Virus record (IMG/VR): IMGVR_UViG_3300031994_000010
Coordinates: 64,001-128,000 of that record
Strand: one strand, 5' to 3'
Length of the DNA: 64,000 nucleotides
Source: a virus
Lineage: Duplodnaviria; Caudoviricetes
Shown: positions 1 through 64,000 of the stretch, one piece after another
How positions within the stretch are numbered: position 1 is the first letter of the stretch
Layout: each line of letters opens with the position of its first letter
Program-made: the position numbers and the translations under genes
The notes under the pieces: model-generated
Told to the model about the DNA's origin: nothing
Seen by the model: only the letters and a program-made list of their open reading frames with translations
Database searches by the model: none

Positions 1-777
1 CTTGGAGCAATATTCTTTTAGATGAACACATTCTGGTCTTCTAAGAAAAATCAGTATTTCTCTGGTAGGGGATACTCTCAGGAGGGTGAATATGTTTAGT
101 ACGAGGAAACTGACCCTAATGACCCAACTAAGACAATTAAATGGTTCCAAAAATGGAATGAAGAAACTCAAGAAATGGAGTTTACTACTGAAAATACTGG
201 ACTCCCATTAATGGTATGGAAAGGACGTCCCTAGGAAGGTATTATAATAACCCTTAACCATTTAATTGCTCATGTACTCCTAGGAACAGAAGGAGATATA
301 GTATCTAGATATACAGAGTTTATGAATGTTGACGATCCTTACTTAAGAAGACTTTATCAAAACAATTTAAGACAACTTCTTGCTGATTTATTTGGTATAT
401 TGTTTATTGGATTACTAGTTGCTCCAAGTTTAACAAATGCAGCTAATTCTTATGCTAAAGAACAAGGAGTAAAAACTTTTCCTAATGCTGCAATGGGATG
501 GGCAGCTACTTTAGGAGCTTCAATGTTTGCTTAGTCTGCGGATGATTTTGTTTTCTATAAATCAGTATTTGGTAGAGGTGTTTAGTGGACCCCATTCTCT
601 ATTTAGTCTGGATGGAGAGCACTTACTGGAATAGCTAAATGTGCTACAGGAGATACCGATTTGTACGATACTATAGCTAAAAACTTTGCAGCTACCCGTA
701 ACTCTAAACCTATATTTAATTACATTAAACTCAATACTCTTGGAAGAGAGATTGGAGATAATGGTAAAGAAGAATGA
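1..777 (+). CDS. 3' end of large late/virion-associated protein, TAG-recoded (5' partial)
   Basis: Frame 1 is open from 1 to TGA 775-777 except six in-frame TAGs (19,97,232,532,583,604); TGA overlaps the next ATG (ATGA). Confidence 0.8.
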
Positions 778-1055
778 AAACATTTTTATTAAACTTAATT
801 AAAAATAATACTGGTATAAGTTCTAAAAACTTCTTTTTAGTAGTAGTAACTATTATAGGATGTATTTTATTACTTGTACCAGCTATTATCCTATTAGTAG
901 AGATATTTACAACACATACCATTACTACAGATTTAACAGGTTTGGCTACTTATATCGGTGCAGTAGCTAGCGTTTTAGCTTCAGCAGGAATAACTAAAAC
1001 CTGGTCAGAAAAATATGAAAAGATAGATTCTTCAGGAGATAATCCTTTGAGTTAA
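774..1055 (+). CDS. Putative holin (2 TM helices)
   Basis: 93 aa, two hydrophobic segments, charged C-terminus, end of late block. Confidence 0.55.
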   Translation: MKTFLLNLIKNNTGISSKNFFLVVVTIIGCILLLVPAIILLVEIFTTHTITTDLTGLATYIGAVASVLASAGITKTWSEKYEKIDSSGDNPLS

Positions 1056-1076
1056 TAATTTTAATTTTACGAATCT

Positions 1077-1457
1077 ATGATAGACCATTTATCACCTTAG
1101 CCACACGTATCTAATACAAGATTTAGATAGGCTATTAAAAAGTATTTTTATAAAGATATAGAACCTGAGTATACTCAACAAATTAAGGATTTAATTGTTG
1201 GAGATGCTTCAGAAACTTTAGATACTTTACAAGAACTTGCAGCAGCTCTTGATGATGATGCTGAATTTTATCAAACGGTAACTACTAAGTTTGATAATTT
1301 AACTTAGACAGTTACTGATAATGAATTAGTTACTGCTACTGCTTTAAATGATTTAAATACAAGAACTTCTACTATAGAAGAAAAAATACCTGAAATAGAT
1401 GAAGATATACAAGATATACAAGATAGTTTAGTAACAATAACCTTTAGACAGTGGTGA
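1077..1457 (+). CDS. Tail-fibre-like coiled-coil protein, TAG-recoded (missed by ORF track)
   Basis: ATG 1077 to TGA 1455-1457 with TAGs at 1098, 1128, 1305; contains the tail-fibre-type motif GDASETLDTLQELAAALDDD. Confidence 0.75.
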
Positions 1458-1458
1458 T

Positions 1459-1836
1459 ATGGGGATATATATAGGTGATAAGAGGTATGGTTTTTGTATT
1501 AGCAAAAGCAACCTTATTAAAACAGTTACACTTGACTCATCGCATGAGGAAGATAGTATAGGTAATGCAGTGTACTGGAGTACATTCCTTGAAATTCCTG
1601 TTGTTACGGATAAGACAGATAGGAATCTCTATCTTTGCGTTTTTGAGAACAATAATGCGGCCACAGCGAATTATAAGGTCGACTTCCTTCTTTATTACAT
1701 AAATGGGAATAACGGTGTTAGTTGTGCCTATATTAGAAACAACAGGAAAACTTACGGAAATAACATGGCAGATGCCATATCTCTTCATGCTTCTATAAAC
1801 ACGGTGATAAATGTCTATAAAATTCCATCAATTTAA
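1459..1836 (+). CDS. Hypothetical tail-associated protein
   Basis: 125-aa ORF in tail module. Confidence 0.6.
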   Translation: MGIYIGDKRYGFCISKSNLIKTVTLDSSHEEDSIGNAVYWSTFLEIPVVTDKTDRNLYLCVFENNNAATANYKVDFLLYYINGNNGVSCAYIRNNRKTYGNNMADAISLHASINTVINVYKIPSI

Positions 1837-1855
1837 TAAAGAAAGGATATAAGAT

Positions 1856-2350
1856 ATGCCTACAGATACTAATGTTAATAGCTTGGTTATCAACAAACTG
1901 ACAAAAGCTCAGTATGATGCCATACAAAATCCAAGTGAGACTGAACTTTACTTGGTAGAAGAAGATATAGATACTACACCTACAAGTGGTAGTAAGAATC
2001 CTGTCACAAGTGGAGGTGTATATAATGTATTGCAAGATAAAGAAAATAAAGTGGAGATTGTGGCAGCATCTGATACTACTCTTTCTGCACAAGTTGGGAA
2101 GTATTATAGGTTTGATGCAGAAGTAGGAACTTTAGCTGTTACTTTGCCTACGCCTACAGACACTACTCATCTTTCTAATGTTATTTTGTTTCTAACTACT
2201 GGAAGTACTCCTGCAATTACTTTTACATCAGCTAATGTACTTTACCAAGATGGTTATGAGATAGAAGCAGAAACTACTTATGAAATAAACTGTTTATTTA
2301 ATGGAGCTAATTGGGTGATTGCCGCAATGAAGATAGGAGGTGGAGTATGA
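1856..2350 (+). CDS. Tail-fibre-associated protein
   Basis: LTKAQYDAI..LY and DTTPTSGSKNPVTSGGVY repeats typical of phage tail fibres; beta-rich C-terminus. Confidence 0.65.
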   Translation: MPTDTNVNSLVINKLTKAQYDAIQNPSETELYLVEEDIDTTPTSGSKNPVTSGGVYNVLQDKENKVEIVAASDTTLSAQVGKYYRFDAEVGTLAVTLPTPTDTTHLSNVILFLTTGSTPAITFTSANVLYQDGYEIEAETTYEINCLFNGANWVIAAMKIGGGV

Positions 2351-3282
2351 TTGGAGTTAATAGGAGAAGGATGATGGGAGGTGGTGGTGACTTCGATTGG
2401 AGTAAACAATATCTCACCTTTGAGGCTGTTGAAAGCGGAACATTCAAAAACAGCCTTAATGTCGTGTATTATTCTCTCGACGGCGGTTCTACATGGATTT
2501 CTCTTGCTGCAAATACAGACACCCCGACTGTATTGGCAGGAGATATGATAATGTGGAAGGCAGAACTTACACCAACGCAAGATGACGGTGTTGGCACTTT
2601 TACAGGAAGCGGTGAGTTCAATGCAATGGGCAACCCAATGTCTTTGCATTATGGTGACAATTTCCGCAACTACACATCGTCAAAGACAAACGCTTATAGA
2701 AAGTTGTTCTATAATAGTAAGATTGTAAGTGCAGAGAATCTGAAGCTAATAGACATAAGTGTTGGTGCAAGATATTACCATAGTATGTTTTATGGGTGTT
2801 CTTCGCTTATTGCTGCTCCAGAAATTCCAGCAACCTCATGTGGTTTAGATGGATGCAATAGTATGTTTTACGGATGCACTTCACTCACAGTTGCTCCAGA
2901 GTTACATGTTACTACTACTGCCCGATATTGGGCGATGTATATGTTTTACGGATGTACAAATCTTATACAAGCACCAAGTGTACTTCCTGCTACAGATATA
3001 GGTGCTGGTGGCTATTATCATATGTTCCGCAACTGTTCAAGTCTTGAGGTTGCACCTGTAATTATGGCAACAAGCTCATCTGGGATGAGTGAAATGTTCA
3101 GAGGTTGCTCCAAGCTAAGATATATTAAAGCAATGTTTACAGAAACACCAAATGCAGATAACTGGGTAAATGGTGTTGCTTCTTCTGGTGTGTTTGCAAA
3201 GCGTTCAGACGCAACATGGGAAAATGCCTTTGGGGTAAACGCCATACCTACAGGGTGGACTGTTGAAACGTTTCAAGTATAA
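2347..3282 (+). CDS. BspA-like leucine-rich-repeat protein
   Basis: Repeated 'MFYGCxSLxxAPEL' units; start moved to ATG 2347 (ATGA overlap with upstream stop). Confidence 0.75.
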   Translation: MIGVNRRRMMGGGGDFDWSKQYLTFEAVESGTFKNSLNVVYYSLDGGSTWISLAANTDTPTVLAGDMIMWKAELTPTQDDGVGTFTGSGEFNAMGNPMSLHYGDNFRNYTSSKTNAYRKLFYNSKIVSAENLKLIDISVGARYYHSMFYGCSSLIAAPEIPATSCGLDGCNSMFYGCTSLTVAPELHVTTTARYWAMYMFYGCTNLIQAPSVLPATDIGAGGYYHMFRNCSSLEVAPVIMATSSSGMSEMFRGCSKLRYIKAMFTETPNADNWVNGVASSGVFAKRSDATWENAFGVNAIPTGWTVETFQV

Positions 3283-3287
3283 TTAAT

Positions 3288-3407
3288 ATGAAGAAGTATT
3301 ATAACGCGACCACAAAGGAGTGGTACACGGAAGGTTCTTCCATGACGAGGAAGATAGACAATGGGAACATTCTAAGTGTTGAACAATTAAATAAAATAAT
3401 TATATGA
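3288..3407 (+). CDS. Short (39 aa) ORF, possibly truncated remnant
   Basis: MKKYYNATTKEWYTEGSSMTRKIDNG... ends at TGA overlapping ATG 3404. Confidence 0.4.
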   Translation: MKKYYNATTKEWYTEGSSMTRKIDNGNILSVEQLNKIII

Positions 3408-3805
3408 AATATTTAAAAAAATTTAATACACATGCTGAGTATGAATTAGCAACATTAGATTTACCAAATGTAAGTTATTGTGTAGATAACAATGAAGTGC
3501 ATTATAATTCTTCGTATATTGGTATGGCTAAAGTATCGGGAACTAATAAATTTATTCCTGTTTATAGAGGGTTACCTATTGGAGAAGGAAATAGTATATG
3601 TGTTTTCACACAATCTACGTCATTCGAAGATATAATTACAAATAATATACCATGGCAACCTGCAACATAGATGGCAAACTTAGTTAGTTCATCCTCATTT
3701 AAGTATCAAGATGGTACAACTATTACTAATATAATACCAAATAGTTCAGTACCATAGGACGCATTATCTAGATATACTAATGAACCTATATTTATAACAG
3801 CTTAA
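3404..3805 (+). CDS. Hypothetical protein, TAG-recoded (133 aa)
   Basis: Reads through TAG 3668 and 3755 to TAA 3803-3805 just before terminator. Confidence 0.7.
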
Positions 3806-3809
3806 TGGA

Positions 3810-3859
3810 AAAAAATAAGGGCTAGCCAAGGAGATTAACTCCCTGACTAGCCCTTTTAT
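3810..3859. terminator. Bidirectional intrinsic terminator between convergent late and early blocks
   Basis: A-tract, stem aagggctag...ctagccctt, T-tract. Confidence 0.8.
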
Positions 3860-4179
3860 AATTCTTTAAATTGTTGCTTTAGTTCTTCTAACTTATTATT
3901 CATAAGTTCTTTTACTTTATCTTCTATTTCTATAGGTAGTGCTTCTACATGATCCCTTATTTCAGGAATACACCCACTTACAGTGGTAATATTACTATTA
4001 TAATTAACTCGTTGAATACATTCCTTCCAACTTACACAAATTTTGGCATTTTTCCTATTTAAATCTTCAATACAGTTTTCTAGGTACGAAATTTGATTTA
4101 TCAGATTTTGTGCCTCTCGAAACTTACTCTCATCCATAAAAATTTTAATTTTAAGACCTCTGACGTTCTTCAGAATCAA
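3856..4179 (-). CDS. Hypothetical protein
   Basis: ORF track; true start probably the internal MDESK. Confidence 0.6.
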   Translation of the reverse strand: MILKNVRGLKIKIFMDESKFREAQNLINQISYLENCIEDLNRKNAKICVSWKECIQRVNYNSNITTVSGCIPEIRDHVEALPIEIEDKVKELMNNKLEELKQQFKEL

Positions 4180-4351
4180 TTTTCTAATAGGTTTCGATAA
4201 CTCACCTACTTGAGAATTTTTAGTTCAACCTAGAGAAGATTTCACTCTTCCATAAATTTTGAACAAGATTCACACATTCCATCAAAGTTTTCATATTCAT
4301 ATTCTGTGAGTTCTTTACCGCACTCTTCACAGTAGTGTTTCTTCTTTTTCA

Positions 4352-4735
4352 TCACTCTTTACTACGATTTGCTTCCAAAATGGGCAATCCTGCCTCAGTC
4401 GGGATATAAATAATACGATTATTAGTACTAGCATTTTGCTGACGCACCCATAGATATTGAATATAAGTGGGAGTCAGACTACCGTTTTCAATTTTAATGG
4501 CTTCAGCAGCTCCTTTAGCTCTTTCTACCTCTGCTTGTGCATTAAGTTTTTCACTTTCCAAGTTAGCTTGCGCCTCAGCTATTTTAATTCGTCTGTTTTG
4601 CTCAGCTTTAGCTAATTCTGCTTTACCAGACATTTCTTGTTGCCATACCTTATAATAAGGACATCCTACGAACACTCCTAAAAGTATAAGAACTGCACAA
4701 CAAAAACTTCCAAAATAATATCCAAATTTATTCAT
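4352..4735 (-). CDS. Membrane-anchored coiled-coil protein (SPFH/band-7 C-terminal-like)
   Basis: N-terminal TM, AEA-rich coiled coil, YLWV..IYIPTEAGLP tail. Confidence 0.55.
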   Translation of the reverse strand: MNKFGYYFGSFCCAVLILLGVFVGCPYYKVWQQEMSGKAELAKAEQNRRIKIAEAQANLESEKLNAQAEVERAKGAAEAIKIENGSLTPTYIQYLWVRQQNASTNNRIIYIPTEAGLPILEANRSKE

Positions 4736-5115
4736 TACTCAAAATATTTATTAATTACTTTACCGTCTCTATAAACCTCATAAATATATCCATCTACCCA
4801 GTCCGCATACTCATCATCTGTGATGTCATCCCTATCTTCGAATTTGGGATCAAATTCGCCTGTAGTTATATTTTTCCAAGTATAACTAGCTTCCTTTGTC
4901 CCTTCCCAATATTTCCAACCAAGATCGTCTGCATCCATAGAACCACATTCAAATGCTCCATCAAATTCTGCATAAACAATTGATAGATGATCATAATATG
5001 GATCTTTTTTAAGATAGGTTTTAATTGCTTCTAAACTATCTGCTATTACACATGGAAAAGAAGTGGTGCCATAATCAGTATCAGTACTCACCAAAAGTGC
5101 CCAAATTTTAGTCAT
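4735..5115 (-). CDS. Hypothetical acidic protein
   Basis: ORF coupled to neighbours. Confidence 0.6.
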   Translation of the reverse strand: MTKIWALLVSTDTDYGTTSFPCVIADSLEAIKTYLKKDPYYDHLSIVYAEFDGAFECGSMDADDLGWKYWEGTKEASYTWKNITTGEFDPKFEDRDDITDDEYADWVDGYIYEVYRDGKVINKYFE

Positions 5116-5632
5116 AATATTTTTTAATTAAATCGATTACTATAGGAGAAACATAGTTACCTATATTCTCTCTACTTTTAACTTTCTCTCTTATAAGTGA
5201 AGATGATATAGAATTTTCTGGTCTATCTACTATTAAGAAGTTATAATCTTCTATTATTTTTCCACCATGCATCCAATTTGGAATATCTTTAATAGTATCT
5301 TCTCCACATAAAACAAATACTTCATCATTACAATATTTATTCTTTAAAGCGTGGAGAGTAGCATAACTATAATAAGGAGGAATGAGAAATTTTTCTATAT
5401 TATCAATTCCTATTTTAATCCATTGTTTAGGAAAAAATTCTTCTTGAAGCTGTGCTCTAATTATATAAATTCTTTTATTAAAATCAAGAACTTTCTCCTT
5501 TTTCCAAGGATTTTGCATTGTTGGAACAATAATCACTCTATCCATTTTAAAGTCATTTAAAGCAGTTTTCACCACCTCTAAATGGCCCTTATGAAATGGA
5601 TTAAATGAACCTAAATATAATGCAATTTTCAT
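5108..5632 (-). CDS. nadD: Nicotinate-nucleotide adenylyltransferase
   Basis: GSFNPFHKGH (HxGH) and ISSSLIR motifs. Confidence 0.9.
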   Translation of the reverse strand: MKIALYLGSFNPFHKGHLEVVKTALNDFKMDRVIIVPTMQNPWKKEKVLDFNKRIYIIRAQLQEEFFPKQWIKIGIDNIEKFLIPPYYSYATLHALKNKYCNDEVFVLCGEDTIKDIPNWMHGGKIIEDYNFLIVDRPENSISSSLIREKVKSRENIGNYVSPIVIDLIKKYYD

Positions 5633-5767
5633 TTAAAAAAGATTTACTGGAAAACCTATAGAAGCAAGTTTTACCTTTTCTTCTAATTTTTTAATTTTTT
5701 CATCTTGTTCTTTTTGATGTTTCTCCAATTCTTCAATCCTTTTAAGAATTAATTGTTCCATAAGTCA

Positions 5768-5947
5768 TCAGGAATTTAAAAAAATTTTATTTTCACAATC
5801 TGGACAAATTATACATTGACGAATTTCATCGTCTCCTAATAATGAAGGAACAATTTCTTCTTGAATATCCTCTTGTTCATATTGTAATTTAGCCATACAA
5901 TTAGGACAAGTAACTTTCTTTACTCCATGTTTTAATACTTTAATCAT
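5768..5947 (-). CDS. Small Zn-ribbon protein (59 aa)
   Basis: CPNC...CPDC; ATGA overlap with nadE stop. Confidence 0.6.
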   Translation of the reverse strand: MIKVLKHGVKKVTCPNCMAKLQYEQEDIQEEIVPSLLGDDEIRQCIICPDCENKIFLNS

Positions 5948-6798
5948 AATCCTAATTCCTCTCTAGTTGGTTTAATTGGTAACTCTTTTCTTTTATAAAC
6001 AGTATTCTGGTGAAGTAACATTACTTTATCAACTCCTTGTTCGTTATAAGAATCAATAAGTCGAGTATATGCATCTCTAGCTTCTTTAGAACCAATAGCA
6101 TAAGAAGTGTAATATACTGTTTTTAACACATCATCAACTTGCTCATAGTTATCTAATCCAAACTGTTCACAATCTGAATTAGAAACACCATTACCATCTG
6201 TTGGAATTAACTTTATAGAAGCCAACAATGCTTGATATTTGTCAGATTGATTCTGTTCTTCTAATAAAAATTTAGCCAATTCGTATATTTCAGTCTTCCA
6301 AAGATAGTGTAAACCTAAGTTTATATCACAGGGACTATCACCGTGTATAGTATAAAAACCTAAATTCCACTCAGTGAAGTTATCATTATCAAGAACTACT
6401 CCTTTATGAAGTGATGCAAGATTATAAAGATACATCATTCTAAGACGAGCTTTAATATTTCCAGCTTGAATGTTATTTATAACACCCTCACACTCTTCAA
6501 ACTCATCTACAATAGAAAGATAAGTTTCATCTAAATATACAACTTTATAATTAGTACAAAAAGCCTTTCCTACTAAATCCGCAACATCACATTCAGACTG
6601 TTTATTAGTTCCTGTCGGTAAACTTCTACCTATTAAAGGAATATTAAGTTCTTTACATACCGGAGAAGCAATAGCACAGCTGACTGTGCTATCAATTCCT
6701 CCAGAAATGCCGACACAAATTGACTGTAAATGATTATTTCTTATATATTTGGATAACCATTTACGAGAATTTTCTACAAATATATTATAATTGATCAT
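5944..6798 (-). CDS. nadE: NH3-dependent NAD+ synthetase
   Basis: GISGGIDS PP-loop, GNIKARLRM, GFYTIHGD, KTEIYELA; no glutaminase domain. Confidence 0.92.
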   Translation of the reverse strand: MINYNIFVENSRKWLSKYIRNNHLQSICVGISGGIDSTVSCAIASPVCKELNIPLIGRSLPTGTNKQSECDVADLVGKAFCTNYKVVYLDETYLSIVDEFEECEGVINNIQAGNIKARLRMMYLYNLASLHKGVVLDNDNFTEWNLGFYTIHGDSPCDINLGLHYLWKTEIYELAKFLLEEQNQSDKYQALLASIKLIPTDGNGVSNSDCEQFGLDNYEQVDDVLKTVYYTSYAIGSKEARDAYTRLIDSYNEQGVDKVMLLHQNTVYKRKELPIKPTREELGL

Positions 6799-6988
6799 CG
6801 TGAGTTGTAGTACTTGTTACTTTCCAATTATTTGGATTATAAGTAAACTTATCTGAGTAAATAATCTGTGGATAATAAGGATAAATATATGGCTGACATC
6901 CTTTAATATCTTTTAATAACTGAAGACTCTCCTCAAGAGTTAAATGTCCAGTTTTATAAGCATTTAAAATAATTTCTTCACTAGTCAT
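6785..6988 (-). CDS. Small hypothetical protein
   Basis: ORF overlapping both neighbours. Confidence 0.5.
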   Translation of the reverse strand: MTSEEIILNAYKTGHLTLEESLQLLKDIKGCQPYIYPYYPQIIYSDKFTYNPNNWKVTSTTTHDDQL

Positions 6989-7553
6989 AATTTTCTATTC
7001 TTCTAAAAATTTCATTTTCCGGGGAGTCGAAGTTTTCTACCCAAGTTCTAAAAAATACTTTACAATCTAAATCGGCATTAGCATAATCAAGAATTTCTAA
7101 TAAATTATTATCAATGCTATAATTACAATCATCAAATTTATCTATAAAAGCATAGAGTCTATTGCTAGATAAATATTTAATGTCTTCTTGCCAACCTCCC
7201 CAGTAAAGTTCTTCTATAGCTTTCCAATCCTTTTTTGATTTCGGACTAAAGGTTATTCCATCAATATTGGGTAATTTTTCAAGTTTTCTAAGATATAATA
7301 AACAAGCATATCCAGAAGTAAACACATAAATATTTTTAATATTTTCTCTACTTCTTAGAGCATTTACTATTTTATCAAGTTTTTCTCCAAGTAAAAATGG
7401 ATCTCCTCCAGTTAAACAAATTGTATTTACAGAAGAAAGCTCCTCCTCCGTAGGAAGAGGAACTTTTTCTATATCATAATTCTTATTACAACAAAGTGGA
7501 CAGTTATTTGTACACTTATTAGTAACAAATAGATGCATTGTATCTACTTTCAT
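6981..7553 (-). CDS. Radical SAM protein
   Basis: CTNNCPLC (CxxxCxxC) and LTGGDP; ends TAG immediately followed by TGA. Confidence 0.85.
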   Translation of the reverse strand: MKVDTMHLFVTNKCTNNCPLCCNKNYDIEKVPLPTEEELSSVNTICLTGGDPFLLGEKLDKIVNALRSRENIKNIYVFTSGYACLLYLRKLEKLPNIDGITFSPKSKKDWKAIEELYWGGWQEDIKYLSSNRLYAFIDKFDDCNYSIDNNLLEILDYANADLDCKVFFRTWVENFDSPENEIFRRIENYD

Positions 7554-8713
7554 ATCCCTAATTGATATTTAGCAATCTCAAATTCTTTATCATCACCTAA
7601 ATGTTTTCCTAAATCATCAGAAATTTTAATACACTTTCTCCATTCCTGATTTTGGTTTATTTTACATTTAGATAGCTTCATAACAATATTAGAAGGTTTA
7701 AACCCACAGTCATTAGTAAGATTTGTACCAATGCCGGCGCTGACCCGAATCCTGCCTTTGAAGTAATTGGCAATATCAAGATACTTATTAAAATCAAGAG
7801 CATTGCTAAATACGATAGTTTTTGTCGTTGGGTCAATACCCAACTCTTGATACCGTTTAATAACCTCATTACCAATTTTATATTCATCACCAGAATCCTG
7901 TCTTACACCATCAAATAATTTTGCAAATTTTAAAGACATATTCTTAAGACCAACTTTAGAAGTATAAGTATCCATTAAGAATATTCCTAAATTTCCATCA
8001 TAAGTACGAACCCAATCTCTCATTCCGAGATAATTAGCTTCCTGATAACCCCAAATAGCCCCATGAAACATAATCCATTCATGCGGGAAGGTTCCAATAG
8101 GAGTCATATTATAGTGCATAGCAAAATATACATTAGAAGTACCAACACAATTAATTGGGCATCTATTATGTAACCGCTTTATTATACTCTCATGTACTGC
8201 TGATGAAAATCTTCTACGGGTTCCAAACTCAGAGAATTTTAATCCATTTTCTATTGCAATATTTATCTTTTTATCTAATTTAGAAAGCATTATTTGTTCA
8301 CTATAAACATTTCCTTTCCATTTATTAGTAAGTTCAGATACTATTGAAAGAATTGGAACTTCATATAAGGTTACCTTATAAAGAAAGTCAGTAACTTCGA
8401 TATGTAGATGACCATTATTGTCAATAGTAGCATATATTTTTAATGGCTCATACCTAAAATTTTCCAACCATTCCCAATAAACCTGAGGAATATAAGGAAT
8501 ATGTTCTACACACCAATAAAATTCATCAACTTTTAAATGTAATTGCATAAGTTTGTTTAACTCAAGATTTAAAGCAGTTAAAAACTCTTCGCTATAAACA
8601 GTATTATCTCTATCAGTAAAAGTAAAAGTTCCTACTGCTTCTGGATAGAGTTTCATATAAGCATATGATGTACTAAACTTATACAAATCGTTGTCTAAAA
8701 TTGAAAGTATCAT
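7550..8713 (-). CDS. pncB: Nicotinate phosphoribosyltransferase
   Basis: DNDLYK, EFGTRRR, GTFPHEW, RQDSGD, GIGT motifs. Confidence 0.93.
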   Translation of the reverse strand: MILSILDNDLYKFSTSYAYMKLYPEAVGTFTFTDRDNTVYSEEFLTALNLELNKLMQLHLKVDEFYWCVEHIPYIPQVYWEWLENFRYEPLKIYATIDNNGHLHIEVTDFLYKVTLYEVPILSIVSELTNKWKGNVYSEQIMLSKLDKKINIAIENGLKFSEFGTRRRFSSAVHESIIKRLHNRCPINCVGTSNVYFAMHYNMTPIGTFPHEWIMFHGAIWGYQEANYLGMRDWVRTYDGNLGIFLMDTYTSKVGLKNMSLKFAKLFDGVRQDSGDEYKIGNEVIKRYQELGIDPTTKTIVFSNALDFNKYLDIANYFKGRIRVSAGIGTNLTNDCGFKPSNIVMKLSKCKINQNQEWRKCIKISDDLGKHLGDDKEFEIAKYQLGI

Positions 8714-9219
8714 TTTAAATAATTATTAATAAGTTCTTTATGATTAAATGCCCATTCGTAAGAATTTATTTCCTTAGTAGATATCCATTTTATTTTAGAA
8801 ACTTCATCTAATTCAGAGTTTTCAAATGAAAGTACAATGTCCTCAATCCCTCTAATATAACTACAAAGTCTAAATGTAATATTTTGTCGTTTATCTGAAT
8901 TAGGATTAGAATTAACTGAAATTAAATCCCAATCATTTGGGTTAATCTCTACTCCAGTTTCTTCATACACCTCCCTAGTGGCTGCTTCTTCAATAGTTTC
9001 GTCGAAGTCTACATAACCACAGGGTAAACACCATTTATTAACAAACTCTGGATCTGGAGTTCCTTTACCTCGCTGTTCTACTAAAATGTATTCATTATTA
9101 TCTTTATCATATCCGAATACAAAAGTTACAACAGCAACAGAACGGGAAATCCAATATTCCCGTCCTGTTCTATTATCAATTATTGAAAAATTTTTCATAT
9201 TTTGGAATATCGTTATCAA
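8710..9219 (-). CDS. Nudix hydrolase (ADP-ribose pyrophosphatase-like)
   Basis: Nudix box GYVDFDETIEEAATREVYEETGV. Confidence 0.88.
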   Translation of the reverse strand: MITIFQNMKNFSIIDNRTGREYWISRSVAVVTFVFGYDKDNNEYILVEQRGKGTPDPEFVNKWCLPCGYVDFDETIEEAATREVYEETGVEINPNDWDLISVNSNPNSDKRQNITFRLCSYIRGIEDIVLSFENSELDEVSKIKWISTKEINSYEWAFNHKELINNYLK

Positions 9220-9781
9220 TCATATATTTTCTTAAAGTACTTCCGCCATCTATAGATGCTGTTCCATCTACATAAACGGATAAATTATGCAATTTATGCC
9301 TTACCTTAACAAGTTGTTTTAAGGTTTCAAGAACACAAATGTCTCCAGCTAATCCACATACAACTACATCTTCTCTATTAGATAGAATATAACCTACATC
9401 ATCATTAGAGATGTTTAAAGAAACACAATCATAAAATTCTTCTTTTATACCATTAAATACAGCAAATTCTTCAACATAACGCTGAGTTCCTTTAACTATA
9501 TATTCTGCATATAGATTGTTTTTAGTAATTGCATCGCTAATTGGACTATAAATTCTAGCGCCATTAGTACTTGCAACACAATGTTCAGGAAATTGTCCAC
9601 CAAAGTCTTTAAAAGAACAATGATTTCCAGGATGCCAGTCTTGTGAAACTAAACAATTACCAACTTCTCCTGAATTAATGAGTTTTGCTATGTTATCAAG
9701 AGCTTTTGTACCCCCATTAACTGGAAGTTTACCTCCCTCAATAAAATCATATTGAGGATCTACAATAATTAATGTAATCAT
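9176..9781 (-). CDS. pncA: Nicotinamidase
   Basis: IVDPQYDF, QDWHP..H, PEHC, KG, GLAGDICV (Asp-Lys-Cys triad). Confidence 0.9.
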   Translation of the reverse strand: MITLIIVDPQYDFIEGGKLPVNGGTKALDNIAKLINSGEVGNCLVSQDWHPGNHCSFKDFGGQFPEHCVASTNGARIYSPISDAITKNNLYAEYIVKGTQRYVEEFAVFNGIKEEFYDCVSLNISNDDVGYILSNREDVVVCGLAGDICVLETLKQLVKVRHKLHNLSVYVDGTASIDGGSTLRKYMIDNDIPKYEKFFNN

Positions 9782-10470
9782 ACTTCTAAATATAAAGGTT
9801 CAAATACTTTATTATATTGCTCATTTAATAATGACACACAAGCAGTCTGTGTCCCTGTATAATCTATCAGATTATGGTCACAAGTGTGAAGATGTCCAAA
9901 GAAATGGTATTTAGGATGTTTACTTTTTAATACTTCAGCTAATTCTGGATTACCAATATGAGAACCATCTGCCCACCACACTGATTCATCAAGAACTACA
10001 TCACTTCTACCATAAGCAGCATCATGAGTAATTAGAAAATCTAAATTATCCGGAATCTTCTCGAATTGTGTAAGTTCATACTCTGGGCTTTCCATAAATG
10101 CCCAATTTCCAAATATATGACAAAGTGGAGAGCCCCATATTGTATATATTTTACCAGATTCTTCATCTAAATATTCAGCACCTTCATTATAAAGAATAGT
10201 AATTCTAGTTCCAAGTAGAGCTTCTTTGACTTCTTTTTCTAATTTTTCCAAAATAAAATCGTGATTCCCTCCAACCATATATATTTGGTCAGCAGACTGA
10301 GACTGACACCAAGGTATAAAGAATTTCTTAAACCAACTAAATGACTGAGGAATATTTCTTTGCATACGAAGTGGAACAATATCTCCACATATAAATAAAA
10401 TATCCACAGGCTCTATGGATAAATTTTCAAATTGCCCATGGATATCACTCATTGCACAAATTTTAATCAT
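9778..10470 (-). CDS. Calcineurin-like metallophosphoesterase
   Basis: SDIHG, GD, GNHD, GHLH. Confidence 0.88.
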
Positions 10471-10705
10471 AATCTACAGTATATTTAGGTAAATTTGTAA
10501 TATAACAACATTTTTTATATTTTTTACCACTACCGCAAGGACAAAGGTCATTCATTCCTATTTTAGGAGATATTCTTCTCCAAGGAGTAGTAGCTGCTTT
10601 TATAGCATGCTGTCCTTCTGGACTATCTATATATTTGTGAAGAGCTTCAGCTTGTTCTTGTTGAATTTCTTCTTCACTCTTTAAAGGGATTTTTGATATT
10701 TGCAT
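10463..10705 (-). CDS. SEC-C motif protein
   Basis: [20 protein letters not shown]. Confidence 0.85.
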
Positions 10706-11276
10706 AATCGATTCTCTTTAATATATCATTCCAACTAATTGGAGTGTAATGATTATTATCTACTCCTACATCATATTGATTTAACATTCCATATTGCATA
10801 AATCTATCAATATCTGGTCCTGAACTAAAGGGACCAGAATGAATATGTCCAAATAACTGGATAGATTTATCAGTTTTATATGTACCACTAAAACAAAGGA
10901 AAGGAAAATGATTTAAAAATACAGTAATATCATCTATATTAAGAGTAAGTTGTTGACAAGTATAGTCGAACAACTTATCACAGATAGATTGTTGAAGTTT
11001 TCTATCATGATTTCCTTTTATAAGAATGATATGACCATTTAATTGGGATACATATTTAATTAAATTAGTATTCCCTCCAAAAATTACATCTCCTAAATGA
11101 AATACTGTATCATCCTTTCCAACTACTGAGTTCCAGTTATCAATAAGTCCTTGATTCATTTCTTCTACTGAAGAAAATGGTCTTTTACAGTATTTAAGGA
11201 TGTTTTTATGGTCAAAATGCGAATCAGATGTGAAGAAAAGATGCTCAGCTTCTTCTTTAGTGTACTTTACTTTCAT
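10674..11276 (-). CDS. Metallophosphoesterase
   Basis: SDSHF, LGD, GNHD, GHIH, DVGVD. Confidence 0.88.
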
Positions 11277-11584
11277 TGTCTCTTTTTAATATCTTTTAAT
11301 AAATCTATTATAGTATCTAGTCTATTGACTACTTTAATCATAAATTGACGTTCTTCTATTGTTACCATGAATCTACATCGGTTAAGTCAATCCATTCATT
11401 AGTTTTCCAAATCTTAACTTTAAATCCAATTCCTAACCCTCCTGAAAAATAAAAACAATAGTCCATACTTCCATATTGTTCATAAAGTTTATCTACTTGT
11501 TTTTGTTGCTGTTCAGTGAGAGCAAACATGAGAGTAGGGGGAAATTTCATTATTACATGTTTGGTAGTATCTACCAATTTCCAC

Positions 11585-12526
11585 TTAGTTAGCCACTTCC
11601 ACATTTTCCGTACATAATTCATTCCAAATTCCATATTTATCAGCTTCTTTTGCCATTAAACCTGTTAATTCTACCATATTAGGATGCGGAGCACCTGTTT
11701 TTCCAAAGTATCTCAAATCGAAGAAATGCCTCCAGTCTGACGCATATGCTGTATGAATTATTTCAGTAGCAGTACATAAAGGAAGAACTTCTCTTGCTTG
11801 TTGAGGCTGCCATCCCTTACTTATAAGATTCATATAATGATGTTCTGCAACATCTAAGGAATCTAACCATACGTTTAATTCTTCGGCCTGCTCTTTTGTA
11901 AAATAATCACCTGGTCTAACAGAAATCATAACTTCAAAATTTGGATCATTTTCTGGTTGTATTCTATAGTTTATTCCATCATACCAATAGGCATCACCTT
12001 CAGGTATGTTTAACCAACTAGGAATACAGAAAGTTACTTCTTTACCAAACTTATCCTTACTATAATTACAGTATCTAGTCGATTGCTCTGCGATACTATT
12101 TACGCGATGACGATTAAGTTCTCTAGTAACTCCAATAGATGTAACCACTCTAAAAGTATATCTCCTTTTGTGATATTCAGTTGGTTCACAGATATATTTT
12201 AAGTCTTTATCCCAATTATGTTCTTTGATAACACGTAAATTTGTAGTAATATATCTAAATCTTCTTATTTTAGAATACGGATTTAATAAATATTTGAAGA
12301 ATTTAAGTATATGCCACCATTTAATTATTAAATATACAGTACCATGCTCAAGCATAGCAAGATGATTTGACTTAATCATTCTATCAACAAATGGTTTAGC
12401 ACTATCTTCTGTTATTTTATCCGTAGATTTGTAGCAAGTCCTGCCTGCTAGCTCAATTTGTTTATAAACTCCTTCTAAGCCAGGCTGCTGTAGAAGGAGT
12501 TCTGCTTTTGGTTTAATTAGTTTCAT
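11585..12526 (-). CDS. thyX: FAD-dependent thymidylate synthase
   Basis: HLAMLEH, RELNRHR..S..EQSTRY, AREVLP, HFFDLR. Confidence 0.92.
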   Translation of the reverse strand: MKLIKPKAELLLQQPGLEGVYKQIELAGRTCYKSTDKITEDSAKPFVDRMIKSNHLAMLEHGTVYLIIKWWHILKFFKYLLNPYSKIRRFRYITTNLRVIKEHNWDKDLKYICEPTEYHKRRYTFRVVTSIGVTRELNRHRVNSIAEQSTRYCNYSKDKFGKEVTFCIPSWLNIPEGDAYWYDGINYRIQPENDPNFEVMISVRPGDYFTKEQAEELNVWLDSLDVAEHHYMNLISKGWQPQQAREVLPLCTATEIIHTAYASDWRHFFDLRYFGKTGAPHPNMVELTGLMAKEADKYGIWNELCTENVEVAN

Positions 12527-12813
12527 CTTCTAACTTTATTTTTAATCCCCCTAATACAAAACTTCCACTGACTGTATATAGTTTATCAGTAGAAGATTTC
12601 CAAGTTATCAAAAAATTTAGTTCCCAACCATTGGTCTCCATAAAATCTTCTTCTTCCCAACCTCTTTCTTCTAAAACTTTTCTTAATAAAGAGTAAGGAA
12701 CAAAATCTCCAAAATTAAATCCAATTAGTTTATTATTTTCCAAATCTGCTATAACGTTCATTACACCACACCAAGTATAATGCTTTCCATTATGCAAATC
12801 TGTTTCTATAAAT

Positions 12814-13245
12814 TTATTCATGTATATTTTCTTTAACTGTTTCTGCAATAAGTTTACCGTCTGCTGTTGGATAAATTTCTTTAATAGATTTAATTACTTT
12901 ACCCATTTCTTTCTGAATAAATCCATTAGGATATAACCCATAAATAGTATTTTGAATATCTTCTTTAGAAATCTCTGGAGGAAGTAACTCTTTAAGATAT
13001 TTATTTTGTTCTCTATACATATCTGCTAACTCTTTTCTAGAATTAGCGTCATACATAGCTATTGATTCTTCTCTTTGAGAAATTAATTTTCTGATAATTT
13101 TTATTTCTGTAGCTTCATCAATAGTAGATGGAGCATTTTTACCTGTAGCAATTAAAAGTAACTCTGATTTGATTGCTCTATAAGCCTCTTTCTTAGCACC
13201 ATTCTTCTCTAGAATAGCTTCTTTAATCAACTTGTCTATATCCAT
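12814..13245 (-). CDS. GatB/YqeY domain protein
   Basis: Helical pattern RKLISQREESIAMY..LLPP..KEMGKVI..ADGK. Confidence 0.8.
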   Translation of the reverse strand: MDIDKLIKEAILEKNGAKKEAYRAIKSELLLIATGKNAPSTIDEATEIKIIRKLISQREESIAMYDANSRKELADMYREQNKYLKELLPPEISKEDIQNTIYGLYPNGFIQKEMGKVIKSIKEIYPTADGKLIAETVKENIHE

Positions 13246-13941
13246 CTCTAAACAAATTAAATATTTTTAATTTAGATTCATCATCTTCATAAATTACATT
13301 ATCAGTTTCTGTTATAAGCATTGGTTTAATACCATATGCCATGCCATCATCTTCAAAAGTCATAGGATAAGAATCAAGTAATTCTAAATTTTCTATTATA
13401 AATTCTCCAGGAGTATTTTCTATAAACCCTAGTTTATGAAGAATTTCTCGTAAAGTTAGCGCATTAATTGGCCAACCTTGAAAATCAATTCCTATTTGTT
13501 TCATTTTTCTATAATTTCAATAGATTCAATATCTACTTGATCGGTAGTATCATAATCACTGTATTCTAAATTACCATAACCTGATTCTACTAATTCCTGT
13601 GCTTCTTCTTCAGAATCAGCTTCTACTGTGTAGCAGCAATTATACCAATACAATTCATGTGTTCTTACTCTGTACTTCATAGTTTTCTTTAATATATTTT
13701 ATAAGAGAGTCTAAATCTTCTTTATTAAACTCTATATAATCAGGATCTTTATCTAAAGCAAGCCAGAGATAATTTAAAATAGCATTTTCAATAGATTCAT
13801 CTTTTATGTCATTAAGTGATAATTCATCAAGTAAATCATCAACATCTACTTCCCAAGTACCTTCTCCTTTTAAATACCAAATTGAATAAGTACGAAGAAA
13901 ATATTCCTGATTTTCCTTATATTTAAAATTTAACTCAAATA

Positions 13942-14562
13942 TCATAAACAATATAATAAAGTTGGATTATTTCTATGAACATCTATATCTGGATATTTCT
14001 CCTTAAATTGTTGAAGATTAAAAGGAATTGTTATTAAATGATAACCATTTTTAGTTGGTATATCTGCAATTATTTTAGTATCAAAGAATACGTTAATTGG
14101 GTCTATTTTAGGATCACATTTAAAGTCAATAAAGTCAGCAATAGCTCCCCAAGCAGGTTCTAAATTAGGATCATCAACATTATGGTCAATATCAACAACC
14201 CATCTAGGTTCTTCTCCTTTTATTTCTCCAGCACAAGTATTCCAAGATTTCCAAATTTTCTTAAAATCACCTTCATAAGCTCTTTGTGCAATATACTTAA
14301 TTTGAAGCATTGTAGTCTTCTTAATAGATTTCGGAGCAAGATTGATATATGCTCTTGCTCCAAATAATTTACACAAGTCTTTTATTTCTTGTTCAACATA
14401 ATCCAAACTTTCTAAACTACAAATAAAATATGATTTAAATGTTTTATTTGCAGCAGCAAGGTCTGGATGGTCTTTGCCTCTTCTTATGATTTGTAAATGA
14501 TAATAAATATCATCATTAGGAAATTTAAGAAGAGATTTTATTAGTTCAAAATTGTCAATCAT
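13942..14562 (-). CDS. Conserved phage protein with AEP/prim-pol-like motifs
   Basis: WVVDID and TKNGYHL motifs. Confidence 0.5.
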   Translation of the reverse strand: MIDNFELIKSLLKFPNDDIYYHLQIIRRGKDHPDLAAANKTFKSYFICSLESLDYVEQEIKDLCKLFGARAYINLAPKSIKKTTMLQIKYIAQRAYEGDFKKIWKSWNTCAGEIKGEEPRWVVDIDHNVDDPNLEPAWGAIADFIDFKCDPKIDPINVFFDTKIIADIPTKNGYHLITIPFNLQQFKEKYPDIDVHRNNPTLLYCL

Positions 14563-15195
14563 ACTAATTTAATAGTTGTTCCGTTCCAATAAAACTCATT
14601 TTCATTAACTTTAAAATTATGTAAATGATTTTCTAACATTTCAATAAAATCTTCTTCAAGGTCATTTTTAATTAACATAAGACATCCACCTATAGGTTTC
14701 TTTTGAATACATCTCCAGTTAATCATTAATTCTTTTAAATATTGAAGATAAACATTATCATCTATCATAATGTTCTTTTATTTTGCTATGTATAAATTCA
14801 AATAACCCTTCACTTATTTGATACTCTACAATACCTTCATCAGTATTTACAAAAGCAAAACAGTCTACATCATCTTCTTCGTATTCATGAAATACATTCT
14901 CTCTTATAAACTGGTCTAAGGCATTTTCAAGTTCTTCCTCAGTAGGATTATTTTCTTCTAGATAATCCCATAAATCATCCTCGTAAGTCCAGTCCCAAAG
15001 CTTATCATAAAATGCTTGTTCAGTAAGATTTAGAAATGGAATACATTGTTTACCTTCTATTATTACTAAATTATATTTATTCATAACTACATATTCTTAT
15101 AATACAATTACCCTGTACTTCATTTAATGCTTTATATAAATCATCATATAAATCTGAAAGTAAATCTGGATATTTTTCAATTCTTCTTACTTCTA

Positions 15196-15567
15196 TTAGC
15201 ATATTACACTATCCATTACTAAAGCAGTTACTACATCAAGATTCATCATTACTTGATAATAAACATCTATTTTTTGACATTCATTTAAATGTTTCTTCCA
15301 ATGTTCTTTCCAAGCTTCTATGTTATCTTCTTCTTTACCTCTTTCACTAGGAGAAGTAGTATACGGCCAAGGGCCTAAAACAATTTCGTATTCACATCTT
15401 GCCCACCATTGATACATTGATTCCTTCTTTACAAATTCTTTAAACTCATCAAATGTTTTTGGCTTATGTGCAGCTTTTTCATATTGAGAAACAAGATATG
15501 GAATTATATTGTAAGATTCAAATTTTTTACCATTAAAATCGTAAACAATTACATTAAAAATCTTCAT
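15196..15567 (-). CDS. Hypothetical phage protein
   Basis: ORF track, YQWWARCEYE motif. Confidence 0.6.
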   Translation of the reverse strand: MKIFNVIVYDFNGKKFESYNIIPYLVSQYEKAAHKPKTFDEFKEFVKKESMYQWWARCEYEIVLGPWPYTTSPSERGKEEDNIEAWKEHWKKHLNECQKIDVYYQVMMNLDVVTALVMDSVIC

Positions 15568-15856
15568 TTTGAGTTTTTACAGTTAATTGTCTAATTCTCT
15601 CTTTACAAATATGAATAATCTTTTCATAGTCAGAAACTCTAGAATCAGTTTCTTTTGTTCTAAGTACTCGTTTTACTATATCAGCATCCCAAGCATTTAG
15701 ATTATACTCTTGCCAAATCATCCAGGGTTGAATGAAATGTTTAGAATAATCAGAAGCTCCAATATTAAAGGAATGCTCTTCTTCTCCGAGCATTCCCAAT
15801 TCTTTAAGCTTTTGATATATATGCCAAGGAATTTGAACTTGTGGTTCTGGTTCCAT
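15554..15856 (-). CDS. DUF3310/SaV-like protein
   Basis: GASDY..H.IQPW....YNL..W...IVKRVLR.K pattern. Confidence 0.6.
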   Translation of the reverse strand: MEPEPQVQIPWHIYQKLKELGMLGEEEHSFNIGASDYSKHFIQPWMIWQEYNLNAWDADIVKRVLRTKETDSRVSDYEKIIHICKERIRQLTVKTQNEDF

Positions 15857-16968
15857 TAAAATCCTATTTTCTTAACAGTCTTTTTACTAAAATCATTTTC
15901 TTCTTGATTATATATCTCAGCTAATGTTGCTTCCTTATTTATGAGCGGTAGATTTAAACTTTCACAGACCTTATTAGCTTTATCCTTTGGAAGTTTCTTA
16001 AATTCATACTTACCTTTTAATCTTCCTTTTCTAAGAAGAGCTGAATCAATTTGATTAATATCAGTATTAAAAGTACAAATAAACTTAAGTTTCAATCCGT
16101 CTCCTAATAAGCCATCAGTAAGATTTAAAATAGTACTCATAAAAGGATTAAAAGAACTATCTCTACTCTTTAATAGAGTTTCGCAATCCTCTAAGATAAG
16201 CACGCTATTAGCACATTCATCAGTAAGATAATCTACAAAAGCAGCAGAAGTTATATTATTTAGAATACTAGAATCTAATACAAAGAATTCAGTATTACAT
16301 TCCATAATTAACTTTCTGATTGCCATAGACTTACCACATCCAGGAGTTCCATATAAAAAGAAAGCTCCAGGGGTATCTGACTCGCAAAAATCTTTTAATT
16401 CTATCCAAGGGAAATCTTCCATATAATTTAATAAAGGAATCTTTAACTCAGACGGTAGATCAAAAGTAGTATGTCCAAAACCTCCTTGATAAGCGGTAAT
16501 ATAATTAAAACATTTATTTATAGGTTCTTCATATGCTACTAAATATTGACATAATCGTTCTGCAACAGAATCATCTTTACATAATAGATTAATTGCCATA
16601 TAATTAGTATTATTTACATACCCAGGTCTAGCTAAACAAAAATCTTTACCAAAGATAATAGTATCAACAGAATTTTCTACTAAACTAGTATACATCCATT
16701 CTATTTCATTATTATCTTTTAGATTCTGTATAAAAAGTCCATTATGTAATTTAAACGTAGAAATGTTCTTTTTATTTATTTCACTAAACTTAGGAAGCCT
16801 ACTATAAGAAGCTTTTTCACTGTCTTTACTTATATAAAGAGAGTATGTGGGATACAACTTTCCAAATACTTTGTATCCCATATTCTCTACAATTAAATTA
16901 GCATTAAAGTTTCCAGCATAAGCTTCTATAGCTTCTATGTAACATTTATTTATAAAATCATTACTCAT
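15856..16968 (-). CDS. AAA+ ATPase
   Basis: GTPGCGKS Walker A, LILEDCE Walker B, DSALLRKGR. Confidence 0.88.
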   Translation of the reverse strand: MSNDFINKCYIEAIEAYAGNFNANLIVENMGYKVFGKLYPTYSLYISKDSEKASYSRLPKFSEINKKNISTFKLHNGLFIQNLKDNNEIEWMYTSLVENSVDTIIFGKDFCLARPGYVNNTNYMAINLLCKDDSVAERLCQYLVAYEEPINKCFNYITAYQGGFGHTTFDLPSELKIPLLNYMEDFPWIELKDFCESDTPGAFFLYGTPGCGKSMAIRKLIMECNTEFFVLDSSILNNITSAAFVDYLTDECANSVLILEDCETLLKSRDSSFNPFMSTILNLTDGLLGDGLKLKFICTFNTDINQIDSALLRKGRLKGKYEFKKLPKDKANKVCESLNLPLINKEATLAEIYNQEENDFSKKTVKKIGF

Positions 16969-19228
16969 GTATCCAATAGTCTCCTATAGTTATATCAGCA
17001 CTTAATAATAATCTAGTACAAAAAGGTTTGGCTCCTTGTTCCATACATTTTTGTAATACTTTAGCAGTTTCTTCAGCTATTTCTTCTGGACATTCCACAT
17101 TCCATTCATCATGTGCTTGCAAACACAACTTTACTTTGTTCTGTAAGTTATTCTTAAGAATATAATTAAAGAATAATATTCCTGCTAACTTAGAACACAT
17201 AGAACCTCTATTTTGAATTCTATAATTAATAGAAGCTTTTTCTAGTTCTGATTTTTGTCTATAATAATTTCTTACTCTAACACAAATATCAGAACTAGGA
17301 TCTAAGGCTTTCATAGCTCTATATTCTTCCCAGAATTCTCCATCTTTCATTTCTTCTTGAATTGCAGAAAGCTCATTCCAATTTTCAATAAAAGCTTTAT
17401 GCCCAGTAACAGGATTTTCTAAGATATATCCATCTCTCATAACAGCCATTCTACAATAATCCTGATAGTCTCTTACACCAGGAAAACCTTGCATATAGTT
17501 ATTATAAATGGTTTTAGCTTCCTCTGGAGAAAATCCATTATTTTGGACCAATGTGTTTGCATCACCACCATAATTAAAACAGAATTCGACTCCTTTAGCA
17601 GCTTGTCGTTCATCATGATATAATTTAGAAATATCTTCTATTTTAGTATCTCTAGGTATTTTATTTGGATATGCCATATAAGCTACTAGAGCATGCATAT
17701 CACAACATTCTCCAGGGTCATAAATATGAAGCATTGCTGGATCATTTGCTACAGATGCTAAAAGTCTAGATTCTTGTGATTGATAATCAAGACTGAGCCA
17801 TTTATTACCTTTCTCTGCAACAAAACAAGCTCTAGTAACAGCTTCTCTTGGAAGATTTTGAATATTTAACTTCTTAGAATCTTCAGATTTTCCTCCACTA
17901 CTAAGTCTTGCGGTAGCAGTTCCTAATTGATCATAATCAGGATGGATTCTTCCATCTGACATTATACCATCTAACCAATTTTGTCCATAAGTAGTACAAA
18001 CTTTTTCAGCTTTCTTATATGCTAAATAAGGTTTACTTATACTACTAACATCTTTTTGCGGTTTAATAATCTTAGCTGCGACACTCTTTTTAGGCATTTT
18101 AGTCTTCTTATCTACTGTATCAAGATTAAAACCTAGCAATTCAAATAGTGGAATTAATTGTGCTGAACTAGACCAATTAATAGCACATTGTGGGTCTGGA
18201 TTAAATCCAAAAAACAAATCTCCTTGTAACTCTCTATATATATAGGAATAAAACCTATTTCTCATAACATATCCAAATGGAACTTTATAGGTAGCAACAT
18301 TATATAAAATTCTTTCTCCGTCTTCATCGAATTCAGTTTCTGTCCTGCCAGAAATCATTTCTGAACCTTTTGGTAAATTTGGAGAAATATCTACATATTT
18401 GCCTTTATAGTTTTTTCCTACTCTTATATCTAGAGTTATATATTGTAGATTATTATTACTATGTTCAGACCAAAAGTTAAGTATCCAATCATTTAATTCT
18501 TTCAGATACTTTTCCATATTTTCTTGGTCGTTTTTCATTTTGGCTTTCCACTTGTCAACATCTAACTTAACTCCGCAAAACTTCATATAAGTTAGACATT
18601 TTACAAACTCATTTTCAAACCTAGCAGCTTTAAGAAGATCTTTCTCTTCTAATAGTTTGAGTTGAGCTTGATAAACTGGAATTTCATAAGCTACATCTCT
18701 CCCACTATATTGAATTACTTCAGGAGTTAATCCTACTTTAATAATTTGACCTCTAATTGTTTTATCAAGTTCTACGTTACAATATCTTTTAACAGCCGTT
18801 TTTAATGCCCAAGGAGTATAATCAGCACCAAGGTCATTGATACATTTAGCCAGTAATGACTTATAATCAATACCTAAATACATCAATTTTTCTTGTAACA
18901 TTAAATCAATAATCTTTCTTGGCCAAATATCATTATGATATAAGAATAATCCATCAAATAAATAATTCCAGAACAACAAAGTTTTAGTTTCTAATATTTC
19001 TTTTAATAAAGAAATTTGAACAGTAGTACAATCCCAGACTATTTGCCATTCTTCATTACCTAATTGAATAGTAAGAAGTTTTTTAGTTAACCAATCAAAT
19101 CCCTCAGTTTCAGTATCAGCGGCAAGTATATCTTCATTACTAAGCATTTTTAATGCTTTATCTACAGGTAATTCTTCATATAAATCACTTTCAAACAAAG
19201 ATTTTTGATTACTTACAAGATAAATCAT
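16961..19228 (-). CDS. polA: Family A DNA polymerase with 3'-5' exonuclease
   Basis: DTETEG (ExoI), TARLSS, DYQSQESR (A), RQAAK..F..NYG (B), HDE (C). Confidence 0.95.
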   Translation of the reverse strand: MIYLVSNQKSLFESDLYEELPVDKALKMLSNEDILAADTETEGFDWLTKKLLTIQLGNEEWQIVWDCTTVQISLLKEILETKTLLFWNYLFDGLFLYHNDIWPRKIIDLMLQEKLMYLGIDYKSLLAKCINDLGADYTPWALKTAVKRYCNVELDKTIRGQIIKVGLTPEVIQYSGRDVAYEIPVYQAQLKLLEEKDLLKAARFENEFVKCLTYMKFCGVKLDVDKWKAKMKNDQENMEKYLKELNDWILNFWSEHSNNNLQYITLDIRVGKNYKGKYVDISPNLPKGSEMISGRTETEFDEDGERILYNVATYKVPFGYVMRNRFYSYIYRELQGDLFFGFNPDPQCAINWSSSAQLIPLFELLGFNLDTVDKKTKMPKKSVAAKIIKPQKDVSSISKPYLAYKKAEKVCTTYGQNWLDGIMSDGRIHPDYDQLGTATARLSSGGKSEDSKKLNIQNLPREAVTRACFVAEKGNKWLSLDYQSQESRLLASVANDPAMLHIYDPGECCDMHALVAYMAYPNKIPRDTKIEDISKLYHDERQAAKGVEFCFNYGGDANTLVQNNGFSPEEAKTIYNNYMQGFPGVRDYQDYCRMAVMRDGYILENPVTGHKAFIENWNELSAIQEEMKDGEFWEEYRAMKALDPSSDICVRVRNYYRQKSELEKASINYRIQNRGSMCSKLAGILFFNYILKNNLQNKVKLCLQAHDEWNVECPEEIAEETAKVLQKCMEQGAKPFCTRLLLSADITIGDYWIHE

Positions 19229-19358
19229 TGATAATTACACTCTGGGTCGTAGGGGTCTACAGTACAATCTAAATCATTACAATAATTACGAATACTTCCG
19301 TCTTTTCTTTTCTCTTCTCGAAAATATCCACAATAATAACAATTACTACACCTCATAA

Positions 19359-20312
19359 TTAAAATTTTCCTTCGTTAGGTTGTAAAACAGTTAATCCTAA
19401 ATCTCTATACATTTTAACTACCTTTTGAGAATCTTCTAAAACAAAATCTACAAAGTACTTATCTTTAACTTCATTTTCATAGAGTATTCGTTTTATTTCT
19501 TCTCCTTTTGTATAGTTACCGAAAGGCCTCATTAATAACTTACTATATGGAATTTCATATTTATTTAACCAGGCTTCAGTTCCAGTTCTACAGGATTCAT
19601 CTCTACCAGTTATAATAATTACATTATTATTAAACTTATAGGGATTTGTTCCGTAGTTTGGATTAGCGTATTGTTTAACTAAATTAACAATAGGCATATT
19701 TGGAGTATCATTAATTAGTTGTTCATTAACTCCATTTCCCCAAAATTCTCTTTCTTGTGTATTAAAACATAAAGTAGCATCCATATCGACGATTATGCAA
19801 TGCGGTAAAGAAGAATCTTGTACAACTTGGTTAGACAACATATTTTGTATAGAGTTTTGAATGATGTAGGTTCTATATCTCTTCCATTGTTGTCTAATTA
19901 CTTTCTCTCCAATAGGATTTTCTCTTTTAGAATCTCGTTCAATACAGACTTCTACAGGAGTATCAAATAATTTATATTTAAGTTGATATAAGTTAACACT
20001 TTCACTGTCATCTGAAGAATTATTCTCTTTAATAAGTTTCTTATATTCTTCTTGATGCTTGGGATTAAGATTAGACATATTATCTATAACTATATCGTAA
20101 CCCATATACATAGCTTGAGCAAGAGCATAGTCAAACATATCTTTTACCAACTGTTCTCGTTTATCGGGAACCCAATATTTACCCAACATACATCTAATGT
20201 CATCGTAATTTAATCTTATACGATGCTCTGGATCTTCTTCTGCCCATTGTTTAGACCAATAGGTTTTACCGCTTCCACTAATCCCCAGTGCTAGTATTAT
20301 TTCTTTCATCAT
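19359..20312 (-). CDS. Polynucleotide 5'-kinase/3'-phosphatase (T4 PseT-like)
   Basis: GISGSGKT + HAD domain DMDATL, TGR, ED. Confidence 0.88.
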   Translation of the reverse strand: MMKEIILALGISGSGKTYWSKQWAEEDPEHRIRLNYDDIRCMLGKYWVPDKREQLVKDMFDYALAQAMYMGYDIVIDNMSNLNPKHQEEYKKLIKENNSSDDSESVNLYQLKYKLFDTPVEVCIERDSKRENPIGEKVIRQQWKRYRTYIIQNSIQNMLSNQVVQDSSLPHCIIVDMDATLCFNTQEREFWGNGVNEQLINDTPNMPIVNLVKQYANPNYGTNPYKFNNNVIIITGRDESCRTGTEAWLNKYEIPYSKLLMRPFGNYTKGEEIKRILYENEVKDKYFVDFVLEDSQKVVKMYRDLGLTVLQPNEGKF

Positions 20313-20904
20313 AAATTATATCAGGTTCACATCCTTCTGGAAAATAATCTTTTAATTCTGTTTCTTCTATTTCTTCGATACTCACTGTACAATCTCCGTC
20401 CCAATTTTCTCTAGCCTCGTCCCAAGCTTCTTGTTCTTCTTCTTCAGAATCAAACTCTTCATCCTCAATGTAAAGAAGATGACTCCAATTAACCCATAAA
20501 TCTTCAATTATCTCATCATAAACACCTGAATCAATTAACGCTTGTTCAGGGTTTTCTTCTGAATAGGCACCATAATATTCTTCAGTTCCACAAAATGGGG
20601 AACTAGCAGTAATTAACCAACATTTCATTTTCCAAAGTCCTTAAAAACATTATTCAATTCTACATTAATAGGAGTATAAGAACTATATGAAACAGATTTG
20701 ACTACTTTAGACATTCTTTCAACATAATCTGAATCAATAATTTCTTTAGCTTTAGTTTTCTTATCTAATTTATATGGAATATAATAATTATTAAATTCGT
20801 GATTTATGAAAAGTTCTTTCAAAGTTCTCCATCCATACCAATGTTTAAGTTGTGGATAATACCAGTGATTACCGTTACCATCCACAACTTCTTTAATTCT
20901 ATAT

Positions 20905-22287
20905 TTAGGATACATCTTCTATATTAATTTCACCATTATCAAGAGCTTTCTGTTCTTTATTTAAGAAATTAAAGCATTTTAGCTTAAAAGCATGAGCTAA
21001 GTTGTCCTCAATTCTAATAACAACACCTTCATGAGGCACATTGTTAGCACATTCAGGAGAACGTTCCTCCATATAGAAGTTTTTATCATTAGCAAGTCTT
21101 TCCAAGAAGTTTTCGTTCCAATGCTCTTCAGTATTTAGATCTGGATACAAATCCGAAGCATAACCATAATAGAGTTCAGTGACTGGCCTCAACCCATTCT
21201 TTTTACACCAATTCTGAACAGCTCTTGCAGAGAACTCTTGAACTACTCCATCAATATTAGTATAAGTTATTCTATAAATATAGATTTTATAATGGATTCC
21301 TTCAGTATAAGATTCTCCTTCCTTTATTGGCCTACATCCATAATCATATTCCTTTTGAATATATTTATTATCCGTAGTATAACCTACTATTTCATAGTAA
21401 AGAGATAATCCCTTTGTTATATATGGACGAAGATGTTTATCAGCAATTACTCTAAAGTCATCAGAACCATAATATCCATTATTTACCTTAGGATTGATAT
21501 ATTGATTCTTAATAACTTTTCTTGAAGCATATATATGATCATAGACTGGGAAAGTATACTTAGTAAGCCATTTAGCTATCTTTTCTTTCCAGGTTAGAGG
21601 CTTATTACATAAAATATAAGCGGATATAGCGCTCGTGCCGTGCCATTTGCTCGATATTTGAATTATATCATTAGGTTTGATAACAGTTGGATTCTTACGA
21701 AGCATTTCTGTCTCATAATGGAATCTAAATTGATTTTCTATAATTCTATCGAACTTTTTTAGATTCTTATCATATCTACTATGTCGATCATACAGATGTG
21801 AACCACCTTGTTGCCTTACAATATACTTCCTACATACCCAAAAAGATTTATTACCATCGGTAATTTCATCAAATTCAAGTCCATCTTCAGGTTCTGGTAA
21901 AGATTGATTAACAGAATCTACAACCCAATTATTAAAGTGTTCATAGGGAAGTAAAAATCCTTCAGATGGATAACCTTTTAACTTAATAGCCTTAACTCTA
22001 CCATTTTTACCGAAGAAACCAGGTTTAGCTGTAGCATCTTTATTTAATTCAGGTTTAGCATATAAATTAAGATACTCTAATAGCTCTGAGTGAATCTGAC
22101 TCATAGTTGGAAAATATACATAAAATCCTTCAGGTTCATTTATTCCTACGGATATAGAATATCCTCCAATATGTGCTACTTTCATTTTAGTAACTTCTGG
22201 GTTAGGATGCTTAGAAAATTCAGTAATATGAACTACCTTAGCTAAATAATTGATATTAGCTTTTTTACTTATATTAAGCTTTAACAT
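20905..22287 (-). CDS. RNA ligase (Rnl2/DRB0094-like) with N-terminal OB-like domain
   Basis: KWHGTS motif I, YYEIVG, EGVVIR, FKLK; near Pnkp. Confidence 0.75.
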   Translation of the reverse strand: MLKLNISKKANINYLAKVVHITEFSKHPNPEVTKMKVAHIGGYSISVGINEPEGFYVYFPTMSQIHSELLEYLNLYAKPELNKDATAKPGFFGKNGRVKAIKLKGYPSEGFLLPYEHFNNWVVDSVNQSLPEPEDGLEFDEITDGNKSFWVCRKYIVRQQGGSHLYDRHSRYDKNLKKFDRIIENQFRFHYETEMLRKNPTVIKPNDIIQISSKWHGTSAISAYILCNKPLTWKEKIAKWLTKYTFPVYDHIYASRKVIKNQYINPKVNNGYYGSDDFRVIADKHLRPYITKGLSLYYEIVGYTTDNKYIQKEYDYGCRPIKEGESYTEGIHYKIYIYRITYTNIDGVVQEFSARAVQNWCKKNGLRPVTELYYGYASDLYPDLNTEEHWNENFLERLANDKNFYMEERSPECANNVPHEGVVIRIEDNLAHAFKLKCFNFLNKEQKALDNGEINIEDVS

Positions 22288-22577
22288 AGTGTTTTAAATA
22301 TTTAATTAATTTATCATCTTTAGGAAAACACACCCATTTATGCCCCCAGGAATCAGTGTAAAAACTCCTTAATTCTCCTTTACTACTCCACATTTTTTTG
22401 TAAGCAGCTATAAGTTGTTCAGCAGTAATTCCTGGATTCTTTAGAATATTTTTTTCTAACCCAATAAAGTATTTATCTAAAAATGGTTGTTCTTCAGCAT
22501 CTTTAACTATTAGTCTTGCTTTAGACTCATCTTTAGGAATTAAATATAAGCTCCAAGTAGGAACTCTTATATGGGTT

Positions 22578-23441
22578 TTAAGTTTCATTATACAATATAT
22601 ATTCTAATTCTTTCTTTCTATCATTTTTTAGTTGATTTAAAGCATCTTTCTTTATTTGTCTTATTCTCTCAGGAGATATTCCAAATAATCTGCTAATTTC
22701 AACCATATCCATTTGTCTTACACCTATTCCATAATAAAGAATAAGAATATCATGTTCTCTATCTCTCATTTTATTGAGAATAAGCTGAATCTGCTGTTTA
22801 AATGAATCTTTTATTAAAGCATCATCAGTAGCTATAGAACCTTTATTAGGGATTATGTCTACCAATGTACCTGCTTCTTCATCATCTGAAAAAGGAGTAT
22901 CAAGAGAAACGGTGTATTTACCATATTCCATTAATTTACTTATTTTCTCTTCTGGTAGATCTATGATTTCTTCTAATTCCTTTGGAGTAGGAGTTCTTTC
23001 ATTTTCTTGTTCAAATTTTTTAATAGCTCTAAATACTTTAGATACATTACCTATTTGATTTAAAGGTAATCTTATAGTTCTAGAAGTAGAATATAGAGCT
23101 TTTAAAATGCTTTGTCTTATCCACCATACAGCATAACTAATAAACTTAAATCCTCTATCAACATCAAATTTAGTAGCTGCATGAATTAATCCTTCATTTC
23201 CAGCACTAATTAGTTCCTCTAAAGGTAATCCTTGATTTTGATATTGTTTAGCTACAGATATAACAAATCTGAGATTAGAAGAAACTAATTTATCTTGAGC
23301 AGATTTATCACCTAGTTTCATTCGATAGCCTAGATCCTTTTCTTCTTCTGGAGTTAATAAAGGAATTTTATTTACATCTTTTAGATATAACTTAATTGCA
23401 TCTCTATTAGTTATAGATGGTCGTATTTGAAACCTTTGCAT
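22578..23441 (-). CDS. RNA polymerase sigma70 (RpoD/SigA-like) factor
   Basis: NLRFVISVAKQY, GNEGL, RGFKFISYAVWWIRQSI, ERIRQI. Confidence 0.93.
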   Translation of the reverse strand: MQRFQIRPSITNRDAIKLYLKDVNKIPLLTPEEEKDLGYRMKLGDKSAQDKLVSSNLRFVISVAKQYQNQGLPLEELISAGNEGLIHAATKFDVDRGFKFISYAVWWIRQSILKALYSTSRTIRLPLNQIGNVSKVFRAIKKFEQENERTPTPKELEEIIDLPEEKISKLMEYGKYTVSLDTPFSDDEEAGTLVDIIPNKGSIATDDALIKDSFKQQIQLILNKMRDREHDILILYYGIGVRQMDMVEISRLFGISPERIRQIKKDALNQLKNDRKKELEYILYNET

Positions 23442-23631
23442 AATTAAACGTATTCAGCATCCTTAAATTGAATATCACCATCTAATACAAAGAACCCTTG
23501 TTTATGTAAGGGTTCTAATTGCTTACTAATAGTGGCTTTATAAACATTAAGCCTCTCTTCTTCTTTTATATTATCGGGGACTTCTACCTTTCCCCGAATA
23601 ATTTTAGTAATTGGACAAGTATATTCTATTA

Positions 23632-24885
23632 TCATTTAAATTCGTTAGCATCTCTAAAAGCAATCAATGCTGGCTGTAGTGGGACTCCTGTTACTTCATC
23701 TCCACCATTAGAATAATAGAAATATTTAATCGTTGCAAACTTTCCTTTATATTTAGAATTAAAGTTATCTACATATTCTTCTTTAGTAGCTCTATCTCCA
23801 ACAGGTTTAGCTTTAAAAGTATTACCATATGGAGTTTTACATATGAATACCATATCCTCAGTACCTCTTAATCCTAATTCATAAGATTCTACTAAGAATT
23901 CTGCATCCATGTAATTCTTTACTTTAATCATAGAATATGTACGAGACCCAAATCCATATACTGCATCAGGATCTCTTAACACTAATCCTTCCCAACCTTC
24001 TTCTACATAAGCATTATGTAAAGAATTAACTTCTTCTTCACCAATAACTATCTCTTGTGGAACTAGAAGCATTTGAAGCTCATTTTTATTCCACTCTACA
24101 TATGGATCAAAATCTCTTAATTGTAATTCTTTTTTAATGGCTAACATAATTTTATTCCTAACTTTAAAAGAAATATTAGGAACCATTATATCATACATAT
24201 AAAAACATAACTGGTCACAATCAACAGCATTCTTTTCCATACGACAGGCTCCACTTATTCTCTGAAGAGGCCATCCATGTTTATAAGCTTCTCCATCTAG
24301 TACAATTTTAGGATGTTTTTTAAAGAACTCTATAAATTTTTCATTTTGAATAAAGTGTTGCATTGAATAGTCATAATGTCCACCTCCTCTAGAGGCAGTT
24401 CTTATCATTCTTCCATCCCAATAGAAAGACATTCGACATCCGTCAATTTTTCTACTTGCAAACCAATAGTCTTTAGTAGCTATAACGTCAGATTTACACT
24501 GTTTTAATGGTTTAGCTAACATATGTTTAGCAAATCCATTAGCATCAGTTTTATATTCTGGAAGCATTTGGTTTAATTCTTCTAAAGCATAACTTTCTGG
24601 GTCACGCTCTATTTCTTTATAACCTTTATCTTTATACTCCTTACATATAGCATTAAATCTAAGTAGACATTGTGCATATGGATCTCTAGTTGAAAATCCT
24701 TTATCAATAATTAAAGGTGGTTGAATTACTCTTTTGCCTTTGTATTGATAAGAACACCTACTGATGGTGTAAGTGTTCTTATCGGTTTGTTCAAAATGAG
24801 TTTCTATACAACGAATTTTTCCATTAGAATCTCTATTTATAAAATAGCATTGATGTTTTTGTTGAGATTCAAATAAATCATTCAT
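23632..24885 (-). CDS. ATP-dependent DNA ligase
   Basis: KIDGCR, DGE, EGLVLR, KVK, C-terminal OB fold. Confidence 0.9.
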   Translation of the reverse strand: MNDLFESQQKHQCYFINRDSNGKIRCIETHFEQTDKNTYTISRCSYQYKGKRVIQPPLIIDKGFSTRDPYAQCLLRFNAICKEYKDKGYKEIERDPESYALEELNQMLPEYKTDANGFAKHMLAKPLKQCKSDVIATKDYWFASRKIDGCRMSFYWDGRMIRTASRGGGHYDYSMQHFIQNEKFIEFFKKHPKIVLDGEAYKHGWPLQRISGACRMEKNAVDCDQLCFYMYDIMVPNISFKVRNKIMLAIKKELQLRDFDPYVEWNKNELQMLLVPQEIVIGEEEVNSLHNAYVEEGWEGLVLRDPDAVYGFGSRTYSMIKVKNYMDAEFLVESYELGLRGTEDMVFICKTPYGNTFKAKPVGDRATKEEYVDNFNSKYKGKFATIKYFYYSNGGDEVTGVPLQPALIAFRDANEFK

Positions 24886-25180
24886 TTGAGGTGATTATTT
24901 TTAACCAAATATTCCCATAAATCTTTTAAGTCTTCAACATTATATTCTGTTTCTTCTGTATAGATAATTTTTGGAACACTCTCATAGAGCCACCAAAAGA
25001 TTAAATCTGCTCCATCTTCATCGAAACAAGAATATATATAGTTATCAAATAATTGATAAGTTATTTGAACTAAATCTATCTCAAATAAATCTCTAGAGTT
25101 AAGAATCTTTTGTAGCTCTTCTAATTTTTCGTCAAATTGATTCTTTAAATCAATTTGTTTCTTTAATTCTTCAAATGTAA

Positions 25181-25912
25181 TCATAATCCAGTATGTCCAA
25201 ATCCACCACTACCTCTCTCAGTCTCATCTAAATCATCTACTTCTTCAAAATCTGCTTGATATACTCTTGCAAATACTCCTTGAGCTATCTTATCTCCAGG
25301 ATTTATAGTAAATGATTTGTCACTAGTATTAAATAAGATAATTCCTATATCACCACGATAACTACTGTCCACAGTGCCAGGGGTATTAAGTACTGTAATG
25401 CCATTTTTCAATGCTAAGCCACTTCTAGGTCTAACTTGAAGTTCAAATCCCTTTGGAATTGACATATGTAATCCAGTTGGAATAAGTTTTCTTTCTCCAG
25501 GTTGTAAAGTGACTGCTTCTTTAAGATAGGCTCTTAAATCTGCTCCAGAACTTCCAGAGTCAGCATAAGTAGGAAGTCTACAAGTCCCTAAATTTTGTAC
25601 TTTTACATTAATTTTTTGTTGAAGATGGTTTTCAACTTGTTTTATTACTTCAGTATTCTCCATATTATTAAAAAAGTGCCAATTAATAAAACTATCTATA
25701 GGGCTTTCTAAATTGTCTGCATAAAAACATTTAACAACTGTTCCTTTGTATTTTACACATATAAAAGGAGTCTTTTTAGTACCAAATTCATTTAGTAACG
25801 CCCATCCTTTTTTATGTCCATCTGAAGTATGTAAATTATAGATTTCTAAAAACAAATCAGGAAACTGAGAAATATCAATTTCCTGATTTGTTACTATGTA
25901 GCAATCATACAT
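25181..25912 (-). CDS. dut: dUTPase with extra N-terminal domain
   Basis: GADL, RSGLA, GTVDSSYRG, IAQ, RGSGGFGHTG. Confidence 0.92.
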   Translation of the reverse strand: MYDCYIVTNQEIDISQFPDLFLEIYNLHTSDGHKKGWALLNEFGTKKTPFICVKYKGTVVKCFYADNLESPIDSFINWHFFNNMENTEVIKQVENHLQQKINVKVQNLGTCRLPTYADSGSSGADLRAYLKEAVTLQPGERKLIPTGLHMSIPKGFELQVRPRSGLALKNGITVLNTPGTVDSSYRGDIGIILFNTSDKSFTINPGDKIAQGVFARVYQADFEEVDDLDETERGSGGFGHTGL

Positions 25913-26254
25913 TATAAATATTATAATTGTTTATACGATCAACAAGATCACAATCTTCTTTTTCAAATAGTCTAGCTATTGCTTCAGTTTCAGATAAACC
26001 ATTATCATCTATCCAAGCCTCTTTATCAATATAGTCTCTCCATTCTCTTTGACAGCTAAATAGTTCGTCCTCAAAAAATTCATTATTTGCTTCCTTTTGA
26101 ATCTCCCTTACATCTGAGGCATCACAGATGTAATATTTTTCGGCATTAATAATAATTAAATCATTATCAATATCTATATTTACAACTGATGAATCGTCAT
26201 AACGACTTCCTATAAAAGATAATACTATAGGTCTAATTTCTTCATCTATATTAT

Positions 26255-26983
26255 TCAATCCGTTAATTTGCATAATTCATTTTCATTTAACATAAAACAA
26301 CTTTTTCCACAATCTAACATAGCAAAATTATCTGTGATAATCTCTTTTTTACAATAAGTATGTCCAAATATTTGATAATAAGGACTTAAGTACTTATTTT
26401 TAGTTTCTCCATGCTCTCTAACGTCTGCCCATATAATAGAACCTGTTCGATTTAGTCCTCCACGAAGATAACCTACCCAAAAGATTAAAGCAGAATGATT
26501 TTCTGACTCAAATAACTTATTACAGATTTCATTTATTGACGTTGTATCAAATGTCTTGGACATATTATCAAAGAAATCATTTGTAAATCCTGCATGGGTA
26601 AACAATAGTTTTTCTTGTTTAATACTATCACAGAAATTAGGCATTTCGAAGCATAATTGAAATAAATCTTTATTATCTTCAAAAAGTTGATGTATTATAT
26701 TATGATTTTTGTAGTCATGTCTACACCACCACTTTTCAGATTTATAGATTTCTTCATTATAGTATGGCCAATCGTGATTCCCGAGGAGCAAGATAACTTT
26801 ATCAGGAAATTTCTTTTTAAATTCAATTATTTCCTTAAAGTTTTCTATATCATGTTCATCAGTAGATTCATCTGGATAATGATCTAAGTAATCTCCTAAG
26901 AAAATAGCTAAATCATAGTCCTCAGTATAAACCTTTTTCCAAAAATCACGACCATGAACGTCTGGAATTATCAGTATATTCAT
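26255..26983 (-). CDS. Metallophosphoesterase
   Basis: DVHG, GDYLD, GNHD, HAG, GHT. Confidence 0.88.
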   Translation of the reverse strand: MNILIIPDVHGRDFWKKVYTEDYDLAIFLGDYLDHYPDESTDEHDIENFKEIIEFKKKFPDKVILLLGNHDWPYYNEEIYKSEKWWCRHDYKNHNIIHQLFEDNKDLFQLCFEMPNFCDSIKQEKLLFTHAGFTNDFFDNMSKTFDTTSINEICNKLFESENHSALIFWVGYLRGGLNRTGSIIWADVREHGETKNKYLSPYYQIFGHTYCKKEIITDNFAMLDCGKSCFMLNENELCKLTD

Positions 26984-27845
26984 TTTTCAAAGGGTTTAAA
27001 GGTTTTTAAAAACTCATTTAGTTCATCTAGGGCTTCTTGTGGAGTATCATATCCATAATGGGCTCCTACAGAACAATATCCGCCATTAATATCCCAATAC
27101 CATTTAAACACTCCTTCTTCTTCTAAATCGGAGTAATTTATAGAAATATCATACTGATATTCTTTAACTGCTTGATTTAGGTCCATAGTTCTTAATCATT
27201 ACTTTAATTTGTTTATTAGGAGTATTAAAAATATCTTTTGGTTTTCCTTCATTATCCATAGTAATTCCTATATTACAAAGAAGCTGTCCAAATCTTAAAT
27301 CTGGATGTTTTTTATGAAGTTCTAATAATAGATAAAGTATTTCTTCAAAAGAATCATCTTCAAAATCTTGATAGTTAATTCTTCTGCAAAAATCTTTAAG
27401 TATAGTCTCCATTTCTTTGAAATTATCAATACTCCAACTTTCAGTTTTAATGTTTAAAAAGTTAGCACAGCCATTATCTCTAGTAGAAATTGTTAAAGAC
27501 TGAACATTATCAGGACCTTCTGTACAATCACCATTTTGCACATAAGTAATTGAAGTGTCTGAAAGAAGAACTTCATTATCGTTAGGCCATCCTTCAGTTA
27601 TTATTTTCATAAACATGAATATAATTAGAATTTACCATATAACATATCTCATCATAATTAAATCCTTTTTCCTCTAAAAAAGATTCTACATCATCTATAT
27701 CTCTATATATAAAAACGTCTCCAGATGAATAATCAAGGACTGCTATATCCATAATTATATAGTTATAGAATTTTTAAGTAACATAATGTCTATAGAATTC
27801 ATTGGATCTAAGTTTATATTAAGAGCTTTATATTTCTGAAACACT

Positions 27846-28073
27846 TTATTCTTCTTTTGAAGATTTTTTACTATCTTTGAGGACATCAATACAAGTAGCT
27901 ATTATAATTAATATTATTAATAATACAAATACTACAAGTGGAATCCATAAAGGTGATAAAACCCACCACCAAGACCAATCTATATAGTGGGTAAGTTTTA
28001 ATCCAATAAATAACACCGTTAATAAAGATAAAAATACTCCATCTATATTAACCCTACTAATTTCATAACTCAT
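27846..28073 (-). CDS. Small membrane protein (DWSWWWVLSPLW family)
   Basis: Two TM segments. Confidence 0.6.
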   Translation of the reverse strand: MSYEISRVNIDGVFLSLLTVLFIGLKLTHYIDWSWWWVLSPLWIPLVVFVLLIILIIIATCIDVLKDSKKSSKEE

Positions 28074-28558
28074 TTTTTTCTAAATTTATAAGTTATATCA
28101 AGCCATCCACTTACTAACCTATGAGAAGTTTCTTCTATAAACATATCCTTACTATAAAGTTTTTGGTTACTATTAGGATTATCCAATCCTCCTTTTTCTT
28201 CAACATAAGGACCTATTTTAATATAGTCAAATGCTTCTAAATCATGATGGGGAAATACTGATTGCCCAGAATACCATCCTACTTTTAAATTAGGATATTT
28301 AGCTTTAACTAATTCTGCTAAAACTACTATAGTATCTGGTTCAGCATCTCCTCCCATAAAACATATACAAGAAACTCCAGGATTGCTGTCTATTAATTTA
28401 CTTAACTCTTCAAAAGTTAATTCTGTACCAATGTCTTGCCATAATTCTTTAGAATGACATCCGGGACAATGTATTGGACAATTAGATAAATTTATAGCTA
28501 AAGTAATTTCATCTGGAATTTCTCGAAAAACTACTTCTGCATTAGTGTATTTAATCAT
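28070..28558 (-). CDS. nrdG: Anaerobic ribonucleotide reductase activase
   Basis: EIPDEITL, CPIHCPGCHS, K.GPY; downstream of nrdD. Confidence 0.92.
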   Translation of the reverse strand: MIKYTNAEVVFREIPDEITLAINLSNCPIHCPGCHSKELWQDIGTELTFEELSKLIDSNPGVSCICFMGGDAEPDTIVVLAELVKAKYPNLKVGWYSGQSVFPHHDLEAFDYIKIGPYVEEKGGLDNPNSNQKLYSKDMFIEETSHRLVSGWLDITYKFRKK

Positions 28559-28759
28559 TTTCAGGAACTACTTTATAATTGCTATATTCTTTAATATAAT
28601 CAACACACATTTTCAGAATTTGATCATCATCCCATGTAAGAGCTCTCATACATCCAACAATTCCAGTCATTACATCTTCAGTAGTAACGTCTGGATAATC
28701 TAATTTAAAAGTAACTGTAGTATTATAGTTACTCATAGACATTTCAAAATGTTCGTCTT

Positions 28760-28954
28760 TCATTTTCTTATATATAATTTACAACAACATTTATCTTTCT
28801 CCCTATAATCTGAACAAGGACAGTGAAGATCTTCACAAGGTTCAGTATGAACACAAGGACAAAGACCATCATTTCTTTCTAACATTTTAGTTATTCCTTT
28901 TACTACTTTTTCATTAGGATTGAGCTACCAACCTTCTTTAATAAAATATTCCAT
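28760..28954 (-). CDS. Ferredoxin-thioredoxin-reductase catalytic-subunit-like Cys-rich protein with in-frame TAG (missed by ORF track)
   Basis: MEYFIKEGW*LNPNEK...CPC...CPC...CCC.LY; TAG codon 10 (28925-28927); TGATG/ATGA coupling at both ends. Confidence 0.75.
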
Positions 28955-31110
28955 CAGTTTACCTCCTTACTATATACTCTAGTTTTTTGTTCAATTTGTC
29001 TGCCTTCTGACCAGTTATTAATCTTAGTTAAATATCCAATTATGCGATCCCATAGTGCTATTTTTTTGGTTTCCCCACACTTCGGACATACTTTAAATGG
29101 TTGTTTAGCAATAAATCCACAAGATTCACATTCACAGTTTGGAATATTGAAAGTAAAATATTGGCATCCTATTTCTGCTGCATATTTAAGAAGTTTATTA
29201 TACTGTTCTTTAGAAAGATGTTCTGATAAGTTTATATGGGCGGCTGCGCCTCCGTCTAAATAGTCTCCAATATATTCAGATCCATGTAATTTTAACTTCT
29301 CTAATACTGAGATACTTTTATCATTGGGTTTAAAGATATAAGAGGCATATAAATTAGTATCTTCTGGAATCCAGTATCCGTCTTGTTTATCCCAATTATA
29401 GTTTTTAATAGCTAAGGATTCTGCAGGCACACACTCAGTATTAAATGTTACTTTATGACCAAAAGCTTTACCATTATGGATTAAATTAAGTTCTTTTATA
29501 ATACCAAATATAGCTTGACAATAATCTCTATATTCTTTATTATCATTACACTTTATTCCAAGGTATTCTGCAGACTGATTTAAACCATTAATTCCAATAG
29601 TAAGATACTGTTTATTTAAATTAATAAATCCTGCTTTATAAACTGGAAGAAGACCAGCATCATACATATCCCATAAGCATTCATTATAAGCTATATGGTA
29701 ACGATACACTCTTTCAAGTATTGTTTGTAAATAAAGTCTTAAACTATCATATTGATTGCCAACTGTTGGAACTCCTCCAATGGATTTACACCAATCCTGA
29801 ACAATTCTATTAAGATTTAAAGTAATTACAGACTTTGAGCCAGTTTCTACTCCCATATTACCATTAGTGAAGTTAAATTCTTTAGTGGTTACTTTATTTT
29901 TTAATCGACAGCATGAACTCAAGCTATCAGCAGTATCTGATATATAGGTAAAGAAACTATGTCCTTCAGCATACTCTTCTGCTACAAAGTCAGCCATATC
30001 TGAGTCTAAGAAGTGCCCATTTTGATAGATTAATGCTACTGACTCCACGGGAAAGGTAATTATAGTACGTAAACGTTCTTTATTAAACCATTTCATAAAG
30101 TATTTCTGTAACCAACATAAAGAATCCCATTTAGGTGTGGTCATATCTGGAAAAACAAAGTTACCAAACATGGCATCAAAGAAAGGTTTATCAAAATAAG
30201 AAAAGTTTACGAACGCAGCTTGCATTCCACGGGCAGCTGCTGGCTGATTAATAGAGTATATTACTTGTTGAAAGTATTGTTGTATCTGACTTCCTATAGT
30301 TTTATGTCGTACACAATTAGGAGTAGTTATTTCAATGTCAGATTTCTGATAATAGTTATCCCCCCATTCTTTTCTTGCAAAATAGTCAAAATAAAGTAAA
30401 AATTCTGAAGTTGCAACGGCTCCTGCAAATTGTCCTGCAATAGCAAATATAAGATTTACATACATTCCACAGAATGAATCTAAATTTTTTGGTTTTGCAG
30501 ATAGTCCTCCTAATTCTTTTATACCATTTTGTAAAAAAGGATACATACTTATACTACAACAATAAGGTGCTATAGCTCCCATAAAACTAGATTCATCATG
30601 TTTATAAATAATATGATGATTTAAATCACTTTCATATTGTTTAGAGTTAAAATCAGGATACAACTCCTTAAGTTTATCAGTAATCATTCCCCTATTTACC
30701 AATATATTTTCTTCTTTATGCCCTTCGGCATTAAGAATACCAATATTCTTTCCTGCTACATTAGAATTATCATCTATAGTTGCATTGGCAGTATTAGAGG
30801 ATTCTTTATATTTTCTTATAAAACTTTTCTTTGATTCAACAAGTTTTCGAGCTTGTTCATGTTTGTATCTATAAATAAGATAAGAATCAGCTACTTCATC
30901 ATATCCAAAATCACGTAATGTTTCAATTACTTCGTCTTGAATATCTTCAACTGTTATATCTTCCCAGATTTTTATAGAATCGATTATCTCTTCATATACA
31001 GTTTCATCTACTGAATATCCAACAGAATTAAAGGCAGCAGAAATCGCTGCCTTTATTTTCTCTGGATTAAACTCTTCTTTTTGTCCATTTCTTTTAACAA
31101 TTTCAATCAT
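28954..31110 (-). CDS. nrdD: Class III anaerobic ribonucleotide reductase with ATP cone
   Basis: ATP-cone, SCCRL, PAES, CxxC..CxxC, RIIGYL glycyl loop. Confidence 0.95.
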   Translation of the reverse strand: MIEIVKRNGQKEEFNPEKIKAAISAAFNSVGYSVDETVYEEIIDSIKIWEDITVEDIQDEVIETLRDFGYDEVADSYLIYRYKHEQARKLVESKKSFIRKYKESSNTANATIDDNSNVAGKNIGILNAEGHKEENILVNRGMITDKLKELYPDFNSKQYESDLNHHIIYKHDESSFMGAIAPYCCSISMYPFLQNGIKELGGLSAKPKNLDSFCGMYVNLIFAIAGQFAGAVATSEFLLYFDYFARKEWGDNYYQKSDIEITTPNCVRHKTIGSQIQQYFQQVIYSINQPAAARGMQAAFVNFSYFDKPFFDAMFGNFVFPDMTTPKWDSLCWLQKYFMKWFNKERLRTIITFPVESVALIYQNGHFLDSDMADFVAEEYAEGHSFFTYISDTADSLSSCCRLKNKVTTKEFNFTNGNMGVETGSKSVITLNLNRIVQDWCKSIGGVPTVGNQYDSLRLYLQTILERVYRYHIAYNECLWDMYDAGLLPVYKAGFINLNKQYLTIGINGLNQSAEYLGIKCNDNKEYRDYCQAIFGIIKELNLIHNGKAFGHKVTFNTECVPAESLAIKNYNWDKQDGYWIPEDTNLYASYIFKPNDKSISVLEKLKLHGSEYIGDYLDGGAAAHINLSEHLSKEQYNKLLKYAAEIGCQYFTFNIPNCECESCGFIAKQPFKVCPKCGETKKIALWDRIIGYLTKINNWSEGRQIEQKTRVYSKEVN

Positions 31111-31176
31111 ATTTATTTATTTTTAAAGGTTAAAAGTAAACTTAATAATTATTTAGAGATAACCCAAATCTAATTT

Positions 31177-31950
31177 TTAAAAGATAATGTCTTTAAGAAG
31201 TAAACATTTTTCTGCTTTATTCATAATATCCTTATCCTTATCATTAGATATAATATCAGTAAAAGCGTTATAAATGTTAAATAAGCTCGTATTCTCTCCT
31301 TGGTGTACATAATAATCAGACTCACTATTTACAAATAAAAGTTTATAAGCATCAATTGCAGTAGATACTGCAAGTTTCACTTTACCAAACCCATTACTAA
31401 AAGAATTGTCTAAACATCTTCTTACCCACATTCCCAGAGATTCATTAATATTTTGTTCACTTCTTTCAAAAGAAGTGTTATAAAGAGTATTTAACCATAC
31501 TTTTAGTTCAGATGCTTTATTAATTAAAGTATCTATAGGACTATAATTAAGTGCTGCTTCTGGATATATCTCTTGACATTCTAAGAAAGATGGGTTAAAT
31601 ACACAAAGATTACAACAAGCCATATTAACTCCACCTCTATAGAATTTAGCAATAGGCTTACGAACATCTAATCCCATTACCATACCTATTACCTCCTGAT
31701 GATTATCAATAATATAGTCGTCAGGAAGAATTCCCTGAATCCAAACTCTATTATAAGTTAAATCCTCAGTTCCTTCATTAGTAGTAATTTGATCTGGAGT
31801 TTCTACTTTTACAATAAACTTATCAGTTACTCTAGAAACTCTATCTAAAAATGGTTCTACATAAGCTCTAGTAGGAAAATACTCATTCTTTTTAATACGA
31901 GTAGCTTTTCCTTTAAGTAATTCATCAATCGTTATTTCCATTATCGTCAA
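31177..31950 (-). CDS. DUF932-like protein
   Basis: GG.N.ACCNLCVF and SLFNIYNAFT patterns. Confidence 0.55.
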   Translation of the reverse strand: MTIMEITIDELLKGKATRIKKNEYFPTRAYVEPFLDRVSRVTDKFIVKVETPDQITTNEGTEDLTYNRVWIQGILPDDYIIDNHQEVIGMVMGLDVRKPIAKFYRGGVNMACCNLCVFNPSFLECQEIYPEAALNYSPIDTLINKASELKVWLNTLYNTSFERSEQNINESLGMWVRRCLDNSFSNGFGKVKLAVSTAIDAYKLLFVNSESDYYVHQGENTSLFNIYNAFTDIISNDKDKDIMNKAEKCLLLKDIIF

Positions 31951-32598
31951 GCTCCTCTATAGTTGTAGGTTTAGGTTTTTTTTGAAGATTAGCATTATTA
32001 ATATCTTGAACCAATTTATTATTATAATAATCAATAAGGGATTCTCTAAATTCTTCCCAAAGTATAAGACACTTTGCATATTCTTTAGGTGTGAACTTGT
32101 ATCCCATTACTTCTAAGTCTCCAGCATTCCAAGATGTGACAAATATACGTTCTTTGTCAAAATAAAGATCATAAGGTATATTTGAAGTAGTTTTAAAATT
32201 TACAACTATTTGCTCATTCTTTTTATAAATCCTATTTATAAGTTGAGGATTATTCTTTAAATAACTTAATAACTTTTTCCAGTCCATAATTAATCGATTT
32301 TCTTAGTATTTATAAATTGATTAATCTTTCCCGTATGATAAATATCAAAATTCTTACTTATCTCTTCAATTAATAGTGCAGCTTCAGCATATTCTAAAGA
32401 ATTTAATGTTTTACTAAAAATATTGGTATGCCATACATCTCCTTTGTATGAAACAATTATTTTACTATCACGTAATAATATCCAATAATTATTATGGTCA
32501 TAATTAAATTCTAAATTATACCCACCAAGAATATATTGTATATTAGTTAAATACTGCACATTATCCTTTAAATGTTCTAATAACTTTTTCCAGTCCAT
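31925..32598 (-). repeat. Tandem paralogue pair (both start MDWKKLL.YLK.N)
   Basis: 31925-32287 and 32290-32598 share N-terminus and EYA motif. Confidence 0.6.
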
Positions 32599-32600
32599 AA

Positions 32601-33065
32601 TTAATCAATGTTCATTAATATTTTTTCAAAATCTGAGTATTTGATTTCAGAGAAAAAACTATTTAACCATTTAAGTGCTTCTAAGTCTTCCTCTTGTTCT
32701 TTTAATATATCTTTTTCTTCTATCAATTGATTTAAAGTATCTAAGTCTGGAGTTACTCCAAGTTCTTTTAATACTTCAATTTTGTTTTGATGGGACTTTT
32801 TACTATCTTCTAATTCTTCTTGTAATTGATAGATGATACTTTTTATATCTCCTTCTTTCAATTCGTCATATTTAGGTTCATCCACTCCTATATAAGTAGG
32901 GTGTAAATATTCATAAAAGTTTCTGTATATAGAAGAATTACGAGAAAAACTCATCAGAGCCAAAGGTTCTCCTTTAGAAATTTCAACTTCTTCTGAAGTT
33001 CCATCTTCTTTATAATGAGTTTTAGTTCTTTTTGGAACTAAATAAAATGTTAAATAACTACTCAT
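32601..33065 (-). CDS. Hypothetical coiled-coil protein
   Basis: ORF track. Confidence 0.6.
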   Translation of the reverse strand: MSSYLTFYLVPKRTKTHYKEDGTSEEVEISKGEPLALMSFSRNSSIYRNFYEYLHPTYIGVDEPKYDELKEGDIKSIIYQLQEELEDSKKSHQNKIEVLKELGVTPDLDTLNQLIEEKDILKEQEEDLEALKWLNSFFSEIKYSDFEKILMNID

Positions 33066-34669
33066 ACATTTTCAAAAGTACCACTAGTTCTTACATTATT
33101 AATAAACAAATCATAGGAAATACCATGAGCATTTCTACTATAATTAAAGTTAGAGTAATCGGAAGCTCCGAATAAACTTAAAACATTTCTATAATCAAAT
33201 AAATTACAAGAACTTAACGCATTAGAATGTAGGTCTCCTTTAACAAAATGAGTTTTACTTCCCATTTTTATATTGTTATCTTCCATCCATTCATAAATCA
33301 TTACCTTAGTACGCTCATCAAGTACCAATGGCATAGGTCTCTTCATAAACATACTATCTTTCCCATGGCAAATACAATACGTGTGATCAAATACTTTAAA
33401 ACTACCTATAAATTCTTTAAATAGAGTGAAAGGAACTTCCTTATAATAGTTGTTTACAAGGTTCTTTAAAGCTAAAGTAGCAACATACCCAGTAATCCCA
33501 TCATGATTTCCTTCTTTTACAGAATAAATTTCTAGATGTTCACAACAAGTTCTTAAATTATCAATAAATGGAACCATAACTTCAAGGAAAGTTTCAATTT
33601 GTTCCATATTATCCATATTCTGAGGCATTATATGGTCTCGTCTTGCTGTTTGCCCGTCCATTCCATCCAAGTTATCGCCAAGCAAACATAACACAATCTT
33701 ATAATAAGGACCAATTTTCGACACCCTAGTAATAGTGTTGTCCAAACGCTCTTTAAGCTCTTCTCTATTCCAATCATTTTCATATAAAGTATAAGAATTA
33801 CATTTTGCTCCAATATGCATATCAGATAAAAATAGGACTATAGTTCTTTCCTCAGAGTTTGTGGATAGTTCTGCTTTTGGAGAAGGAGTAAATCCTGTTA
33901 AATCAACTTTAATAGTATCTAAAGATTCAAGTTGTGCCTGAAGTTCTCTATTCTCTCTAGCTAGTTTAACAGCAGTATGTCTAATATCATTAAGTTCGTC
34001 TTTTTCTATCTTCTTTAAGAAATCATTTTCTTTTTCTCTAAGATGATATTCTTTTAACTCTTCTTCGGTCTTCTCTTCATACATATGTGGAGCAAATGGA
34101 CCACTTGCTTTAGTTATGTTAAAAGCACGAAGAATACGTTTAAAATCTTGTAAAGAATAATCAGGAAAATGTCTACTTACTTCTCTTTGAGTTATAGAAG
34201 CTCCGTAATAAGAATACAAACGATAAATAGTCTGCATTTCATCCCTTGTAAGAGTTCCTTGTACAGGAGTTTTATCTCTTCTATATACTTTAAAACTATA
34301 TCCAACAATCTTACCTTCAGAGTTTCTTACAAAAGAAGATTCTATTTTATCATCAGTATCTTGAACTTCTTCAGTATGTTCAGCTTCTAATTGTAACCCT
34401 GGGATAATTAATTCTGTCCCTTCATTATATAAGTTATCTATTTCTGCTCCTCTATACTTAAGAGAATTATATTTTAATATAATATTATTAACTATATCAT
34501 ATAATTCATTCTCAGGAGTTATAGATTCTTGTTTAAGTTTACACATTAAACTATAAAAATAAGAAGGAGATTTTCCCTCACTATTAAAATATGCGTTGAT
34601 AGAAAGTCCAGATTTCTCAATGGAATTTACTAAATTATTTAATTTTTCAATGGTTGTTTTTCTTATCAT
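33062..34669 (-). CDS. Large protein with C-terminal metallophosphoesterase domain
   Basis: SDMH, LGD, GNHD, CHG, GDLH after helical/coiled-coil N-half. Confidence 0.78.
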   Translation of the reverse strand: MIRKTTIEKLNNLVNSIEKSGLSINAYFNSEGKSPSYFYSLMCKLKQESITPENELYDIVNNIILKYNSLKYRGAEIDNLYNEGTELIIPGLQLEAEHTEEVQDTDDKIESSFVRNSEGKIVGYSFKVYRRDKTPVQGTLTRDEMQTIYRLYSYYGASITQREVSRHFPDYSLQDFKRILRAFNITKASGPFAPHMYEEKTEEELKEYHLREKENDFLKKIEKDELNDIRHTAVKLARENRELQAQLESLDTIKVDLTGFTPSPKAELSTNSEERTIVLFLSDMHIGAKCNSYTLYENDWNREELKERLDNTITRVSKIGPYYKIVLCLLGDNLDGMDGQTARRDHIMPQNMDNMEQIETFLEVMVPFIDNLRTCCEHLEIYSVKEGNHDGITGYVATLALKNLVNNYYKEVPFTLFKEFIGSFKVFDHTYCICHGKDSMFMKRPMPLVLDERTKVMIYEWMEDNNIKMGSKTHFVKGDLHSNALSSCNLFDYRNVLSLFGASDYSNFNYSRNAHGISYDLFINNVRTSGTFENV

Positions 34670-34713
34670 TTTTCAATGTTTTAAATTTATGAGTTGTTAC
34701 ACCGTTAATAAAT

Positions 34714-34748
34714 AAAAAAGGTAGCTACCCTCACGGGCAACTACCTTA
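34714..34748 (-). terminator. Intrinsic terminator
   Basis: aaggtag...ctacctt stem followed by T-tract on - strand. Confidence 0.7.
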
Positions 34749-34784
34749 ATAAAAAAACAAAAGTTATATTATGAAAACAAAAAA

Positions 34785-35336
34785 TTAAAGCTTCTCAAGA
34801 CCGAAGACAACATACTCGCCAATACGAGCGCTCTTAGAGGGAACATAATCCCAAGTGAAAGCTACACTTTCGCCTTCAGTAACTACATACTGAATCTCAC
34901 ACTTACCACCAGCCTTCAAGCCTTTCTTCATAAGAGCCTTTACAGCCTCCTCAGCAGTCTTCTTAGTGCCGTGAATCTTATCAAGAATATTACCCTGATT
35001 GTCAATCAAAGTATATACACGACCAATCTTTCTGCGACCCTGCTCGTTCTTAACATTATTGAACTTATAAGGACGAGTACGAGTACTCTCAACAGCAGCA
35101 GTCTTTGTAATATAATATCCTGCACCGGCCTTGTTACCCTTCTTTGCAAGATAATCTACCATAAAGTCCTTAACATCCTTCTCAGTGTAATTAGCACCAA
35201 CTTTCTTCTGCCAATTCTTAAATGCCTGAGTAGCATCACCCATAATCACTAAATCTTCTGCCTTATCAAGAGCTTCCTTCTTAGTTTCACCTACTACGCT
35301 AAAGTTCACAAACTTACCATTAATTACATTACTCAT
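34785..35336 (-). CDS. Highly expressed hypothetical protein
   Basis: AAG/GGT-biased codons; own promoter and terminator. Confidence 0.7.
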   Translation of the reverse strand: MSNVINGKFVNFSVVGETKKEALDKAEDLVIMGDATQAFKNWQKKVGANYTEKDVKDFMVDYLAKKGNKAGAGYYITKTAAVESTRTRPYKFNNVKNEQGRRKIGRVYTLIDNQGNILDKIHGTKKTAEEAVKALMKKGLKAGGKCEIQYVVTEGESVAFTWDYVPSKSARIGEYVVFGLEKL

Positions 35337-35406
35337 AAAATTTTCCTTTCAACATTAATTCATAAAAAACTTAAATAATCTGCGTTCTCTCATCGGAGAA
35401 GTGATA

Positions 35407-35440
35407 CAAGTATATCTATGAATAACCAAAAATCAAAGAG
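35407..35440 (-). promoter_or_regulatory. Bacteroidota sigmaA-type promoter
   Basis: TTTG-N~19-TATACTTG resembles TTTG/TAnnTTTG consensus. Confidence 0.55.
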
Positions 35441-35470
35441 ATAATATGTTAAAAAATGTTAACGATTGTT

Positions 35471-35827
35471 TTAAAATGGTAATCGTTTTTTAAGTATCTC
35501 TTTTACTGTTTTGGGCATATCTGCGGGTTTAATGTTAAAAGTTGGAAATTCTGTGCATTCATATCCAAAATTTTCACACATAACTGCCAATCCTTTTATT
35601 TCATTATCATCTAGTCCTGTGCCCTCGCACAGTTTATTGACTACTTTGTAGTAGGTCACATCTGGTTTTTTCTTTTTCATTGATGTGGTGATGAAGCATA
35701 TCAATGAAATAAGAGCAAATTTAGTGTTTATATCGGAAGCAATAGCTCCTAAATTGAAATATTCACTAAATATTGCTTCTAATTGCTTATATGATAAATT
35801 ACCATCCATTGAACTTATAATAAGCAA
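35471..35827 (-). CDS. Hypothetical protein
   Basis: ORF track. Confidence 0.6.
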   Translation of the reverse strand: MLIISSMDGNLSYKQLEAIFSEYFNLGAIASDINTKFALISLICFITTSMKKKKPDVTYYKVVNKLCEGTGLDDNEIKGLAVMCENFGYECTEFPTFNIKPADMPKTVKEILKKRLPF

Positions 35828-36809
35828 CTAATTTAAGCAAGGTCTTAAATTCATTAAAACCTCTTTGTAAATCTTTATTTGTTAACGGATATACACAACC
35901 ATTATAATCTGGAAATGTTTCAAGAACCAAACAATTTGCTTCCATTTTAGGTTTGTCTAAGTCATAAAATTTCTTAGCACATAAACTTAGAAGCCACATA
36001 TACATTCCTAATTCTCTATAATAATGGTATTTATTAAATGCTCCTTTGAACATATTAATAGGTTTACTTGATGTTTTTAAATCATTTACCATAATAAGGT
36101 TTTCATCCTTATTTATAGAGAAATTATCTAACTTAGATTTAAGTCTAAGTATAATAGGTTCTTTGTCTTCAACAGAAGCTTCTACATCTAAAAGAATAGT
36201 TTTCTCATTACCTGTCACAGGTGGTTCTAATATTCCTTCAGGTTGTAACAACTTATGAAATTCATCATATCCTTCATAAGTATTTAACATTCCAGCAACG
36301 GCATCACGTTTCTTTTCATCTAGGAATATAGGAGTTTTAGTTTCATATTGATGAGCATCCTCCCAATCAGTTCTAGTTCTCCAATAAGTAGAACATTTTT
36401 CTTTAAGGTCTTGAATCTTCTTAGAATTCATTTTACCCTTATAATAGTCTATTTTATCAGATGCTGCTATAATTTCTTCATCAGTAGGCAGTTTACCAAA
36501 TTTATAAAGAGTATCTGCCATAAACCCAGCTTTTGCAGTAGGTCTATTTACACCTTCAACAATAAAATAAGACTCTGGTTGAAGTATCATTGAATGAACA
36601 GCACTTCCTAGAACTAAACTATCTAAATATAAAGAAGGTCTTTCTTTAAAATATTTCTCTGGAGAACCTTCTTGTTCTGGATTAATCAAAGAAAGTCTAG
36701 AATTAGAAACATAGTCTGAATATTTCTCACTGAAATATATTTCATCAGATATATCTTCTAATCTTAGACTTTCTAGTATAGGTTTAATTTTAACGTCCTT
36801 AAAAGTCAC
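35799..36809 (-). CDS. PD-(D/E)XK exonuclease (RecE/DUF3799-like)
   Basis: SNSRL, GSAVH, E...KSKLD...DLKT, Y...MY. Confidence 0.8.
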   Translation of the reverse strand: MTFKDVKIKPILESLRLEDISDEIYFSEKYSDYVSNSRLSLINPEQEGSPEKYFKERPSLYLDSLVLGSAVHSMILQPESYFIVEGVNRPTAKAGFMADTLYKFGKLPTDEEIIAASDKIDYYKGKMNSKKIQDLKEKCSTYWRTRTDWEDAHQYETKTPIFLDEKKRDAVAGMLNTYEGYDEFHKLLQPEGILEPPVTGNEKTILLDVEASVEDKEPIILRLKSKLDNFSINKDENLIMVNDLKTSSKPINMFKGAFNKYHYYRELGMYMWLLSLCAKKFYDLDKPKMEANCLVLETFPDYNGCVYPLTNKDLQRGFNEFKTLLKLVAYYKFNGW

Positions 36810-36947
36810 AAATAATTTGTATATTAATAGTTTGTCCAGTTAGTCGTGAATATAGTAATTTAGCTGCATTAGAATTCTCTGCATACATTGTGACAAATCC
36901 ATAATATGGAATTTTATCACCATCACCTCTAGCTAAAATGTACTTTT

Positions 36948-37469
36948 TCATAATAAACTTTTAAAGTTGCTGAAAATATCACTTTCAACGGCTAAATTAT
37001 AAGCATCTTCTATTTCGTTATAATCTAAACTATAAATTCTACAGATTGGTCCCCATTCTTGATTTTTAGGAGAGTCAATTAGTAAACAAGGTATACCATG
37101 TAAATTTAAATCTATAAAATTCTTTAAGGAATCTTCAATAAAAACATCTACTCTTCCTTTTAAAGTTTTAGCTTTACTTATATGGTATCCAGGTAATTGA
37201 TATAGAGGACTATTAGGTAAATCGTGATCACTAAGATACCTTTTTGTCCAGATTTTTTTGCTAACTCTTGCAGAACAATATAATTTTGGAGTAAAGTTAG
37301 GCCTTCTTAATACTGGAAGACCTAACCAAAACTCTCTTTCATTAATTAGGATATGTTCCACATTTCTAGTAATAGCCCAATCATAATTAGGCCATTTACC
37401 AAAACGTTTCAGATACCCACCGTCAAAGTCTGCAATAGTGCCATCAATATCAAGCCCTATCCTCAACAT
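36948..37469 (-). CDS. HAD-family 5'(3')-nucleotidase-like protein
   Basis: DIDGTIADF, FIEDS. Confidence 0.8.
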   Translation of the reverse strand: MLRIGLDIDGTIADFDGGYLKRFGKWPNYDWAITRNVEHILINEREFWLGLPVLRRPNFTPKLYCSARVSKKIWTKRYLSDHDLPNSPLYQLPGYHISKAKTLKGRVDVFIEDSLKNFIDLNLHGIPCLLIDSPKNQEWGPICRIYSLDYNEIEDAYNLAVESDIFSNFKSLL

Positions 37470-38016
37470 CTGTCTTAGTTTCCTTTAAACCTGGGATAAT
37501 CTTCGGACCCATTGGAATGTTTCCTACAGAATTCTTAGCAGTTAAACCAGTTTCATTGCAAAACATTTTCTTTTCCTCGTTAGAAAGGTTTTTGTAAGAC
37601 GTAATAAGTCTCTTTACATAAGTTTCTCTTTTCATAATTTTAAATTTTGTTACCGTTTTGAATAATTAAATCTACTATTTGATCTAAGGTTAAACAATAA
37701 CCTACATTTCCTTCGTCTAAGAATTCGCCCATCATATCACGTAACCAGTTTATAATACTTCTACGATCCTTTAATTGCTCGGCTTCTTCTTCCATAAGAT
37801 CTTCGACTCTACGATCAAATTCTTTCTTTGCTTCAGGTAGGATAGTTTTAATTTCTTCCTTAGTTATGTCTGGATTGTCATACTCAAGAGCTGCAATGAA
37901 GCTATCTCTAGTTCCCTCCCAGTCATCTGGCCACCAGTCATACTCGAATAACATTTCTAGAATTTCAGGAATTGATACTTCTTCCTCAACTTCTACTAAC
38001 TTAGTCTTTTTAACTT

Positions 38017-38952
38017 TCATACTTTAATTACTTTTATAGGATTTAAATTAAATGAACTTGGAGTAATAGTAACTTTACCATTATCCAATAAAATATTTTT
38101 AGAGTAGGCTTCTTGTGGATAAGTAGAAATAGGAAGTTTAGTTCCCTTATTTATATAAGGATAGAAATTAGCTCCAAATGCCACATTACTAATGTTATTT
38201 TTAATAATTTCTTCTTCAAGATACTCATATACTCCATCCTCTATACCTTTAGTACTTCTACCATGAGCCATTAAAGGTAAAAGAACGTGATAGTGAATAT
38301 CTTTACCAAAGTTTTTAGCATACACTATAAAATCTTCAACAGATTTCTTATTAGAAATAATATGATGAATCATTACTTTACAGTCGCCATATTTAAGAAG
38401 ATTATAGATAGCTTTTAAAGCATTTAAACGAACTAACTCATTTCCAAAAGAAACAGCTACTCCTCCAACAAAGTTCTTTGTATATTCAAGAATTTCCTGA
38501 CACCAAGGATCAGAATAATCAGATAAGATTAAACCATTAGTAGTATAGTTGGGAACTACATCAGTTTCAAATACTGTTTGAATAAACTTAGTAAATTGTT
38601 TAGAACAAGTAGGTTCTCCAGTTGAACCAATTGCTATCTGGTATGGGCGTAAACTAGTAGAAACATTACCTCTCTTCTTAATAGGATATTGTTCCATCCA
38701 ACGTTTCCATGTTCCACAAATATCTTCAAAGTCTCTTCCACCCTTACCAGCAGATACATAACAAAATGGACACATTAAGTTACATCTTGTAGTAATTCCT
38801 ACATCATAAAACTCAGATAACTCAGGAGGAAGTTCAATGATTTCTTCATCATCTTCTCCAAGTCTTATAGTAACTAAATTATTCCAAATTGCTCTATAAT
38901 TATAGTCTTTAAGAGTACGAATCTTAGTACCCCAACTTTTAAAATCTTTCAT
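38017..38952 (-). CDS. Radical SAM protein
   Basis: CNLMCPFCY, GEPT, NYTTNG, GGVAVS. Confidence 0.88.
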   Translation of the reverse strand: MKDFKSWGTKIRTLKDYNYRAIWNNLVTIRLGEDDEEIIELPPELSEFYDVGITTRCNLMCPFCYVSAGKGGRDFEDICGTWKRWMEQYPIKKRGNVSTSLRPYQIAIGSTGEPTCSKQFTKFIQTVFETDVVPNYTTNGLILSDYSDPWCQEILEYTKNFVGGVAVSFGNELVRLNALKAIYNLLKYGDCKVMIHHIISNKKSVEDFIVYAKNFGKDIHYHVLLPLMAHGRSTKGIEDGVYEYLEEEIIKNNISNVAFGANFYPYINKGTKLPISTYPQEAYSKNILLDNGKVTITPSSFNLNPIKVIKV

Positions 38953-39257
38953 GCTTCTGTTACTAAATCAATTTTATCTATATTCCAATGTTCTCTACGA
39001 ACTAACTCTGCAGCGGCTTCTGGACAAGTAGCAGTACACCATTCTTTGTCATAGTCACCATCTTTTGTAGTAAATCGTACAATATACTTTTTCATCCTAA
39101 AGCATCGTCTAAATCACCAATTTCACCACCTAATCCTAAATTATCTGGTTCCCAATTATTTGGAATAAACCAACAATTCTTATCAGGATCAAAGTAACAC
39201 TCTTTTGGATAATCTGGATTATCCATATAATCCTGAATTTCAGGCCATTCTACTTTT

Positions 39258-39566
39258 CTATACAAATCTGTCATAATGAAAATTCATTATTACTGGTTTA
39301 TCTTTACATAATTCTTCTACTACTGCTTTATAAAGGTCTAAAAACTTATCCTTATGATAAGGGACATCAATTTTTATTGTATTGTCGTCCCTCTTATCAA
39401 ATTCACTTAGACAAAGGGTTTGCTCTCTTTCCTGTCTCCAACAGTCAAAGAACTCATATAAATCAGTGTGAATATTATCGAGAATTTCTGGATCAGTTCC
39501 AGATATAACGCAAAAAACCTCACTACTAGAATTAGTAATGAGGTCACTTATACTTTTAATTTTCAT
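39258..39566 (-). CDS. 'ITNSSSEVF'-motif protein 4
   Basis: MKIKSISDLITNSSSEVF. Confidence 0.75.
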   Translation of the reverse strand: MKIKSISDLITNSSSEVFCVISGTDPEILDNIHTDLYEFFDCWRQEREQTLCLSEFDKRDDNTIKIDVPYHKDKFLDLYKAVVEELCKDKPVIMNFHYDRFV

Positions 39567-40015
39567 CCTAGATGGTGTCTTTGAATTGATTCAATAGGTT
39601 TCTTTTTATGCTTTAAACCAGGTTCATCAGGTTTATGATTCCAATCGTAGTAAGGTAATTCTACTTCACCTAAATCTTTTGCCCAATATCCTTGAAATTT
39701 ATCTCGAAATTTCTTATTCCAATATAAATTATCAATAATACTCATTAACCAACTTGGTATAGTATTATCACTAGTAGAATGAATTAACAAATCATTCTTA
39801 TGAACATAGTAATACCACTCGTCATCAATATAAGTTTCATCAGATATTGTAGTATATAACATATCATCAATATCTTCTTCAAATAAGTCACAAATACTTT
39901 TTAAGAACTCAGGAATTTCTTGATTAATTTCATCCTGAAATTCTGGTTTAGCGTGAATTATAAATACTTCACTAGAAGAATTTGTAATTACGTCAGATAC
40001 ACTAATAATTTTCAT
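39563..40015 (-). CDS. 'ITNSSSEVF'-motif protein 3
   Basis: MKIISVSDVITNSSSEVF. Confidence 0.75.
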   Translation of the reverse strand: MKIISVSDVITNSSSEVFIIHAKPEFQDEINQEIPEFLKSICDLFEEDIDDMLYTTISDETYIDDEWYYYVHKNDLLIHSTSDNTIPSWLMSIIDNLYWNKKFRDKFQGYWAKDLGEVELPYYDWNHKPDEPGLKHKKKPIESIQRHHLG

Positions 40016-40410
40016 GCTCGATCTTTAATATATTCAATGTTATTATTAAGTAATTCATCTTCAACTAAACATATACGTGAATAACCTGAGTCTGAATCAT
40101 CATCCTCTTCAAAAATTGCTTTATCGAGAAGATCCTTCAAGAAAATTTCTAAAACAGAAGTTGCTTTGTCATTATCCAATTTACTTATCTCTTCTATAAA
40201 GTCGTAATCACTAAGAAAACTAGGAAGACATAGAGTATCTATTACATCACGAAGTTCATAATTTAAAAATTTTTCGAAAACGTTTTGCTTAGTTATAGTT
40301 TTAAAATATTTTTGACATTCTGGAGGAAGTTTATTTAAATCCTTACTATCAATAATAAAAACTTCACTTGACGAATTAGTAATTACGTCAGATACACTTA
40401 ATATTTTCAT
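40012..40410 (-). CDS. 'ITNSSSEVF'-motif protein 2
   Basis: MKILSVSDVITNSSSEVF. Confidence 0.75.
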   Translation of the reverse strand: MKILSVSDVITNSSSEVFIIDSKDLNKLPPECQKYFKTITKQNVFEKFLNYELRDVIDTLCLPSFLSDYDFIEEISKLDNDKATSVLEIFLKDLLDKAIFEEDDDSDSGYSRICLVEDELLNNNIEYIKDRA

Positions 40411-41026
40411 AATTCATAAAAGTTTTTAACCCAGATGCTTTTATTTGATCAATTACATATTTAATAAATTCTGGTTCTCTTTCAAATATGGATTCCTTAT
40501 TTAATATATCATAGGCAAAATCTGGATAAGGAATTTTATCTTCTTCGCGAGTGTCTCCTCCTAAAATAGTGCAATTCTTATATATGTAATCTCTTGTAGC
40601 ATCCTGTGCTTGGTCTGAATCCAAATATAGTAGATTTTCTATATCAGAAATATTGTATTCTTCTAACCAATCTTTTACAGTATATGAAAATTCCTTTTTA
40701 TCAAGGTCTGGATATTTTTCATAATATTCGGATACATCTTCCCAAGTTATGTCATTTTCTGGATCGTTTATCATTTCCTCCCAGTCTCCTAACATACCTT
40801 TACGTATAAACCATAAATCAGCAGCTTGAGAAATATAAAAGACAGTCCAATCACCAATATCAAAAATTCCTCCCATTCCAGAACCTCTGTCTATTTTTCC
40901 TTCATAACCATCTTTATGAATTTCCAACAAGATGTCTTTTAACTCTTTAGCTTTGTACTGAGATGTAAGAAGAAAAACTTCAGAACTACTATTAGTAATT
41001 ACATCAGATACACTTAATATTTTCAT
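40388..41026 (-). CDS. 'ITNSSSEVF'-motif protein 1
   Basis: MKILSVSDVITNSSSEVF. Confidence 0.75.
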   Translation of the reverse strand: MKILSVSDVITNSSSEVFLLTSQYKAKELKDILLEIHKDGYEGKIDRGSGMGGIFDIGDWTVFYISQAADLWFIRKGMLGDWEEMINDPENDITWEDVSEYYEKYPDLDKKEFSYTVKDWLEEYNISDIENLLYLDSDQAQDATRDYIYKNCTILGGDTREEDKIPYPDFAYDILNKESIFEREPEFIKYVIDQIKASGLKTFMNYENIKCI

Positions 41027-41237
41027 ATTTCATCTATTTCCAATAAGTCAGAAACATAAATTGCATAATTATTACACTCTTCAATAACTTCATCCCAATC
41101 AAGTCCAATCAAATCTAAATTTTCATTTAATTGTTCAAGTTTAGAACTAGCTTTATCTACTGCATTTTGATAACCAGTTGCAGTAATCTTTTTAATCTGG
41201 TTCACTTCATTTACTGTATAAGCAAATATATAAGTAT

Positions 41238-41786
41238 TCATAATATATGATTTTGTTTAGTGTACGCATCAAGTAATTGATAAAAGAAATAATCTGGAAT
41301 AATAAATACTGTATTATCTGTAGTTAATGTATTTTTCTTCCAACATAAACAGAATGGTTTAGACTTATCTGAACATTGCTCTCTAATATTGAAATAACTA
41401 GGAGTGTTTGCATAATTCTTTGCTTGAATATTCACTGGTAACTTACCTTCTACATCACAAATATCAACTTTATCTGCGTCTAGAGAACGGCTTTGTCCCG
41501 CAGAACGTTCACACCCTACATATCCAATAGCTCTAAGTTGGTCTCTTATTTGATACTCTAAATCTTTACCTTTGGTTTTAGATTTTTTAGCACGATATGA
41601 CCTCTTAGTATGTTCATCTAACCATTCACAGCTTATCCCATCTTTAGGAGTAGTATTTTTATTAGCTCTTATCTTAATTGCTTGTACACTTAATCCACTA
41701 TTTTCACTAGCTTCTTCTATAGAAGCATATTCTTCTGTACGTCCATCTTTATAAGTAAGACGTACAGATGTATTTAGCTACTTCAT
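41238..41786 (-). CDS. Holliday-junction-resolvase-like PD-(D/E)XK nuclease with TAG at codon 3 (182 aa)
   Basis: ATG AAG TAG CTA...; KGKDLEYQI...DKVDI...NIQAK; ATG overlaps primase TGA. Confidence 0.78.
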
Positions 41787-42778
41787 TTTACACGTTTTTT
41801 AATATTCTCTTTTATAAATTCAATAGTTTTATCTTTTCCAAACATCTTATAGAAATCTGATATATCCTTTGCTCCATATTTACGAGGTATCCAAAAATAA
41901 TTAAGTTCTGGATGCTCTTTTTTAATCTTATTCATATTAGATATTCCAGGTAAATCATTATCATAAAATACAACGATATGATTAAATCTAGTTTTTAAAT
42001 CTGACAACATTTTATCCGAAATAAATAAATTTTCAGAATTAGGGGCTATTGCAGCTATTCCCATACTATAAAGTACCATACAATCTTTCATAGATTTAGT
42101 AATAACTAGTAATTTACTTTTTTTAGGAAGTTGTGCATACCCTTGAACAAGTTTAGATGGAGTATTAGATAAAAATCTATAAGTGGTTCGTTTTGGAAAA
42201 TAAATTCTCCAATATTCTAATCCGTCCTTTTTTCCTTCATAATAACCAAACATCATACTATCTTTAGAAGAAGTAATAAATAAGTTACCATTTAAGAAAA
42301 TGTTTTTACAACTAAATACTTTGTATTTGTTTAGAATTTCTGGAGTTATTCCAAAACTCTTCCACCAATCTAATTCTTTCTTAGAATATTCTTTTATCTC
42401 TACTCGTATATCGGATGTACCATTATCTACAAACTTTTCAACAGTTGGAATCTTTTTAACTTTAGCTGATTTACCTGAAATAAATCCAAAATCTATAGCT
42501 ATTTGATTTAAAGCTTGATAATAGCTAAGACCGTATTTATACATTACTACAGCTACAAAGTTTCCATAAAAAGAACCATTAAAATCTTTAAAGATAAGTT
42601 CTCCAGCTTTATTTCTATAAAAGGAACAAGTAGGAGATTTGTCTTTTCTAAGAGGAGATTTAAACAATCCTTTCTTAACTGGAATGTCTAGATAATAAGT
42701 CATATAGACTTCTTCAGAATGTTTAGATAAAAGATATTCCTTAGTAATTCTGGGTTCAAAATCAAATTTAAGTTCCAT
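41783..42778 (-). CDS. DNA primase (crAss-like, Toprim)
   Basis: SPLRKD..PTCSF N-domain; ITKSMKD and YDND Toprim motifs. Confidence 0.85.
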   Translation of the reverse strand: MELKFDFEPRITKEYLLSKHSEEVYMTYYLDIPVKKGLFKSPLRKDKSPTCSFYRNKAGELIFKDFNGSFYGNFVAVVMYKYGLSYYQALNQIAIDFGFISGKSAKVKKIPTVEKFVDNGTSDIRVEIKEYSKKELDWWKSFGITPEILNKYKVFSCKNIFLNGNLFITSSKDSMMFGYYEGKKDGLEYWRIYFPKRTTYRFLSNTPSKLVQGYAQLPKKSKLLVITKSMKDCMVLYSMGIAAIAPNSENLFISDKMLSDLKTRFNHIVVFYDNDLPGISNMNKIKKEHPELNYFWIPRKYGAKDISDFYKMFGKDKTIEFIKENIKKRVK

Positions 42779-42803
42779 ATATCTTTTATTTATTAGTTGA
42801 ACC

Positions 42804-42839
42804 CAAAATTACTAAAGATTATTGAATTATAAAAGTCAA
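42804..42839 (-). promoter_or_regulatory. Putative sigmaA-type promoter upstream of primase
   Basis: TTG...TAATTTTG on - strand. Confidence 0.5.
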
Positions 42840-42846
42840 TTAATTA

Positions 42847-43551
42847 TTAATCGTTAAATAAATCATCAAAATCATCATCTCCATTAGAAGCAGAAGATCC
42901 ATCAATATCAGTAGTTATGGGTTTATGAGCTTCTGGGTCAGAGGGAGATGCAGATTCATACTTCTTCTTTTCTCCTTCTTCCCAAGAACTAAAACTAAGT
43001 TTCTTACCAAGGAAGGCAGACATAAATGCTTTACCATCTTGACCAATTGCACAGTTGGTAATACGGGCATATACTTTACCATCTTGAGTCTTTCTTCCAC
43101 AAAGTTTAAGCTGAATATCATTTTCAGCAGTAGGCATAACAGGTTTAGCTAAAAGCTTCTTAACAACTTCAATAAATTGATCGAAAGTCTTAATCTTACC
43201 AGTACTAGTTAATTCCTTAAGTTTCTCAAATCCAGCTGGATTGTAAACTCCAAGAACCTGAGCAATAAAACATTGACTTCTCTCGAAATCAGAAGGCATA
43301 GGCTTTCCATTATACTCACCACGCTCAGTAGTGGTTGGTTCAAAGATTCTCTCTTTATAAATACCATCTTCACATTCAAATGTGAAATCCCATGCTTTCC
43401 AAGAAGCACCATCTTTACGAGAACCTGTTACTGCATCAGAAACTCCACCAAATTTCACTTTCTTATAAATGTTCCAAGGCTTAAGATAATTACTTTCGGT
43501 TGGAGTAGAAATCTCAGAAAAACTTTTAAAACCTGCACTAAAATCCATCAT
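42847..43551 (-). CDS. Probable single-stranded DNA-binding protein
   Basis: Replication cluster; acidic C-terminal tail DDDFDDLFND. Confidence 0.6.
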   Translation of the reverse strand: MMDFSAGFKSFSEISTPTESNYLKPWNIYKKVKFGGVSDAVTGSRKDGASWKAWDFTFECEDGIYKERIFEPTTTERGEYNGKPMPSDFERSQCFIAQVLGVYNPAGFEKLKELTSTGKIKTFDQFIEVVKKLLAKPVMPTAENDIQLKLCGRKTQDGKVYARITNCAIGQDGKAFMSAFLGKKLSFSSWEEGEKKKYESASPSDPEAHKPITTDIDGSSASNGDDDFDDLFND

Positions 43552-43553
43552 AA

Positions 43554-44153
43554 TTAATCGTCTAAATTATCAAGAGTAAAATCCAATTCATCTACCATTT
43601 CTGTTTCTTCATCTGTTAAATTACTATTAAGTTCATCTAATTCTTCTTGAACACTAACTGCTACTGCATCATTCTCTTCTTCTACAGCAGGGTCAGCATT
43701 TCTATTCTTTAATACAAACAATCCATTAGTCTTAGGATGAATATCTAAAACAAATATGTCACCAAACTTTGCTAATTCAGTATTATTCTTTCCACCATAC
43801 CTAATAGTATGTGACTTAGTTAATAGATTACCACCTTTATCGCCAAAAGTTTCTTCTAGACCAATTACTGGATACCGTTTACGATTAATAACTTGCATCT
43901 TAATGTTAATCCTATCACCTTCTTCTACTTTCATAGCAGTGACTGCAGCTTCATTAAGAATTAACTTATTATCCTCTCTGATGAGAAGAGGAGTATCATC
44001 ATCATCCCATTCATTCTTCTTTTTCTTTCTAGTAGTCTTTGGTTTAGAAGCTTTAACTGATTCATCACCAAATTCTCTAGTATCTGTAGTAATTTCTCCA
44101 GTAGCTTCATCAAGAAACTCAGTAACTAAGGTTTGTCTAAGTATTTTAATCAT
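43554..44153 (-). CDS. Hypothetical protein with acidic tail
   Basis: ORF track. Confidence 0.6.
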   Translation of the reverse strand: MIKILRQTLVTEFLDEATGEITTDTREFGDESVKASKPKTTRKKKKNEWDDDDTPLLIREDNKLILNEAAVTAMKVEEGDRINIKMQVINRKRYPVIGLEETFGDKGGNLLTKSHTIRYGGKNNTELAKFGDIFVLDIHPKTNGLFVLKNRNADPAVEEENDAVAVSVQEELDELNSNLTDEETEMVDELDFTLDNLDD

Positions 44154-44856
44154 TTAGTGGTTCTCCATTTTCAAAAGCGTTAATAGTATCTATAACCAAT
44201 TTCATATTGGGTTCTATATACTCATCTTCAAAACAACCTGCAGTACATCTACAAGTATCATGCATTCCTCCTTTAGTTCTAAATTTATATTCAACGGATT
44301 CTCCGTCATCAGAACTAATTTTCTCAGCATAGATAATATAATTAAACAATCCGTCGATATTTACCTTACTAGTTAACATTTTACCAGTAGTAAACATACG
44401 AATTTCTGGGTCTAAATCAGAACCATCATTTACTAAGTGTGAAATAAACACTACAGTTAGGTCGTCTCTTAGAGTCATACTCATTAAAACGAAATCATAG
44501 TAGTTTTTTGCAAGTAACGTGAACTTTTCATACCCTTTCTCGCTAGCTTTAGCAAAGGTCTCTTCACTAAGTAAATAATTTACATCATCTATTACCAATA
44601 CTTTAATTTCTGGCATTTTTAAACTAACTAATTTAGCTATTTGAGTAACTTTATCAAATTTATTACTAAAATACCAATTACCAGACCAATTTCCTTCACT
44701 GTCTTTAGATAACTTTTTATAGTTCTTTCTAAATCCAGGTATTGATAACTGTTTAGGAGTACAACTAATAATAAATGTTGTCTTTGGATCTAAATACTTT
44801 AAACTGGAGCTTTTACCGCTACCACTAAATCCAGCTAATGCTATAATTTGACTCAC
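44146..44856 (-). CDS. AAA_24/Sak4-like ATPase
   Basis: GFSGSGKS, VIDD, ISH, TGKM. Confidence 0.8.
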   Translation of the reverse strand: MSQIIALAGFSGSGKSSSLKYLDPKTTFIISCTPKQLSIPGFRKNYKKLSKDSEGNWSGNWYFSNKFDKVTQIAKLVSLKMPEIKVLVIDDVNYLLSEETFAKASEKGYEKFTLLAKNYYDFVLMSMTLRDDLTVVFISHLVNDGSDLDPEIRMFTTGKMLTSKVNIDGLFNYIIYAEKISSDDGESVEYKFRTKGGMHDTCRCTAGCFEDEYIEPNMKLVIDTINAFENGEPLND

Positions 44857-45926
44857 AATGTAAATGTTAAATTATCCATTTTTTCATCTTTTTCTTCTTT
44901 AGGTTTATCTGCTTTAAATATATTATCATAGTCATAAATTTCTGTAGGCTTAGGAAGCTCTCTAAAATAGCCAGTTAGTCCATCAAAATATAAGACATCA
45001 GCAGCATCGGATTCTCCGTATCTATTCTTTAAACAAATAACAGAACGACATCTTCCGCCTAATTTTTTAATGTCATAACCCCTATAACTAGATAACTTAT
45101 CTTTAATTGGACTATAAACAGCTAAAACAGTTTCAGCATCAAAGCCTGGAACTGAACTATCCATAATATCCTCGATTCTGCTTTCCGAAAACCCTCCTTG
45201 CACGCGAGCCATGCTAGTTCCAGTACGATTTGCTTGCATAATCCATAGAAAACTACTATTAGTCCAGTTTCTAAACTTGACACACCAATCAGAGATACCA
45301 TCTATCTCCTGTTTCTTAGTAGTTCCATTTTGAGGCCGTGCAAGGTTCAAATGGTCTCCGATGAACAATATTACCTTGTCAGGGTTATTAGGCTCATAGC
45401 CGCGACTGGGATGGTCTATATCCGTAAATTTTCCTCGGTCTTTCAAGAAATTTATAACTTTAAAATAGAAACTTTTTGAAGTCATAACTCCATCATCAAA
45501 GTGCAAAATTTTACATACTTTCTCTAACCACTGTCGAGACTCTTGAACTTTTGCATAATCCTCATCGGATAATTTATAGTTCATTTCAATAGATAGAATT
45601 TGTTTAGCTCCTAACCTTATATTATAAGTCTCATAAAGATATAAACTAAGTAATTTAGCTAAAATAAATTCTTTTTTCATCTCTAAGTTAAAGAAAAGTA
45701 TTTCTAATTTATCATCTTCAAGATGTTGTTGAATTGGTTTATACACATAACTATATAAAGTAACCGTACTCTTACCTACTCCCGAAAGAGCAAACAAAAC
45801 AGTATAATTAGCTTTCTTTACTCCATCAGTTAACTTATCTAGTTTAGGTAAACCAGTACTATAACCCCAGTTTCTACCTTGTCTGCCAGTATCAATTTCA
45901 TTATAAAAAGAATCAAGAACGGTCAT
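44853..45926 (-). CDS. dnaB: DnaB-like replicative helicase
   Basis: STGLPKLD, SGVGKS, LEM, DH, QANR, KNRYG. Confidence 0.85.
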   Translation of the reverse strand: MTVLDSFYNEIDTGRQGRNWGYSTGLPKLDKLTDGVKKANYTVLFALSGVGKSTVTLYSYVYKPIQQHLEDDKLEILFFNLEMKKEFILAKLLSLYLYETYNIRLGAKQILSIEMNYKLSDEDYAKVQESRQWLEKVCKILHFDDGVMTSKSFYFKVINFLKDRGKFTDIDHPSRGYEPNNPDKVILFIGDHLNLARPQNGTTKKQEIDGISDWCVKFRNWTNSSFLWIMQANRTGTSMARVQGGFSESRIEDIMDSSVPGFDAETVLAVYSPIKDKLSSYRGYDIKKLGGRCRSVICLKNRYGESDAADVLYFDGLTGYFRELPKPTEIYDYDNIFKADKPKEEKDEKMDNLTFTL

Positions 45927-46531
45927 AAACTCCTAATGGTTTCATAGTTGATGTTTGCTAGTTTACCATCTTTAAGAGCTTGTAACTCATTCCATTTCCT
46001 ATCTATGATGAATGAGCTGAGAGACATATTAATAAAATGTACTTCATTATTCTGTTCCCATTTAATTAAGTCTATTATTTCTTTGTGTTTCTCTGGATTC
46101 CAATTAATTGACTTACTATAATACCTAAAAGCATCTTCTGGAGTATTAAACTTCTTAGATATAGAACGGATTGAAACAATTGAACCGTTAATATTAGCAA
46201 ACATTGGATAAGTTTCAAATAATTCTGAACCCATCTCAAACGATGCTTTCCAAAATGTTTTAATAACATTCTTATTTAATTCCACATCAAGAGGATTAAA
46301 TTTTTCTCCTTTGCCAGGTATTTTATAAGACTTGAGTATGACTCCTTTATTTTGAAGAGAAAGTAGAATCTCTCTAAAAGTACTTTTATTGGAATCAATC
46401 TGTAAATATCGATATAGATAATCTTTATTATCTTCGAATAGAAGTATAGTCTTTAGAACAAATAGTTCCGTTGGATTAAGTCTATACTTCTCTAAAATAA
46501 CTATGTCATCATCAATATTATAAGTGTTCAA
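45923..46531 (-). CDS. Hypothetical replication protein (HTH-like)
   Basis: Between helicases; LFETYP motif. Confidence 0.55.
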   Translation of the reverse strand: MNTYNIDDDIVILEKYRLNPTELFVLKTILLFEDNKDYLYRYLQIDSNKSTFREILLSLQNKGVILKSYKIPGKGEKFNPLDVELNKNVIKTFWKASFEMGSELFETYPMFANINGSIVSIRSISKKFNTPEDAFRYYSKSINWNPEKHKEIIDLIKWEQNNEVHFINMSLSSFIIDRKWNELQALKDGKLANINYETIRSL

Positions 46532-46601
46532 TGTAGTATAAAAATGTTTACACTACGAAATAGTTAATATCCTCTCGGATTTGTAATAATTTGTATAAGA
46601 G

Positions 46602-47882
46602 TTACCAACGAAAATACAAGTTAGTCAAAGACTTACTTGTTGGAGTTATCTCCTCTCCAGCTAATATTTCATCTAATTCTTTTTCATCAATTTTTGTTAT
46701 GTTTGCTCCATAAGCATTCTTTAACCAAGATTCTTCAACGGTTCCTCTAATAACAAGTATAAAGTTCTCAGCAACTTTACCTTTTTCCATTCTAATAACA
46801 CGTCCTCTTTTTTGAATAGCTTTAGTCTTACTACTGTCTATACCTAAATGAATAGCAACACTTAAACCTTTCAAGTCTGCACCTTCATTTAATTTTTGGC
46901 AAGAGTTAATTAGAGCTGGAGCGGGCATTTCACTAAATTCTTCTAATGTAGCTCGTCCTTTTTTCTTAGACATTTTACCTGTGTAAACATATCCTATACC
47001 AATAGACTCTGCCATCTTGACATTATTAGAAAAAGTGATTATTTTTTTATCAGAACGTGCTTCAATTATTTTTCGAGCTATCTCGACCTTTTTAGGATGG
47101 TTATTAATGAACTTTTTACGAGCTTGCATTACTCTCATAAAGCCTGCTGAGTGTATTATAATTGACTTTAAAACTTGAGATTTTTCTTCTTTTGTTCCCT
47201 TTGGACACATTCTATCCCGAAGTCTAAGTCTCCCGTTTAAACCATTAGGTCCCACGCAGGACATGACTAATCCAAAATCGTGGTTAAAGAACTCAAAGTG
47301 CTCATAAAACTCTTTATTTAATTGATTGTAGTAGTCTATGTCGTCTACATCAATTAGAACTGCGTACTCTTTATACTTGCTTATCCACCCATTAAAAAGA
47401 GCTTCTTCAGTGGAGATTTTATCAATAACTGGACAGTATTTAGCTATTAACTCTTCTTTTCCATCCAATCTTTCAAATGTTGCAGTTAATCCTAAGATAT
47501 ATTTGTAATTAACTACATTAAATATCTTAGAGAATAATTCTGACCCATAACGATGGAGTTCATCAAGTACTAAGATAGTTGTTTTCCAATTTACCTTAAC
47601 TGCACTATTAATAATTTGAACTTCTCCATTAAAGGAAAGGCCTCTTTCATCGAGTTGAGCCAACCATTGGTCTTGTAATGCTTGTGTAGGAACTATAACA
47701 AGATATTTTACATTAGGGTTGTGCTTAATTGCCTTAGAAAGAATATTAAGCCCAATTCTGGTTTTTCCTAGGCCAGTGGGTGCAACTATACACCCCTTTC
47801 CTCGGTGTTTAAACCAGTTTTTCATGCACATTTCTTGTCTTTCGTCCCTTGTATAAGGAGTAAACAGTTCTAATTGTTTCAC
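46602..47882 (-). CDS. SF2 DEAD/DEAH helicase
   Basis: PTGLGKT, DELH, LTAT, EGAD, QKRGRVIR. Confidence 0.9.
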   Translation of the reverse strand: MKQLELFTPYTRDERQEMCMKNWFKHRGKGCIVAPTGLGKTRIGLNILSKAIKHNPNVKYLVIVPTQALQDQWLAQLDERGLSFNGEVQIINSAVKVNWKTTILVLDELHRYGSELFSKIFNVVNYKYILGLTATFERLDGKEELIAKYCPVIDKISTEEALFNGWISKYKEYAVLIDVDDIDYYNQLNKEFYEHFEFFNHDFGLVMSCVGPNGLNGRLRLRDRMCPKGTKEEKSQVLKSIIIHSAGFMRVMQARKKFINNHPKKVEIARKIIEARSDKKIITFSNNVKMAESIGIGYVYTGKMSKKKGRATLEEFSEMPAPALINSCQKLNEGADLKGLSVAIHLGIDSSKTKAIQKRGRVIRMEKGKVAENFILVIRGTVEESWLKNAYGANITKIDEKELDEILAGEEITPTSKSLTNLYFRW

Positions 47883-47886
47883 CTAA

Positions 47887-48777
47887 TTACTCATTTGGTC
47901 TGTGTGACTTAAGTTCAATTCCACGAACCTTACAAACTTCTTCAATTTGTGAAATTCTGGTTTCCCATTGAACTATATGATTTTCAATTTCTTCAATAAA
48001 TCTAAACAGGATTTTATTTCGGAGAAGAACAAGTTGGTCAGTAGTAAGCTCAGAATACTTCTTGGTACGAAGATTTAACATAGCTCGTAATTCTGCATAT
48101 GTTAATCCAGCTTGATTAGTCTTAAGTCTTACCTTATCACTGAGATTATGACGATGCTTAATAGTCACTAATCTATCAATCAGTTGACCCTTACTATCAT
48201 ATTCCTTTAAATCTTCACGCTCTTGTGGAGTAAACCAAATACCCAACTTAGTAATGAAGTTAAGAGACAAGTGAGTACGGTCAAAGATTCCAAGACTATC
48301 CAAACAAGCATCTCTAACTTGTTCAATAGTGATGTCCCTAAATTCTGCAGGAAATTCAGCATCAGATGTTACATTATCAATAGTTACTTCAGAATATTTC
48401 TCTTTTGGAAGAACGTCTAGATTATTATCTAAGAGTTCTTTCAAATCCATATAATACAAATGCCTAGAATACAGAGGTCTTCCGTTTGAATTCAAATACT
48501 TTCCTTCAACATATCTGATAAATAGTTCAACATTACATTTAGCTTGTTGCTCCTTTACCATTTTAAGTAGTACATATCTTCCAGGATTCTTTCTATCTGT
48601 ATTATACAACATAGAAAGACAATGATCGTAAAACTTATTTAATTGCTCTTCAGTAGCATCCATTAACTTTATAGTTGGTTGCATTACTTCTCCAGCAACT
48701 TCACGTTTTGGGCCTTTCCAAATATAACCATCTATACTATTCAAAGCCTCCTGCAATTTTTCTCCAAGTACTCCCAT
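47887..48777 (-). CDS. Hypothetical protein
   Basis: 296-aa ORF. Confidence 0.7.
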   Translation of the reverse strand: MGVLGEKLQEALNSIDGYIWKGPKREVAGEVMQPTIKLMDATEEQLNKFYDHCLSMLYNTDRKNPGRYVLLKMVKEQQAKCNVELFIRYVEGKYLNSNGRPLYSRHLYYMDLKELLDNNLDVLPKEKYSEVTIDNVTSDAEFPAEFRDITIEQVRDACLDSLGIFDRTHLSLNFITKLGIWFTPQEREDLKEYDSKGQLIDRLVTIKHRHNLSDKVRLKTNQAGLTYAELRAMLNLRTKKYSELTTDQLVLLRNKILFRFIEEIENHIVQWETRISQIEEVCKVRGIELKSHRPNE

Positions 48778-48795
48778 AATTAAATTTTCTTTTAA

Positions 48796-49116
48796 TCATA
48801 AAACAATATCTTTATTAAAATTATCTGGTAAATCTAATATAAACTTAAGAAATTGAATATTAGTATACTTATATGGAACTTGTGTATTAGTATTAGTATC
48901 ATACCAAGTGTCTTCACCAGCAATAATCTCAGCATACGTGAGAAATCCTGTATCAAAAAGTTTAAAAGACTCATTATCCCAATTAGGATATCTAACACAC
49001 ATTATATATTTATTTGTCCAATGATTAGATTCTAAATTACAAAATACATAAGTTATATATCCATCTATATCTATATTATAATCTACTAATTTAGCCCGAA
49101 TTGTTATTTTCTGCAT
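48796..49116 (-). CDS. Hypothetical beta-rich protein
   Basis: ORF track. Confidence 0.6.
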   Translation of the reverse strand: MQKITIRAKLVDYNIDIDGYITYVFCNLESNHWTNKYIMCVRYPNWDNESFKLFDTGFLTYAEIIAGEDTWYDTNTNTQVPYKYTNIQFLKFILDLPDNFNKDIVL

Positions 49117-49241
49117 AGTCTATACATCCATATTTAGCAAAATCACATCTACAATGATCAGCTTGCCCATCAAAACACGGATATTTCCTACACTCTATAC
49201 AAGTTCGTTCAGGAAATTTAAATTTAATTCCCCATTTATCT

Positions 49242-49604
49242 TTACTTTCCACAGATTAATAATATCAAAGATACAACAAATCCTACTCCAGTACCAGTTA
49301 TTAAAGTATTTTTAACTTTAATAGATTTATTTAACTTTTTAATTCTTGCTTCTTGGTCACTAATAACAGATTGATAAACAAGACTGTTTGTTTCACATTC
49401 AGTATTAAGTTCCTTTAAATCAGTAATTTCTTGTTCTAATAAAGGAACTTTTTTACTTAGAAACTCATGCTCAGCAAAAATCATATTAGTTAGCTTTAAC
49501 TGTTCTGCTGTTATGGTGTAAGTTGTATCGTTCGAGATAGTCTGAGAAAAACAGTGTGTCAGCGGCAAAAGACTGATTAAAAATGATAGAACAATTCTTT
49601 TCAT
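49242..49604 (-). CDS. Secreted coiled-coil protein with C-terminal TM (spanin-like)
   Basis: Signal peptide, coiled coil, C-terminal hydrophobic helix; overlaps upstream TM gene. Confidence 0.45.
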   Translation of the reverse strand: MKRIVLSFLISLLPLTHCFSQTISNDTTYTITAEQLKLTNMIFAEHEFLSKKVPLLEQEITDLKELNTECETNSLVYQSVISDQEARIKKLNKSIKVKNTLITGTGVGFVVSLILLICGK

Positions 49605-49773
49605 AATTAGTATTTAATATGAGGATACTATCTTCGATATTTTCAATCTCATGTTTCAAACTATCAGTAGGAGAGATTATTTTAGATTGTGGTTTATTAC
49701 AATAGTAAAAAATCCCTCCTACTATGAGCAAACTAATTGTTGCTAAGAGACTCCAAGTTATCGCTTTCATCAA
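49486..49773 (-). CDS. N-terminal TM coiled-coil protein (spanin-like)
   Basis: TM + coiled coil; 119-nt overlap with next gene. Confidence 0.45.
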   Translation of the reverse strand: MMKAITWSLLATISLLIVGGIFYYCNKPQSKIISPTDSLKHEIENIEDSILILNTNYEKNCSIIFNQSFAADTLFFSDYLERYNLHHNSRTVKAN

Positions 49774-50158
49774 AAATCAAATCATCATATTTGTTATAAG
49801 CATAATCCCAATTGGCTAGCTCCTGATTTAGATAGTCTATTACTAACTCAGAAATCTTTCTGCCAATCTTGTAAACTTTCCTATAAGCTTTGGCTTCTGC
49901 TATTCTCTTACCAACAATTTCATCGTAAGTGTCTCGTCCTCCGCAAACAGTTTTAGCTTCTACTTCAAAGGTATGATAACCATATCCTACTTTATGCTTA
50001 AACGCAGGCTGTGTGAAATACTCACCTAATTTATGTACCAACCGAGGACCCATAAAGTTATATACATCTGACTCTGGAACTTTAACTCCACAATAAAGTT
50101 TACAAATAGTGACATTGCCACTCTTAAAGATTTTCTTGTCTACAATTTCGATTTTCAT
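49733..50158 (-). CDS. Hypothetical phage protein
   Basis: ORF track. Confidence 0.6.
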   Translation of the reverse strand: MKIEIVDKKIFKSGNVTICKLYCGVKVPESDVYNFMGPRLVHKLGEYFTQPAFKHKVGYGYHTFEVEAKTVCGGRDTYDEIVGKRIAEAKAYRKVYKIGRKISELVIDYLNQELANWDYAYNKYDDLIFDESDNLESLSNN

Positions 50159-51153
50159 AATTTAAATCTGTTAAATAATTTTTTGATTTTAGTATTTAAA
50201 TCTATATCATATATTGAACACCAGTCATTTGAGTTGTATATGTCTAATATTTCTTCTGGAGATAAATCTTCTTCTGAAGTGATTTCAGAATGTTTAAGAG
50301 GATTTATTTCAATACCTTCTGCTCTTAACCAAACATGAAAACATCCGTCTCCTTCAGGTTCTCCGTCAAATAAAACTGTGTATTCAACTTCTAATTCAGA
50401 TAACTTTTGAGCTATTACGCTAGCCACATAGCAACACCCTCCTCGATTAATATAATATTTATTATCGAGATATACACAAAGATTGTTAATACGTCTTATT
50501 AAACGTTTGACTCTGTAATATCCGGGTCTATTGGTAACTTCTTGCATTTTTCTGTTAATTCGTCTATTATTTCTCTATATTCCTTAAGGTACTCCGACAT
50601 AGTTAAAGCTTCCTCAGGATGTTTATTATGCATCCTATAGGCAGCAATGACCAATATAGCATGGTCCAAAGTATAACCATATCCTTCTAGCTTAAATTCT
50701 TCTCTAGAAGCACATCCTTTCGGTTTAATAGTTTTTAATAAGTACAAATCCCAGAAAATAGCAGAGTTACTAATTTGCTCTAACCTATAATCAGACTCTT
50801 CTATAATCATTTCTTTTCTGAACCAGGTCTTGTAGTTGCGTTTTTATGACTCTGTGGATAACTGTCCCACTCCTTCTGTCTCGCTTGTAGCTTCTTTATC
50901 CGATTTTTCTGTTTCATAAAACTCGCTAATTTCATTAAACATATTTCTTAGATCTTTTCTAATCTTTTCTTCTGAACTATCTAAATCTTTTTGTTTAAGA
51001 AGTTCTACACTACTTTCTATGTAAGCAGATGTTACAATAGCTAATGCAGATAGTCCTTCTAAAATAGTAGGTGCAGAAGCTTGAAACACAGCATTAATAG
51101 CTGTAGTTAATTGTTCAATTTTTTCTAATTCTTCGTTATTCATATAACAATAA

Positions 51154-51197
51154 AAAAATAAGGGAGTACCAAAGCATTACTGCTCTGATACTCCCTT
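51154..51197 (-). terminator. Intrinsic terminator after rnhA
   Basis: aagggagta...tactccctt stem plus T-tract. Confidence 0.7.
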
Positions 51198-51198
51198 G

Positions 51199-51612
51199 TT
51201 AATCCATAAATTCTTTACTAGCTGCTACAGCTAATGAATCACATAGATTATTAAAGGAGTTGGAAGCATGTCCTTCGACCCATTCAAATTCGATTTTAGT
51301 CTTAACTAATGCCTGTGCTTTAGCAAAAACTTTATCAAATTGTTCCCAAAGAGAAACATTCTTTTTACGTTTCCAACCTTTAGTAGCACATCCTATGACA
51401 TACATACTATCGGTTTTAATCGTTAAAGAATCAATTGGCTGTTTAATAGAACCTAGAGCTAATATGACTGCTCCTAATTCCATTTTATTATTTGTAACAC
51501 CTTTATATGCTTTAGAGTACCTATATAACTCTTTTTCATTTTCAGTTGCTACTAATGCCAATCCCCCTTGGTCTCTGGCGGAAGAATAACTACCATCGGT
51601 ATAAATTACCAT
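51199..51612 (-). CDS. rnhA: Ribonuclease HI
   Basis: YTDGS, TNNKMEL, TDSMYV, WVEGH, N..CD. Confidence 0.92.
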   Translation of the reverse strand: MVIYTDGSYSSARDQGGLALVATENEKELYRYSKAYKGVTNNKMELGAVILALGSIKQPIDSLTIKTDSMYVIGCATKGWKRKKNVSLWEQFDKVFAKAQALVKTKIEFEWVEGHASNSFNNLCDSLAVAASKEFMD

Positions 51613-51770
51613 TACTCGCTCATCTATGCGATTGTATCTACATTAACTGTGTCTACCAATGTATCCACAACTTCTGTAGAATCAGAATTATCTACTACGT
51701 TTTCTACTTTGTTTCCAGTACAAGCCATCATAAATAATGAGGCTACAAACACAAAAATTAACTTTTTCAT
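51612..51770 (-). CDS. Small lipoprotein (TAG read-through near C-terminus)
   Basis: MKKLIFVFVASLFMMAC lipobox; TAG 51624-51626 then TAA overlapping rnhA ATG. Confidence 0.6.
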
Positions 51771-52192
51771 TTTTTTCTCTAATTTACTATACGTTTAAGA
51801 CATTTTGTATATAAGGTATTACCTTTGCCGGCATACCCAAGATTTTCTAAAAATTTATAATAATCTCCACCCTTATACTTAGATTGAATCAATTTTTTAT
51901 AGGCCTTTACTGACTCAGCCCAGTGAGTATAGGTTCTATAGCCCCTTGCACTATTTAAACCAAAGAGATTATTCTTTACTCGGCAGATTCTTGAAGTGTA
52001 GTTGCCAGTCTCGAGTTTGGCTTGAGCTAACACTATTTCAGGAAATTTAATATCGTTTTTTATTAATTCTGCCATCAATGTACTGTCATTTAAGGTTTGA
52101 GAGTTAGCTAAGCTCACACTACCTATAAATAAGACAATACATAAAACTAATTTTTTCATCATCTACTGATATGATTTCATTAATCTGCTCAT
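51767..52192 (-). CDS. Glucosaminidase (GH73-like peptidoglycan hydrolase) with signal peptide; two in-frame TAGs
   Basis: AQAKLETG, NNLFGL, GYA; core ORF 51779-52162, extended by TAG read-through at both ends. Confidence 0.75.
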
Positions 52193-52346
52193 AAACATGG
52201 ATTCACTCCTGCTTTTATTGCTGGACCATACATTTTGCTCCAACTGTTAACATAAGCTCTTCCAATTCTCTTAACTAAACTAATTGCTCTCTTCATAATT
52301 GTTCTTAAATTTAAAGTTTAATAAATAAATAATCTGAGAGGACGGA

Positions 52347-52420
52347 GGGAGTTTGATAGGGTTCGAACCTATGTATACCAGAACCACAATCTGGCGCCTA
52401 ACCACTCGGCCACAAGCTCC
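52347..52420 (-). tRNA. tRNA-His(GTG)
   Basis: CCAGA-TT-GTG-GT-TCTGG arm, GTTCGAA T-loop. Confidence 0.88.
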
Positions 52421-52589
52421 ATATCAAAATTTTGATTCATCAGACCTGCTGAAAAGGTAAAAGGACGGGCTAATTCAGCCCGGCCTTATATATAATATAC
52501 TACTTAATATACTACTCTCTACCATTAAATAGGGTGTGTAGTAACGTAGTTATTTTATATATAATAACAACAACTGCCTCAGTAACAGT

Positions 52590-52692
52590 AAATTTAATAG
52601 AAATTTCGACATAAAACAAATAAAATTTCTATCAGTAAACTATCTGACTGTTATCGAACACAATTTTATAAATTTTTTTCGAGACTACCAAA
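52590..52692 (-). promoter_or_regulatory. Two tandem sigmaA-type promoters
   Basis: TTTG-N20-TAAAATTG (52692-52661) and TTTG-N20-TAAATTTA (about 52620-52589). Confidence 0.5.
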
Positions 52693-52881
52693 TTAAAAAA
52701 TTTTGAAGCTAATTGGTCAATTTTTTCAAAAATACAAAAAGAGAGTTTAATCCAGGTAGTTTGTTAGCCCTATCCCTTCATAAACTCTCTCCCATGTCCT
52801 TTTAGTAAAAGAACTAAAAACCCGCAGATTTTCATGTTGTAAATCCACGGCAAAAAGTCACTAACAATTTAATAAAAATAA

Positions 52882-53091
52882 TTAATTGGTGCAAATAACA
52901 GACACCACCTTTGTAGTTCCGTTTACTGCACCAATCATTCTATCATCAGCTTTATATTGCCATTCTACGTCTCGAATCCCAAAATGGCCCAAAGCATTAA
53001 CAACTTCCTGTCCCTTTTGAACAGGTTCTTCTATTCCACCACACTGATATACACCAGTACTAGTGTCAACAATTTGTACAAATACTTTCAT
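52882..53091 (-). CDS. Small hypothetical protein
   Basis: ORF track. Confidence 0.55.
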   Translation of the reverse strand: MKVFVQIVDTSTGVYQCGGIEEPVQKGQEVVNALGHFGIRDVEWQYKADDRMIGAVNGTTKVVSVICTN

Positions 53092-53179
53092 AACTATTCG
53101 TAATAGTACTCATATTTAGATACTATGTTATATCTAATGAGTAATTTAATAAAAAAGAATTTAATTTTATACATAATAG

Positions 53180-53251
53180 AGCTTCATACCGGGCTCGAAC
53201 CGATATCTTTACATTACAAGTGTAATATTCTACCAATTAAACTAATGAAGC
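53180..53251 (-). tRNA. tRNA-Thr(TGT)
   Basis: TTACA-CT-TGT-AA-TGTAA. Confidence 0.88.
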
Positions 53252-53261
53252 AATTTTTAAG

Positions 53262-53334
53262 TGGGACAGGGTGGTTACGCTCCACCTCCTCTGGATTTTC
53301 AGTCCAGCGCTTCTACTAAGTTAGCTTCTCTCCC
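53262..53334 (-). tRNA. tRNA-Phe(GAA)
   Basis: CTGGA-CT-GAA-AA-TCCAG; atypical T-loop. Confidence 0.85.
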
Positions 53335-53415
53335 TAAAATGAAGTACCCATGCTTCAAACAAACTACCCTAGAAATAGTTCTAACACAAATACTCCATAA
53401 CCTTGCCAGGTTGGG

Positions 53416-53487
53416 CTGGAATGGAGAATTACGATATCTCGACCGACGGCTTAACGGGCCGTTGCTCTGCCTCTGAGCTACATTCCA
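53416..53487 (-). tRNA. tRNA-Asn(GTT)
   Basis: ACGGC-CC-GTT-AA-GCCGT; atypical T-loop. Confidence 0.82.
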
Positions 53488-53723
53488 ATAATTACATTCC
53501 ACTATCCTGTTACAAGGAGCGTCTTTACCTCTCACTCTTTAATTATCGACTTGCCTACAGTAACTTCTCCAACTTTTTAAAGGTTGGCGTTTCCTTCCTT
53601 ATATTCGTTTAATAATCTATTTTTTAATTGCCATTTATCTCTTAAATCAGAATCCCAATCAAACCATTCTGTCCATTGGATTCCATCTTTTGTCCAAAAT
53701 TGATAACGTTTCTGTACCATAAG

Positions 53724-54325
53724 TACCCCAAGCAGGACTCGAACCTGCGACCCATTGCTTAGCTTACCACACTATGTTACCATAGCCAAACAATTAAAGG
53801 AACTTTCGTGGAATTTGTATATTTATACTATATGTTCCTCTCACTTCATACATATTACTATGCACCTTCTTCGAGTTGTTTGTTGTAGTCTGGAATACAT
53901 TATTACCCTATCGAAATTCTTGCAAGTAATAACTTTTCCGTTAAAACGAGCTTTATCTGCCCTAGGAATCATTATAATTTCAACTTAGGTATCTCCTCTA
54001 TATTCTCTACACATTTATGATACTTACATATTGATTTTTACACGATAACTCCGAGTTAATTCTCAATTAAGTATGCACATAGGTTTGCAAGCTATCCACA
54101 TACGTTATAGTCAATAAAATATCAATAGTTTTCTCAATTTAGCACGGTATTATCCTTACACATTATTGGTTAGTGTTCTGTCCCTACGGTGCTGCTATAA
54201 CAGATTTCGTGTTGCAGGGTTGAGGAAAGGACTTCCACCGTTTTAGGGAGATTCTAACAAGGACTTTCGTGCCTTGTCACTCCTTTTTTTAAGGCAATTG
54301 CTCTAATCCACTGAGCTATTGGGGC
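53724..54325 (-). tRNA. tRNA-Arg(TCT), split by group I intron (exons 54325-54291 and 53762-53724)
   Basis: Joined exons give GCCCCAA..AGTGGATTA..ATTGC-CT-T^CT-AA-GCAAT..GGTTCGAGTCC..TTGGGGTA. Confidence 0.88.
53763..54290 (-). mobile_element. Group I intron (528 nt, no ORF)
   Basis: 5' exon ends in U, intron ends in G; P AAAACGGTGGAAGTCC, Q AATACCGTGCTAA, R GTAGAGAATATA, S AATGTATTCC; P3 GAATCTCC/GGAGATAC. Confidence 0.85.
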
Positions 54326-54334
54326 ATAAGATTA

Positions 54335-54496
54335 TCAATCCCATTCTTCTTCTATAGGTTTAGAATACTTAGGACGGTTGCTACAATGACATTTATTGTT
54401 TTGTGGATCTGATGAAACTATCATTATCTTTTTATCAGAATCTATCTTAATTACTACTGTTTCAGGCTTTACATACTTCTTTTTCTTCTTTTCCAT
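54335..54496 (-). CDS. 53-aa peptide with YxKP leader-like motif
   Basis: MEKKKKKYVKPETVVIKI...EEEWD. Confidence 0.55.
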   Translation of the reverse strand: MEKKKKKYVKPETVVIKIDSDKKIMIVSSDPQNNKCHCSNRPKYSKPIEEEWD

Positions 54497-54519
54497 ATCG
54501 TTTAGTTTTAAAGATTAAG

Positions 54520-54594
54520 TGGACCCCCTCAGGCATGATCTGAGACTCTCGCAGCTTATGAGGCTGGTGTTTTAACCAATTAAACTAGAGGTCC
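54520..54594 (-). tRNA. tRNA-Met/Ile2(CAT)
   Basis: CAGC-CT-CAT-AA-GCTG; atypical T-loop. Confidence 0.8.
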
Positions 54595-54619
54595 TTATAG
54601 GAAGCAATTACGCTTCCAA

Positions 54620-55189
54620 TTATTGTTCGTCTGGAAATGCAGGATCTGAACTTCTTGCTTCTCCAGTCTTAGTGTCTATCCAAATTTGTTCTTCAACATT
54701 ACCAAACACCCATTGAGCGTTACAATCCAGTGGTCCTATAGGCAATCTCAAACAAACATGGCGAGAATGTGGTTTAGGAAGATTAACTTGAGATATTAAT
54801 TCACAAGCTTTGGTATAAGAGATTTTTAAGTCATTATAATTCAAAGGATGATCCTCAATCCAAAAACCGTGAATAGAATCTGTAGTAACAGTTCCATCAG
54901 AGAAATGTTGAGTTTTATAAACATAAACATCACCATCATTAACAACTTGATAGATATTTACAAGTTCAGCAACTTTCATGTCTGAGTCGGAATCAAGATA
55001 ATCTTCTAACAGAATAAGACTCTCATACCAACGGAAATCTTTATCTCCATATTTAGCAGTCATAGAATCTAAATCTGCTTTAATTGTCTTATCCACTGTG
55101 GTGGTAACTTGTGGAACAGGCTCTACTTTTTTATGCTGACAAGCAGCTAGCATAAGAATTAGCGAAAATAAAAATAGAAATTTCTTCAT
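54620..55189 (-). CDS. Lipoprotein
   Basis: MKKFLFLFSLILMLAAC lipobox. Confidence 0.75.
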   Translation of the reverse strand: MKKFLFLFSLILMLAACQHKKVEPVPQVTTTVDKTIKADLDSMTAKYGDKDFRWYESLILLEDYLDSDSDMKVAELVNIYQVVNDGDVYVYKTQHFSDGTVTTDSIHGFWIEDHPLNYNDLKISYTKACELISQVNLPKPHSRHVCLRLPIGPLDCNAQWVFGNVEEQIWIDTKTGEARSSDPAFPDEQ

Positions 55190-55211
55190 TTTGATTAGTT
55201 TAAAGTTAATA

Positions 55212-55472
55212 AAGTATCACCTCTCCACAGCTGACTTTGGTAAAATCCAAGGCTGGAGAGGTGATATAGTTAAGAGTAAGAAATAACGATGTAGTCAAAG
55301 ACTATGACTAAAGCAAAGACCAGTCCATTCATCAAAGACGAAGGCCTATAAATTTTAAGCGAATGGACTGCCGGGGGTTAATAACCATGCTTTAAGATTT
55401 ATATAATGTTATTCCTTATTCTTATAAAGTTGAAGAATATTGTTACCTATGTAATCTCAGTCTTCAACACCT
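55212..55472 (-). ncRNA. Candidate structured RNA 3' of coiled-coil gene
   Basis: Stems GTTGAAGA/TCTTCAAC, CAGTCCATTC/GAATGGACTG, TAGTCA/TGACTA, TATCACCTCTCCA/TGGAGAGGTGATA; three GTCTTTG repeats. Confidence 0.5.
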
Positions 55473-55476
55473 AAAA

Positions 55477-56355
55477 TTAATTATTGTTACCTAAAGAGTT
55501 TAGGTGTTCGTACAGAGGTTGGAATTTTTCAGGAATCACAATCTTTAATGCAGAAATCCGCTGATTTTCTTGAGTTTTATATATTTTAAATTGTGTTGTG
55601 ATATTATCAAGTTCTGTAGTGTACTTATTAAAAGCATCCTCATAAGCTTGTTGTAACTGAATATTTCTTTTATTAACCTCTTCCTTAAGTTTAAATTTAA
55701 TTGAATTTAGTTGCTTTTCATACTCCCTATGGAGTTTTTGCAAATCAGTAAATACCTTTTCAACCTCGCTAGGTTGAACTGAACACGTAGAAGTATAGAT
55801 AATTAAATCCCTCCCACTGCCAACAACTTGAGTTGGATTAGCCAAATCCTCATACATCTTCTTTCTAGAACTAGATAGATTAGATGTAGACTGAGGATGA
55901 ATAACCTGTCCTATTGTAGAAGCCAATGCTTCTAGTCTCAAATAGTTTTGACGTTCTTTTATATTAAGGAAACCCAATACATCCTCTTCAGTAATTTCTT
56001 CAGGTCGAACAGGTCTTTTCGGATAAGTAATGCCTTTAAGCTCACAAAACTCATCAATGGACAAATTACTGTTTTTGACGAGAAGAGCCTCTTTATCAGC
56101 AATAGCTTCTCTTAACCATGCACAGAACGCATTTAATTCTCCTATACGAATTACAGATTCACGTATAAAGTCCAGATTAGATAATCCAACTTTAAAACGT
56201 TTCTTTTCCCCATTAATAAGTTCTACATCTACATTAGTTAATTGTAGATTCTTAAGCTTTTGGGTATCAGCTTCCCGTTGTTCCTTAGCTAAGTTTGCTA
56301 GGAAATTGGCCGAAGTACTAGTTATTCCTTGGCCATCAGTTAAAAATACACTCAT
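55477..56355 (-). CDS. Long coiled-coil protein
   Basis: 292 aa, heptad-rich; GITSTSANFLANLAKE N-terminus. Confidence 0.75.
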   Translation of the reverse strand: MSVFLTDGQGITSTSANFLANLAKEQREADTQKLKNLQLTNVDVELINGEKKRFKVGLSNLDFIRESVIRIGELNAFCAWLREAIADKEALLVKNSNLSIDEFCELKGITYPKRPVRPEEITEEDVLGFLNIKERQNYLRLEALASTIGQVIHPQSTSNLSSSRKKMYEDLANPTQVVGSGRDLIIYTSTCSVQPSEVEKVFTDLQKLHREYEKQLNSIKFKLKEEVNKRNIQLQQAYEDAFNKYTTELDNITTQFKIYKTQENQRISALKIVIPEKFQPLYEHLNSLGNNN

Positions 56356-56825
56356 AAAATTAAATTAATTAACACTATATTCTAATAAAAAAGCTGTTAT
56401 CATAAACCAACTACTAAGAATGGTTAAGATAATAATTATACTAACTAATATCTTTTTTAACATAATAGCGAGCTTTTATTGTATCTAACAGAGAATCTTT
56501 ACTAATTTGAAAACGTCTACAAATATCAGCTAAAGAACATTCTATGTTCTTATAAAGATCTTCGTTCATATGGAATAAACATATTATCTTTACTACTGCA
56601 AGTAAAACGTTTTACCAACTTGTCTGTTTTAGGGTAGTTACGCACATATCGTGCGCACTTTTCACGCTTAACACATGAATGATTGTTACATAAAGTGTTC
56701 ATCTTAAAATAATACTAGCTAAAATACTTACTAATAGAAAATACGTAGCAATAAACCAGGGGACAAGTGCTTTTACAACACTTTTTACAATTTCTTTTTG
56801 CATAATTAATTAATTTTTAAGTTAG

Positions 56826-56898
56826 TCGAGGTGACCCGACTCGGACGGGCGACCACAGCATCCCAAATGCCGCATTCTACCAACTGAACTACACCTCG
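56826..56898 (-). tRNA. tRNA-Pro(TGG)
   Basis: CGGCA-TT-TGG-GA-TGCTG. Confidence 0.88.
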
Positions 56899-56903
56899 TG
56901 TTG

Positions 56904-56975
56904 AGCGTTGTAAGAGATTCGAACTCTCTCCTTGGCCTTGGAAGGGCTATATGCTACCATTAACACCAACAACGC
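56904..56975 (-). tRNA. tRNA-Gly(TCC)
   Basis: AGCC-CT-TCC-AA-GGC; U discriminator. Confidence 0.87.
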
Positions 56976-57076
56976 AAAAAATACTGGCTTCGAGCGGTTT
57001 TATCTCTACTTTATATTACTCACATATTCCTAAAAGGCCCAGTTATTGTAATATCCCGGTATCAAGCTTCAGTATT

Positions 57077-57150
57077 TGGTTCGGGGACCTAGAATCGAAC
57101 TAGGAGCAATAGCTTATGAGACTATTATGTTACCCTTACACTATCCCCGT
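57077..57150 (-). tRNA. tRNA-Met(CAT), unpaired 1-72, encoded CCA
   Basis: ATAGT-CT-CAT-AA-GCTAT. Confidence 0.83.
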
Positions 57151-57151
57151 G

Positions 57152-57223
57152 TCACGCCGCCCAGAATCGAACTGGGATTCCAACATAGAAAGTGTTGTGT
57201 CCTAACCATTAGACGACGGCGCG
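57152..57223 (-). tRNA. tRNA-Glu(TTC)
   Basis: Glu-type D arm GTCTAATGGTTAGGAC; CAACA-CT-TTC-TA-TGTTG. Confidence 0.85.
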
Positions 57224-57369
57224 GTAAAAGATGGTCACTCTGTAATAACCATCTTTCTTTTTCAATTAGTTTTCTTCAGGATTGTCAGGAAAACTAATAA
57301 AAGACTTCTACTCACTTCCACCAGTAGAAGGTGGGCATATCGCTGACCTAGATATGCTAAGGACAGAAG

Positions 57370-57442
57370 TGGAGCTATCGAGACTCGAACTCGAAAAAAT
57401 AGCTTGCAAAGCTACTATGATATCCAATTTCATCATAACCCC
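57370..57442 (-). tRNA. tRNA-Ala(TGC)
   Basis: G3:U70; TAGC-TT-TGC-AA-GCTA. Confidence 0.88.
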
Positions 57443-57704
57443 AGTTTGCTAGGACTTCCTCTACCTAGCTTTGCAGATTTATATTAATAATATGACTTGC
57501 TTCAGTTTCTCTTTTCTTAGATACTCAAGGTACCACACAAGTCTTTTTACTAGAAATGTTTTAGAACTTCGGCTGCGGAAACTAACAGGAGTTCTTGCGG
57601 CTAGCGATATTAATAAAGGTTTACCTATACTAAAGCAATAGGTTGCTTCTGTGCCTATTCACAGCTCACAGGTTCTGCTTAACCTTACCCGAAAAGGATT
57701 ATAG

Positions 57705-57775
57705 ACAGCCATACTGGAGTCGAACCAGTTTAAGTGATTTTGCAGACCACTACATAGCCGTTCTGACAATGGCTG
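57705..57775 (-). tRNA. tRNA-Cys(GCA)
   Basis: GTGGT-CT-GCA-AA-ATCAC. Confidence 0.85.
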
Positions 57776-57777
57776 TG

Positions 57778-57849
57778 TACGCCTACTAGGTGCCGCCCCT
57801 AGGACCCCAATCTTAAAAGGATTGTGCTCTACTGCTGAGCTATAGGCGT
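57778..57849 (-). tRNA. tRNA-Lys(TTT)
   Basis: CAATC-CT-TTT-AA-GATTG; T-loop GGCGGCA. Confidence 0.83.
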
Positions 57850-57858
57850 GAAAGATGT

Positions 57859-58866
57859 TTAATGAACATCTATAATAACAATTCTCTGAGATTCATCAGA
57901 GACAGCTCCATATCCTCTTAAAGAGTTAACTTTAACTCCACGCATTCTAAGATACATAGCTGTGTTAATAGCACGTCTTTCAGATAAGTCATTATTGAAC
58001 TCTGGACTTCCTTCTGGAGAAGCAAATCCATAAACATCAACATTGACCTCTGACGGAATGTTGTTTAGAATATTCTTAGCATCATTAGTAAGAACATCGC
58101 TTCCCTTAGCAAATGTTATAACATAAGGATTTATAATAGGAGTATTAACATACTCAGTAATAACTCTAGCAGGTTTGTTTGCTTCTGCTCTAAGTTTATT
58201 AATCCTATCATTATAATCGCCTATATTATGCATTATAAAGTTCTTATGACTAACTCCAAAGTGATAAACATAAGAGATGTTTATACCAAGATATGCATGT
58301 GTCCTATTAAAATGAACTGCATCTCCTTTATTAGTAAGATTCCAATAAACTGCTGGACTTATAACAAATGAATGTGTTCTATCCCAAGAGTTAAATTGAA
58401 AATCTAAACCAGTCTTAGAAGTTAGTTCATCATTATCACCATGTCCTATTCCCCAGATATGAGCCCAACCAATACCAGTATTAGTTTTTAATTCAAAAGG
58501 TCTAACGTCATATCCACAAATAGCATTAGTTAAATTAATAGTACCACTAACAGTAGTATTGATACCTTTAAAAGCGGTCTTACTTCCAAGAGTATTAATA
58601 TAGCCATCGTGATGTCCACTAATATGGTCATTTAATGATACTATACTTTCTATTTCAACACCATAAACAGGAGTAATTTCTTTACCCGCCTTTAAACCAA
58701 CTACCTCATTAACAGGAAACATTTGATTGAAACTAAGTGGAGTATTAACACCACCAGTAATTCCAATGTACATATTGTCAAAGAACTTTGTATTCTCAGT
58801 TGCTACCTGAGCTGACAGGGACAATGTTAGCAACATTCCACATAAAAAACAAAGAAGTTTTTTCAT
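57859..58866 (-). CDS. OmpA-family outer-membrane protein
   Basis: Signal peptide, beta-barrel-like N-half, C-terminal GFASPEG...N..LSERRA peptidoglycan-binding motif. Confidence 0.85.
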   Translation of the reverse strand: MKKLLCFLCGMLLTLSLSAQVATENTKFFDNMYIGITGGVNTPLSFNQMFPVNEVVGLKAGKEITPVYGVEIESIVSLNDHISGHHDGYINTLGSKTAFKGINTTVSGTINLTNAICGYDVRPFELKTNTGIGWAHIWGIGHGDNDELTSKTGLDFQFNSWDRTHSFVISPAVYWNLTNKGDAVHFNRTHAYLGINISYVYHFGVSHKNFIMHNIGDYNDRINKLRAEANKPARVITEYVNTPIINPYVITFAKGSDVLTNDAKNILNNIPSEVNVDVYGFASPEGSPEFNNDLSERRAINTAMYLRMRGVKVNSLRGYGAVSDESQRIVIIDVH

Positions 58867-58889
58867 TTTAAGATTTTTTAAATTTAACA

Positions 58890-59117
58890 TTATTTTCGCA
58901 TAAATTTCTTATCTAATTTATTGTTCCAATCGGCCAATCCATCGGAACTAAAACTCCAAGTGTTAGAACACTCCTTTAATCTGTGCAAGGGTTCTTTACC
59001 TATCTTAATAAATATTCGAGAGAGCCTACGAAACAATCTATTAGCTAACCTTTTATCCTTTTTATTGGATTTACAGGTCCATGTAATACATGGGTGCTTT
59101 TTGTAACTTCTACTCAT
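58890..59117 (-). CDS. Small basic hypothetical protein (MSRSYKKHP...)
   Basis: Start moved to ATG 59117 because upstream part of ORF overlaps tRNA-Gln. Confidence 0.65.
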   Translation of the reverse strand: MSRSYKKHPCITWTCKSNKKDKRLANRLFRRLSRIFIKIGKEPLHRLKECSNTWSFSSDGLADWNNKLDKKFMRK

Positions 59118-59132
59118 AATATTAAGGGTTAG

Positions 59133-59205
59133 TTGGGATGGGCAGAGTCGGACTGCCATTACCAGAGTCAAAGTCTGGTGTAATAAACCGTTATACCACA
59201 TCCCA
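59133..59205 (-). tRNA. tRNA-Gln(TTG)
   Basis: U1-A72; CCAGA-CT-TTG-AC-TCTGG. Confidence 0.87.
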
Positions 59206-59318
59206 AAATGCCACTTTTTGTAAGGAAAGTAGCTAAACCTAGTTCTGTTCTTTAACTCCCGAACTAAGGAGCACAATATTAATAACTAAAAATCAAACAT
59301 CCAAATTTTTAACAGAAA

Positions 59319-60023
59319 TTAACTATCATAATACTCTTTAATAACTTCCATAAGTAATTCTTGAATATCCTCTGGAAAATTATCAATAAAGTACTTCTTA
59401 TCTTTAGTTGTCAACATTTCTCTTAATTCAGAGTCAGTTGTTAACTTCTGAATTAAATCAGCTGCTTCTTCACAATCATTTTTAAGAATCTTGTTTTCTT
59501 CTTCAAGATCGGAGATGGTCTGTTTATATTCAGAAGCTTTAGAACGAGCTATTTTTAAATCAGCTAAATATGAATCTGTTTTATTATGTTCTTTTAATTC
59601 AGTTATTGTAGATAACAAAGAAGTTTTTTCTGAGTTTACTTTATTTAAAGTATCTTGTAAAGAGTCAACTAATTGTTTTAAGTGCACTAATTGTGATTTA
59701 GCTTTATCTAATTGAGTTTGCATATTCAATTCGGGCTCACAATCCTCAATATAATACTTATGAATTAGTAAATCTCCAACCTTCTGATAGGAAGCATAAT
59801 AATAAAGATGTCTATTAATCTCTACACAAAACCCCTTATCATAGTCCAGCGAAAATACTTTAATACAAGATCCTCCTCGACTTTTACTAGGAGTATGATT
59901 AGCTATTCTAGCTAACAAATATTTATCTTTGAATAAATAAACTGATCCAGTAGCTGCTTCTTGAATTTCATAATTAACTTTCTGTTGGACATATTTAATT
60001 AGTTTGTGAACTTTCTCGTCCAT
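59319..60023 (-). CDS. Hypothetical protein with coiled coil
   Basis: ORF track. Confidence 0.65.
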   Translation of the reverse strand: MDEKVHKLIKYVQQKVNYEIQEAATGSVYLFKDKYLLARIANHTPSKSRGGSCIKVFSLDYDKGFCVEINRHLYYYASYQKVGDLLIHKYYIEDCEPELNMQTQLDKAKSQLVHLKQLVDSLQDTLNKVNSEKTSLLSTITELKEHNKTDSYLADLKIARSKASEYKQTISDLEEENKILKNDCEEAADLIQKLTTDSELREMLTTKDKKYFIDNFPEDIQELLMEVIKEYYDS

Positions 60024-60700
60024 CCGATTCTAATTTGTTAGCAGTTTCTTTGATTTTTGCCATAGCTTTAGAATAGAAACTAATATTCCTAAGGAGTCTG
60101 CTTATAGGTTTACTCCCTGCATGTTTACCGTCAAGATGCAACCTCTGAGTTTGACAAATAATCATTTCATGTCTTTTATCTACTGGCTTATGATTCTGTT
60201 CGGGGTCTAAATAATTACCCCAAGGAGATGTTTTTGTCCACATAGCTTACTTCTTCTTTTTAGTTGTAAACATTATTGCCCAATTACAGTAGTGTTCGAG
60301 ATAATCTAATTTTCCGCACATATGAATTGATAGCGGAGTTCCTACTGGGATACGAACTACCTGATGTAGATAGTCAATATCTGCTTGCCACTGAGTTTTT
60401 AACTGAGCAAGCACACTTCTTTCATCATGTTTTTTCATTTTACAAAAGTGTTTTACATTTTACCAATTAATTTTGTTTTAAGATTTTTGATTTCACTAAG
60501 AAATCTAGAGCATTCTTCATCATAGGTACGACCCTTATGATGAATTTTTCTACCATTTCTAGTAGATTCCCAAGGAGCCTTATCTTTATTGGCTGCTTTA
60601 AACTGTTCGTAACTTTTCTCCAATCTTGCCAGAGCAGCTCTCTGACGAATAATCTTCTTCGTATTCATTACTTAATTAATTAAAAAAATTAAACAAATAG

Positions 60701-60783
60701 TGCACCTAGTGAGACTCGAACTCACACTCCCGAAGGAACTAGCTCCTAAGGCTAGCGCGTGCTACCAATTTCGCCATAGGTGC
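60701..60783 (-). tRNA. tRNA-Leu(TAG)
   Basis: Long variable arm; CTAGC-CT-TAG-GA-GCTAG. Confidence 0.9.
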
Positions 60784-60793
60784 TCCTAATTTT

Positions 60794-61090
60794 TTATGAG
60801 TGACTAAGACCATACCCAAGTTCAAAGAAATGTTTGGCAATATCTTCATTACTTGGAATAAATTGATAATCAATACCTTTACTTCTTGTGATTATTGGTT
60901 GGTTATTAAAATAATCTTTAATTTCTTTCTCTAAGTCCACCTCTTTTACTTCAAGGGTGTCGATGAAAGAAAGAATCTCTTTGCATTCCTTTTCTGCATA
61001 AGGTGCTGGTGCGAGCGCACGTTTAGACCCCCAAAATTCTTTCCTTCTCTCTATCTCCGCCACTACATCCGCTTTGTCAATCAATTCCAT
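60794..61090 (-). CDS. Hypothetical phage protein (EVKEVDLEKE family)
   Basis: ORF track. Confidence 0.65.
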   Translation of the reverse strand: MELIDKADVVAEIERRKEFWGSKRALAPAPYAEKECKEILSFIDTLEVKEVDLEKEIKDYFNNQPIITRSKGIDYQFIPSNEDIAKHFFELGYGLSHS

Positions 61091-61338
61091 AATCGTTATA
61101 ATTTAAGTCATCATTTGTTATATCCATATCACATTTAAAAACCAACTCATAGTCTTGGTATCTCCAAACAAATTCCTCCCATGCCGCCTTTGCTTCATCT
61201 TTCCATGATTGGGGTACAGCGAGTTCACATAACGCCCTTTCCGCTTCATAATGCCTTTCGCAAGCATTAAGTAATTTTTCTTGAACTTTCTGCTTTATAG
61301 CGTCTTTGTCTATGTACTGTTTCATAACTTATTCTCCT

Positions 61339-62820
61339 TTATCCTCCTATTCTTTGTTTAATAGATTTGAGCCAATCTGATGTTACGGTATGGCCTGAGT
61401 TTTCGCATAGATTATAAGCCGCTTTATATTGTAATTCATCCCATTTACTCCATTCTTGTTTTGGTTGAACACGAACTTTGTTTTTAAGTGAATAAATCCA
61501 ATCAATATCGGATTCAACACTGCTTCTATATTGCTCTACTTTAGCATTCTTAGCTTCCATTAACAATATATTCAATATATTTGACATGTGATTTTTATCA
61601 TCTTCAGTCCAATCTTTTTGTATTTCGCTAATAGCATCTGCTTTTCCCCTTTCATATTCTGCATTAAAGAAATCAGATAATATAGGACGGTTCTCAATCT
61701 TCTTCAACTCTTTTTTCTCGGAATCCCATTCATAGCCATCTTCTTTCATCTTTTGAAACAATAAATCGCGTTGTTCTTTGGTTGCTGGATGAACATTTGT
61801 ACGATGTCCACACTCACCCCCATAAAATATACCACTAAAACCAATAAAACAATATGAATTAAAGTAGTCTAAACCACGCTCTTTGTAAATAGCAACAAAT
61901 GGATACTGATAATCATCAATAGGTTCTATTGCAAGTATATCACCAGGCTTTGCATCATTGATAGTCCAAAGATGATAGTCATTTTCTAAGTCATTGAAAT
62001 AAAAAGTATTAAAATCTTCACCATCAAGAACATAAGACTTATTTGTCATGTTGACAATTTGTCTTATAACTTTTCTACCATCTGACATATCATGTACTAC
62101 CCAATTACCAACATTAAATTTTGGCTCAACCTTATCAGCAGGCTTATGTTCAACAGGCTTACAAAAATGAGGGTCTATACTATTGTAGTCTTGTATAGGG
62201 GTTTGTTCATCTTGCTTTTTAGCGGGCTTATAAGTTCCGTCATTTTGAACTACATTTAGCCAAAAACTAAGACTTCCTATAAGTTCTTCTTTAGGAAGAC
62301 TGTCAAACTTTCCAATAAGGGCTTGCAATCTTGTATCAAACTCGGTTGGATTTATTTCCACAGGTTTACCTTGCTTTTCAAGTTCAGCGTATTTATCGAG
62401 AATTTCTTGTTTGCCCTCACGATAACCTCTCCAGTACTCTTTATTTGCATTATCTACGTTAGAGTTTTGTTTTTCAAGCCAAGCAAGCGCCTTTTGAACC
62501 ATCGGTACATTTATGTCATTTTGCTTCATTGTTCTAATGAGATACTGCCTAACCTCTTCATCTTCTTTATTGATGTTTTTGGTTAGTTTTTGCTTTTCAA
62601 GCCAATCAATATAGCGTTCTTCATTAGGAATATTAACTTTGACAAATTTAATTAGTTCTTTCCTTATCTTCTCATCCTCACTCTCTTTGAGTTCGGGGAA
62701 GATTTCTTCAAAGTCCTTTTCGTAGGTGATTATTGTCCACCCATTTTCCTTGCCTTTTTCGATTAGTTCTCTAATCTTTTGCAATGCTTCTTTGTATTTC
62801 TTTTCGTAGTCCATAATCAC
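61339..62820 (-). CDS. Mosaic repetitive phage protein
   Basis: Repeated WLEKQ / WS.ED modules. Confidence 0.7.
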   Translation of the reverse strand: MIMDYEKKYKEALQKIRELIEKGKENGWTIITYEKDFEEIFPELKESEDEKIRKELIKFVKVNIPNEERYIDWLEKQKLTKNINKEDEEVRQYLIRTMKQNDINVPMVQKALAWLEKQNSNVDNANKEYWRGYREGKQEILDKYAELEKQGKPVEINPTEFDTRLQALIGKFDSLPKEELIGSLSFWLNVVQNDGTYKPAKKQDEQTPIQDYNSIDPHFCKPVEHKPADKVEPKFNVGNWVVHDMSDGRKVIRQIVNMTNKSYVLDGEDFNTFYFNDLENDYHLWTINDAKPGDILAIEPIDDYQYPFVAIYKERGLDYFNSYCFIGFSGIFYGGECGHRTNVHPATKEQRDLLFQKMKEDGYEWDSEKKELKKIENRPILSDFFNAEYERGKADAISEIQKDWTEDDKNHMSNILNILLMEAKNAKVEQYRSSVESDIDWIYSLKNKVRVQPKQEWSKWDELQYKAAYNLCENSGHTVTSDWLKSIKQRIGG

Positions 62821-63215
62821 AATAAATTAAGTTCATGAAGTTTAATAATCATTTTGTAGCAAGCATCTATAAGGTTGTCTGCTTTAAAATGTAAACCACT
62901 CATGTGTGGGTATGTGATATAGTTGTCATAAAGTGATATTACTGGTTTGCTACCTTGAATTTCCGGTAAAACACAAAGCAATGCTGCAAGACTCCAACAA
63001 GGAACAACATCAACTTCCTTGCCAACAAGAAGACCTTTATATTCTTCTTTCCATTCAGAATATGGACGAAGAATCACATCATAAGGGTCTTCACCAATAC
63101 ATTTATAGCACATGTCTGCACTCTCAAGTGGCAGAAACTCTACCAACTTTTTACTTTGTTCTAATGATGTATAACTTTTCATAATTAAATATATTCTTCT
63201 TTTTTTAACCAACAA
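62817..63215 (-). CDS. Hypothetical protein, paralogue A (MKSYT..EQS.KL..PCWSLAAL)
   Basis: Shared motifs with 63185-63559. Confidence 0.65.
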   Translation of the reverse strand: MLVKKRRIYLIMKSYTSLEQSKKLVEFLPLESADMCYKCIGEDPYDVILRPYSEWKEEYKGLLVGKEVDVVPCWSLAALLCVLPEIQGSKPVISLYDNYITYPHMSGLHFKADNLIDACYKMIIKLHELNLL

Positions 63216-63559
63216 ACCATTTCAAATATAACATCTATCATATTATAAGATTCTTCACAAATATGTATACTAACATCGTCACTTTTGTAATAAGCAACCC
63301 ATCTGTTTATACCATCTTTTGAAAGATAAAACTTATAAACATTTCCATTATCATCCATTATTGAAGGTAGAATAAAATTAGATAATGCGGCAAGACTCCA
63401 ACAAGGTAATTGATTATATATTATAGAATAATCTCCTATATGTGGTATAGGGCGATAACCATTTTCAAAAGAATGATTAGAATAATACATATCAGCACTT
63501 TTAAGTGGTAGAAATTCTGCTAACTTACGACTCTGTTCTATATCTGTATAACTTTTCAT
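63185..63559 (-). CDS. Hypothetical protein, paralogue B
   Basis: Shared motifs with 62817-63215. Confidence 0.65.
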   Translation of the reverse strand: MKSYTDIEQSRKLAEFLPLKSADMYYSNHSFENGYRPIPHIGDYSIIYNQLPCWSLAALSNFILPSIMDDNGNVYKFYLSKDGINRWVAYYKSDDVSIHICEESYNMIDVIFEMVCWLKKEEYI

Positions 63560-63562
63560 ATT

Positions 63563-63829
63563 TTACTCTTCTTTCATATATTTCTTAATATCCTCAATCA
63601 ACGTATCTATTCCATAAGAATTCCCAAAATGAAAATTTCTAATAATGTAACCACTAAGTAAATGTTCAATTCCTTCACAAACCTTTTCAATAAAGGCATC
63701 AGTGCGGATGTATTCAATATCTCTATGAAAATTTAAATGGCTTTTACTAAACGTTGCAAGTAAAACATTATCTGGTTCTCCAAAAGAAGGAGTCATATAA
63801 ATCTTCTCTGGTGCTTCGTTTGCTTTCAT
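63563..63829 (-). CDS. Hypothetical protein
   Basis: ORF track. Confidence 0.6.
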   Translation of the reverse strand: MKANEAPEKIYMTPSFGEPDNVLLATFSKSHLNFHRDIEYIRTDAFIEKVCEGIEHLLSGYIIRNFHFGNSYGIDTLIEDIKKYMKEE

Positions 63830-63832
63830 AAC

Positions 63833-64000
63833 TTATCCCACTTTTGCTTTAAATCCAAGTTCAAAGAAACGTCTTGCCGTATATAACGCATATAAATCAT
63901 TAAATATATAGTTCTCACAACATTTATCAAATTCTTTCTCTAAGTCAACCTCTTTTACCTCAACATTAAAACTATTTGTATTCAGTAAATCATCAAGATA
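63833..64000 (-). CDS. Partial hypothetical protein, paralogue of 60794-61090
   Basis: EVKEVDLEKE...FFELG. Confidence 0.55.
   Translation of the reverse strand, partial: YLDDLLNTNSFNVEVKEVDLEKEFDKCCENYIFNDLYALYTARRFFELGFKAKVG

Follow-up and report, generated by a model that had tools for sequence, protein, structure and literature searches.

Organisation of the locus

The window analysed (64,000 nucleotides, positions 64,001 to 128,000 of IMG/VR record IMGVR_UViG_3300031994_000010) is part of the 174,440 bp genome, 96% complete, of an uncultured phage whose host is a gut or rumen Bacteroidales. Profile searches and a motif check placed five genes of NAD metabolism (PncA, Nudix, PncB, NadE and NadD) on the minus strand within positions 5108-9781, confirming the genes and diagnostic motifs that a first-pass annotation had reported there (Table 1). 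Neighbouring genes of the cluster mostly overlap, by 4-44 nt, the sole gap being one of 135 nt before NadD. The earlier description of a co-oriented, tightly coupled set holds for the strand and the overlaps, but three ORFs are interleaved among the five genes, encoding a radical-SAM-like protein of 190 aa, a zinc ribbon of 59 aa and a product of 67 aa, and a conserved phosphodiesterase adjoins them. The tight packing extends upstream to 11276 and downstream to a terminator at 3855-3817, indicating that it characterises the entire leftward block and goes beyond the five-gene set. The cluster occupies the far end of a replication and nucleotide-metabolism block, with ThyX (11585-12526), NrdD/NrdG, ligases and DNA polymerase as neighbours, and its products are therefore probably made early to mid infection. 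The remark that no prs was visible applies to the whole 174-kb genome (no Pribosyltran_N match and no homologue of the Prs-like protein of the related locus L042). NAD-dependent ligase, Macro and ARH genes were not found in the phage genome either, and it gave no PF04973 (PnuC) match.

Table 1 Features of the NAD cluster and its surroundings (positions in the window).
Feature	Coordinates	Strand	Length	Evidence
Intrinsic-terminator-like hairpin, strong	3817..3855	-		17-bp stem followed by a T run; closes the leftward block containing the cluster
NadD-like nicotinate/nicotinamide mononucleotide adenylyltransferase (putative)	5108..5632	-	174 aa	TIGR00482, 100.4 bits, slightly under the cut-off of 112.45
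Zinc-ribbon protein (CxxC...CxxC)	5768..5947	-	59 aa	phrog_2834; virus-only Atlas clusters
NadE amidotransferase, single-domain ammonia type	5944..6798	-	284 aa	TIGR00552, 107 bits (cut-off 63.65)
67-aa ORF	6785..6988	-	67 aa	No family match
Radical-SAM-like small protein	6981..7553	-	190 aa	CTNNCPLC (CxxxCxxC); Pfam Radical_SAM and Fer4_12 matches under cut-offs; phrog_31524
PncB nicotinate phosphoribosyltransferase	7550..8713	-	387 aa	TIGR01514, 383 bits (cut-off 269.55)
Nudix hydrolase	8710..9219	-	169 aa	Perfect Nudix box, G68-V90
PncA-type nicotinamidase	9176..9781	-	201 aa	Pfam Isochorismatase, 37 bits; motifs; solved-structure matches
MPPED2-like metallophosphoesterase (MPE1)	9778..10470	-	230 aa	Pfam Metallophos; stop overlaps the PncA start

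Identity of the salvage enzymes

The active site of PncA is intact (triad D8/K97/C149, metal site D48/H50/H67), its residues being kept in 57-59 of 62 unique phage homologues, and the best solved matches are the nicotinamidases 1ilw, 3r2j and 3pl1; the NCBIfam PncA profile gave 49 bits against an equivalog cut-off of 174, indicating a divergent member of the family. PncB, which also matches NF003704 (413 bits, cut-off 379), belongs to the NAPRTase subfamily (TIGR01514) and not to Nampt; its H211, within GTFPHEW, is invariant in the 68 unique viral and window sequences, and its nearest cellular relatives are from Bacteroidales (51-68% identity). NadE carries the PP-loop SGGIDS (S32-S37), kept in 59-60 of 60 homologues, and its 284 residues hold no glutaminase domain, as the first-pass annotation had proposed, and no other second domain. 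The adenylyltransferase has both the HxGH motif (H14-K-G-H17), invariant in 56 homologues, and the SxxxxR motif (ISSSLIR), matches NadD families and not NadR, and has B. subtilis NadD (1kam) as its best solved match; preference for NaMN over NMN is unreadable from the sequence, and the NadD assignment is putative. The catalytic residues, whose degeneration would have undermined the first annotation, are essentially invariant among the 46-68 unique phage homologues of each enzyme, and these intact, conserved active sites uphold the predicted complete route nicotinamide -> nicotinate -> NaMN -> NaAD -> NAD+.

The Nudix protein probably starts at the ATG at 9198, where its relatives begin. Its Nudix box and P106, 16 residues past the box, are invariant in 45-46 of 46 homologues. 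A Foldseek search with the AlphaFold model (pLDDT 88) returned 3gz8 (the NrtR Nudix domain with ADPR), 2fml and AraR as top matches, followed by NudC and 2qjt; by sequence and fold together, 2fml, NadM-Nudix and the ADPR-bound Nudix domain of NrtR come closest. Membership of the ADP-ribose-binding (NrtR / NadM-Nudix) branch is supported by sequence and modelled fold, with a substrate that is predicted only. The part of the earlier claim that places the protein with ADPR binders accordingly stands, while the splitting of ADPR stays a prediction of specificity, with NudC-type enzymes close behind. Nudix substrates are not reliably readable from sequence, and the enzymes close behind in the fold search are NAD(H) pyrophosphatases. 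The phage protein has no DNA-binding (winged-helix) domain, which together with the perfect catalytic box argues for an enzyme and not a repressor.

Two alternative assignments bear on the chemistry of the route. The Nudix protein might be an NAD(H)/NaAD pyrophosphatase or a NudC-like NAD-cap RNA decapping enzyme, regulating the pathway or acting on RNA, and the NudC structures of M. abscessus and E. coli and NUDT12 do come close behind by fold (E about 1e-8, TM 0.56-0.64). We consider this unlikely, since ADPR-binding NrtR domains lead the matches by both sequence and fold, the invariant proline lies 16 residues past the box, presumably the ADPRase signature, and cleavage of NAD+ would be self-defeating within a cluster that builds it. 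NudC carries extra N-terminal and zinc-binding domains, for which 169 aa are too short. The last two steps could be swapped, NadE acting as an NMN synthetase (NaMN -> NMN) ahead of adenylation of NMN to NAD+, as in Francisella tularensis, an order to which we give a still smaller chance. In its favour, the solved structure that the phage NadE matches best is 3fiu (80 bits, E 2e-21), which we take to be the F. tularensis NadE. The F. tularensis homologue is reported to act as an NMN synthetase and to have no more than marginal activity as an NAD synthetase (PMC3376133). However, 3p52, 2e18 and 1xng, which score slightly lower, are deposited as NH3-dependent NAD synthetases, and the Francisella partner is NadM, whereas the phage enzyme best fits NadD families. 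Judged from its sequence, NadE could be an NAD synthetase or, alternatively, an NMN synthetase.

Interleaved and adjoining genes

The radical-SAM-like protein belongs to a virus-dominated family in Atlas, and its homologues lie inside the cluster in two related loci (L042/L044) and several kb upstream in five others (L008, L011, L076, L077, L080); by gene position it is an insertion and no fixed part of the NAD set. No homologue of the 67-aa ORF was detected among the related loci. The clade to which the window belongs (L003-L006 and L016) keeps the zinc ribbon at this site, flanked by NadE and NadD (57-79% identity). In 52 of the 80 best related loci the adjoining phosphodiesterase, MPE1, immediately precedes PncA on its upstream side, and none of its eight metal and catalytic residues varies among 40 homologues. 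Its AlphaFold model (pLDDT 91.5) matched MPPED2 (3rl4) best in Foldseek (TM 0.77, E 1e-13), the next matches being far weaker. MPE1 is a possible sixth component of the cluster.

Conservation and origin of the cluster

In the co-occurrence survey that the first-pass annotation had suggested, the five genes lay together in a stretch of about 6 kb at 62 of the 80 best related IMG/VR loci, a frequency that is not due to chance. Five gene orders exist among the related viral loci, the Nudix gene shifting position yet remaining in the cluster. The 80 nearest bacterial pncB loci include 72 with pncB alone and 7 with an adjoining pncA, and the full five-gene set occurs in none of the 80, indicating that the clustering arose in phages; as the nearest Bacteroidales pncB loci have no such operon, the host lineage did not pass the cluster on as a unit. 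Some relatives have an ADP-ribosylglycohydrolase gene (PF03747, E 4e-37) inserted between PncA and PncB, and at that position L042/L044 carry a gene that is Prs-like (TIGR01251, 68.6 bits). These insertions, as annotated from their profiles, fit an ADPR/PRPP theme.

Comparison with described systems

Li et al. 2024 (Microbiome, PMC11662467) described clusters of pncB, nadD and nadE in gut Bacteroidota phages that they call "NAD-jumbo phages", Kuafu_71 and Kuafu_19 among them, and put forward the hypothesis that NAD+ made by the phage may offset defences that deplete it. The route, presented by the first-pass annotation as a candidate new form of NAD reconstitution, is thus not newly recognised, since clusters of this kind and the counter-defence idea itself had both appeared in print in 2024. 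The present cluster resembles those of the NAD-jumbo phages in the physical clustering of pncB, nadD and nadE, the link to Bacteroidota and the origin from gut/rumen metagenomes. It differs in the size of its genome (174,440 bp, below the 200-kb jumbo threshold), in including PncA and an ADPR-type Nudix ("Nudix" is absent from that paper) and in the conserved MPPED2-like phosphodiesterase adjoining it, which sets it apart from the NAD-jumbo clusters by their description.

The supply of PRPP from ADPR through ribose-5-phosphate, part of the inference in the first-pass annotation, had been proposed for bacteria in 2008 (PMC2330246). The phage cluster is similar to the bacterial NrtR-regulated salvage operons of that study (PMC2330246) in having an ADPR-binding Nudix-fold protein beside pncA, pncB, nadD and nadE, and unlike them in that its Nudix combines the absence of a winged helix with a perfect catalytic box. 

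Among the phage pathways that rebuild NAD+, NARP1 (Adps + Namat) pyrophosphorylates ADPR and joins nicotinamide to it directly, whereas the genome carrying the cluster has no Prs/Adps-like gene and its phosphoribosyltransferase is PncB. Vibrio phage KVP40 has an Nmnat that carries a fused Nudix domain. NARP2 (Nampt + Nmnat, KVP40; Osterman et al. 2024) overcomes Thoeris and DSR, and its authors mention a comparable PRPP cost (bioRxiv 10.1101/2024.02.11.579819). NARP2 and the cluster are alike in that the phage encodes salvage enzymes of the classical type, with nicotinamide and PRPP of the host as starting materials; NARP2 takes two amidated steps via NMN, whereas the cluster would take four via deamidated NaMN/NaAD with PncA, PncB and NadE. 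NARP3 (PnuC + NadR-like; Sci Adv 2026, PMC13464706), to which the place of third NARP proposed by the first-pass annotation already belongs, is alike in rebuilding NAD+ but imports nicotinamide riboside, whereas the phage genome is without PnuC and its adenylyltransferase is NadD-like. A literature search on the gene set of the cluster found no experiment on NAD+ restoration or phage rescue.

Proposed role of the cluster

From these data we infer the enzymatic activities, the Nudix substrate, the timing and a counter-defence role, and favour with moderate confidence a phage-borne, phage-assembled NAD+ salvage module whose main benefit would be to resist NAD+ depletion, including that caused by SIR2/TIR-type abortive-infection defences. 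PncA would deamidate nicotinamide to nicotinate, PncB would join nicotinate to PRPP from the host Prs to give NaMN, the NadD-like enzyme would adenylate NaMN to NaAD, and the ammonia-type NadE would amidate NaAD to NAD+. Free ADP-ribose would be split to AMP and ribose-5-phosphate, most likely by the Nudix protein, a step clearing ADPR and feeding ribose back to PRPP synthesis. The first-pass annotation went further in supposing, speculatively, that NadE might use ammonia released by PncA and that the deamidated intermediates might escape NADases. The module would sustain the NAD+ pool during phage replication in Bacteroidales, as a functional analogue of NARP2. In the Bacteroides order, 55 of the 201 genomes sampled encode proteins with a SIR2_2 domain, which makes selective pressure from NADases plausible. 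SIR2_2 is a family of known NADase defences. Service to the phage's own ligase is not the reason for the module, since the genome has no NAD-dependent ligase.

Several points weigh against the counter-defence reading. Bacteroidales hosts own PncB, so the phage route duplicates at least part of the host capacity and fills no gap, and host PRPP plus roughly four ATP per NAD+ is a costly price while the cell loses NAD+. Sirtuin-type enzymes are inhibited by their product nicotinamide, and its removal could lift that inhibition (yeast Pnc1/Sir2); by analogy, defence SIR2 NADases could be de-inhibited too, which would count against the module. The placement among ThyX, NrdD and ligase genes suits plain metabolic support equally well. 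The cluster could accordingly be a purely auxiliary metabolic set that has nothing to do with defence, making more NAD(P)+ from gut/rumen nicotinamide and niacin for host redox and nucleotide synthesis during a demanding infection, and we regard this as somewhat unlikely. Nicotinamide and niacin are abundant in gut and rumen, and ThyX needs NADPH. Its embedding among ThyX, NrdD/NrdG, ligase and DNA polymerase genes speaks for the metabolic set, as do the KVP40-type salvage genes, which raise NAD+ without any defence system (bioRxiv 10.1101/2024.02.11.579819), and the metabolic reading given beside the defence reading by Li et al. 2024 (PMC11662467). On the other hand, the PncB already present in the host argues against it as well, the NAD-dependent ligase, Macro and ARH genes are absent from the phage genome, and the recurrent ADPR-type Nudix, with the ADP-ribosylglycohydrolase of relatives, points to NAD+-cleavage products and not merely to vitamin uptake.

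A broader form of the favoured salvage module is tentative and, on balance, doubtful: a counter-defence module of at least six genes (the MPPED2-like phosphodiesterase, PncA, PncB, NadE, NadD and the ADPR-type Nudix, with the ADP-ribosylglycohydrolase or Prs-like gene in relatives) that would rebuild NAD+ from both NADase products via deamidated intermediates. If true, this would in effect be a fourth, chemically distinct NARP. In such a module the phosphodiesterase might serve to remove molecules of the ADPR type that are cyclic or phosphorylated.

Gene content and packing of the NAD cluster

The five genes named by the first-pass annotation (PncA, Nudix, PncB, NadE and NadD-like, all on the minus strand) were confirmed in both identity and position by family profiles and motifs. 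Three interleaved ORFs had been overlooked: a 190-aa radical-SAM-like protein, a 67-aa ORF and a 59-aa zinc ribbon. The operon is compact (about 5.4 kb), start and stop codons overlap all through the cluster, and the tight packing extends upstream across two metallophosphoesterase genes and downstream as far as a terminator-like hairpin, to the left of which lie plus-strand genes. The ORFs discussed here were identical under table 11 and with TAG read as glutamine. A sigma-70 promoter scan was uninformative, the number of sites being no higher than in shuffled sequence.

Features of the NAD cluster, its surroundings and related loci (window positions unless a locus prefix, L, is given; L loci are related loci from the PncB searches).
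Feature	Position	Strand	Remarks
PncA	9781-9176	-	Divergent isochorismatase fold; closest solved relatives nicotinamidases; D8/K97/C149 catalytic, D48/H50/H67 metal ligands
Nudix	9219-8710	-	Probable start 9198; perfect Nudix box
PncB	8713-7550	-	Exceeds trusted cut-offs of two NCBIfam PncB models
NadE	6798-5944	-	One PP-loop domain, SGGIDS; glutaminase domain absent
NadD-like	5632-5108	-	HKGH and ISSSLIR; top match B. subtilis NadD; TIGR00482 score slightly under cut-off
MPE1, MPPED2-like metallophosphoesterase	10470-9778	-	Stop overlaps PncA start; translationally coupled
SEC-C zinc motif protein, 80 aa	10463-10705	-	Upstream of cluster; kept in many relatives
Second metallophosphoesterase, phrog_547	10674-11276	-	Upstream of cluster; kept in many relatives
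Radical-SAM-like protein, ~190 aa	6981-7553	-	Virus-dominated family
Zinc ribbon, 59 aa, phrog_2834	5768-5947	-	CxxC...CxxC; 57-79% identity within the window's clade, where it separates NadE from NadD
Terminator-like hairpin	3817-3855	-	Very strong; 17-bp stem and T run; ends long leftward gene block
NrdG-like activase	28070-28558		Beside NrdD
tRNA genes (14)	52347-60783	-	Grouped; two are tRNA-Met
Radical-SAM-like gene	L042:9631-10218		Within NAD cluster
Radical-SAM-like gene	L008:2572-3165		Several kb upstream of cluster
ADP-ribosylglycohydrolase	L008:7207-8004		PF03747, E 4e-37; between PncA and PncB
Prs-like gene	L042:7102-7986		Divergent; between PncA and PncB
AAA-type ATPase	L058:10113-11216		Between NadE and NadD
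AAA-type ATPase	L072:9655-10785		Between PncB and NadE

The source IMG/VR record (174,440 bp, of which the window is bases 64001-128000) was judged 96% complete. The window has a G+C content of ~30%, holds nearly all its genes on the minus strand and encodes a DNA polymerase, RNA ligase and ATP-dependent DNA ligases, NrdD, a helicase, an exonuclease, ThyX and 14 tRNAs, a content of replication and nucleotide genes and tRNAs indicating a large lytic-type phage. A nucleotide search of deposited phages gave zero matches to the cluster region, and protein searches gave distant relatives only: human-faecal "Bacteriophage sp." records with the order PncA-PncB-NadE as here; the 735-kb phage LR756501; and Sinorhizobium phage Phosso, whose pncB adjoins nadE.

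Conservation of the gene set in related phages

Searching IMG/VR with PncB yielded 15 loci, and with an alignment 180 stretches, from which the best 80 loci were retained. In the co-occurrence survey proposed in the first-pass annotation, all five genes lie within ~6 kb in 62 of these best 80 loci. The gene order varied: PncA-PncB-NadE-NadD-Nudix in 52 loci; the same order with an ADP-ribosylglycohydrolase (ARH) between PncA and PncB in 4; the window's own PncA-Nudix-PncB-NadE-NadD in 3; NadE-PncA-PncB-Nudix-NadD in 2; and Nudix-PncA-PncB-NadE-NadD in 1. Some of the loci without the full set are truncated by contig ends, and several related contigs of 317-412 kb carry PncA and PncB only. Retention of the set despite this reshuffling is good evidence for a functional link among the five genes. 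Degeneracy of the catalytic residues would have counted against the proposed activities; in alignments of 46-68 unique homologues per enzyme these residues were essentially invariant.

Order of the final steps and role of the Nudix protein

The top solved match of the phage NadE was 3fiu, the Francisella NadE, followed by ordinary short NAD synthetases. In F. tularensis the NadE homologue reportedly acts as an NMN synthetase, not as an NAD synthetase (PMC3376133); were the phage enzyme of the same kind, as its best match would suggest, the last two steps would run in the other order. However, the next matches are ordinary NAD synthetases and the adenylyltransferase partner in the phage is NadD-like, not NadM-like, and for these reasons the classical order (NadD-like, then NadE) is considered the more likely.

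By sequence, the closest solved relatives of the Nudix protein were 2fml (presumably an NrtR-family protein), Shewanella NrtR entries and the Francisella NadM-Nudix. The top fold match of its predicted model (pLDDT 88) was 3gz8, the NrtR Nudix domain with ADP-ribose (ADPR) bound (E 1e-10), with NudC-type NAD(H) pyrophosphatases and the NadM-Nudix ADPRase close behind. NrtR is a bacterial ADPR-sensing repressor of NAD genes, whereas the phage protein lacks the DNA-binding domain; because its catalytic box is intact and this domain is missing, it is predicted, with somewhat better than even confidence, to be an ADPR pyrophosphatase. Operons of the nrtR-pncA-pncB-nadD-nadE type are known from Clostridium and Pseudomonas, and the supply of ribose-5-phosphate for PRPP synthesis by Nudix cleavage of ADPR has already been proposed for bacteria (PMC2330246). 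The lack of a prs gene, reported earlier for the window, held over the whole 174-kb genome, in which searches for Prs, NAD-dependent ligase, Macro, ARH and PnuC found nothing and the Prs-like, ARH and SLOG-like genes carried by relatives had no homologues.

Neighbouring and accessory genes

In 52 of the best 80 related phage loci the MPE1 gene directly precedes PncA, and the metal ligands of MPE1 are all invariant. Its predicted model (pLDDT 91.5) matched mammalian MPPED2 best (TM 0.77, E 1e-13), the matches to other solved metallophosphoesterases being far poorer. MPPED2 is a weak cyclic-nucleotide phosphodiesterase, and MPE1 might act on cyclic nucleotides or ADPR-derived molecules.

The radical-SAM-like gene is within the NAD cluster in the window and in L042 and L044; in other relatives it lies several kb upstream, near ThyX and DNA polymerase. 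It was rejected as a core pathway member because of this variable position, and as a copy of the NrdG-like activase, with which only the cluster-binding motif aligns. ARH occupies the same position inside the cluster in one clade of related phages (L008, L011, L014, L076, L077). L042, from a 169-kb related phage, and L044 carry instead a Prs-like (ribose-phosphate diphosphokinase-like) gene (TIGR01251, 68.6 bits in L042, under the cut-off), which could encode either a PRPP synthetase or, as in NARP1, an enzyme of the Adps type. Clusters of some human-gut relatives include AAA-type ATPase genes (367-376 aa), and many loci have a 152-179-aa ORF without family match between NadD and Nudix.

Relation to known NAD+ reconstitution pathways and defence

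The earlier description of the phage pathways NARP1 (Adps and Namat) and NARP2 (Nampt and Nmnat) agrees with the literature, but the cluster had also been put forward as a "third" route, a place already held by NARP3 (PnuC and a NadR-like enzyme), published in August 2026 (PMC13464706). Novelty was likewise overstated, since Li et al. 2024 (PMC11662467) had already described complete salvage or Preiss-Handler pathways in 174 gut jumbo phages, most of them phages of Bacteroidota, and had proposed that such NAD+ synthesis may counter NAD+-depleting defence; the idea recurs in a 2026 study of Xanthomonas phage X1. Our literature search turned up no published experiment on a deamidating route in phages, nor the name NARP4 in use for phages. 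The cluster is thus a well-supported annotation, from sequence, of a kind already described, and not a discovery. The proposed mechanism is chemically sound and the best available reading; its ammonia hand-over and NADase-escaping intermediates are conjectural.

Of 201 genomes sampled from the order containing Bacteroides finegoldii, 55 had proteins with a SIR2_2 domain, the family that includes ThsA, DSR and SIR2-HerA. Candidate NADase defences are thus frequent in the likely host order, which is context for a defence role and not proof of it. If the cluster protects against NAD+-depleting immunity, a four-step deamidated route would stand beside three demonstrated phage NAD+ reconstitution pathways, with abundant gut and rumen Bacteroidales phages as its users. 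What the cluster offers is an operon that is well defined and testable, together with three additional observations: the conserved MPPED2-like enzyme, the mobile Nudix gene and the accessory ARH and Prs-like genes of relatives. The survey yields concrete candidates for testing (the operon, the neighbouring phosphodiesterase and the natural ARH or Prs-like variants).

Origin and host

The nearest cellular PncB proteins were all from Bacteroidales: 67-68% identity to the phage PncB in rumen Alloprevotella MAGs, and 55-60% in Bacteroides, Phocaeicola, Parabacteroides and Prevotella. In a quick, unrooted FastTree tree the phage PncBs form at least six groups with Bacteroidales sequences interleaved, relationships that would fit Bacteroidales hosts and repeated exchange. 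Among the 80 nearest bacterial pncB neighbourhoods, pncB stands alone in 72, pncA adjoins it in 7 and the full five-gene set occurs in none; capture of the whole cluster from a host was rejected on this count, which points to a cluster built up in phages and not taken over from a host operon. As Bacteroidales carry pncB, the host has at least this enzyme, and the phage pathway would duplicate host capacity, not complement it.

Locus L159 (DFKH01000081.1, labelled as an Alphaproteobacteria MAG) carries PncA, PncB, MPE1 and NadD, and its PncB clusters with jumbo-phage sequences; it is probably a phage contig mis-binned into the MAG. The closest cellular-labelled PncBs, those of the Alloprevotella MAGs, are on contigs of 222 and 118 kb (L082 and L083), which might be phage-derived too.

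Follow-up and report, generated by a model that had tools for sequence, protein, structure and literature searches.

An N-terminal tag shared by unrelated phage proteins and probably read by a neighbouring radical SAM enzyme

Why should four consecutive phage genes open with the same short peptide, continue into dissimilar proteins, and precede a radical SAM (rSAM) gene? The question is raised by the window, the stretch of 64,000 nucleotides analysed here, taken from a large gut phage whose 174-kb genome holds both the array and the rSAM gene. The tagged ORFs form a translationally coupled tandem quartet on the minus strand (Table 1), and the start of the second overlaps the end of the first by 23 nt. 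All four products begin with the consensus MKIxSxSDxITNSSSEVF, in which M1, K2, I3, S5, S7, D8, I10, T11, N12, S13, S14, S15, E16, V17 and F18 are invariant in 4/4 proteins; beyond the tag, the whole alignment has just one more invariant column. ORFs and alignment confirm the near-invariant N-terminus of 18 aa that an earlier note had described in these genes. The varied encoding of the Ser triplet, also reported there, was matched exactly on recheck, the codons of genes 1-4 mixing AGY and TCN types (AGT-AGT-TCT, TCG-TCA-AGT, TCT-TCT-AGT and TCT-AGT-AGT, respectively). The array had been placed directly upstream of the rSAM gene; the latter does lie downstream, but two small coupled ORFs (60 and 48 aa) intervene. 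Scanning for promoters and terminators revealed no signal dividing the array from the rSAM gene. The entire 174-kb genome encodes no tagged proteins besides these four, and the array sits in the replication/nucleotide-metabolism arm, among primase, nucleotidase and exonuclease genes and apart from structural genes.

Table 1. Location of the tagged genes, the two small ORFs and the rSAM gene (window coordinates)
Feature	Position	Strand	Description
Tagged protein 1	40388-41026	(-)	212 aa, pI 4.3; tag = codons 1-18 (40973-41026); 'SGMGG' subfamily body
Tagged protein 2	40012-40410	(-)	132 aa, pI 4.3; tag 40357-40410
Tagged protein 3	39563-40015	(-)	150 aa; tag 39962-40015; 'RHHLG' subfamily; ferredoxin-like body
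Tagged protein 4	39258-39566	(-)	102 aa; tag 39513-39566; 'YxIxY' C-terminal subfamily
Small acidic ORF	39092-39274	(-)	60 aa, pI 4.05; untagged; coupled into operon; matches no family
Small ORF	about 38949-39095	(-)	48 aa; untagged; stop overlaps rSAM start codon (ATGA)
rSAM gene	38017-38952	(-)	311 aa; C57-x3-C61-x2-C64

What follows the tag had been called unrelated and acidic. The four proteins are indeed acidic (pI 4.3-4.7), and body-versus-body hhalign comparisons detected no profile-profile similarity among five phage subfamilies and the cellular family. The bodies are not random, however, as three of the four (212, 150 and 102 aa) belong to subfamilies conserved across phages, denoted 'SGMGG', 'RHHLG' and 'YxIxY'. 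Bodies are maintained as orthologous subfamilies with motifs of their own and conserved extreme C-termini (RHHLG, xSRH, YxIxY, EAxYNG), and a single rSAM is accompanied by different bodies, 1-6 per genome. Proteins with the 'SGMGG' body are as a rule rSAM-adjacent in other phages. The 'RHHLG' subfamily, the most widespread among clients with 1125 representative clusters, carries a second motif, (D/E)N(S/T)IP, and terminates in R-x-H-L-G. Relatives of the 132-aa body were sought among the collected loci and none was found, leaving it an orphan. The N-S-S-[S/T] core of the tag is invariant in viral and cellular families (the Asn and the second Ser in 100%), while the flanking strand residues vary.

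Scans of the four tagged proteins with Pfam, PHROGs, NCBIfam and PADLOC gave no match. A collection of annotated phages contained no matching protein, and DNA comparison with it found a single relative, distant and without annotation; the ESM Atlas returned unnamed viral clusters and nothing else. The tag was also sought in fused or longer forms and none was found, which is weak evidence. The 150-aa client was modelled with a pLDDT of 91 as a ferredoxin-like body, the first strand of which begins at E16; the tag is the sole low-confidence part, residues 1-5 and 7-12 having a pLDDT <50. A tag predicted to be disordered in a monomer is equally expected of a pure docking or oligomerisation peptide. 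With this client, Foldseek retrieved nothing from the PDB at E <= 0.001; a wide fold search (VIA) found generic ferredoxin-like folds only (Z <= 6.9), and the Atlas structures yielded ABM/Dabb-like entries (TM 0.4-0.56), neither providing a functional lead.

The rSAM enzyme carries the core motifs C57xxxC61xxC64, IGSTGEPT and NYTTNG. CxxxCxxC, GSTGEP and TTNG are invariant across phage rSAMs sharing only 31-70% identity, and no variation at C57, C61 or C64 is seen in 14 phage sequences or in a 36-sequence phage/cellular alignment; the relative L016 deviates (Cx5Cx2C). The window enzyme scores 25.6 bits with Pfam PF04055, under the gathering cut-off of 29.5, which cellular homologues clear with 49.6 and 45.4 bits. 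Homology to the cellular rSAM/SPASM proteins is nonetheless full-length, the phage profile aligning by hhalign over residues 9-303 with a probability of 99.75% (E 1.9e-27). Cellular members match the SPASM model PF13186 and have 8-12 C-terminal cysteines, against 0-2 in viral members. The window enzyme has zero cysteines more than 150 residues past the cluster motif, and its C-terminal hairpin region is cysteine-free, PSSF corresponding in the alignment to PCSF in L056, a cellular homologue from Rhizobium sp. SPASM-lineage homology combined with the missing C-terminal cysteines therefore marks the phage enzyme as a SPASM-derived, cluster-less form. Phage rSAMs have no conserved cysteines outside the SAM cluster and no auxiliary clusters, and formylglycine, thioether and epimerisation chemistries are for this reason not obviously available to them.

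The model of the enzyme (pLDDT 94) matches solved rSAM structures at Z 13-21, best of all SkfB (Z 21.2, rmsd 3.5, 259 aligned residues), followed by SuiB (Z 19.6). A three-stranded sheet (residues 9-31) precedes the core, and the winged-helix part is absent. Of all strong matches (Z 17 or more), just SkfB and SuiB also cover model residues 6-45 in the alignment, a range which includes the sheet. The models of enzyme and client fit an enzyme able to read a tag. Among specific NCBIfam maturase models, none attains its cut-off. Prokaryotic viperin (pVip) was considered and discarded: NF038283 gives 22.5 bits against a cut-off of 180, the PADLOC pVip match (E 2e-6) covers the core only, and viperin structures match from residue 40 onward only, at Z about 17, below SkfB and SuiB.

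Whether TNSSS proteins are linked to rSAM genes in other genomes had been chosen beforehand as the point on which the idea of a tag could fall. The linkage proved near-universal in both directions, among viruses and cells. In loci of IMG/VR retrieved with the tag pattern, an rSAM gene lies within about 3 kb downstream in 28/28, and the same is true of loci L001 and L005; conversely, a tagged gene is found beside the rSAM in about 66/70 of the genome loci retrieved with the rSAM pattern. Three more tag-only matches in Bacillota genomes adjoin an rSAM homologue and have still other bodies. The pair occurs in hundreds of large phages and sporadically in bacterial and archaeal operons, and the coupling persists through every change of body and context.

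In 57 of the 61 cellular loci the pair is part of a four-gene operon including an Avs2-like nuclease-STAND NTPase (PADLOC Avs2 E 1e-22 to 1e-25; SMEK_N 1e-43). The fourth gene of this NSSS operon encodes a protein of about 121 aa, a phage counterpart of which was sought among neighbouring small ORFs and not found; the STAND partner is absent from the phage version. The pair has further contexts in Bacillota as well, and non-defence contexts of it also occur. The arrangement recalls the KpAvs2 operon, in which the accessory proteins are Avap1 (radical SAM) and Avap2 (DUF6375) (Bechon et al. 2024, PMC11564622). In both, an Avs2-type nuclease-STAND NTPase is combined with an rSAM and an uncharacterised protein of about 130 aa, and it is in such operons that the cellular homologues of the phage pair reside. 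An Avap1-type rSAM (L110) matches the cellular rSAM at E 2e-6, the segment preceding the cluster motif included. The two operons differ in gene order, and in the additional gene of about 121 aa present in the NSSS operon. Identity of the tagged family with DUF6375/Avap2 was rejected: no match to PF19902 turned up in five genomes that have the NSSS operon, examples of DUF6375 are without the NSSS tag, and comparison of A5 with a DUF6375 protein by hhalign revealed no similarity (probability 0.7%).

On balance we lean towards reading the seven-gene stretch as a tag-directed protein-modifying rSAM system with several clients. A single enzyme probably recognises whole proteins through their shared N-terminal tag, and most likely modifies them chemically. 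The suggestion of the earlier note, a recognition or modification tag on variable cargo, gains support from the unrelated bodies, the low-confidence tag, the SPASM lineage of the rSAM and the matches to SkfB and SuiB. Since enzyme and tag recur together across numerous large phages and in immune-type operons of bacteria, the system is probably an undescribed one; no description of it was found in the literature, searches of which retrieved PMC11564622 and general surveys of conflict systems only. In the scheme proposed, the rSAM would recognise on each of the four clients the strand-prone K-I-x-S-x-S-D-x-I followed by the invariant T-N-S-S-S-E, the tag strand probably docking on the N-terminal three-stranded sheet of the enzyme, as RiPP maturases bind leader peptides. 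Attack by a 5'-deoxyadenosyl radical would follow, modifying the tag most probably in the universally invariant N-S-S-[S/T] segment, and the unrelated acidic bodies may represent functional cargo, the activity, partner binding or stability of which would be controlled by the modification. We infer physical binding of the tag by the rSAM, the role of the tag as substrate and not mere docking handle, and the site of modification.

RiPP rSAM/SPASM maturases (SuiB/SuiA, PDB 5v1s/5v1t; SkfB/SkfA, PDB 6efn) are the closest parallel. They are the top structural matches, their N-terminal substrate-binding domain included; their substrate genes are co-encoded with the enzyme, as in the 28/28 and about 66/70 loci mentioned above; a conserved N-terminal recognition segment is followed by a variable remainder; and the SPASM domain is present in the cellular homologues of the phage rSAM. 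In contrast to short leader-core precursor peptides, however, the clients described here are folded proteins of 100-480 aa, the phage enzyme has at its N-terminus just a three-stranded sheet rather than a winged-helix RRE, the auxiliary clusters on which the redox chemistry of SPASM maturases normally depends are missing, and linkage to a protease or exporter is absent. Features that count against a tag-modifying enzyme in the window are the folded clients of 100-212 aa, the lack of auxiliary clusters, and an rSAM score below the Pfam cut-off. The anaerobic sulfatase-maturating enzyme (anSME) offers a second comparison, being a SPASM rSAM that modifies a serine of a full-length protein (Ser/Cys of whole sulfatases), with a structural match at Z 15.8. 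Yet anSME acts on the motif (C/S)xPxR, not on NSSS, and requires two auxiliary clusters absent from the phage enzyme; the score of the NCBIfam sulfatase_rSAM model is far under cut-off.

The same data can be read differently. The tag could be a docking handle only, never modified, and the clients interchangeable adaptors or regulators steering or switching the rSAM, with variable bodies that aim the enzyme at host or phage proteins, nucleic acids or small molecules, or toggle its activity. One rSAM serving 1-6 bodies per genome, the organisation of the bodies in orthologous subfamilies with conserved C-termini, as expected of binding or catalytic modules, the unstructured tag of the monomer model and the loss of the SPASM clusters typical of peptide chemistry all agree with such a handle. 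We regard it as rather unlikely, though, as the invariant N-S-S-[S/T] reflects a constraint stricter than is usual for docking, the closest relatives by structure work on the very peptide that they bind, and cellular partners retain the full SPASM domain. Alternatively, tags may assemble the clients together, perhaps into a hetero-oligomer through strand exchange; the rSAM would then be a co-regulated neighbour with some other target. The strand-prone N-terminal segment, which the monomer model leaves unstructured, and the several paralogues co-expressed from one coupled operon would suit this hypothesis. It is made improbable by the many loci in which a single tagged gene accompanies the rSAM (L009, L040, L044 and all STAND operons), and by a coupling to the rSAM that outlasts every change of body and context.

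Two further explanations give the tag another role. Asn-Ser and Ser-Ser bonds are cleavage sites in self-processing enzymes such as inteins, histidine decarboxylase and glycine reductase, and the tag, which contains such bonds and lies at the extreme N-terminus, might be an autocatalytic processing site where N-S or S-S cleavage generates an N-terminal nucleophile or a pyruvoyl group without participation of the rSAM. Self-processing needs a surrounding fold, but the bodies are unrelated, and the fold search hit generic ferredoxin-like folds and no specific enzyme family significantly; the near-obligate rSAM partner would moreover be left unexplained, and this hypothesis is very improbable. 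Least plausible of all is a sorting signal, for export or for capsid targeting, the array then encoding packaged or injected proteins. The T4 internal proteins, likewise encoded by tandem genes, also have a short N-terminal sequence that is conserved and bodies that are unrelated and evolve fast; small acidic bodies, in addition, recall many injected anti-restriction proteins. The tag described here, in contrast, travels with an rSAM and not with a prohead protease, occurs also in virion-free cellular operons (STAND operons, Bacillota loci), and in the window lies in the replication/nucleotide-metabolism arm and not among structural genes.

The earlier note had mentioned a possible anti-defence role. 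This acquires a concrete basis because the cellular homologues lie in Avs2-like STAND operons; it is nevertheless unproven, and weakened by the non-defence contexts. The phage pair is homologous to the two accessory components of an Avs2-like STAND immune operon, which makes interference with, or imitation of, the immune module plausible, and we put this role forward tentatively. More speculatively still, an rSAM-dependent new modification would be placed on a portable tag, and the modified set would imitate, titrate or disarm the accessory module of NSSS protein and rSAM that serves Avs2-like NLR receptors; conversely, the receptors may have captured the phage module as a bait.

Known radical SAM maturases act on short peptides and on a small number of dedicated proteins. 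In the present case a single rSAM lineage seems to recognise a portable N-terminal tag of 18 residues carried by many folded proteins unrelated to each other, and a transferable tag for enzymatic protein modification would be of practical interest. As the pair also belongs to Avs2-like immune receptors as an accessory module, phage arrays could reveal how such operons are regulated or countered, as well as new rSAM chemistry. Were both modification and interplay with the Avs2-like module, in either direction, to be true, viruses would have yielded their first tag-directed rSAM system for protein modification, and NLR regulation in bacteria would gain a new layer. What accessory rSAM genes do in operons of this kind is explicitly left open in PMC11564622, and phages host the same pair; their arrays therefore represent a simple and testable entry point, since the enzyme is small, the clients are small and soluble, and the tag is defined.

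Selection on the enzyme is indicated by its invariant motifs and by interrupted copies of its gene. The split rSAM of L001 gave no Rfam match to a group I intron model. In both L001 and L027, homing-endonuclease ORFs are inserted exactly at IAIG|STGEPT, a pattern typical of conserved, functional genes.

Four proteins encoded in the window share 15 invariant residues among their first 18 (MKIxSxSDxITNSSSEVF, the tag), while the rest of their alignment contains just one invariant column. All four are acidic (pI 4.3-4.7), and neither a tag HMM nor a scan of all six frames detected a further tagged protein in the 174-kb genome. Their genes belong to a tightly packed, translationally coupled run located in the replication and nucleotide-metabolism arm. 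The earlier note had placed them directly upstream of a radical SAM (rSAM) gene; the array is confirmed, but two small ORFs intervene. The codon combinations it had listed for the serine triplet are borne out, as both AGY and TCN families are used. The end of tagged gene 1 lies inside the start of tagged gene 2 (23-nt overlap), so the DNA coding for the tag of the latter also encodes, in another frame, the C-terminus of the former (…MNYENIKCI). The gene directly downstream of the rSAM gene (4-nt start/stop overlap) encodes a product matching DUF496 barely over the Pfam cut-off (25.1 vs 23.2 bits, E 2e-5). In the syntenic relative L005 an ADP-ribosylglycohydrolase gene (PF03747) is found two genes downstream of the rSAM gene; the window has no counterpart at the corresponding position.

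Coordinates of the array and of related loci (L-numbers)
Feature	Position	Strand	Remarks
Tagged protein 1, 212 aa	window 40388-41026	minus	SGMGG-type body
Tagged protein 2, 132 aa	window 40012-40410	minus	orphan body
Overlap of tagged genes 1 and 2	window 40388-40410
Tagged protein 3, 150 aa	window 39563-40015	minus	RHHLG-type body
Tagged protein 4, 102 aa	window 39258-39566	minus	YxIxY-type body
Small untagged ORF, 60 aa	window 39092-39274	minus
Small untagged ORF, 48 aa	window about 38949-39095	minus
rSAM gene, 311 aa	window 38017-38952	minus
Downstream gene, 126 aa	window 37640-38020	minus	DUF496 match
ADP-ribosylglycohydrolase gene	L005:9361-10155
Split rSAM gene	L001:7597-9771		GIY-YIG/NUMOD ORF
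Split rSAM gene	L027:1951-4126
rSAM gene, altered cluster motif	L016:11361-12305
Four-gene operon	L056:4460-8924		Rhizobium sp. chromosome
Tag-rSAM pair, non-STAND	L111:2052-4571		Bacillota
Tag-rSAM pair, non-STAND	L112:1280-2808		Bacillota
Tag-rSAM pair, non-STAND	L113:1292-2760		Bacillota

None of the four tagged proteins matches Pfam, PHROG, NCBIfam or PADLOC models. A large family, with 1125 representative clusters in an exhaustive profile search (E <= 0.001), includes the 150-aa paralogue; its members feature the tag, a central xGDxxIxSxxDN(S/T)IP motif and R-x-H-L-G at the extreme C-terminus, with a variable insert between motifs. The bodies (what remains of each protein once the tag is removed) of 116 distinct tagged proteins encoded at related loci clustered into five recurrent subfamilies, which differ in their conserved C-terminal tails (RHHLG, xSRH, YxIxY, EAxYNG and SGMGG...NERN); three of these and one orphan body occur in the window. 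Profile-profile comparison revealed no similarity among subfamilies (best probability 19.5%, others 2% or below). The same tag is therefore carried by different bodies, and the genes are not simple paralogues.

The rSAM gene accompanies the tag elsewhere, as the earlier note had proposed to check. Seeding IMG/VR with the tag pattern gave 28 loci, on contigs no longer than 212 kb. Every one of them has 1-6 tagged genes in an array and, a short way downstream, an rSAM gene homologous to that of the window (E 1e-32 to 1e-155), and the same holds for L001 and L005, found via single proteins. Conversely, seeding 185,579 species genomes with rSAM patterns gave 70 loci, in about 66 of which a tagged gene adjoins the enzyme (62 identified by regular expression, one, L045, by HMM, and three, with a frame-disrupted start, by the family C-terminal tail). 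Three extra tag-only matches in Bacillota genomes also have a homologous rSAM gene as neighbour (E 1e-55 to 1e-76), and their bodies are different again. The tag and this rSAM lineage stay associated in every context and with every body. In the high-GC STAND operons L061, L073 and L106 the tagged gene, located between those for the 121-aa protein and the rSAM, still encodes the C-terminal tail (…INAYDNYW or …LECxW) but has its N-terminal part in another frame, which may reflect assembly error or gene decay.

Of 61 bacterial and archaeal loci, spanning Alphaproteobacteria, Desulfobacterota, Acidobacteriota, Verrucomicrobiota, Chloroflexota, cyanobacteria and others, 57 have the pair as genes 3 and 4 of a conserved four-gene operon. 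Gene 1 (~885 aa) encodes a STAND NTPase matching PADLOC Avs2 models (1e-22 to 1e-25) with a SMEK nuclease-type domain at the N-terminus (PF21941, 1e-43), gene 2 (~121 aa) a protein with a conserved YYSVEY motif and no Pfam match, gene 3 (~132 aa) a tagged protein (MKIKxDFVSNSSSTSF...INAYxNYW), gene 4 an rSAM/SPASM enzyme. The operon is rare, full-length tagged proteins being found in 1/401 and 2/401 sampled genomes of two phyla; such rarity is usual for defence variants. It resembles an Avs variant, not described so far, in which three of the genes are accessory. KpAvs2 requires Avap2 (DUF6375), and against some phages it also needs the rSAM protein Avap1 (Bechon et al. 2024, PMC11564622), the sole report of rSAM genes beside Avs2 found in the literature. 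Comparison with DUF6375 led us to reject the identification of the small tagged protein with Avap2; the two operons, which differ in their small partner, are hence analogous, not the same. The Bacillota pairs lack a STAND protein, and the conserved unit is thus the tag-rSAM pair itself, not defence. One of their clients (tagged proteins), a membrane/coiled-coil protein of 477 aa adjoined by an EspG-like gene, has a hydrophobic segment and then a long stretch of charged residues after the tag; the other two have FecCD/Peripla_BP_2 transport genes and a BATS-domain rSAM gene as neighbours.

The window rSAM falls slightly below Pfam's threshold. Its motifs (C57xxxC61xxC64, IGSTGEPT and NYTTNG) are nevertheless invariant among phage relatives of just 31-70% identity, and residues 9-303 are homologous to a cellular enzyme in which a SPASM domain accompanies PF04055 (hhalign 99.75%, E 1.9e-27). 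C-terminal-region cysteines number 0-2 in viral and 8-12 in cellular members, and PSSF of the phage enzyme aligns to PCSF of the L056 homologue; the phage form thus derives from SPASM enzymes and lacks auxiliary clusters. In the AlphaFold model (pLDDT 94) a three-stranded sheet (residues 9-31) precedes the core. Two peptide maturases are its best structural matches: SkfB (Z 21.2; 259 aligned at rmsd 3.5; model 8-311) and SuiB (Z 19.6; model 6-311). No other strong match (Z 17 or more) extends into this element; viperins (Z about 17) follow, aligning only from residue 40 onward.

All tags share the core h-h-[ST]-N-S-S-[ST]-x-x-[FY], whose N and second Ser reach 100% conservation in the viral set (n = 116) as well as in the cellular one (n = 58); the two sets differ in the flanks. 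The model of the 150-aa client, built with 43 homologues, contains a confident ferredoxin-like domain (pLDDT 91; strand 1, E16-I20), and fold searches with the body returned generic ferredoxin-like matches only. Conservation in this protein is highest at residues 1-5 and 7-12, which are below pLDDT 50. Strong conservation combined with a lack of placement in the monomer is the pattern that a segment acting through binding to a partner would show. That the phage rSAM would recognise its clients via the tag, and then modify them, is the best-supported reading and a fairly probable one, favoured by SPASM ancestry, maturase-like structure, the N-terminal sheet of the enzyme and the free, strand-prone tag. 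The main rival, docking of the tag onto the enzyme with no modification, appears unlikely. As the phage enzyme has neither auxiliary clusters nor a conserved extra cysteine, none of the well-known serine/peptide chemistries is an obvious fit. Homology of the phage pair to an immune accessory module makes a role in counter-defence or mimicry plausible, if tentative.

No description of the tag, the client families or this rSAM clade was found in the literature. Systems in which leader-marked substrates are served by an rSAM maturase are a known kind; here the clients are sets of whole proteins, to which tag-directed modification would extend the principle, in viruses and immune operons alike.

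Several relatives (L001, L027, L041 and L043) have a split rSAM gene. In L001 an ORF of the GIY-YIG/NUMOD type (about 330 aa) separates an N-terminal piece (...PFQIAIG) from a C-terminal piece starting at STGEPT, and the insertion point falls inside the SAM-binding motif; homing endonucleases often sit inside such conserved motifs. No Rfam match to a group I intron model was obtained at this split. In another phage relative, L016, a Cx5Cx2C cluster motif (CSTGRCSFC) replaces CxxxCxxC.

Follow-up and report, generated by a model that had tools for sequence, protein, structure and literature searches.

The third codon of a nuclease gene in the replication operon of this phage is an in-frame TAG, and comparison with relatives suggests that it is probably a selected translational lock, which would tie production of the nuclease to the switch of the genetic code during infection. 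The window, i.e. the whole stretch of 64,000 nucleotides that was analysed, corresponds to bases 64001-128000 of a linear IMG/VR record of 174,440 bp (96% complete, 31.8% GC; genome G000). Positions are those of the window unless they are given for the genome or for another locus.

The nuclease gene is read on the minus strand, a detail absent from the original prediction, and starts with ATG AAG TAG CTA AAT ACA, followed by an open frame of 179 sense codons in all after the TAG and then by the TGA (Table 1). The sequence ATG-AAG-TAG-CTA, the open frame behind it and the ATGA overlap with the stop of the primase gene, in which bases 41785-41784 are shared, were all confirmed as originally described. 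The same is true for the replication neighbours, which have no internal TAG, and for the placement of the gene outside the lysis and structural genes. With translation table 11 the nuclease ORF is a 65-aa stub, and the first ATG, GTG or TTG in frame past the TAG is codon 118, which is 115 codons off. Gene callers using code 11 or block-wise codes will truncate or miss this core nuclease gene. No terminator-like site was seen on the minus strand between primase and nuclease, nor did a sigma-70 scan, ill-suited to Bacteroidota-type promoters, give a convincing internal promoter between the two genes. A primase-nuclease fusion through frameshifting was considered and rejected: a shift from the primase into the nuclease (-1) frame would not bypass the TAG, which is located in the nuclease frame.

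Table 1. Features of the nuclease locus and of the related genome regions (window positions unless stated otherwise).
Feature	Position	Strand	Description
Nuclease gene	41238..41786	-	182 codons plus TGA; single in-frame TAG is codon 3; ATG 41786-41784, AAG 41783-41781, TAG 41780-41778, TGA 41240-41238
Amber codon (codon 3), putative translational lock	41778..41780	-	5' TAG in 79/85 unique orthologues
ATGA overlap	41783..41786	-	Nuclease ATG 41786-41784 shares bases with primase TGA 41785-41783
Upstream DNA primase gene, TAG-free	41783..42778	-	331 aa; phrog_12622, E 1.4e-45; weak Toprim_2
Close-packed replication operon	38017..46531	-	DnaB-like helicase, AAA ATPase, primase, small proteins; the lock is the only internal TAG
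N-terminal DNA-binding domain, residues 1-59	41610..41786	-	Homing-endonuclease type; strand-strand-helix-helix-strand
C-terminal Hjc-like PD-(D/E)XK nuclease domain, residues 69-178	41253..41582	-	VIA-align and profile search
RNA hairpin, 11-bp perfect	41734..41768	-	Starts 9 nt past the TAG
Early genes apparently ending at TAG	6978..7553, 39240..39566, 49697..50158, 51612..51770, 51767..52243	-	Back-up TAA/TGA 1-11 codons downstream
Cys-rich ORF, 64 codons	28760..28954	-	Between NrdD-like and NrdG-like genes
tRNA-Arg(UCU) with intron	53723..54325	-	528-nt intron after U34
Split suppressor tRNA	genome 153756-154030 (L095:13756-14030), outside the window	+	ARAGORN intron search and homology to G006

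IMG/VR was scanned with two patterns, which yielded 100 usable loci with 85 unique orthologous genes, whose products have 41-70% amino acid identity to that of the window. One in-frame TAG in a short leader before the conserved LNTS strand is present in 79 of the 85 genes (~93%), far more than chance would give, and, at locus level, in about 94 of the 100 independent metagenomic loci. Counted from the first ATG, the TAG is found at codon 3 to 9 in 78 genes and at codon 20 in one (loci L013 and L018); in two genes the first ATG is upstream of the likely start (L056, M-S-TAG, codon 3; L003, M-K-N-C-N-TAG, codon 6). The offset of the TAG from the invariant Thr of the (L/T)N-T-S motif is -3 in 20 genes, -4 in 29, -5 in 26, -6 in three and +12 in one, which means that the conserved element is a leader TAG and not a residue. 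Outside the leader the orthologous genes contain only 3 TAG versus 322 CAA/CAG. At four-fold degenerate third positions the identity between the window and its relatives is 0.30-0.55 versus 0.38 expected from composition, so that the synonymous sites are saturated. This single codon can be traced across about 85 diverged genes and has been kept where the other synonymous sites have been randomised. The reassigned stop is retained in preference to its synonymous codons, as in the recoding-gated genes of the type described by Borges et al. The frequency of the 5' TAG, the saturation of synonymous sites, the rarity of TAG in the rest of the gene and its shifting position together argue for selection on the TAG itself.

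These data bear on three simpler explanations. That the TAG is a sequencing error or a unique mutation, or that the gene is a pseudogene, has next to no probability; there is a single stop and nothing more in its favour, and it is refuted by the conservation of the TAG among the orthologues and by an ORF which is intact, under purifying selection and has 30 invariant columns in the alignment.

It is also very improbable that the real gene has a downstream or non-canonical start and is merely preceded by the TAG as an ordinary stop, in which case MK* would represent a mini-ORF, either due to chance or with a regulatory role. Code-11 gene callers do produce such models, as in the case of P0072, which is annotated as 'MELNTS...' from a GTG after the TAG of L030, and 20 of 76 orthologues do have a canonical start codon (ATG, GTG or TTG) 1-3 codons past the TAG. 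In the other 56 of the 76 (74%) there is no ATG, GTG or TTG within three codons past the TAG, the nearest canonical start being 7 or more codons off, so that a downstream start of the orthologues, which the original prediction had named as a possible objection, does not apply to most of them. In the window the next canonical start would delete the whole DNA-binding domain. The codon following the TAG is CTA in the window and AAT, AAA, ACA, ACT or GAA in most orthologues, and in all TAG-bearing genes an in-frame ATG is found 2-8 codons 5' of the TAG with no TAA or TGA between the two.

The third explanation, for which we see little chance, is that the TAG is an inherited ancestral glutamine codon without any regulatory role. 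TAG is a normal glutamine codon in this phage, accounting for half of the Gln-type codons of the late genes (see below), and L031 has CAA at the lock site where its sister L030 has TAG. Against this stand the retention of the TAG in 79 of 85 genes despite saturated synonymous sites and its near absence from the rest of the gene, as well as its movement among four leader positions. In TAG-less orthologues Lys, Ala or Ile may be present at the lock site, which indicates that Gln is not required, and early genes in general do not tolerate TAG. The comparison of recoded and non-recoded relatives proposed in the original prediction gave largely the expected outcome: L031 has CAA where its sister L030 has TAG, and a relative without sense TAG has AAA at this site.

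The six genes without the TAG (L024, L027, L028, L031, L053 and L085) represent five independent changes on a FastTree tree built without the leader, and they look like sporadic losses. Three of them belong to genomes that are evidently TAG-recoded, since their portal genes carry 20 (L027, genome G001), 16 (L028, G002) and 22 TAG (L085, G004), yet the nuclease gene is TAG-less and located at the same place after the primase. The lock is strongly favoured yet dispensable, since it has disappeared from three or more TAG-recoded genomes in which synteny is preserved. In L024 the 5' end of the nuclease gene is the exact insertion site of a GIY-YIG/NUMOD homing endonuclease gene, and the leader of the nuclease is replaced. 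L053 belongs to genome G003, which has no TAG in portal or terminase large subunit (TerL) genes, and its nuclease gene has neither TAG nor TGA. G003 could not serve as a standard-code control, because its TerL gene (11767-13878, minus strand; L202) contains three in-frame TGA which all align to Trp, making this genome opal-recoded. G003 is a close relative, and amber and opal reassignment thus alternate within the clade.

Two codes are in use in this phage and its relatives. Under code 11, ORFs of 100 aa or more take up 44% of the genome, a share that rises to 85% with TAG as Gln, while reading TGA as sense gave no gain in ORF coverage of the genome. In the late blocks on the plus strand there are 599 TAG versus 605 CAA and CAG (531 and 74, respectively), TAG thus being 50% of the Gln-type codons; the blocks include the TerL gene (phrog_6681; 12 TAG) and the portal gene (phrog_6547; 25 TAG), and as many as 98 TAG are present in one late ORF. 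The portal genes of relatives contain 15-30 TAG. Of the 25 TAG positions in the portal gene, 13 are aligned to Q in G003, which has no sense TAG, compared to a background of 3.9% Q; together with the CAA of L031 at the position of the TAG of L030, this supports the reading of TAG as glutamine.

The early block on the minus strand (genome 67.8-132.9 kb) is composed of 94 ORFs with 18,385 codons, 557 of which are CAA or CAG. Here the TAG of the nuclease is the sole unavoidable TAG in any gene of at least 100 aa. The remaining TAG codons of the block belong to spurious 5' extensions, with an ATG 1-4 codons later, to gene ends with a back-up TAA or TGA 1-11 codons on, or to tiny doubtful ORFs. A TAG-free early block, in which some genes end at TAG, and TAG-rich late genes indicate that TAG behaves as a terminator in the early genes and as glutamine in the late ones. 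Across 78 loci, 907 of the 1,076 operon-strand ORFs of at least 70 aa are without TAG, and 41 of the 64 ORFs with an unavoidable interior TAG are the nuclease itself. The retention of the TAG, its mobility in the leader and its absence both elsewhere in the gene and in the surrounding 94 early ORFs are hard to explain without selection on its stop/sense duality.

Some further observations were made on the early genes. The early genes of the window that apparently end at TAG would gain short Gln-initiated tails after the code switch, and in one of them TAG and TGA stand in tandem. The primase of L005 also terminates at TAG. A small Cys-rich ORF of the window may be a second candidate for a locked gene: its ATG abuts the NrdD stop, a TAG is present at codon 10 and the next ATG is codon 24. 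No match to this ORF was obtained in Pfam, and G002 and G006 lack a homologue. A comparison of G000, G002 and G006 did not reveal further early genes sharing a conserved unavoidable 5' TAG.

A tRNA able to read TAG was not evident at first sight, since standard ARAGORN and Infernal searches of G000 detected no CUA anticodon among 14 tRNAs. Complete relatives do encode intact tRNA(CUA): genome G006 carries one at 169864-169938 (plus strand) and genome G002 two at 1831-1981 (plus strand), all with tRNA-Gln-like bodies. By BLAST the suppressor tRNA of G006 matches G000 in two halves, at 153759-153773 and 154003-154025, and a search allowing for introns located there a tRNA whose anticodon loop is interrupted by an intron of about 201 nt (Table 1). 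Assuming G as the last base of the intron and ...CUCU as the end of the 5' exon, splicing would give the loop CUCUAAA, to be compared to CUCUAAC in G006; homology and loop geometry therefore point to CUA as the anticodon of the spliced tRNA. The only TAG-reading tRNA of G000 is missed by standard tRNA finders because its anticodon loop is split by this intron, which gave no match to a group I intron in Rfam (E<=0.1). A weak 'ttag' suppressor candidate at genome position 123242-123317 was discarded due to its poor fold.

The window has a second split tRNA, the tRNA-Arg(UCU), for which ARAGORN needs the intron option and Infernal gives two weak tRNA halves. No group I intron was matched in this region using Rfam (E<=1). 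Its intron and that of the suppressor tRNA begin with the same AAAAAAAGGAG. Upstream of its suppressor tRNA, G000 has a small gene (genome 153358-153687) whose syntenic counterpart is upstream of the suppressor tRNA in G006. In addition to the tRNA(CUA), G006 has a tRNA of ochre type (anticodon UUA), which is part of its main tRNA cluster (G006:C1:141349-141421, minus strand). A match to the RAGATH-1 hammerhead ribozyme was found at L095:9803-9873 (minus strand), i.e. genome 149803-149873, with 56.1 bits versus a gathering threshold of 56.3 and an E value of 3.3e-7.

The lock would function as follows. Early in infection, with TAG read as a stop, ribosomes starting at the nuclease ATG would halt after 2-7 residues, initiation at this codon being probably coupled to termination of primase translation through the ATGA overlap. 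As long as TAG terminates, neither the nuclease nor a free DNA-binding fragment would be produced. Once the suppressor tRNA outcompetes release factor 1, the same mRNA would yield the full-length protein with Gln at the position of the TAG. Such a delay, which according to the original prediction would last until packaging, could keep a DNA-cutting and DNA-binding protein off the replication and recombination intermediates until resolution is required. The location of the TAG in a dispensable leader, outside of the fold, would make for a cheap lock which does not generate truncated products. Late suppression should be efficient, because single late ORFs contain as many as 98 TAG. Several findings count against the proposal: in the lineages with a start 1-3 codons past the TAG (20 of 76) the protein could be made without suppression, the lock is dispensable, as evident from the TAG-less nuclease genes of G001, G002 and G004 in spite of TAG recoding, the nuclease gene of the opal-recoded G003 has neither TAG nor TGA, and the nuclease activity of the protein is not certain (see below).

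An alternative function of the TAG could be that of a dose limiter or safety catch instead of a timer, where suppressor tRNA and release factor compete at the TAG and the yield of a potentially toxic nuclease stays low at all times, or where the TAG bars expression outside the full phage programme, of which the suppressor tRNA is a part. The comparative evidence for selection on the TAG applies equally to this explanation, homing endonucleases, which are classically expressed at low level, show the same 5' TAG (see below), and the loss of the lock without relocation of the gene is what would be expected of a quantitative tuning device. We nevertheless consider it unlikely, since with up to 98 TAG per late ORF late suppression would be near complete and a single codon could do little throttling, while the strict absence of TAG from the 94 early ORFs points to a period in which TAG is unreadable.

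A conserved RNA structure stimulating readthrough was also considered, given the perfect hairpin found past the TAG in the window. Its fold has a z score of -3.3, the strongest among 77 orthologues, but their median z is -0.55 and only 17% are below -2, so that a conserved element of this kind was rejected and the hairpin is probably lineage-specific and incidental.

The protein encoded by the nuclease gene has 172 homologues in the protein database and matches phrog_244 (E 1.2e-10), which is labelled 'RusA-like Holliday junction resolvase'. An AlphaFold2 model built from a 28-sequence alignment (mean pLDDT 86) has two domains. The N-terminal domain resembles the DNA-binding domains of I-HmuI (1u3e residues 114-174; VIA-align Z 7.3, Foldseek probability 1.00) and of I-TevI (Z 5.7), and thus is a NUMOD/I-HmuI-type module, known from free-standing homing endonucleases, joined to a nuclease. 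The C-terminal domain has the alpha/beta core of restriction-endonuclease-like proteins and aligns with the archaeal Hjc 1gef over 97 residues with an rmsd of 3.4 and a middling Z of 7.1; the Z scores for the Hjc/Hje structures 1ob8 and 1hh1 are 7.1 and 5.3, and that for the Hjc-like resolvase of Thermus phage 15-6 (7bgs) is 5.2. Searching the PDB with the profile of the nuclease family gave Hjc matches with E values of 0.002-0.003, in which the catalytic Glu, Asp and Lys are matched by E77, D108 and K123. With the Pfam family PF24608 (PDDEXK_15) the window protein scores 17.2 bits, below the 27-bit cut-off; the homologues P0047 and P0048 carry this domain as a precomputed annotation.

The PD-(D/E)XK resolvase motifs of the original prediction are therefore present in part. 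The second acid of Hjc is replaced by Q121 ('IQxK'), which is invariant in 28 of 28 aligned homologues, and the full E...D...E-x-K tetrad is absent. Nuclease activity is not certain because of this invariant Gln in place of a catalytic acid, a role for which the other invariant acids D103 and D111 might substitute. The designation as Holliday-junction resolvase is likewise sustained by the Hjc-like fold and weakened by the replaced catalytic residue and by the extra DNA-binding domain of homing-endonuclease type. From the model, the protein is most likely a two-domain endonuclease predicted to cut branched or specific DNA, and a resolvase is the best guess for this Hjc-like predicted enzyme.

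As to its genomic distribution, the gene does not show the sporadic occurrence of mobile homing endonucleases, being found in about 100 loci. All neighbourhoods that were inspected, i.e. those of L002-L011 and of five TAG-less loci, have it downstream of the primase. In most of them it follows directly, while in L002, L003, L009-L011 and L024 the two are separated by an inserted endonuclease gene or by one or two small genes. The divergence of the nuclease (~41-70%) is similar to that of the portal protein (52-61%). With its fixed place after the primase and this portal-like divergence, the nuclease has the behaviour of a core gene rather than that of a mobile endonuclease.

Two other early-region endonuclease genes of relatives have a 5' TAG. 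The inserted gene of L024 (L024:5331-5999, plus strand), which encodes a GIY-YIG/NUMOD3/I-HmuI-NUMOD homing endonuclease, carries three TAG (codons 5, 75 and 84), and the gene for a LAGLIDADG-like homing endonuclease at L014:3181-4185 (plus strand), also present in L015, has a TAG at codon 9. This suggests that the same design is used in other nucleases of relatives, in support of the lock. Whether a 5'-proximal amber codon is a general and positively maintained nuclease lock in this TAG-recoded clade, comprising both the core Hjc-like nuclease and the invading GIY-YIG and LAGLIDADG nucleases, we consider evenly balanced. If true, it would constitute the cleanest comparative evidence so far for stop reassignment as a gene-specific developmental timer, and it would provide a natural single-codon reporter of the moment at which the code flips.

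Several known systems are comparable. A 5'-proximal UAG confers strict dependence on a suppressor tRNA in conditional amber mutants and in engineered amber switches, which are laboratory constructs or mutations; the leader TAG described here differs from these in being natural, conserved and apparently selected. With respect to fold, the archaeal Hjc and Hje enzymes (1gef, 1hh1, 1ob8) and the resolvase of Thermus phage 15-6 (7bgs) appear to share a PD-(D/E)XK core with the predicted structure, while the 'IEVK' of Hjc is 'IQAK' here and the N-terminal I-HmuI/I-TevI-type DNA-binding domain of about 59 aa is an addition.

In phage T4 the genes for I-TevI, for I-TevII and for I-TevIII, segB, mobE and other late genes are present on early or middle polycistronic transcripts and their translation is delayed by an RNA hairpin which masks the ribosome-binding site, a block relieved on transcripts from late promoters (PMC2988022). 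The same review has a paper on gene 49 among its references for translational delay. The likeness to the present case is that a gene in an early transcription unit would have a late protein, lateness being here deduced from the sequence, and that the targets are DNA-cutting enzymes including a junction resolvase. Gene 49, which encodes endonuclease VII of T4, was reportedly recognised as translationally delayed by Barth et al. in 1988. The mechanisms are different, since in T4 a hairpin hides the ribosome-binding site, whereas here it would be the meaning of a codon that changes, and the hairpin of the window is 3' of the TAG and non-conserved.

The crAss-like phages analysed by Yutin et al. 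(PMC7886860) have reassignment confined to the late parts of their genomes and encode PD-(D/E)XK nucleases, with no mention of a lock. The closest precedent is the work of Borges et al. (bioRxiv 10.1101/2021.08.26.457843), who put forward a regulation of late and lytic genes by recoded stops, which would block premature translation, and who described a TGA-recoded group I intron endonuclease within an early gene of Agate phages; the word 'resolvase' does not occur in their text and no core replication-operon nuclease is mentioned. Common to both studies are the proposed principle of an in-frame reassigned stop that would block translation until a suppressor is active, a standard code early and a recoded one late, and a nuclease of the early region as an example. 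The idea of a TAG acting as translational gate, as put forward in the original prediction, is thus not unprecedented, while the conservation of the TAG, the few bypass starts and the TAG-free early block support a selected lock. Stop reassignment in phages has so far been argued to be a regulatory device, as opposed to a by-product, mostly from genome layout and codon-preference statistics, and the evidence of Borges et al. is a statistical preference over many codons in lysis, tail and intron-endonuclease genes. Here it is one single codon in a short dispensable leader, flexible in position and kept across saturated divergence in a syntenic core gene, and it offers a simple experimental handle on the timing of the code switch and on the cost of premature nuclease. 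The general principle is already published; new are the gene, a design that relies on a single codon of flexible position and how strong the comparative evidence is.

What the first reader, a model, noticed from the sequence alone, without database searches (positions are those of the whole stretch)
53724..54325. ORF-less group I intron inside the anticodon of a phage tRNA-Arg(UCU)
Seen: tRNA halves separated by 528 nt with group I P/Q/R/S elements, terminal G, U at the 5' splice site, and a compensated P7 (GAAUA/UAUUC instead of the usual GACUA/UAGUC). Insertion is between positions 34 and 35, the site known for cyanobacterial/plastid tRNA-Leu(UAA) introns, but in an Arg(UCU) tRNA of a phage. 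Without a homing endonuclease its retention suggests function (splicing-controlled AGA decoding, or shielding the anticodon from nucleases until spliced). Standard tRNA scans would miss it.
Basis: partly seen in the sequence, partly recalled or inferred. Interest (0 to 1): 0.75.

Follow-up and report, generated by a model that had tools for sequence, protein, structure and literature searches.

The report
Self-splicing intron in phage tRNA-Arg gene
A 174-kb crAss-like gut phage keeps its arginine tRNA (the one that reads AGA, its main arginine codon) in two halves separated by a 528-base group I intron of the family known from bacterial tRNA genes. The intron is real and hidden from standard tRNA finders, but it looks like a mobile passenger, not a purpose-built switch.

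Summary
On the minus strand, window 54325-54291 and 53762-53724 are the two halves of a canonical tRNA-Arg(UCU). They are separated by 528 nt (54290-53763) inserted between nucleotides 34 and 35.

The insert has the sequence and fold of a subgroup IC3 group I intron; splicing itself was not tested:
- It has a U.G wobble at the 5' splice site, a terminal G, and a P3/P7 pseudoknot with the G-binding pair.
- It has a GAAA-capped P2 and an 11-nt receptor in P8.
- Covariation across 27 relatives supports the fold.

Rfam's group I model misses it. It does score bacterial tRNA introns that share the same core, and models built from those bacterial introns hit this phage only at its three intron-bearing tRNA genes.

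The P7 change (GAAUA/UAUUC) keeps the pairing: relatives have C-G or G.U at that pair.

There is no ORF.

The same genome, outside the window, also carries an intron-split tRNA-Leu(UAA) and an intron-split amber suppressor tRNA(CUA), in a phage that reads TAG as sense.

This scan has already reported intron-split tRNAs in phages on other DNA (98 earlier notes match the query, in at least 68 genomes). I found no paper describing them.

The parts
54291..54325 (-). tRNA-Arg(UCU) 5' exon: acceptor strand, D arm, 5' strand of the anticodon stem, and C32 U33 U34.
   Evidence: ARAGORN -i call; ends in CCUU.
53763..54290 (-). Group I (IC3-type) intron, 528 nt, with no ORF.
   Evidence: ORF checks.
53724..53762 (-). 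tRNA-Arg(UCU) 3' exon: C35 U36 A37 A38, 3' strand of the anticodon stem, variable loop, T arm, acceptor strand and discriminator A. No CCA is encoded.
54280..54282 (-). Internal guide sequence GAG (intron nt 9-11). It pairs with exon CUU (54293-54291) to form P1, with the G9.U-1 wobble at the 5' splice site. G8 and A7 (54283-54284) can pair with C+1 and U+2 of the 3' exon (P10).
   Evidence: The guide covaries with the exon across the family.
54257..54277 (-). P2 hairpin (intron 14-34) capped by a GAAA tetraloop.
   Evidence: 7 of 8 pairs change on both sides. (two compensatory changes in ortholog L228).
54247..54252 (-). P3 5' strand (intron 39-44). It pairs with 53991-53996.
   Evidence: 99% of cells paired; three pairs change on both sides in the same-genome suppressor-tRNA intron.
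54236..54240 (-). P4 5' strand (intron 51-55, the 'P' element). It pairs with 54145-54149 (the 'Q' element).
54152..54232 (-). P5 (59-64 with 134-139) enclosing a variable extension and a conserved hairpin (115-133) with an 11-nt loop.
54018..54136 (-). P6 (155-157 with 271-273) enclosing a roughly 110-nt insertion specific to this window.
   Evidence: 98% paired.
54001..54007 (-). P7 5' strand G[A]GAAUA (intron 284-290, the 'R' element), with bulged A285 and G286 of the G-binding pair.
53991..53996 (-). P3 3' strand (intron 295-300).
53905..53990 (-). P8 (301-315 with 373-386). It holds the 11-nt tetraloop-receptor motif CCUAAG...UAGGG and a conserved CUUGCAAG bulge (53919-53926).
   Evidence: (99% paired; 7 of 9 distal pairs change on both sides).
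53892..53897 (-). P7 3' strand UAUUCC (intron 394-399, the 'S' element). C398 pairs with G286.
53766..53889 (-). P9.0-like helix (402-406 with 521-525), P9 (409-415 with 498-504) around a variable insert, and a terminal hairpin with a GUAA loop (505-520).
   Evidence: 93% paired; C-G to U-A covariation.
53763..53763 (-). Terminal G of the intron (omega G, nt 528).

Best explanation
This is a functional tRNA-Arg(UCU) gene interrupted by an ORF-less, self-splicing group I intron. The intron belongs to the IC3 family that lives in bacterial tRNA anticodon loops.

Inferred mechanism, from the anatomy and established group I chemistry:
1. The gene is transcribed with the minus-strand tRNA array.
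2. The intron folds. Exon CUU pairs with the guide GAG (P1), placing the U34.G9 wobble at the cleavage site.
3. A free guanosine bound at the G286-C398 pair of P7 attacks after U34.
4. The terminal G528 then takes the same pocket, positioned by the P9.0 helix and a 2-bp P10.
5. The exons are joined to give the anticodon loop CUUCUAA.
6. RNase P, 3' trimming and CCA addition finish the tRNA.

The phage needs the product, because AGA makes up 66% of its arginine codons. The ribozyme core is therefore kept under selection.

The intron itself is best read as a mobile passenger. It reached this tRNA from another gene offering the same CUU target, as tRNA-Leu(UAA) does, either by reverse splicing or with an endonuclease supplied by a relative. 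It is not a device evolved to regulate decoding.
For: Identity:
- The exons are exact.
- The fold is supported by covariation: 83% of cells paired against 36-44% in slid controls; 37 pairs change on both sides against 7-18; 0 of 500 shuffles reach it.
- The core motif GUGUAGAGA-N-UA-N10-ACCUAAG is shared with at least 120 bacterial loci. Almost all are tRNA-Leu(UAA), tRNA(CAU) or tRNA-Arg(CCU) introns.
- Of the six such loci put to Rfam, five matched Intron_gpI at 45.9-61.9 bits, four of them above the gathering score of 50; the sixth gave no match.
- An nhmmer profile of 105 bacterial introns hits the 174-kb genome only at its three intron-bearing tRNAs. It gives 29.6 bits for the window's core once the inserts are removed, and 0 of 500 shuffles hit.
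- A covariance model built only from bacterial introns scores 107 bits on the same-genome suppressor-tRNA intron, 44 bits on the Leu intron, 25 bits on the ortholog L228, and 17.6 bits (E 1.8e-5) on the window.

Splice sites:
- The guide covaries with the exon in five contexts: CUU/GAG, CAU/GUG, UCU/GGA, ACU/GGU, CUCU/GGAG.
- The base 5' of the guide covaries with +1 of the 3' exon: U-A, G-C, C-G, A-U.

Selection on the core:
- Ortholog L228 has the same upstream ORF and the same exon. It keeps P2 through two compensatory changes and P7 as G.U, while its P5, P6 and P8 inserts differ.

Passenger reading:
- The Arg-34/35 introns (window and L026) form a supported clade. It is nested among Leu, Ser and Arg-36/37 introns.
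- One relative carries an HNH/NUMOD homing endonuclease.
- Intronless phage tRNA-Arg(UCU) genes are common.

Need for the tRNA: AGA is 66% of Arg codons, and no other Arg tRNA was found in the genome.
Against: - No splicing data of any kind.
- Rfam's Intron_gpI gives no match at all to the window, even at E up to 10.
- The bacterial covariance model aligns only the 5' half of the window's intron correctly.
- The intron is 2-2.5 times longer than the bacterial relatives fetched here, and the large inserts could slow folding or require a protein helper.
- P6 is only 3 bp in this copy.
- The tRNA has a G1.U72 pair.
- Every copy of this particular tRNA-Arg that I could find (window, L227, L228) carries the intron. 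Presence/absence polymorphism at this locus is therefore not shown.
- The tree is unrooted, so the direction of transfer (Leu to Arg) is inference.
Confidence: 0.82

Rival explanations
1. Splicing-gated decoding. The intron is kept because it makes supply of tRNA-Arg(UCU) depend on ribozyme activity, for example on GTP or Mg2+ level, temperature, or a phage or host protein. The same would apply to the phage's tRNA-Leu(UAA) and amber suppressor. Translation of AGA-rich and TAG-containing phage genes would then be timed by splicing.
For: - Three tRNAs of one genome are split, including the only candidate TAG reader in a phage that reads TAG as sense.
- AGA is the main Arg codon.
- All three copies of this tRNA-Arg that were found carry the intron.
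- There are large peripheral inserts and a conserved CUUGCAAG bulge of unknown role.
Against: - The three introns are not each other's nearest relatives (65-67% identity, and the tree). They look like separate arrivals.
- The inserts differ between orthologs.
- The family is scattered over many tRNA types, several insertion sites and a protein gene.
- Intronless versions of the same tRNA types exist in other phages.
- Nothing in the sequence suggests a sensor.
Confidence: 0.1
2. Decayed intron in a dead tRNA gene. The ribozyme no longer splices and the phage relies on the host's tRNA-Arg for AGA.
For: - Rfam finds nothing.
- P6 is weakened to 3 bp.
- The receptor reads UAGGG instead of UAUGG.
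- The intron is swollen with inserts.
Against: - Every core helix is intact in the window.
- Changes relative to the ortholog are compensatory.
- The P7 change keeps the pair.
- UAGGG also occurs in bacterial introns with the same core, including locus L157, which Rfam scores above threshold.
- The exons are undamaged.
Confidence: 0.06
3. Anticodon shield. The intron hides the anticodon loop of the precursor from host anticodon nucleases until late in infection.
For: Only the general fact (background knowledge) that hosts use anticodon nucleases against phages and that phage tRNAs can counter them.
Against: The tRNA works only after splicing, when its loop is the ordinary CUUCUAA, the same as in the uninterrupted phage genes. 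The intron gives the mature tRNA no protection.
Confidence: 0.02

Closest known systems
[quoted passage not shown]
   Same: - Same insertion point (after U34) and same P1 target CUU with guide GAG.
- Same start (A-rich loop, then GAGUG) and same core motifs.
- Same 3' architecture: P9.0, P9, a capped hairpin, then terminal G.
- Relatives of the window's intron sit in phage tRNA-Leu(UAA) genes, one of them in this same genome.
- Among the bacterial relatives, a tRNA-Leu intron in a Bacteroidales MAG (L207) looks most like the phage family in its 3' terminal hairpin (read by eye).
   Different: - The host gene is tRNA-Arg(UCU), so the 3' exon starts CU, not AA, and the P10 guide base is G, not U.
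- It lies in a phage genome.
- It is 528 nt, against 122-376 nt (mostly 194-266) for the bacterial relatives fetched here, through inserts in P5, P6, P8 and P9.
tRNA-Arg(CCU) intron of alphaproteobacteria ('Arg.5Ug') and a tRNA-Arg(UCU) 36/37 intron found here in a gammaproteobacterium (L158)
   Same: IC3 core in an arginine tRNA anticodon loop.
   Different: Those sit after position 36, with guide GGA-type pairing to xCU. The window's sits after position 34. Phage Arg-36/37 introns (L004, L017) form a separate clade from the window's.
Azoarcus-type tRNA-Ile2(CAU) intron
   Same: - Shared core sequence, seen here in a Rhodocyclaceae locus (L157, Rfam 54.8 bits).
- GAAA-capped P2 and a CCUAAG/UA-N-GG receptor in P8.
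- That this loop and receptor dock in the solved Azoarcus structure is background knowledge, not tested here.
   Different: The insertion site is 36/37 and the guide is GUG. The intron is compact (about 205 nt).
Group I introns of phage protein-coding genes
   Same: A close relative of this very intron splits the primase gene of crAss-like phages cr116_1 and IAS virus.
   Different: The host gene here is a tRNA. A 2014 review states that all phage introns known then were in protein-coding genes, despite the many phage tRNA genes (PMC3984707).

Membership tests
Group I intron | P1 helix with a U.G wobble at the 5' splice site. | tested here: met
   Exon CUU pairs with intron G9 A10 G11. The guide changes with the exon in five contexts across relatives.
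Group I intron | Terminal guanosine (omega G) at the 3' splice site. | tested here: met
   G528 (window 53763). The conserved ...GUGGUAAG| ending and the P9.0 helix covary.
Group I intron | Conserved core: P3/P7 pseudoknot, the P4-P6 domain, and P8. | tested here: met
   P3 99%, P6 98%, P7 97-100% and P8 99% of cells paired, with changes on both sides. Slid controls give 36-44%. P4 and P5 are supported only within the window's own subfamily.
Group I intron | G-binding site in P7 (a G-C pair next to a bulged A). | tested here: met
   G284 [A285] G286...C398 C399 is invariant in all 27 sequences. It is identical to the bacterial introns that Rfam scores as group I.
Group I intron | Match to Rfam RF00028 at its gathering score. 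| tested here: not met
   No match even at E up to 10 for the window, nor for four relatives. The model does hit bacterial loci with the same core. According to Williams 2020 its seed holds no bacterial sequence.
Group I intron | Guanosine-dependent self-splicing. | not testable with these tools
   Needs in vitro transcription, or RNA from infected cells.
IC3 introns of bacterial tRNA genes | Inserted in the anticodon loop of a tRNA gene, with the exons forming the anticodon stem. | tested here: met
   Position 34/35; the stem AUUGC/GCAAU flanks the intron.
IC3 introns of bacterial tRNA genes | Sequence and structure match to models built from bacterial tRNA introns. | tested here: inconclusive
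   Covariance model R1: window 17.6 bits, E 1.8e-5, with only the 5' half aligned correctly. Ortholog L228 scores 25 bits; the same-genome introns score 107 and 44 bits. nhmmer gives 29.6 bits on the core once the inserts are removed by hand.
IC3 introns of bacterial tRNA genes | Compact size (about 200-250 nt). | tested here: not met
   528 nt. The third intron of the same genome is 202 nt.
Mobile group I intron with a homing endonuclease | An endonuclease ORF inside the intron. | tested here: not met
   The longest sense-strand frame is 53 aa, also with TAG read as Q, and there are no significant Pfam hits. Relative L035 has a NUMOD4-HNH-NUMOD1 ORF.

The most novel reading that the evidence does not exclude
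The three intron-split tRNAs of this phage act together as a ribozyme-dependent gate. They are Arg-UCU for its main Arg codon, Leu-UAA, and the only candidate TAG-reading tRNA in a genome that reads TAG as sense. Under this reading, efficient translation of phage genes, and the switch to the TAG-sense code, would wait for or respond to group I splicing.
Probability: 0.08. Interest if true: 0.85.

Novelty: new member of a known kind. Interest (0 to 1): 0.5.

Why it matters
- tRNA finders run in their default mode skip genes like this one (default ARAGORN and the Rfam tRNA model did here). Phage tRNA inventories, and the codon-usage or code-reassignment arguments built on them, are therefore incomplete.
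- In this genome the hidden set includes the tRNA for the main Arg codon and, outside the window, the amber suppressor. Papers on large crAss-like phages report that suppressor as undetectable in some recoded genomes (PMC7886860, PMC12386605).
- The case extends bacterial-type tRNA introns to phages. The 2014 review of bacterial group I introns said none were known there (PMC3984707).
- One intron family has retargeted itself to many tRNAs by changing a 3-nt guide. This is comparative evidence of the kind usually cited for spread by reverse splicing, and the family makes that testable.

Tried and rejected
- **Rfam.** Gathering and E-value modes on the window and on four relatives gave no group I match. 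I traced this to the model, not the sequence.
- **A second candidate P7.** My first alternative took GACUA at intron 400-404 as the 5' strand of P7, with UAGU downstream. Relatives show that stretch pairs with the last bases before the terminal G (P9.0).
- **Alternative P1.** Exon UGCCUU could pair with AAGGCA inside P2 (6 bp). This is not kept in ortholog L228, so it is probably chance.
- **Alternative 5' splice site.** A site two bases upstream would give a CUA anticodon, and ARAGORN accepts that product. I rejected it: C at -1, only a 2-bp P1, C33, and a 4-bp stem.
- **Bacterial tRNA-Arg(UCU) 34/35 intron.** ARAGORN's 'Arg tct' for L156 is a miscalled tRNA-Leu.
- **Intronless allele of this exact tRNA.** There was no exact 33-nt match in IMG/VR. 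The two JGI metagenome matches both carry the intron.
- **Host tRNA of L036.** It could not be settled.
- **ARAGORN -i artefacts.** It also makes chimeric false calls, for example Glu and Lys joined at genome 121151-121850. I did not rely on it alone.

Full report
**What is there**

The finding lies on the minus strand. Window 54325-54291 reads as the 5' half of a tRNA: acceptor strand, D arm, anticodon-stem strand AUUGC, then C32 U33 U34. Window 53762-53724 reads as the 3' half: C35 U36 A37 A38, stem strand GCAAU, a 5-nt variable loop, T arm, acceptor strand and discriminator A. The two halves are 528 nt apart.

Default ARAGORN and the Rfam tRNA model list 14 tRNAs in the window and miss this one. 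ARAGORN with intron search calls tRNA-Arg(tct) with a 528-nt intron. A 29-nt pattern (two degenerate positions) covering the joined anticodon arm occurs uninterrupted in 49 IMG/VR viral loci; ten carry the window's own variant. The predicted ligation product is therefore an ordinary tRNA-Arg(UCU).

Only one junction gives U33, a 5-bp stem, a 7-nt loop, U at -1 and G at the intron's end. ARAGORN also accepts a product spliced two bases upstream (anticodon CUA), but that product fails those criteria.

**What the insert is**

Rfam gives no group I match to the window, even at E up to 10. Comparison with relatives settles the question.

A 45-nt core matches crAss-like phages cr116_1 and IAS virus, where it lies in a gap that splits the primase gene. 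A pattern for the core found 38 IMG/VR loci. With intron search, most are split tRNA genes:
- tRNA-Leu(UAA) at 34/35 or 33/34
- tRNA-Arg(UCU) at 36/37 (L004, L017) or 34/35 (L026)
- tRNA(CAU)
- tRNA-Ser(UGA)

I mapped a P1-P9 fold onto the window and counted it on a 27-sequence alignment:
- 83% of cells are paired, against 36-44% for partners slid by 1-3 columns.
- 37 pairs change on both sides, against 7-18 in the slid controls.
- No shuffle out of 500 reaches the observed pairing or covariation score.
- P3, P6, P7, P8 and the P9.0 helix are 93-100% paired.
- P4 and P5 are supported only within the window's own subfamily; the other subfamily has a different P4-P5 region that does not align.

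The anatomy is that of an IC3 intron:
- a GAAA-capped P2
- a P3/P7 pseudoknot
- an invariant G[A]G...CC in P7 (the G-binding pair with its bulged A)
- CCUAAG...UA-N-GG in P8
- a terminal G after a helix that ties J7/9 to the 3' end

**Link to known group I introns**

ARAGORN reads them mainly as tRNA-Leu(UAA), tRNA(CAU) and tRNA-Arg(CCU) introns, which are the classical bacterial classes (classes as listed by Williams 2020).

- Of six such loci put to Rfam, five matched Intron_gpI at 45.9-61.9 bits, four of them above the gathering score of 50; the sixth gave no match.
- An nhmmer profile of 105 of these introns hits the phage's 174-kb genome at exactly three places, all of them intron-bearing tRNAs.
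- With the window's peripheral inserts cut out, its core aligns to profile positions 24-210 at 29.6 bits, and none of 500 shuffles hit. I chose the segments to keep, so this is supportive, not independent.
- A covariance model built from 29 bacterial introns alone scores 107 bits on the compact intron of the same genome, 44 bits on its Leu intron, 25 bits on the ortholog L228 and 17.6 bits (E 1.8e-5) on the window. For the window only the 5' half aligns properly, because a 110-nt insert sits in P6.

**Splice sites**

The 3-4 nt guide just before P2 changes with the exon it must pair with: CUU/GAG (Leu, Ser and Arg at 34/35, including the window), CAU/GUG, UCU/GGA, ACU/GGU and CUCU/GGAG. In each of these five the first G faces U-1. 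One relative (L018) has AAG instead, which puts an A-U pair at the splice site.

The base 5' of the guide changes with the first base of the 3' exon: U with A, G with C (the window), C with G, A with U. This is the P1/P10 logic of group I introns, and it fixes the window's junctions.

**The P7 remark**

Among 41 family members (this window and 40 loci), the third P7 pair has C (22) or G (18) on the 5' strand and only the window has A. Wherever the 3' strand was found, it reads G opposite C and U opposite G or A, so pairing is always kept.

The orthologous intron in metagenome contig L228 has the same upstream ORF and the same exon. It has G.U at that pair, so the window's A-U probably arose by a single G-to-A change. 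L228 also keeps P2 through two compensatory changes, while its P5, P6 and P8 inserts are different sequences. This is the signature of selection on the ribozyme core and not on the periphery.

**No ORF**

On the sense strand no frame exceeds 53 aa, even with TAG read as Q. The antisense frames have no Pfam match. A tRNA-Leu relative (L035) carries a NUMOD4-HNH-NUMOD1 endonuclease in its P9 region, so the family includes mobile members.

**Context**

- The DNA polymerase of the window is 41-45% identical to those of crAss-like Bacteroides phages.
- The genome is 174,440 bp and 31.8% G+C.
- Reading TAG as sense doubles the DNA in long ORFs, from 67 kb to 146 kb. AGA is 66% of Arg codons.
- No other Arg tRNA was found.
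- Outside the window the genome has two more split tRNAs. One is tRNA-Leu(UAA) (L041).
- The other is a Gln-like tRNA (L042) whose best reading is an amber suppressor (CUA) split at 35/36 by a 202-nt intron. That reading rests on a perfect anticodon stem, a 4-bp P1, a better ARAGORN score, and an uninterrupted relative in L223.

**How it most likely works, and why it is there**

The splicing pathway is inferred from the anatomy and from established group I chemistry; nothing here shows activity. On origin:
- The window's intron groups with the other Arg-34/35 intron (L026, support 98/93).
- That pair sits inside a set of Leu, Ser and Arg-36/37 introns.
- The three introns of this genome are not each other's nearest relatives.

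Arg(UCU), Leu(UAA) and Ser(UGA) all offer C32 U33 U34, the target of the unchanged guide GAG. Together with that, the pattern fits a mobile element hopping between tRNAs. Direction cannot be read from an unrooted tree.

[quoted passage not shown] Williams 2020 counts 21 tRNA/site classes, but its table is an image I could not read. The 2014 review states that all phage introns then known were in protein-coding genes.

Papers on crAss-like phages detect introns through their endonuclease proteins, and they remark that suppressor tRNAs are sometimes undetectable in recoded genomes. Six full-text searches found no paper on phage tRNA introns. The library is incomplete, so this is not proof of absence.

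This scan has itself reported intron-split suppressor tRNAs in phages before; 98 earlier notes match that query, in at least 68 genomes.

Noticed in passing
L042:457-731 (G000:C1:153756-154030, plus strand; about 25.8 kb beyond the window's end): A Gln-like tRNA (U1-A72) split by a compact 202-nt group I intron. The best reading is an amber suppressor, anticodon CUA, with the intron between U35 and A36. This is in a genome that reads TAG as sense and has no other detectable suppressor. The bacterial-intron covariance model scores it 107 bits.
   Followed up: partly
L041:188-760 (G000:C1:144087-144659, minus strand; outside the window): tRNA-Leu(UAA) split at the classic 34/35 site by an intron of about 495 nt of the same family. 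ARAGORN miscalls it Phe(aaa).
   Followed up: partly
L001:1339-1931 (cr116_1, MT774389) and the matching region of L002 (IAS virus, KJ003983): The gap between two annotated primase pieces holds a close relative of this intron. The frame stays open from the intron's 3' end (about L001:1791) into the downstream annotated CDS. The primase is therefore one gene split by an unannotated group I intron.
   Followed up: partly
window 53919-53926 (minus strand; intron 365-372): A palindromic CUUGCAAG is conserved as a bulge on the 3' strand of P8 in most family members. It is absent from the compact intron and from the bacterial relatives. Its role is unknown.
   Followed up: no
L011, L012, L015, L025 and relatives, P9 region of their tRNA-Leu introns: A T-arm-like hairpin (GAGGGUUCGAAUCCCUU) lies inside the intron, as if a tRNA fragment had been captured.
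   Followed up: no
L027, L036, L039 (all from IMG/VR contig 3300021399_003927, 129 kb): Three copies of the intron core lie in one phage contig. Several intron-bearing genes per genome is not peculiar to this phage.
   Followed up: no
L207, L120, L135, L168, L177 (Bacteroidales, Paludibacteraceae and Candidatus Enterocola MAGs): tRNA-Leu(UAA) introns in MAGs assigned to Bacteroidales and related gut taxa, a plausible host group since the window's polymerase is closest to those of Bacteroides phages. L207 shares the phage family's terminal hairpin almost exactly. This may be the source of the phage introns, or these may be phage contigs binned with bacteria.
   Followed up: no
whole genome G000 (window = C1:64001-128000): There are 699 in-frame TAG codons in long ORFs, against 197 CAG. 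The longest ORF grows from 757 to 3577 aa when TAG is read as sense.
   Followed up: partly
L018, tRNA-Leu intron: Its guide is AAG, which gives an A-U pair instead of the usual G.U wobble at the 5' splice site.
   Followed up: no
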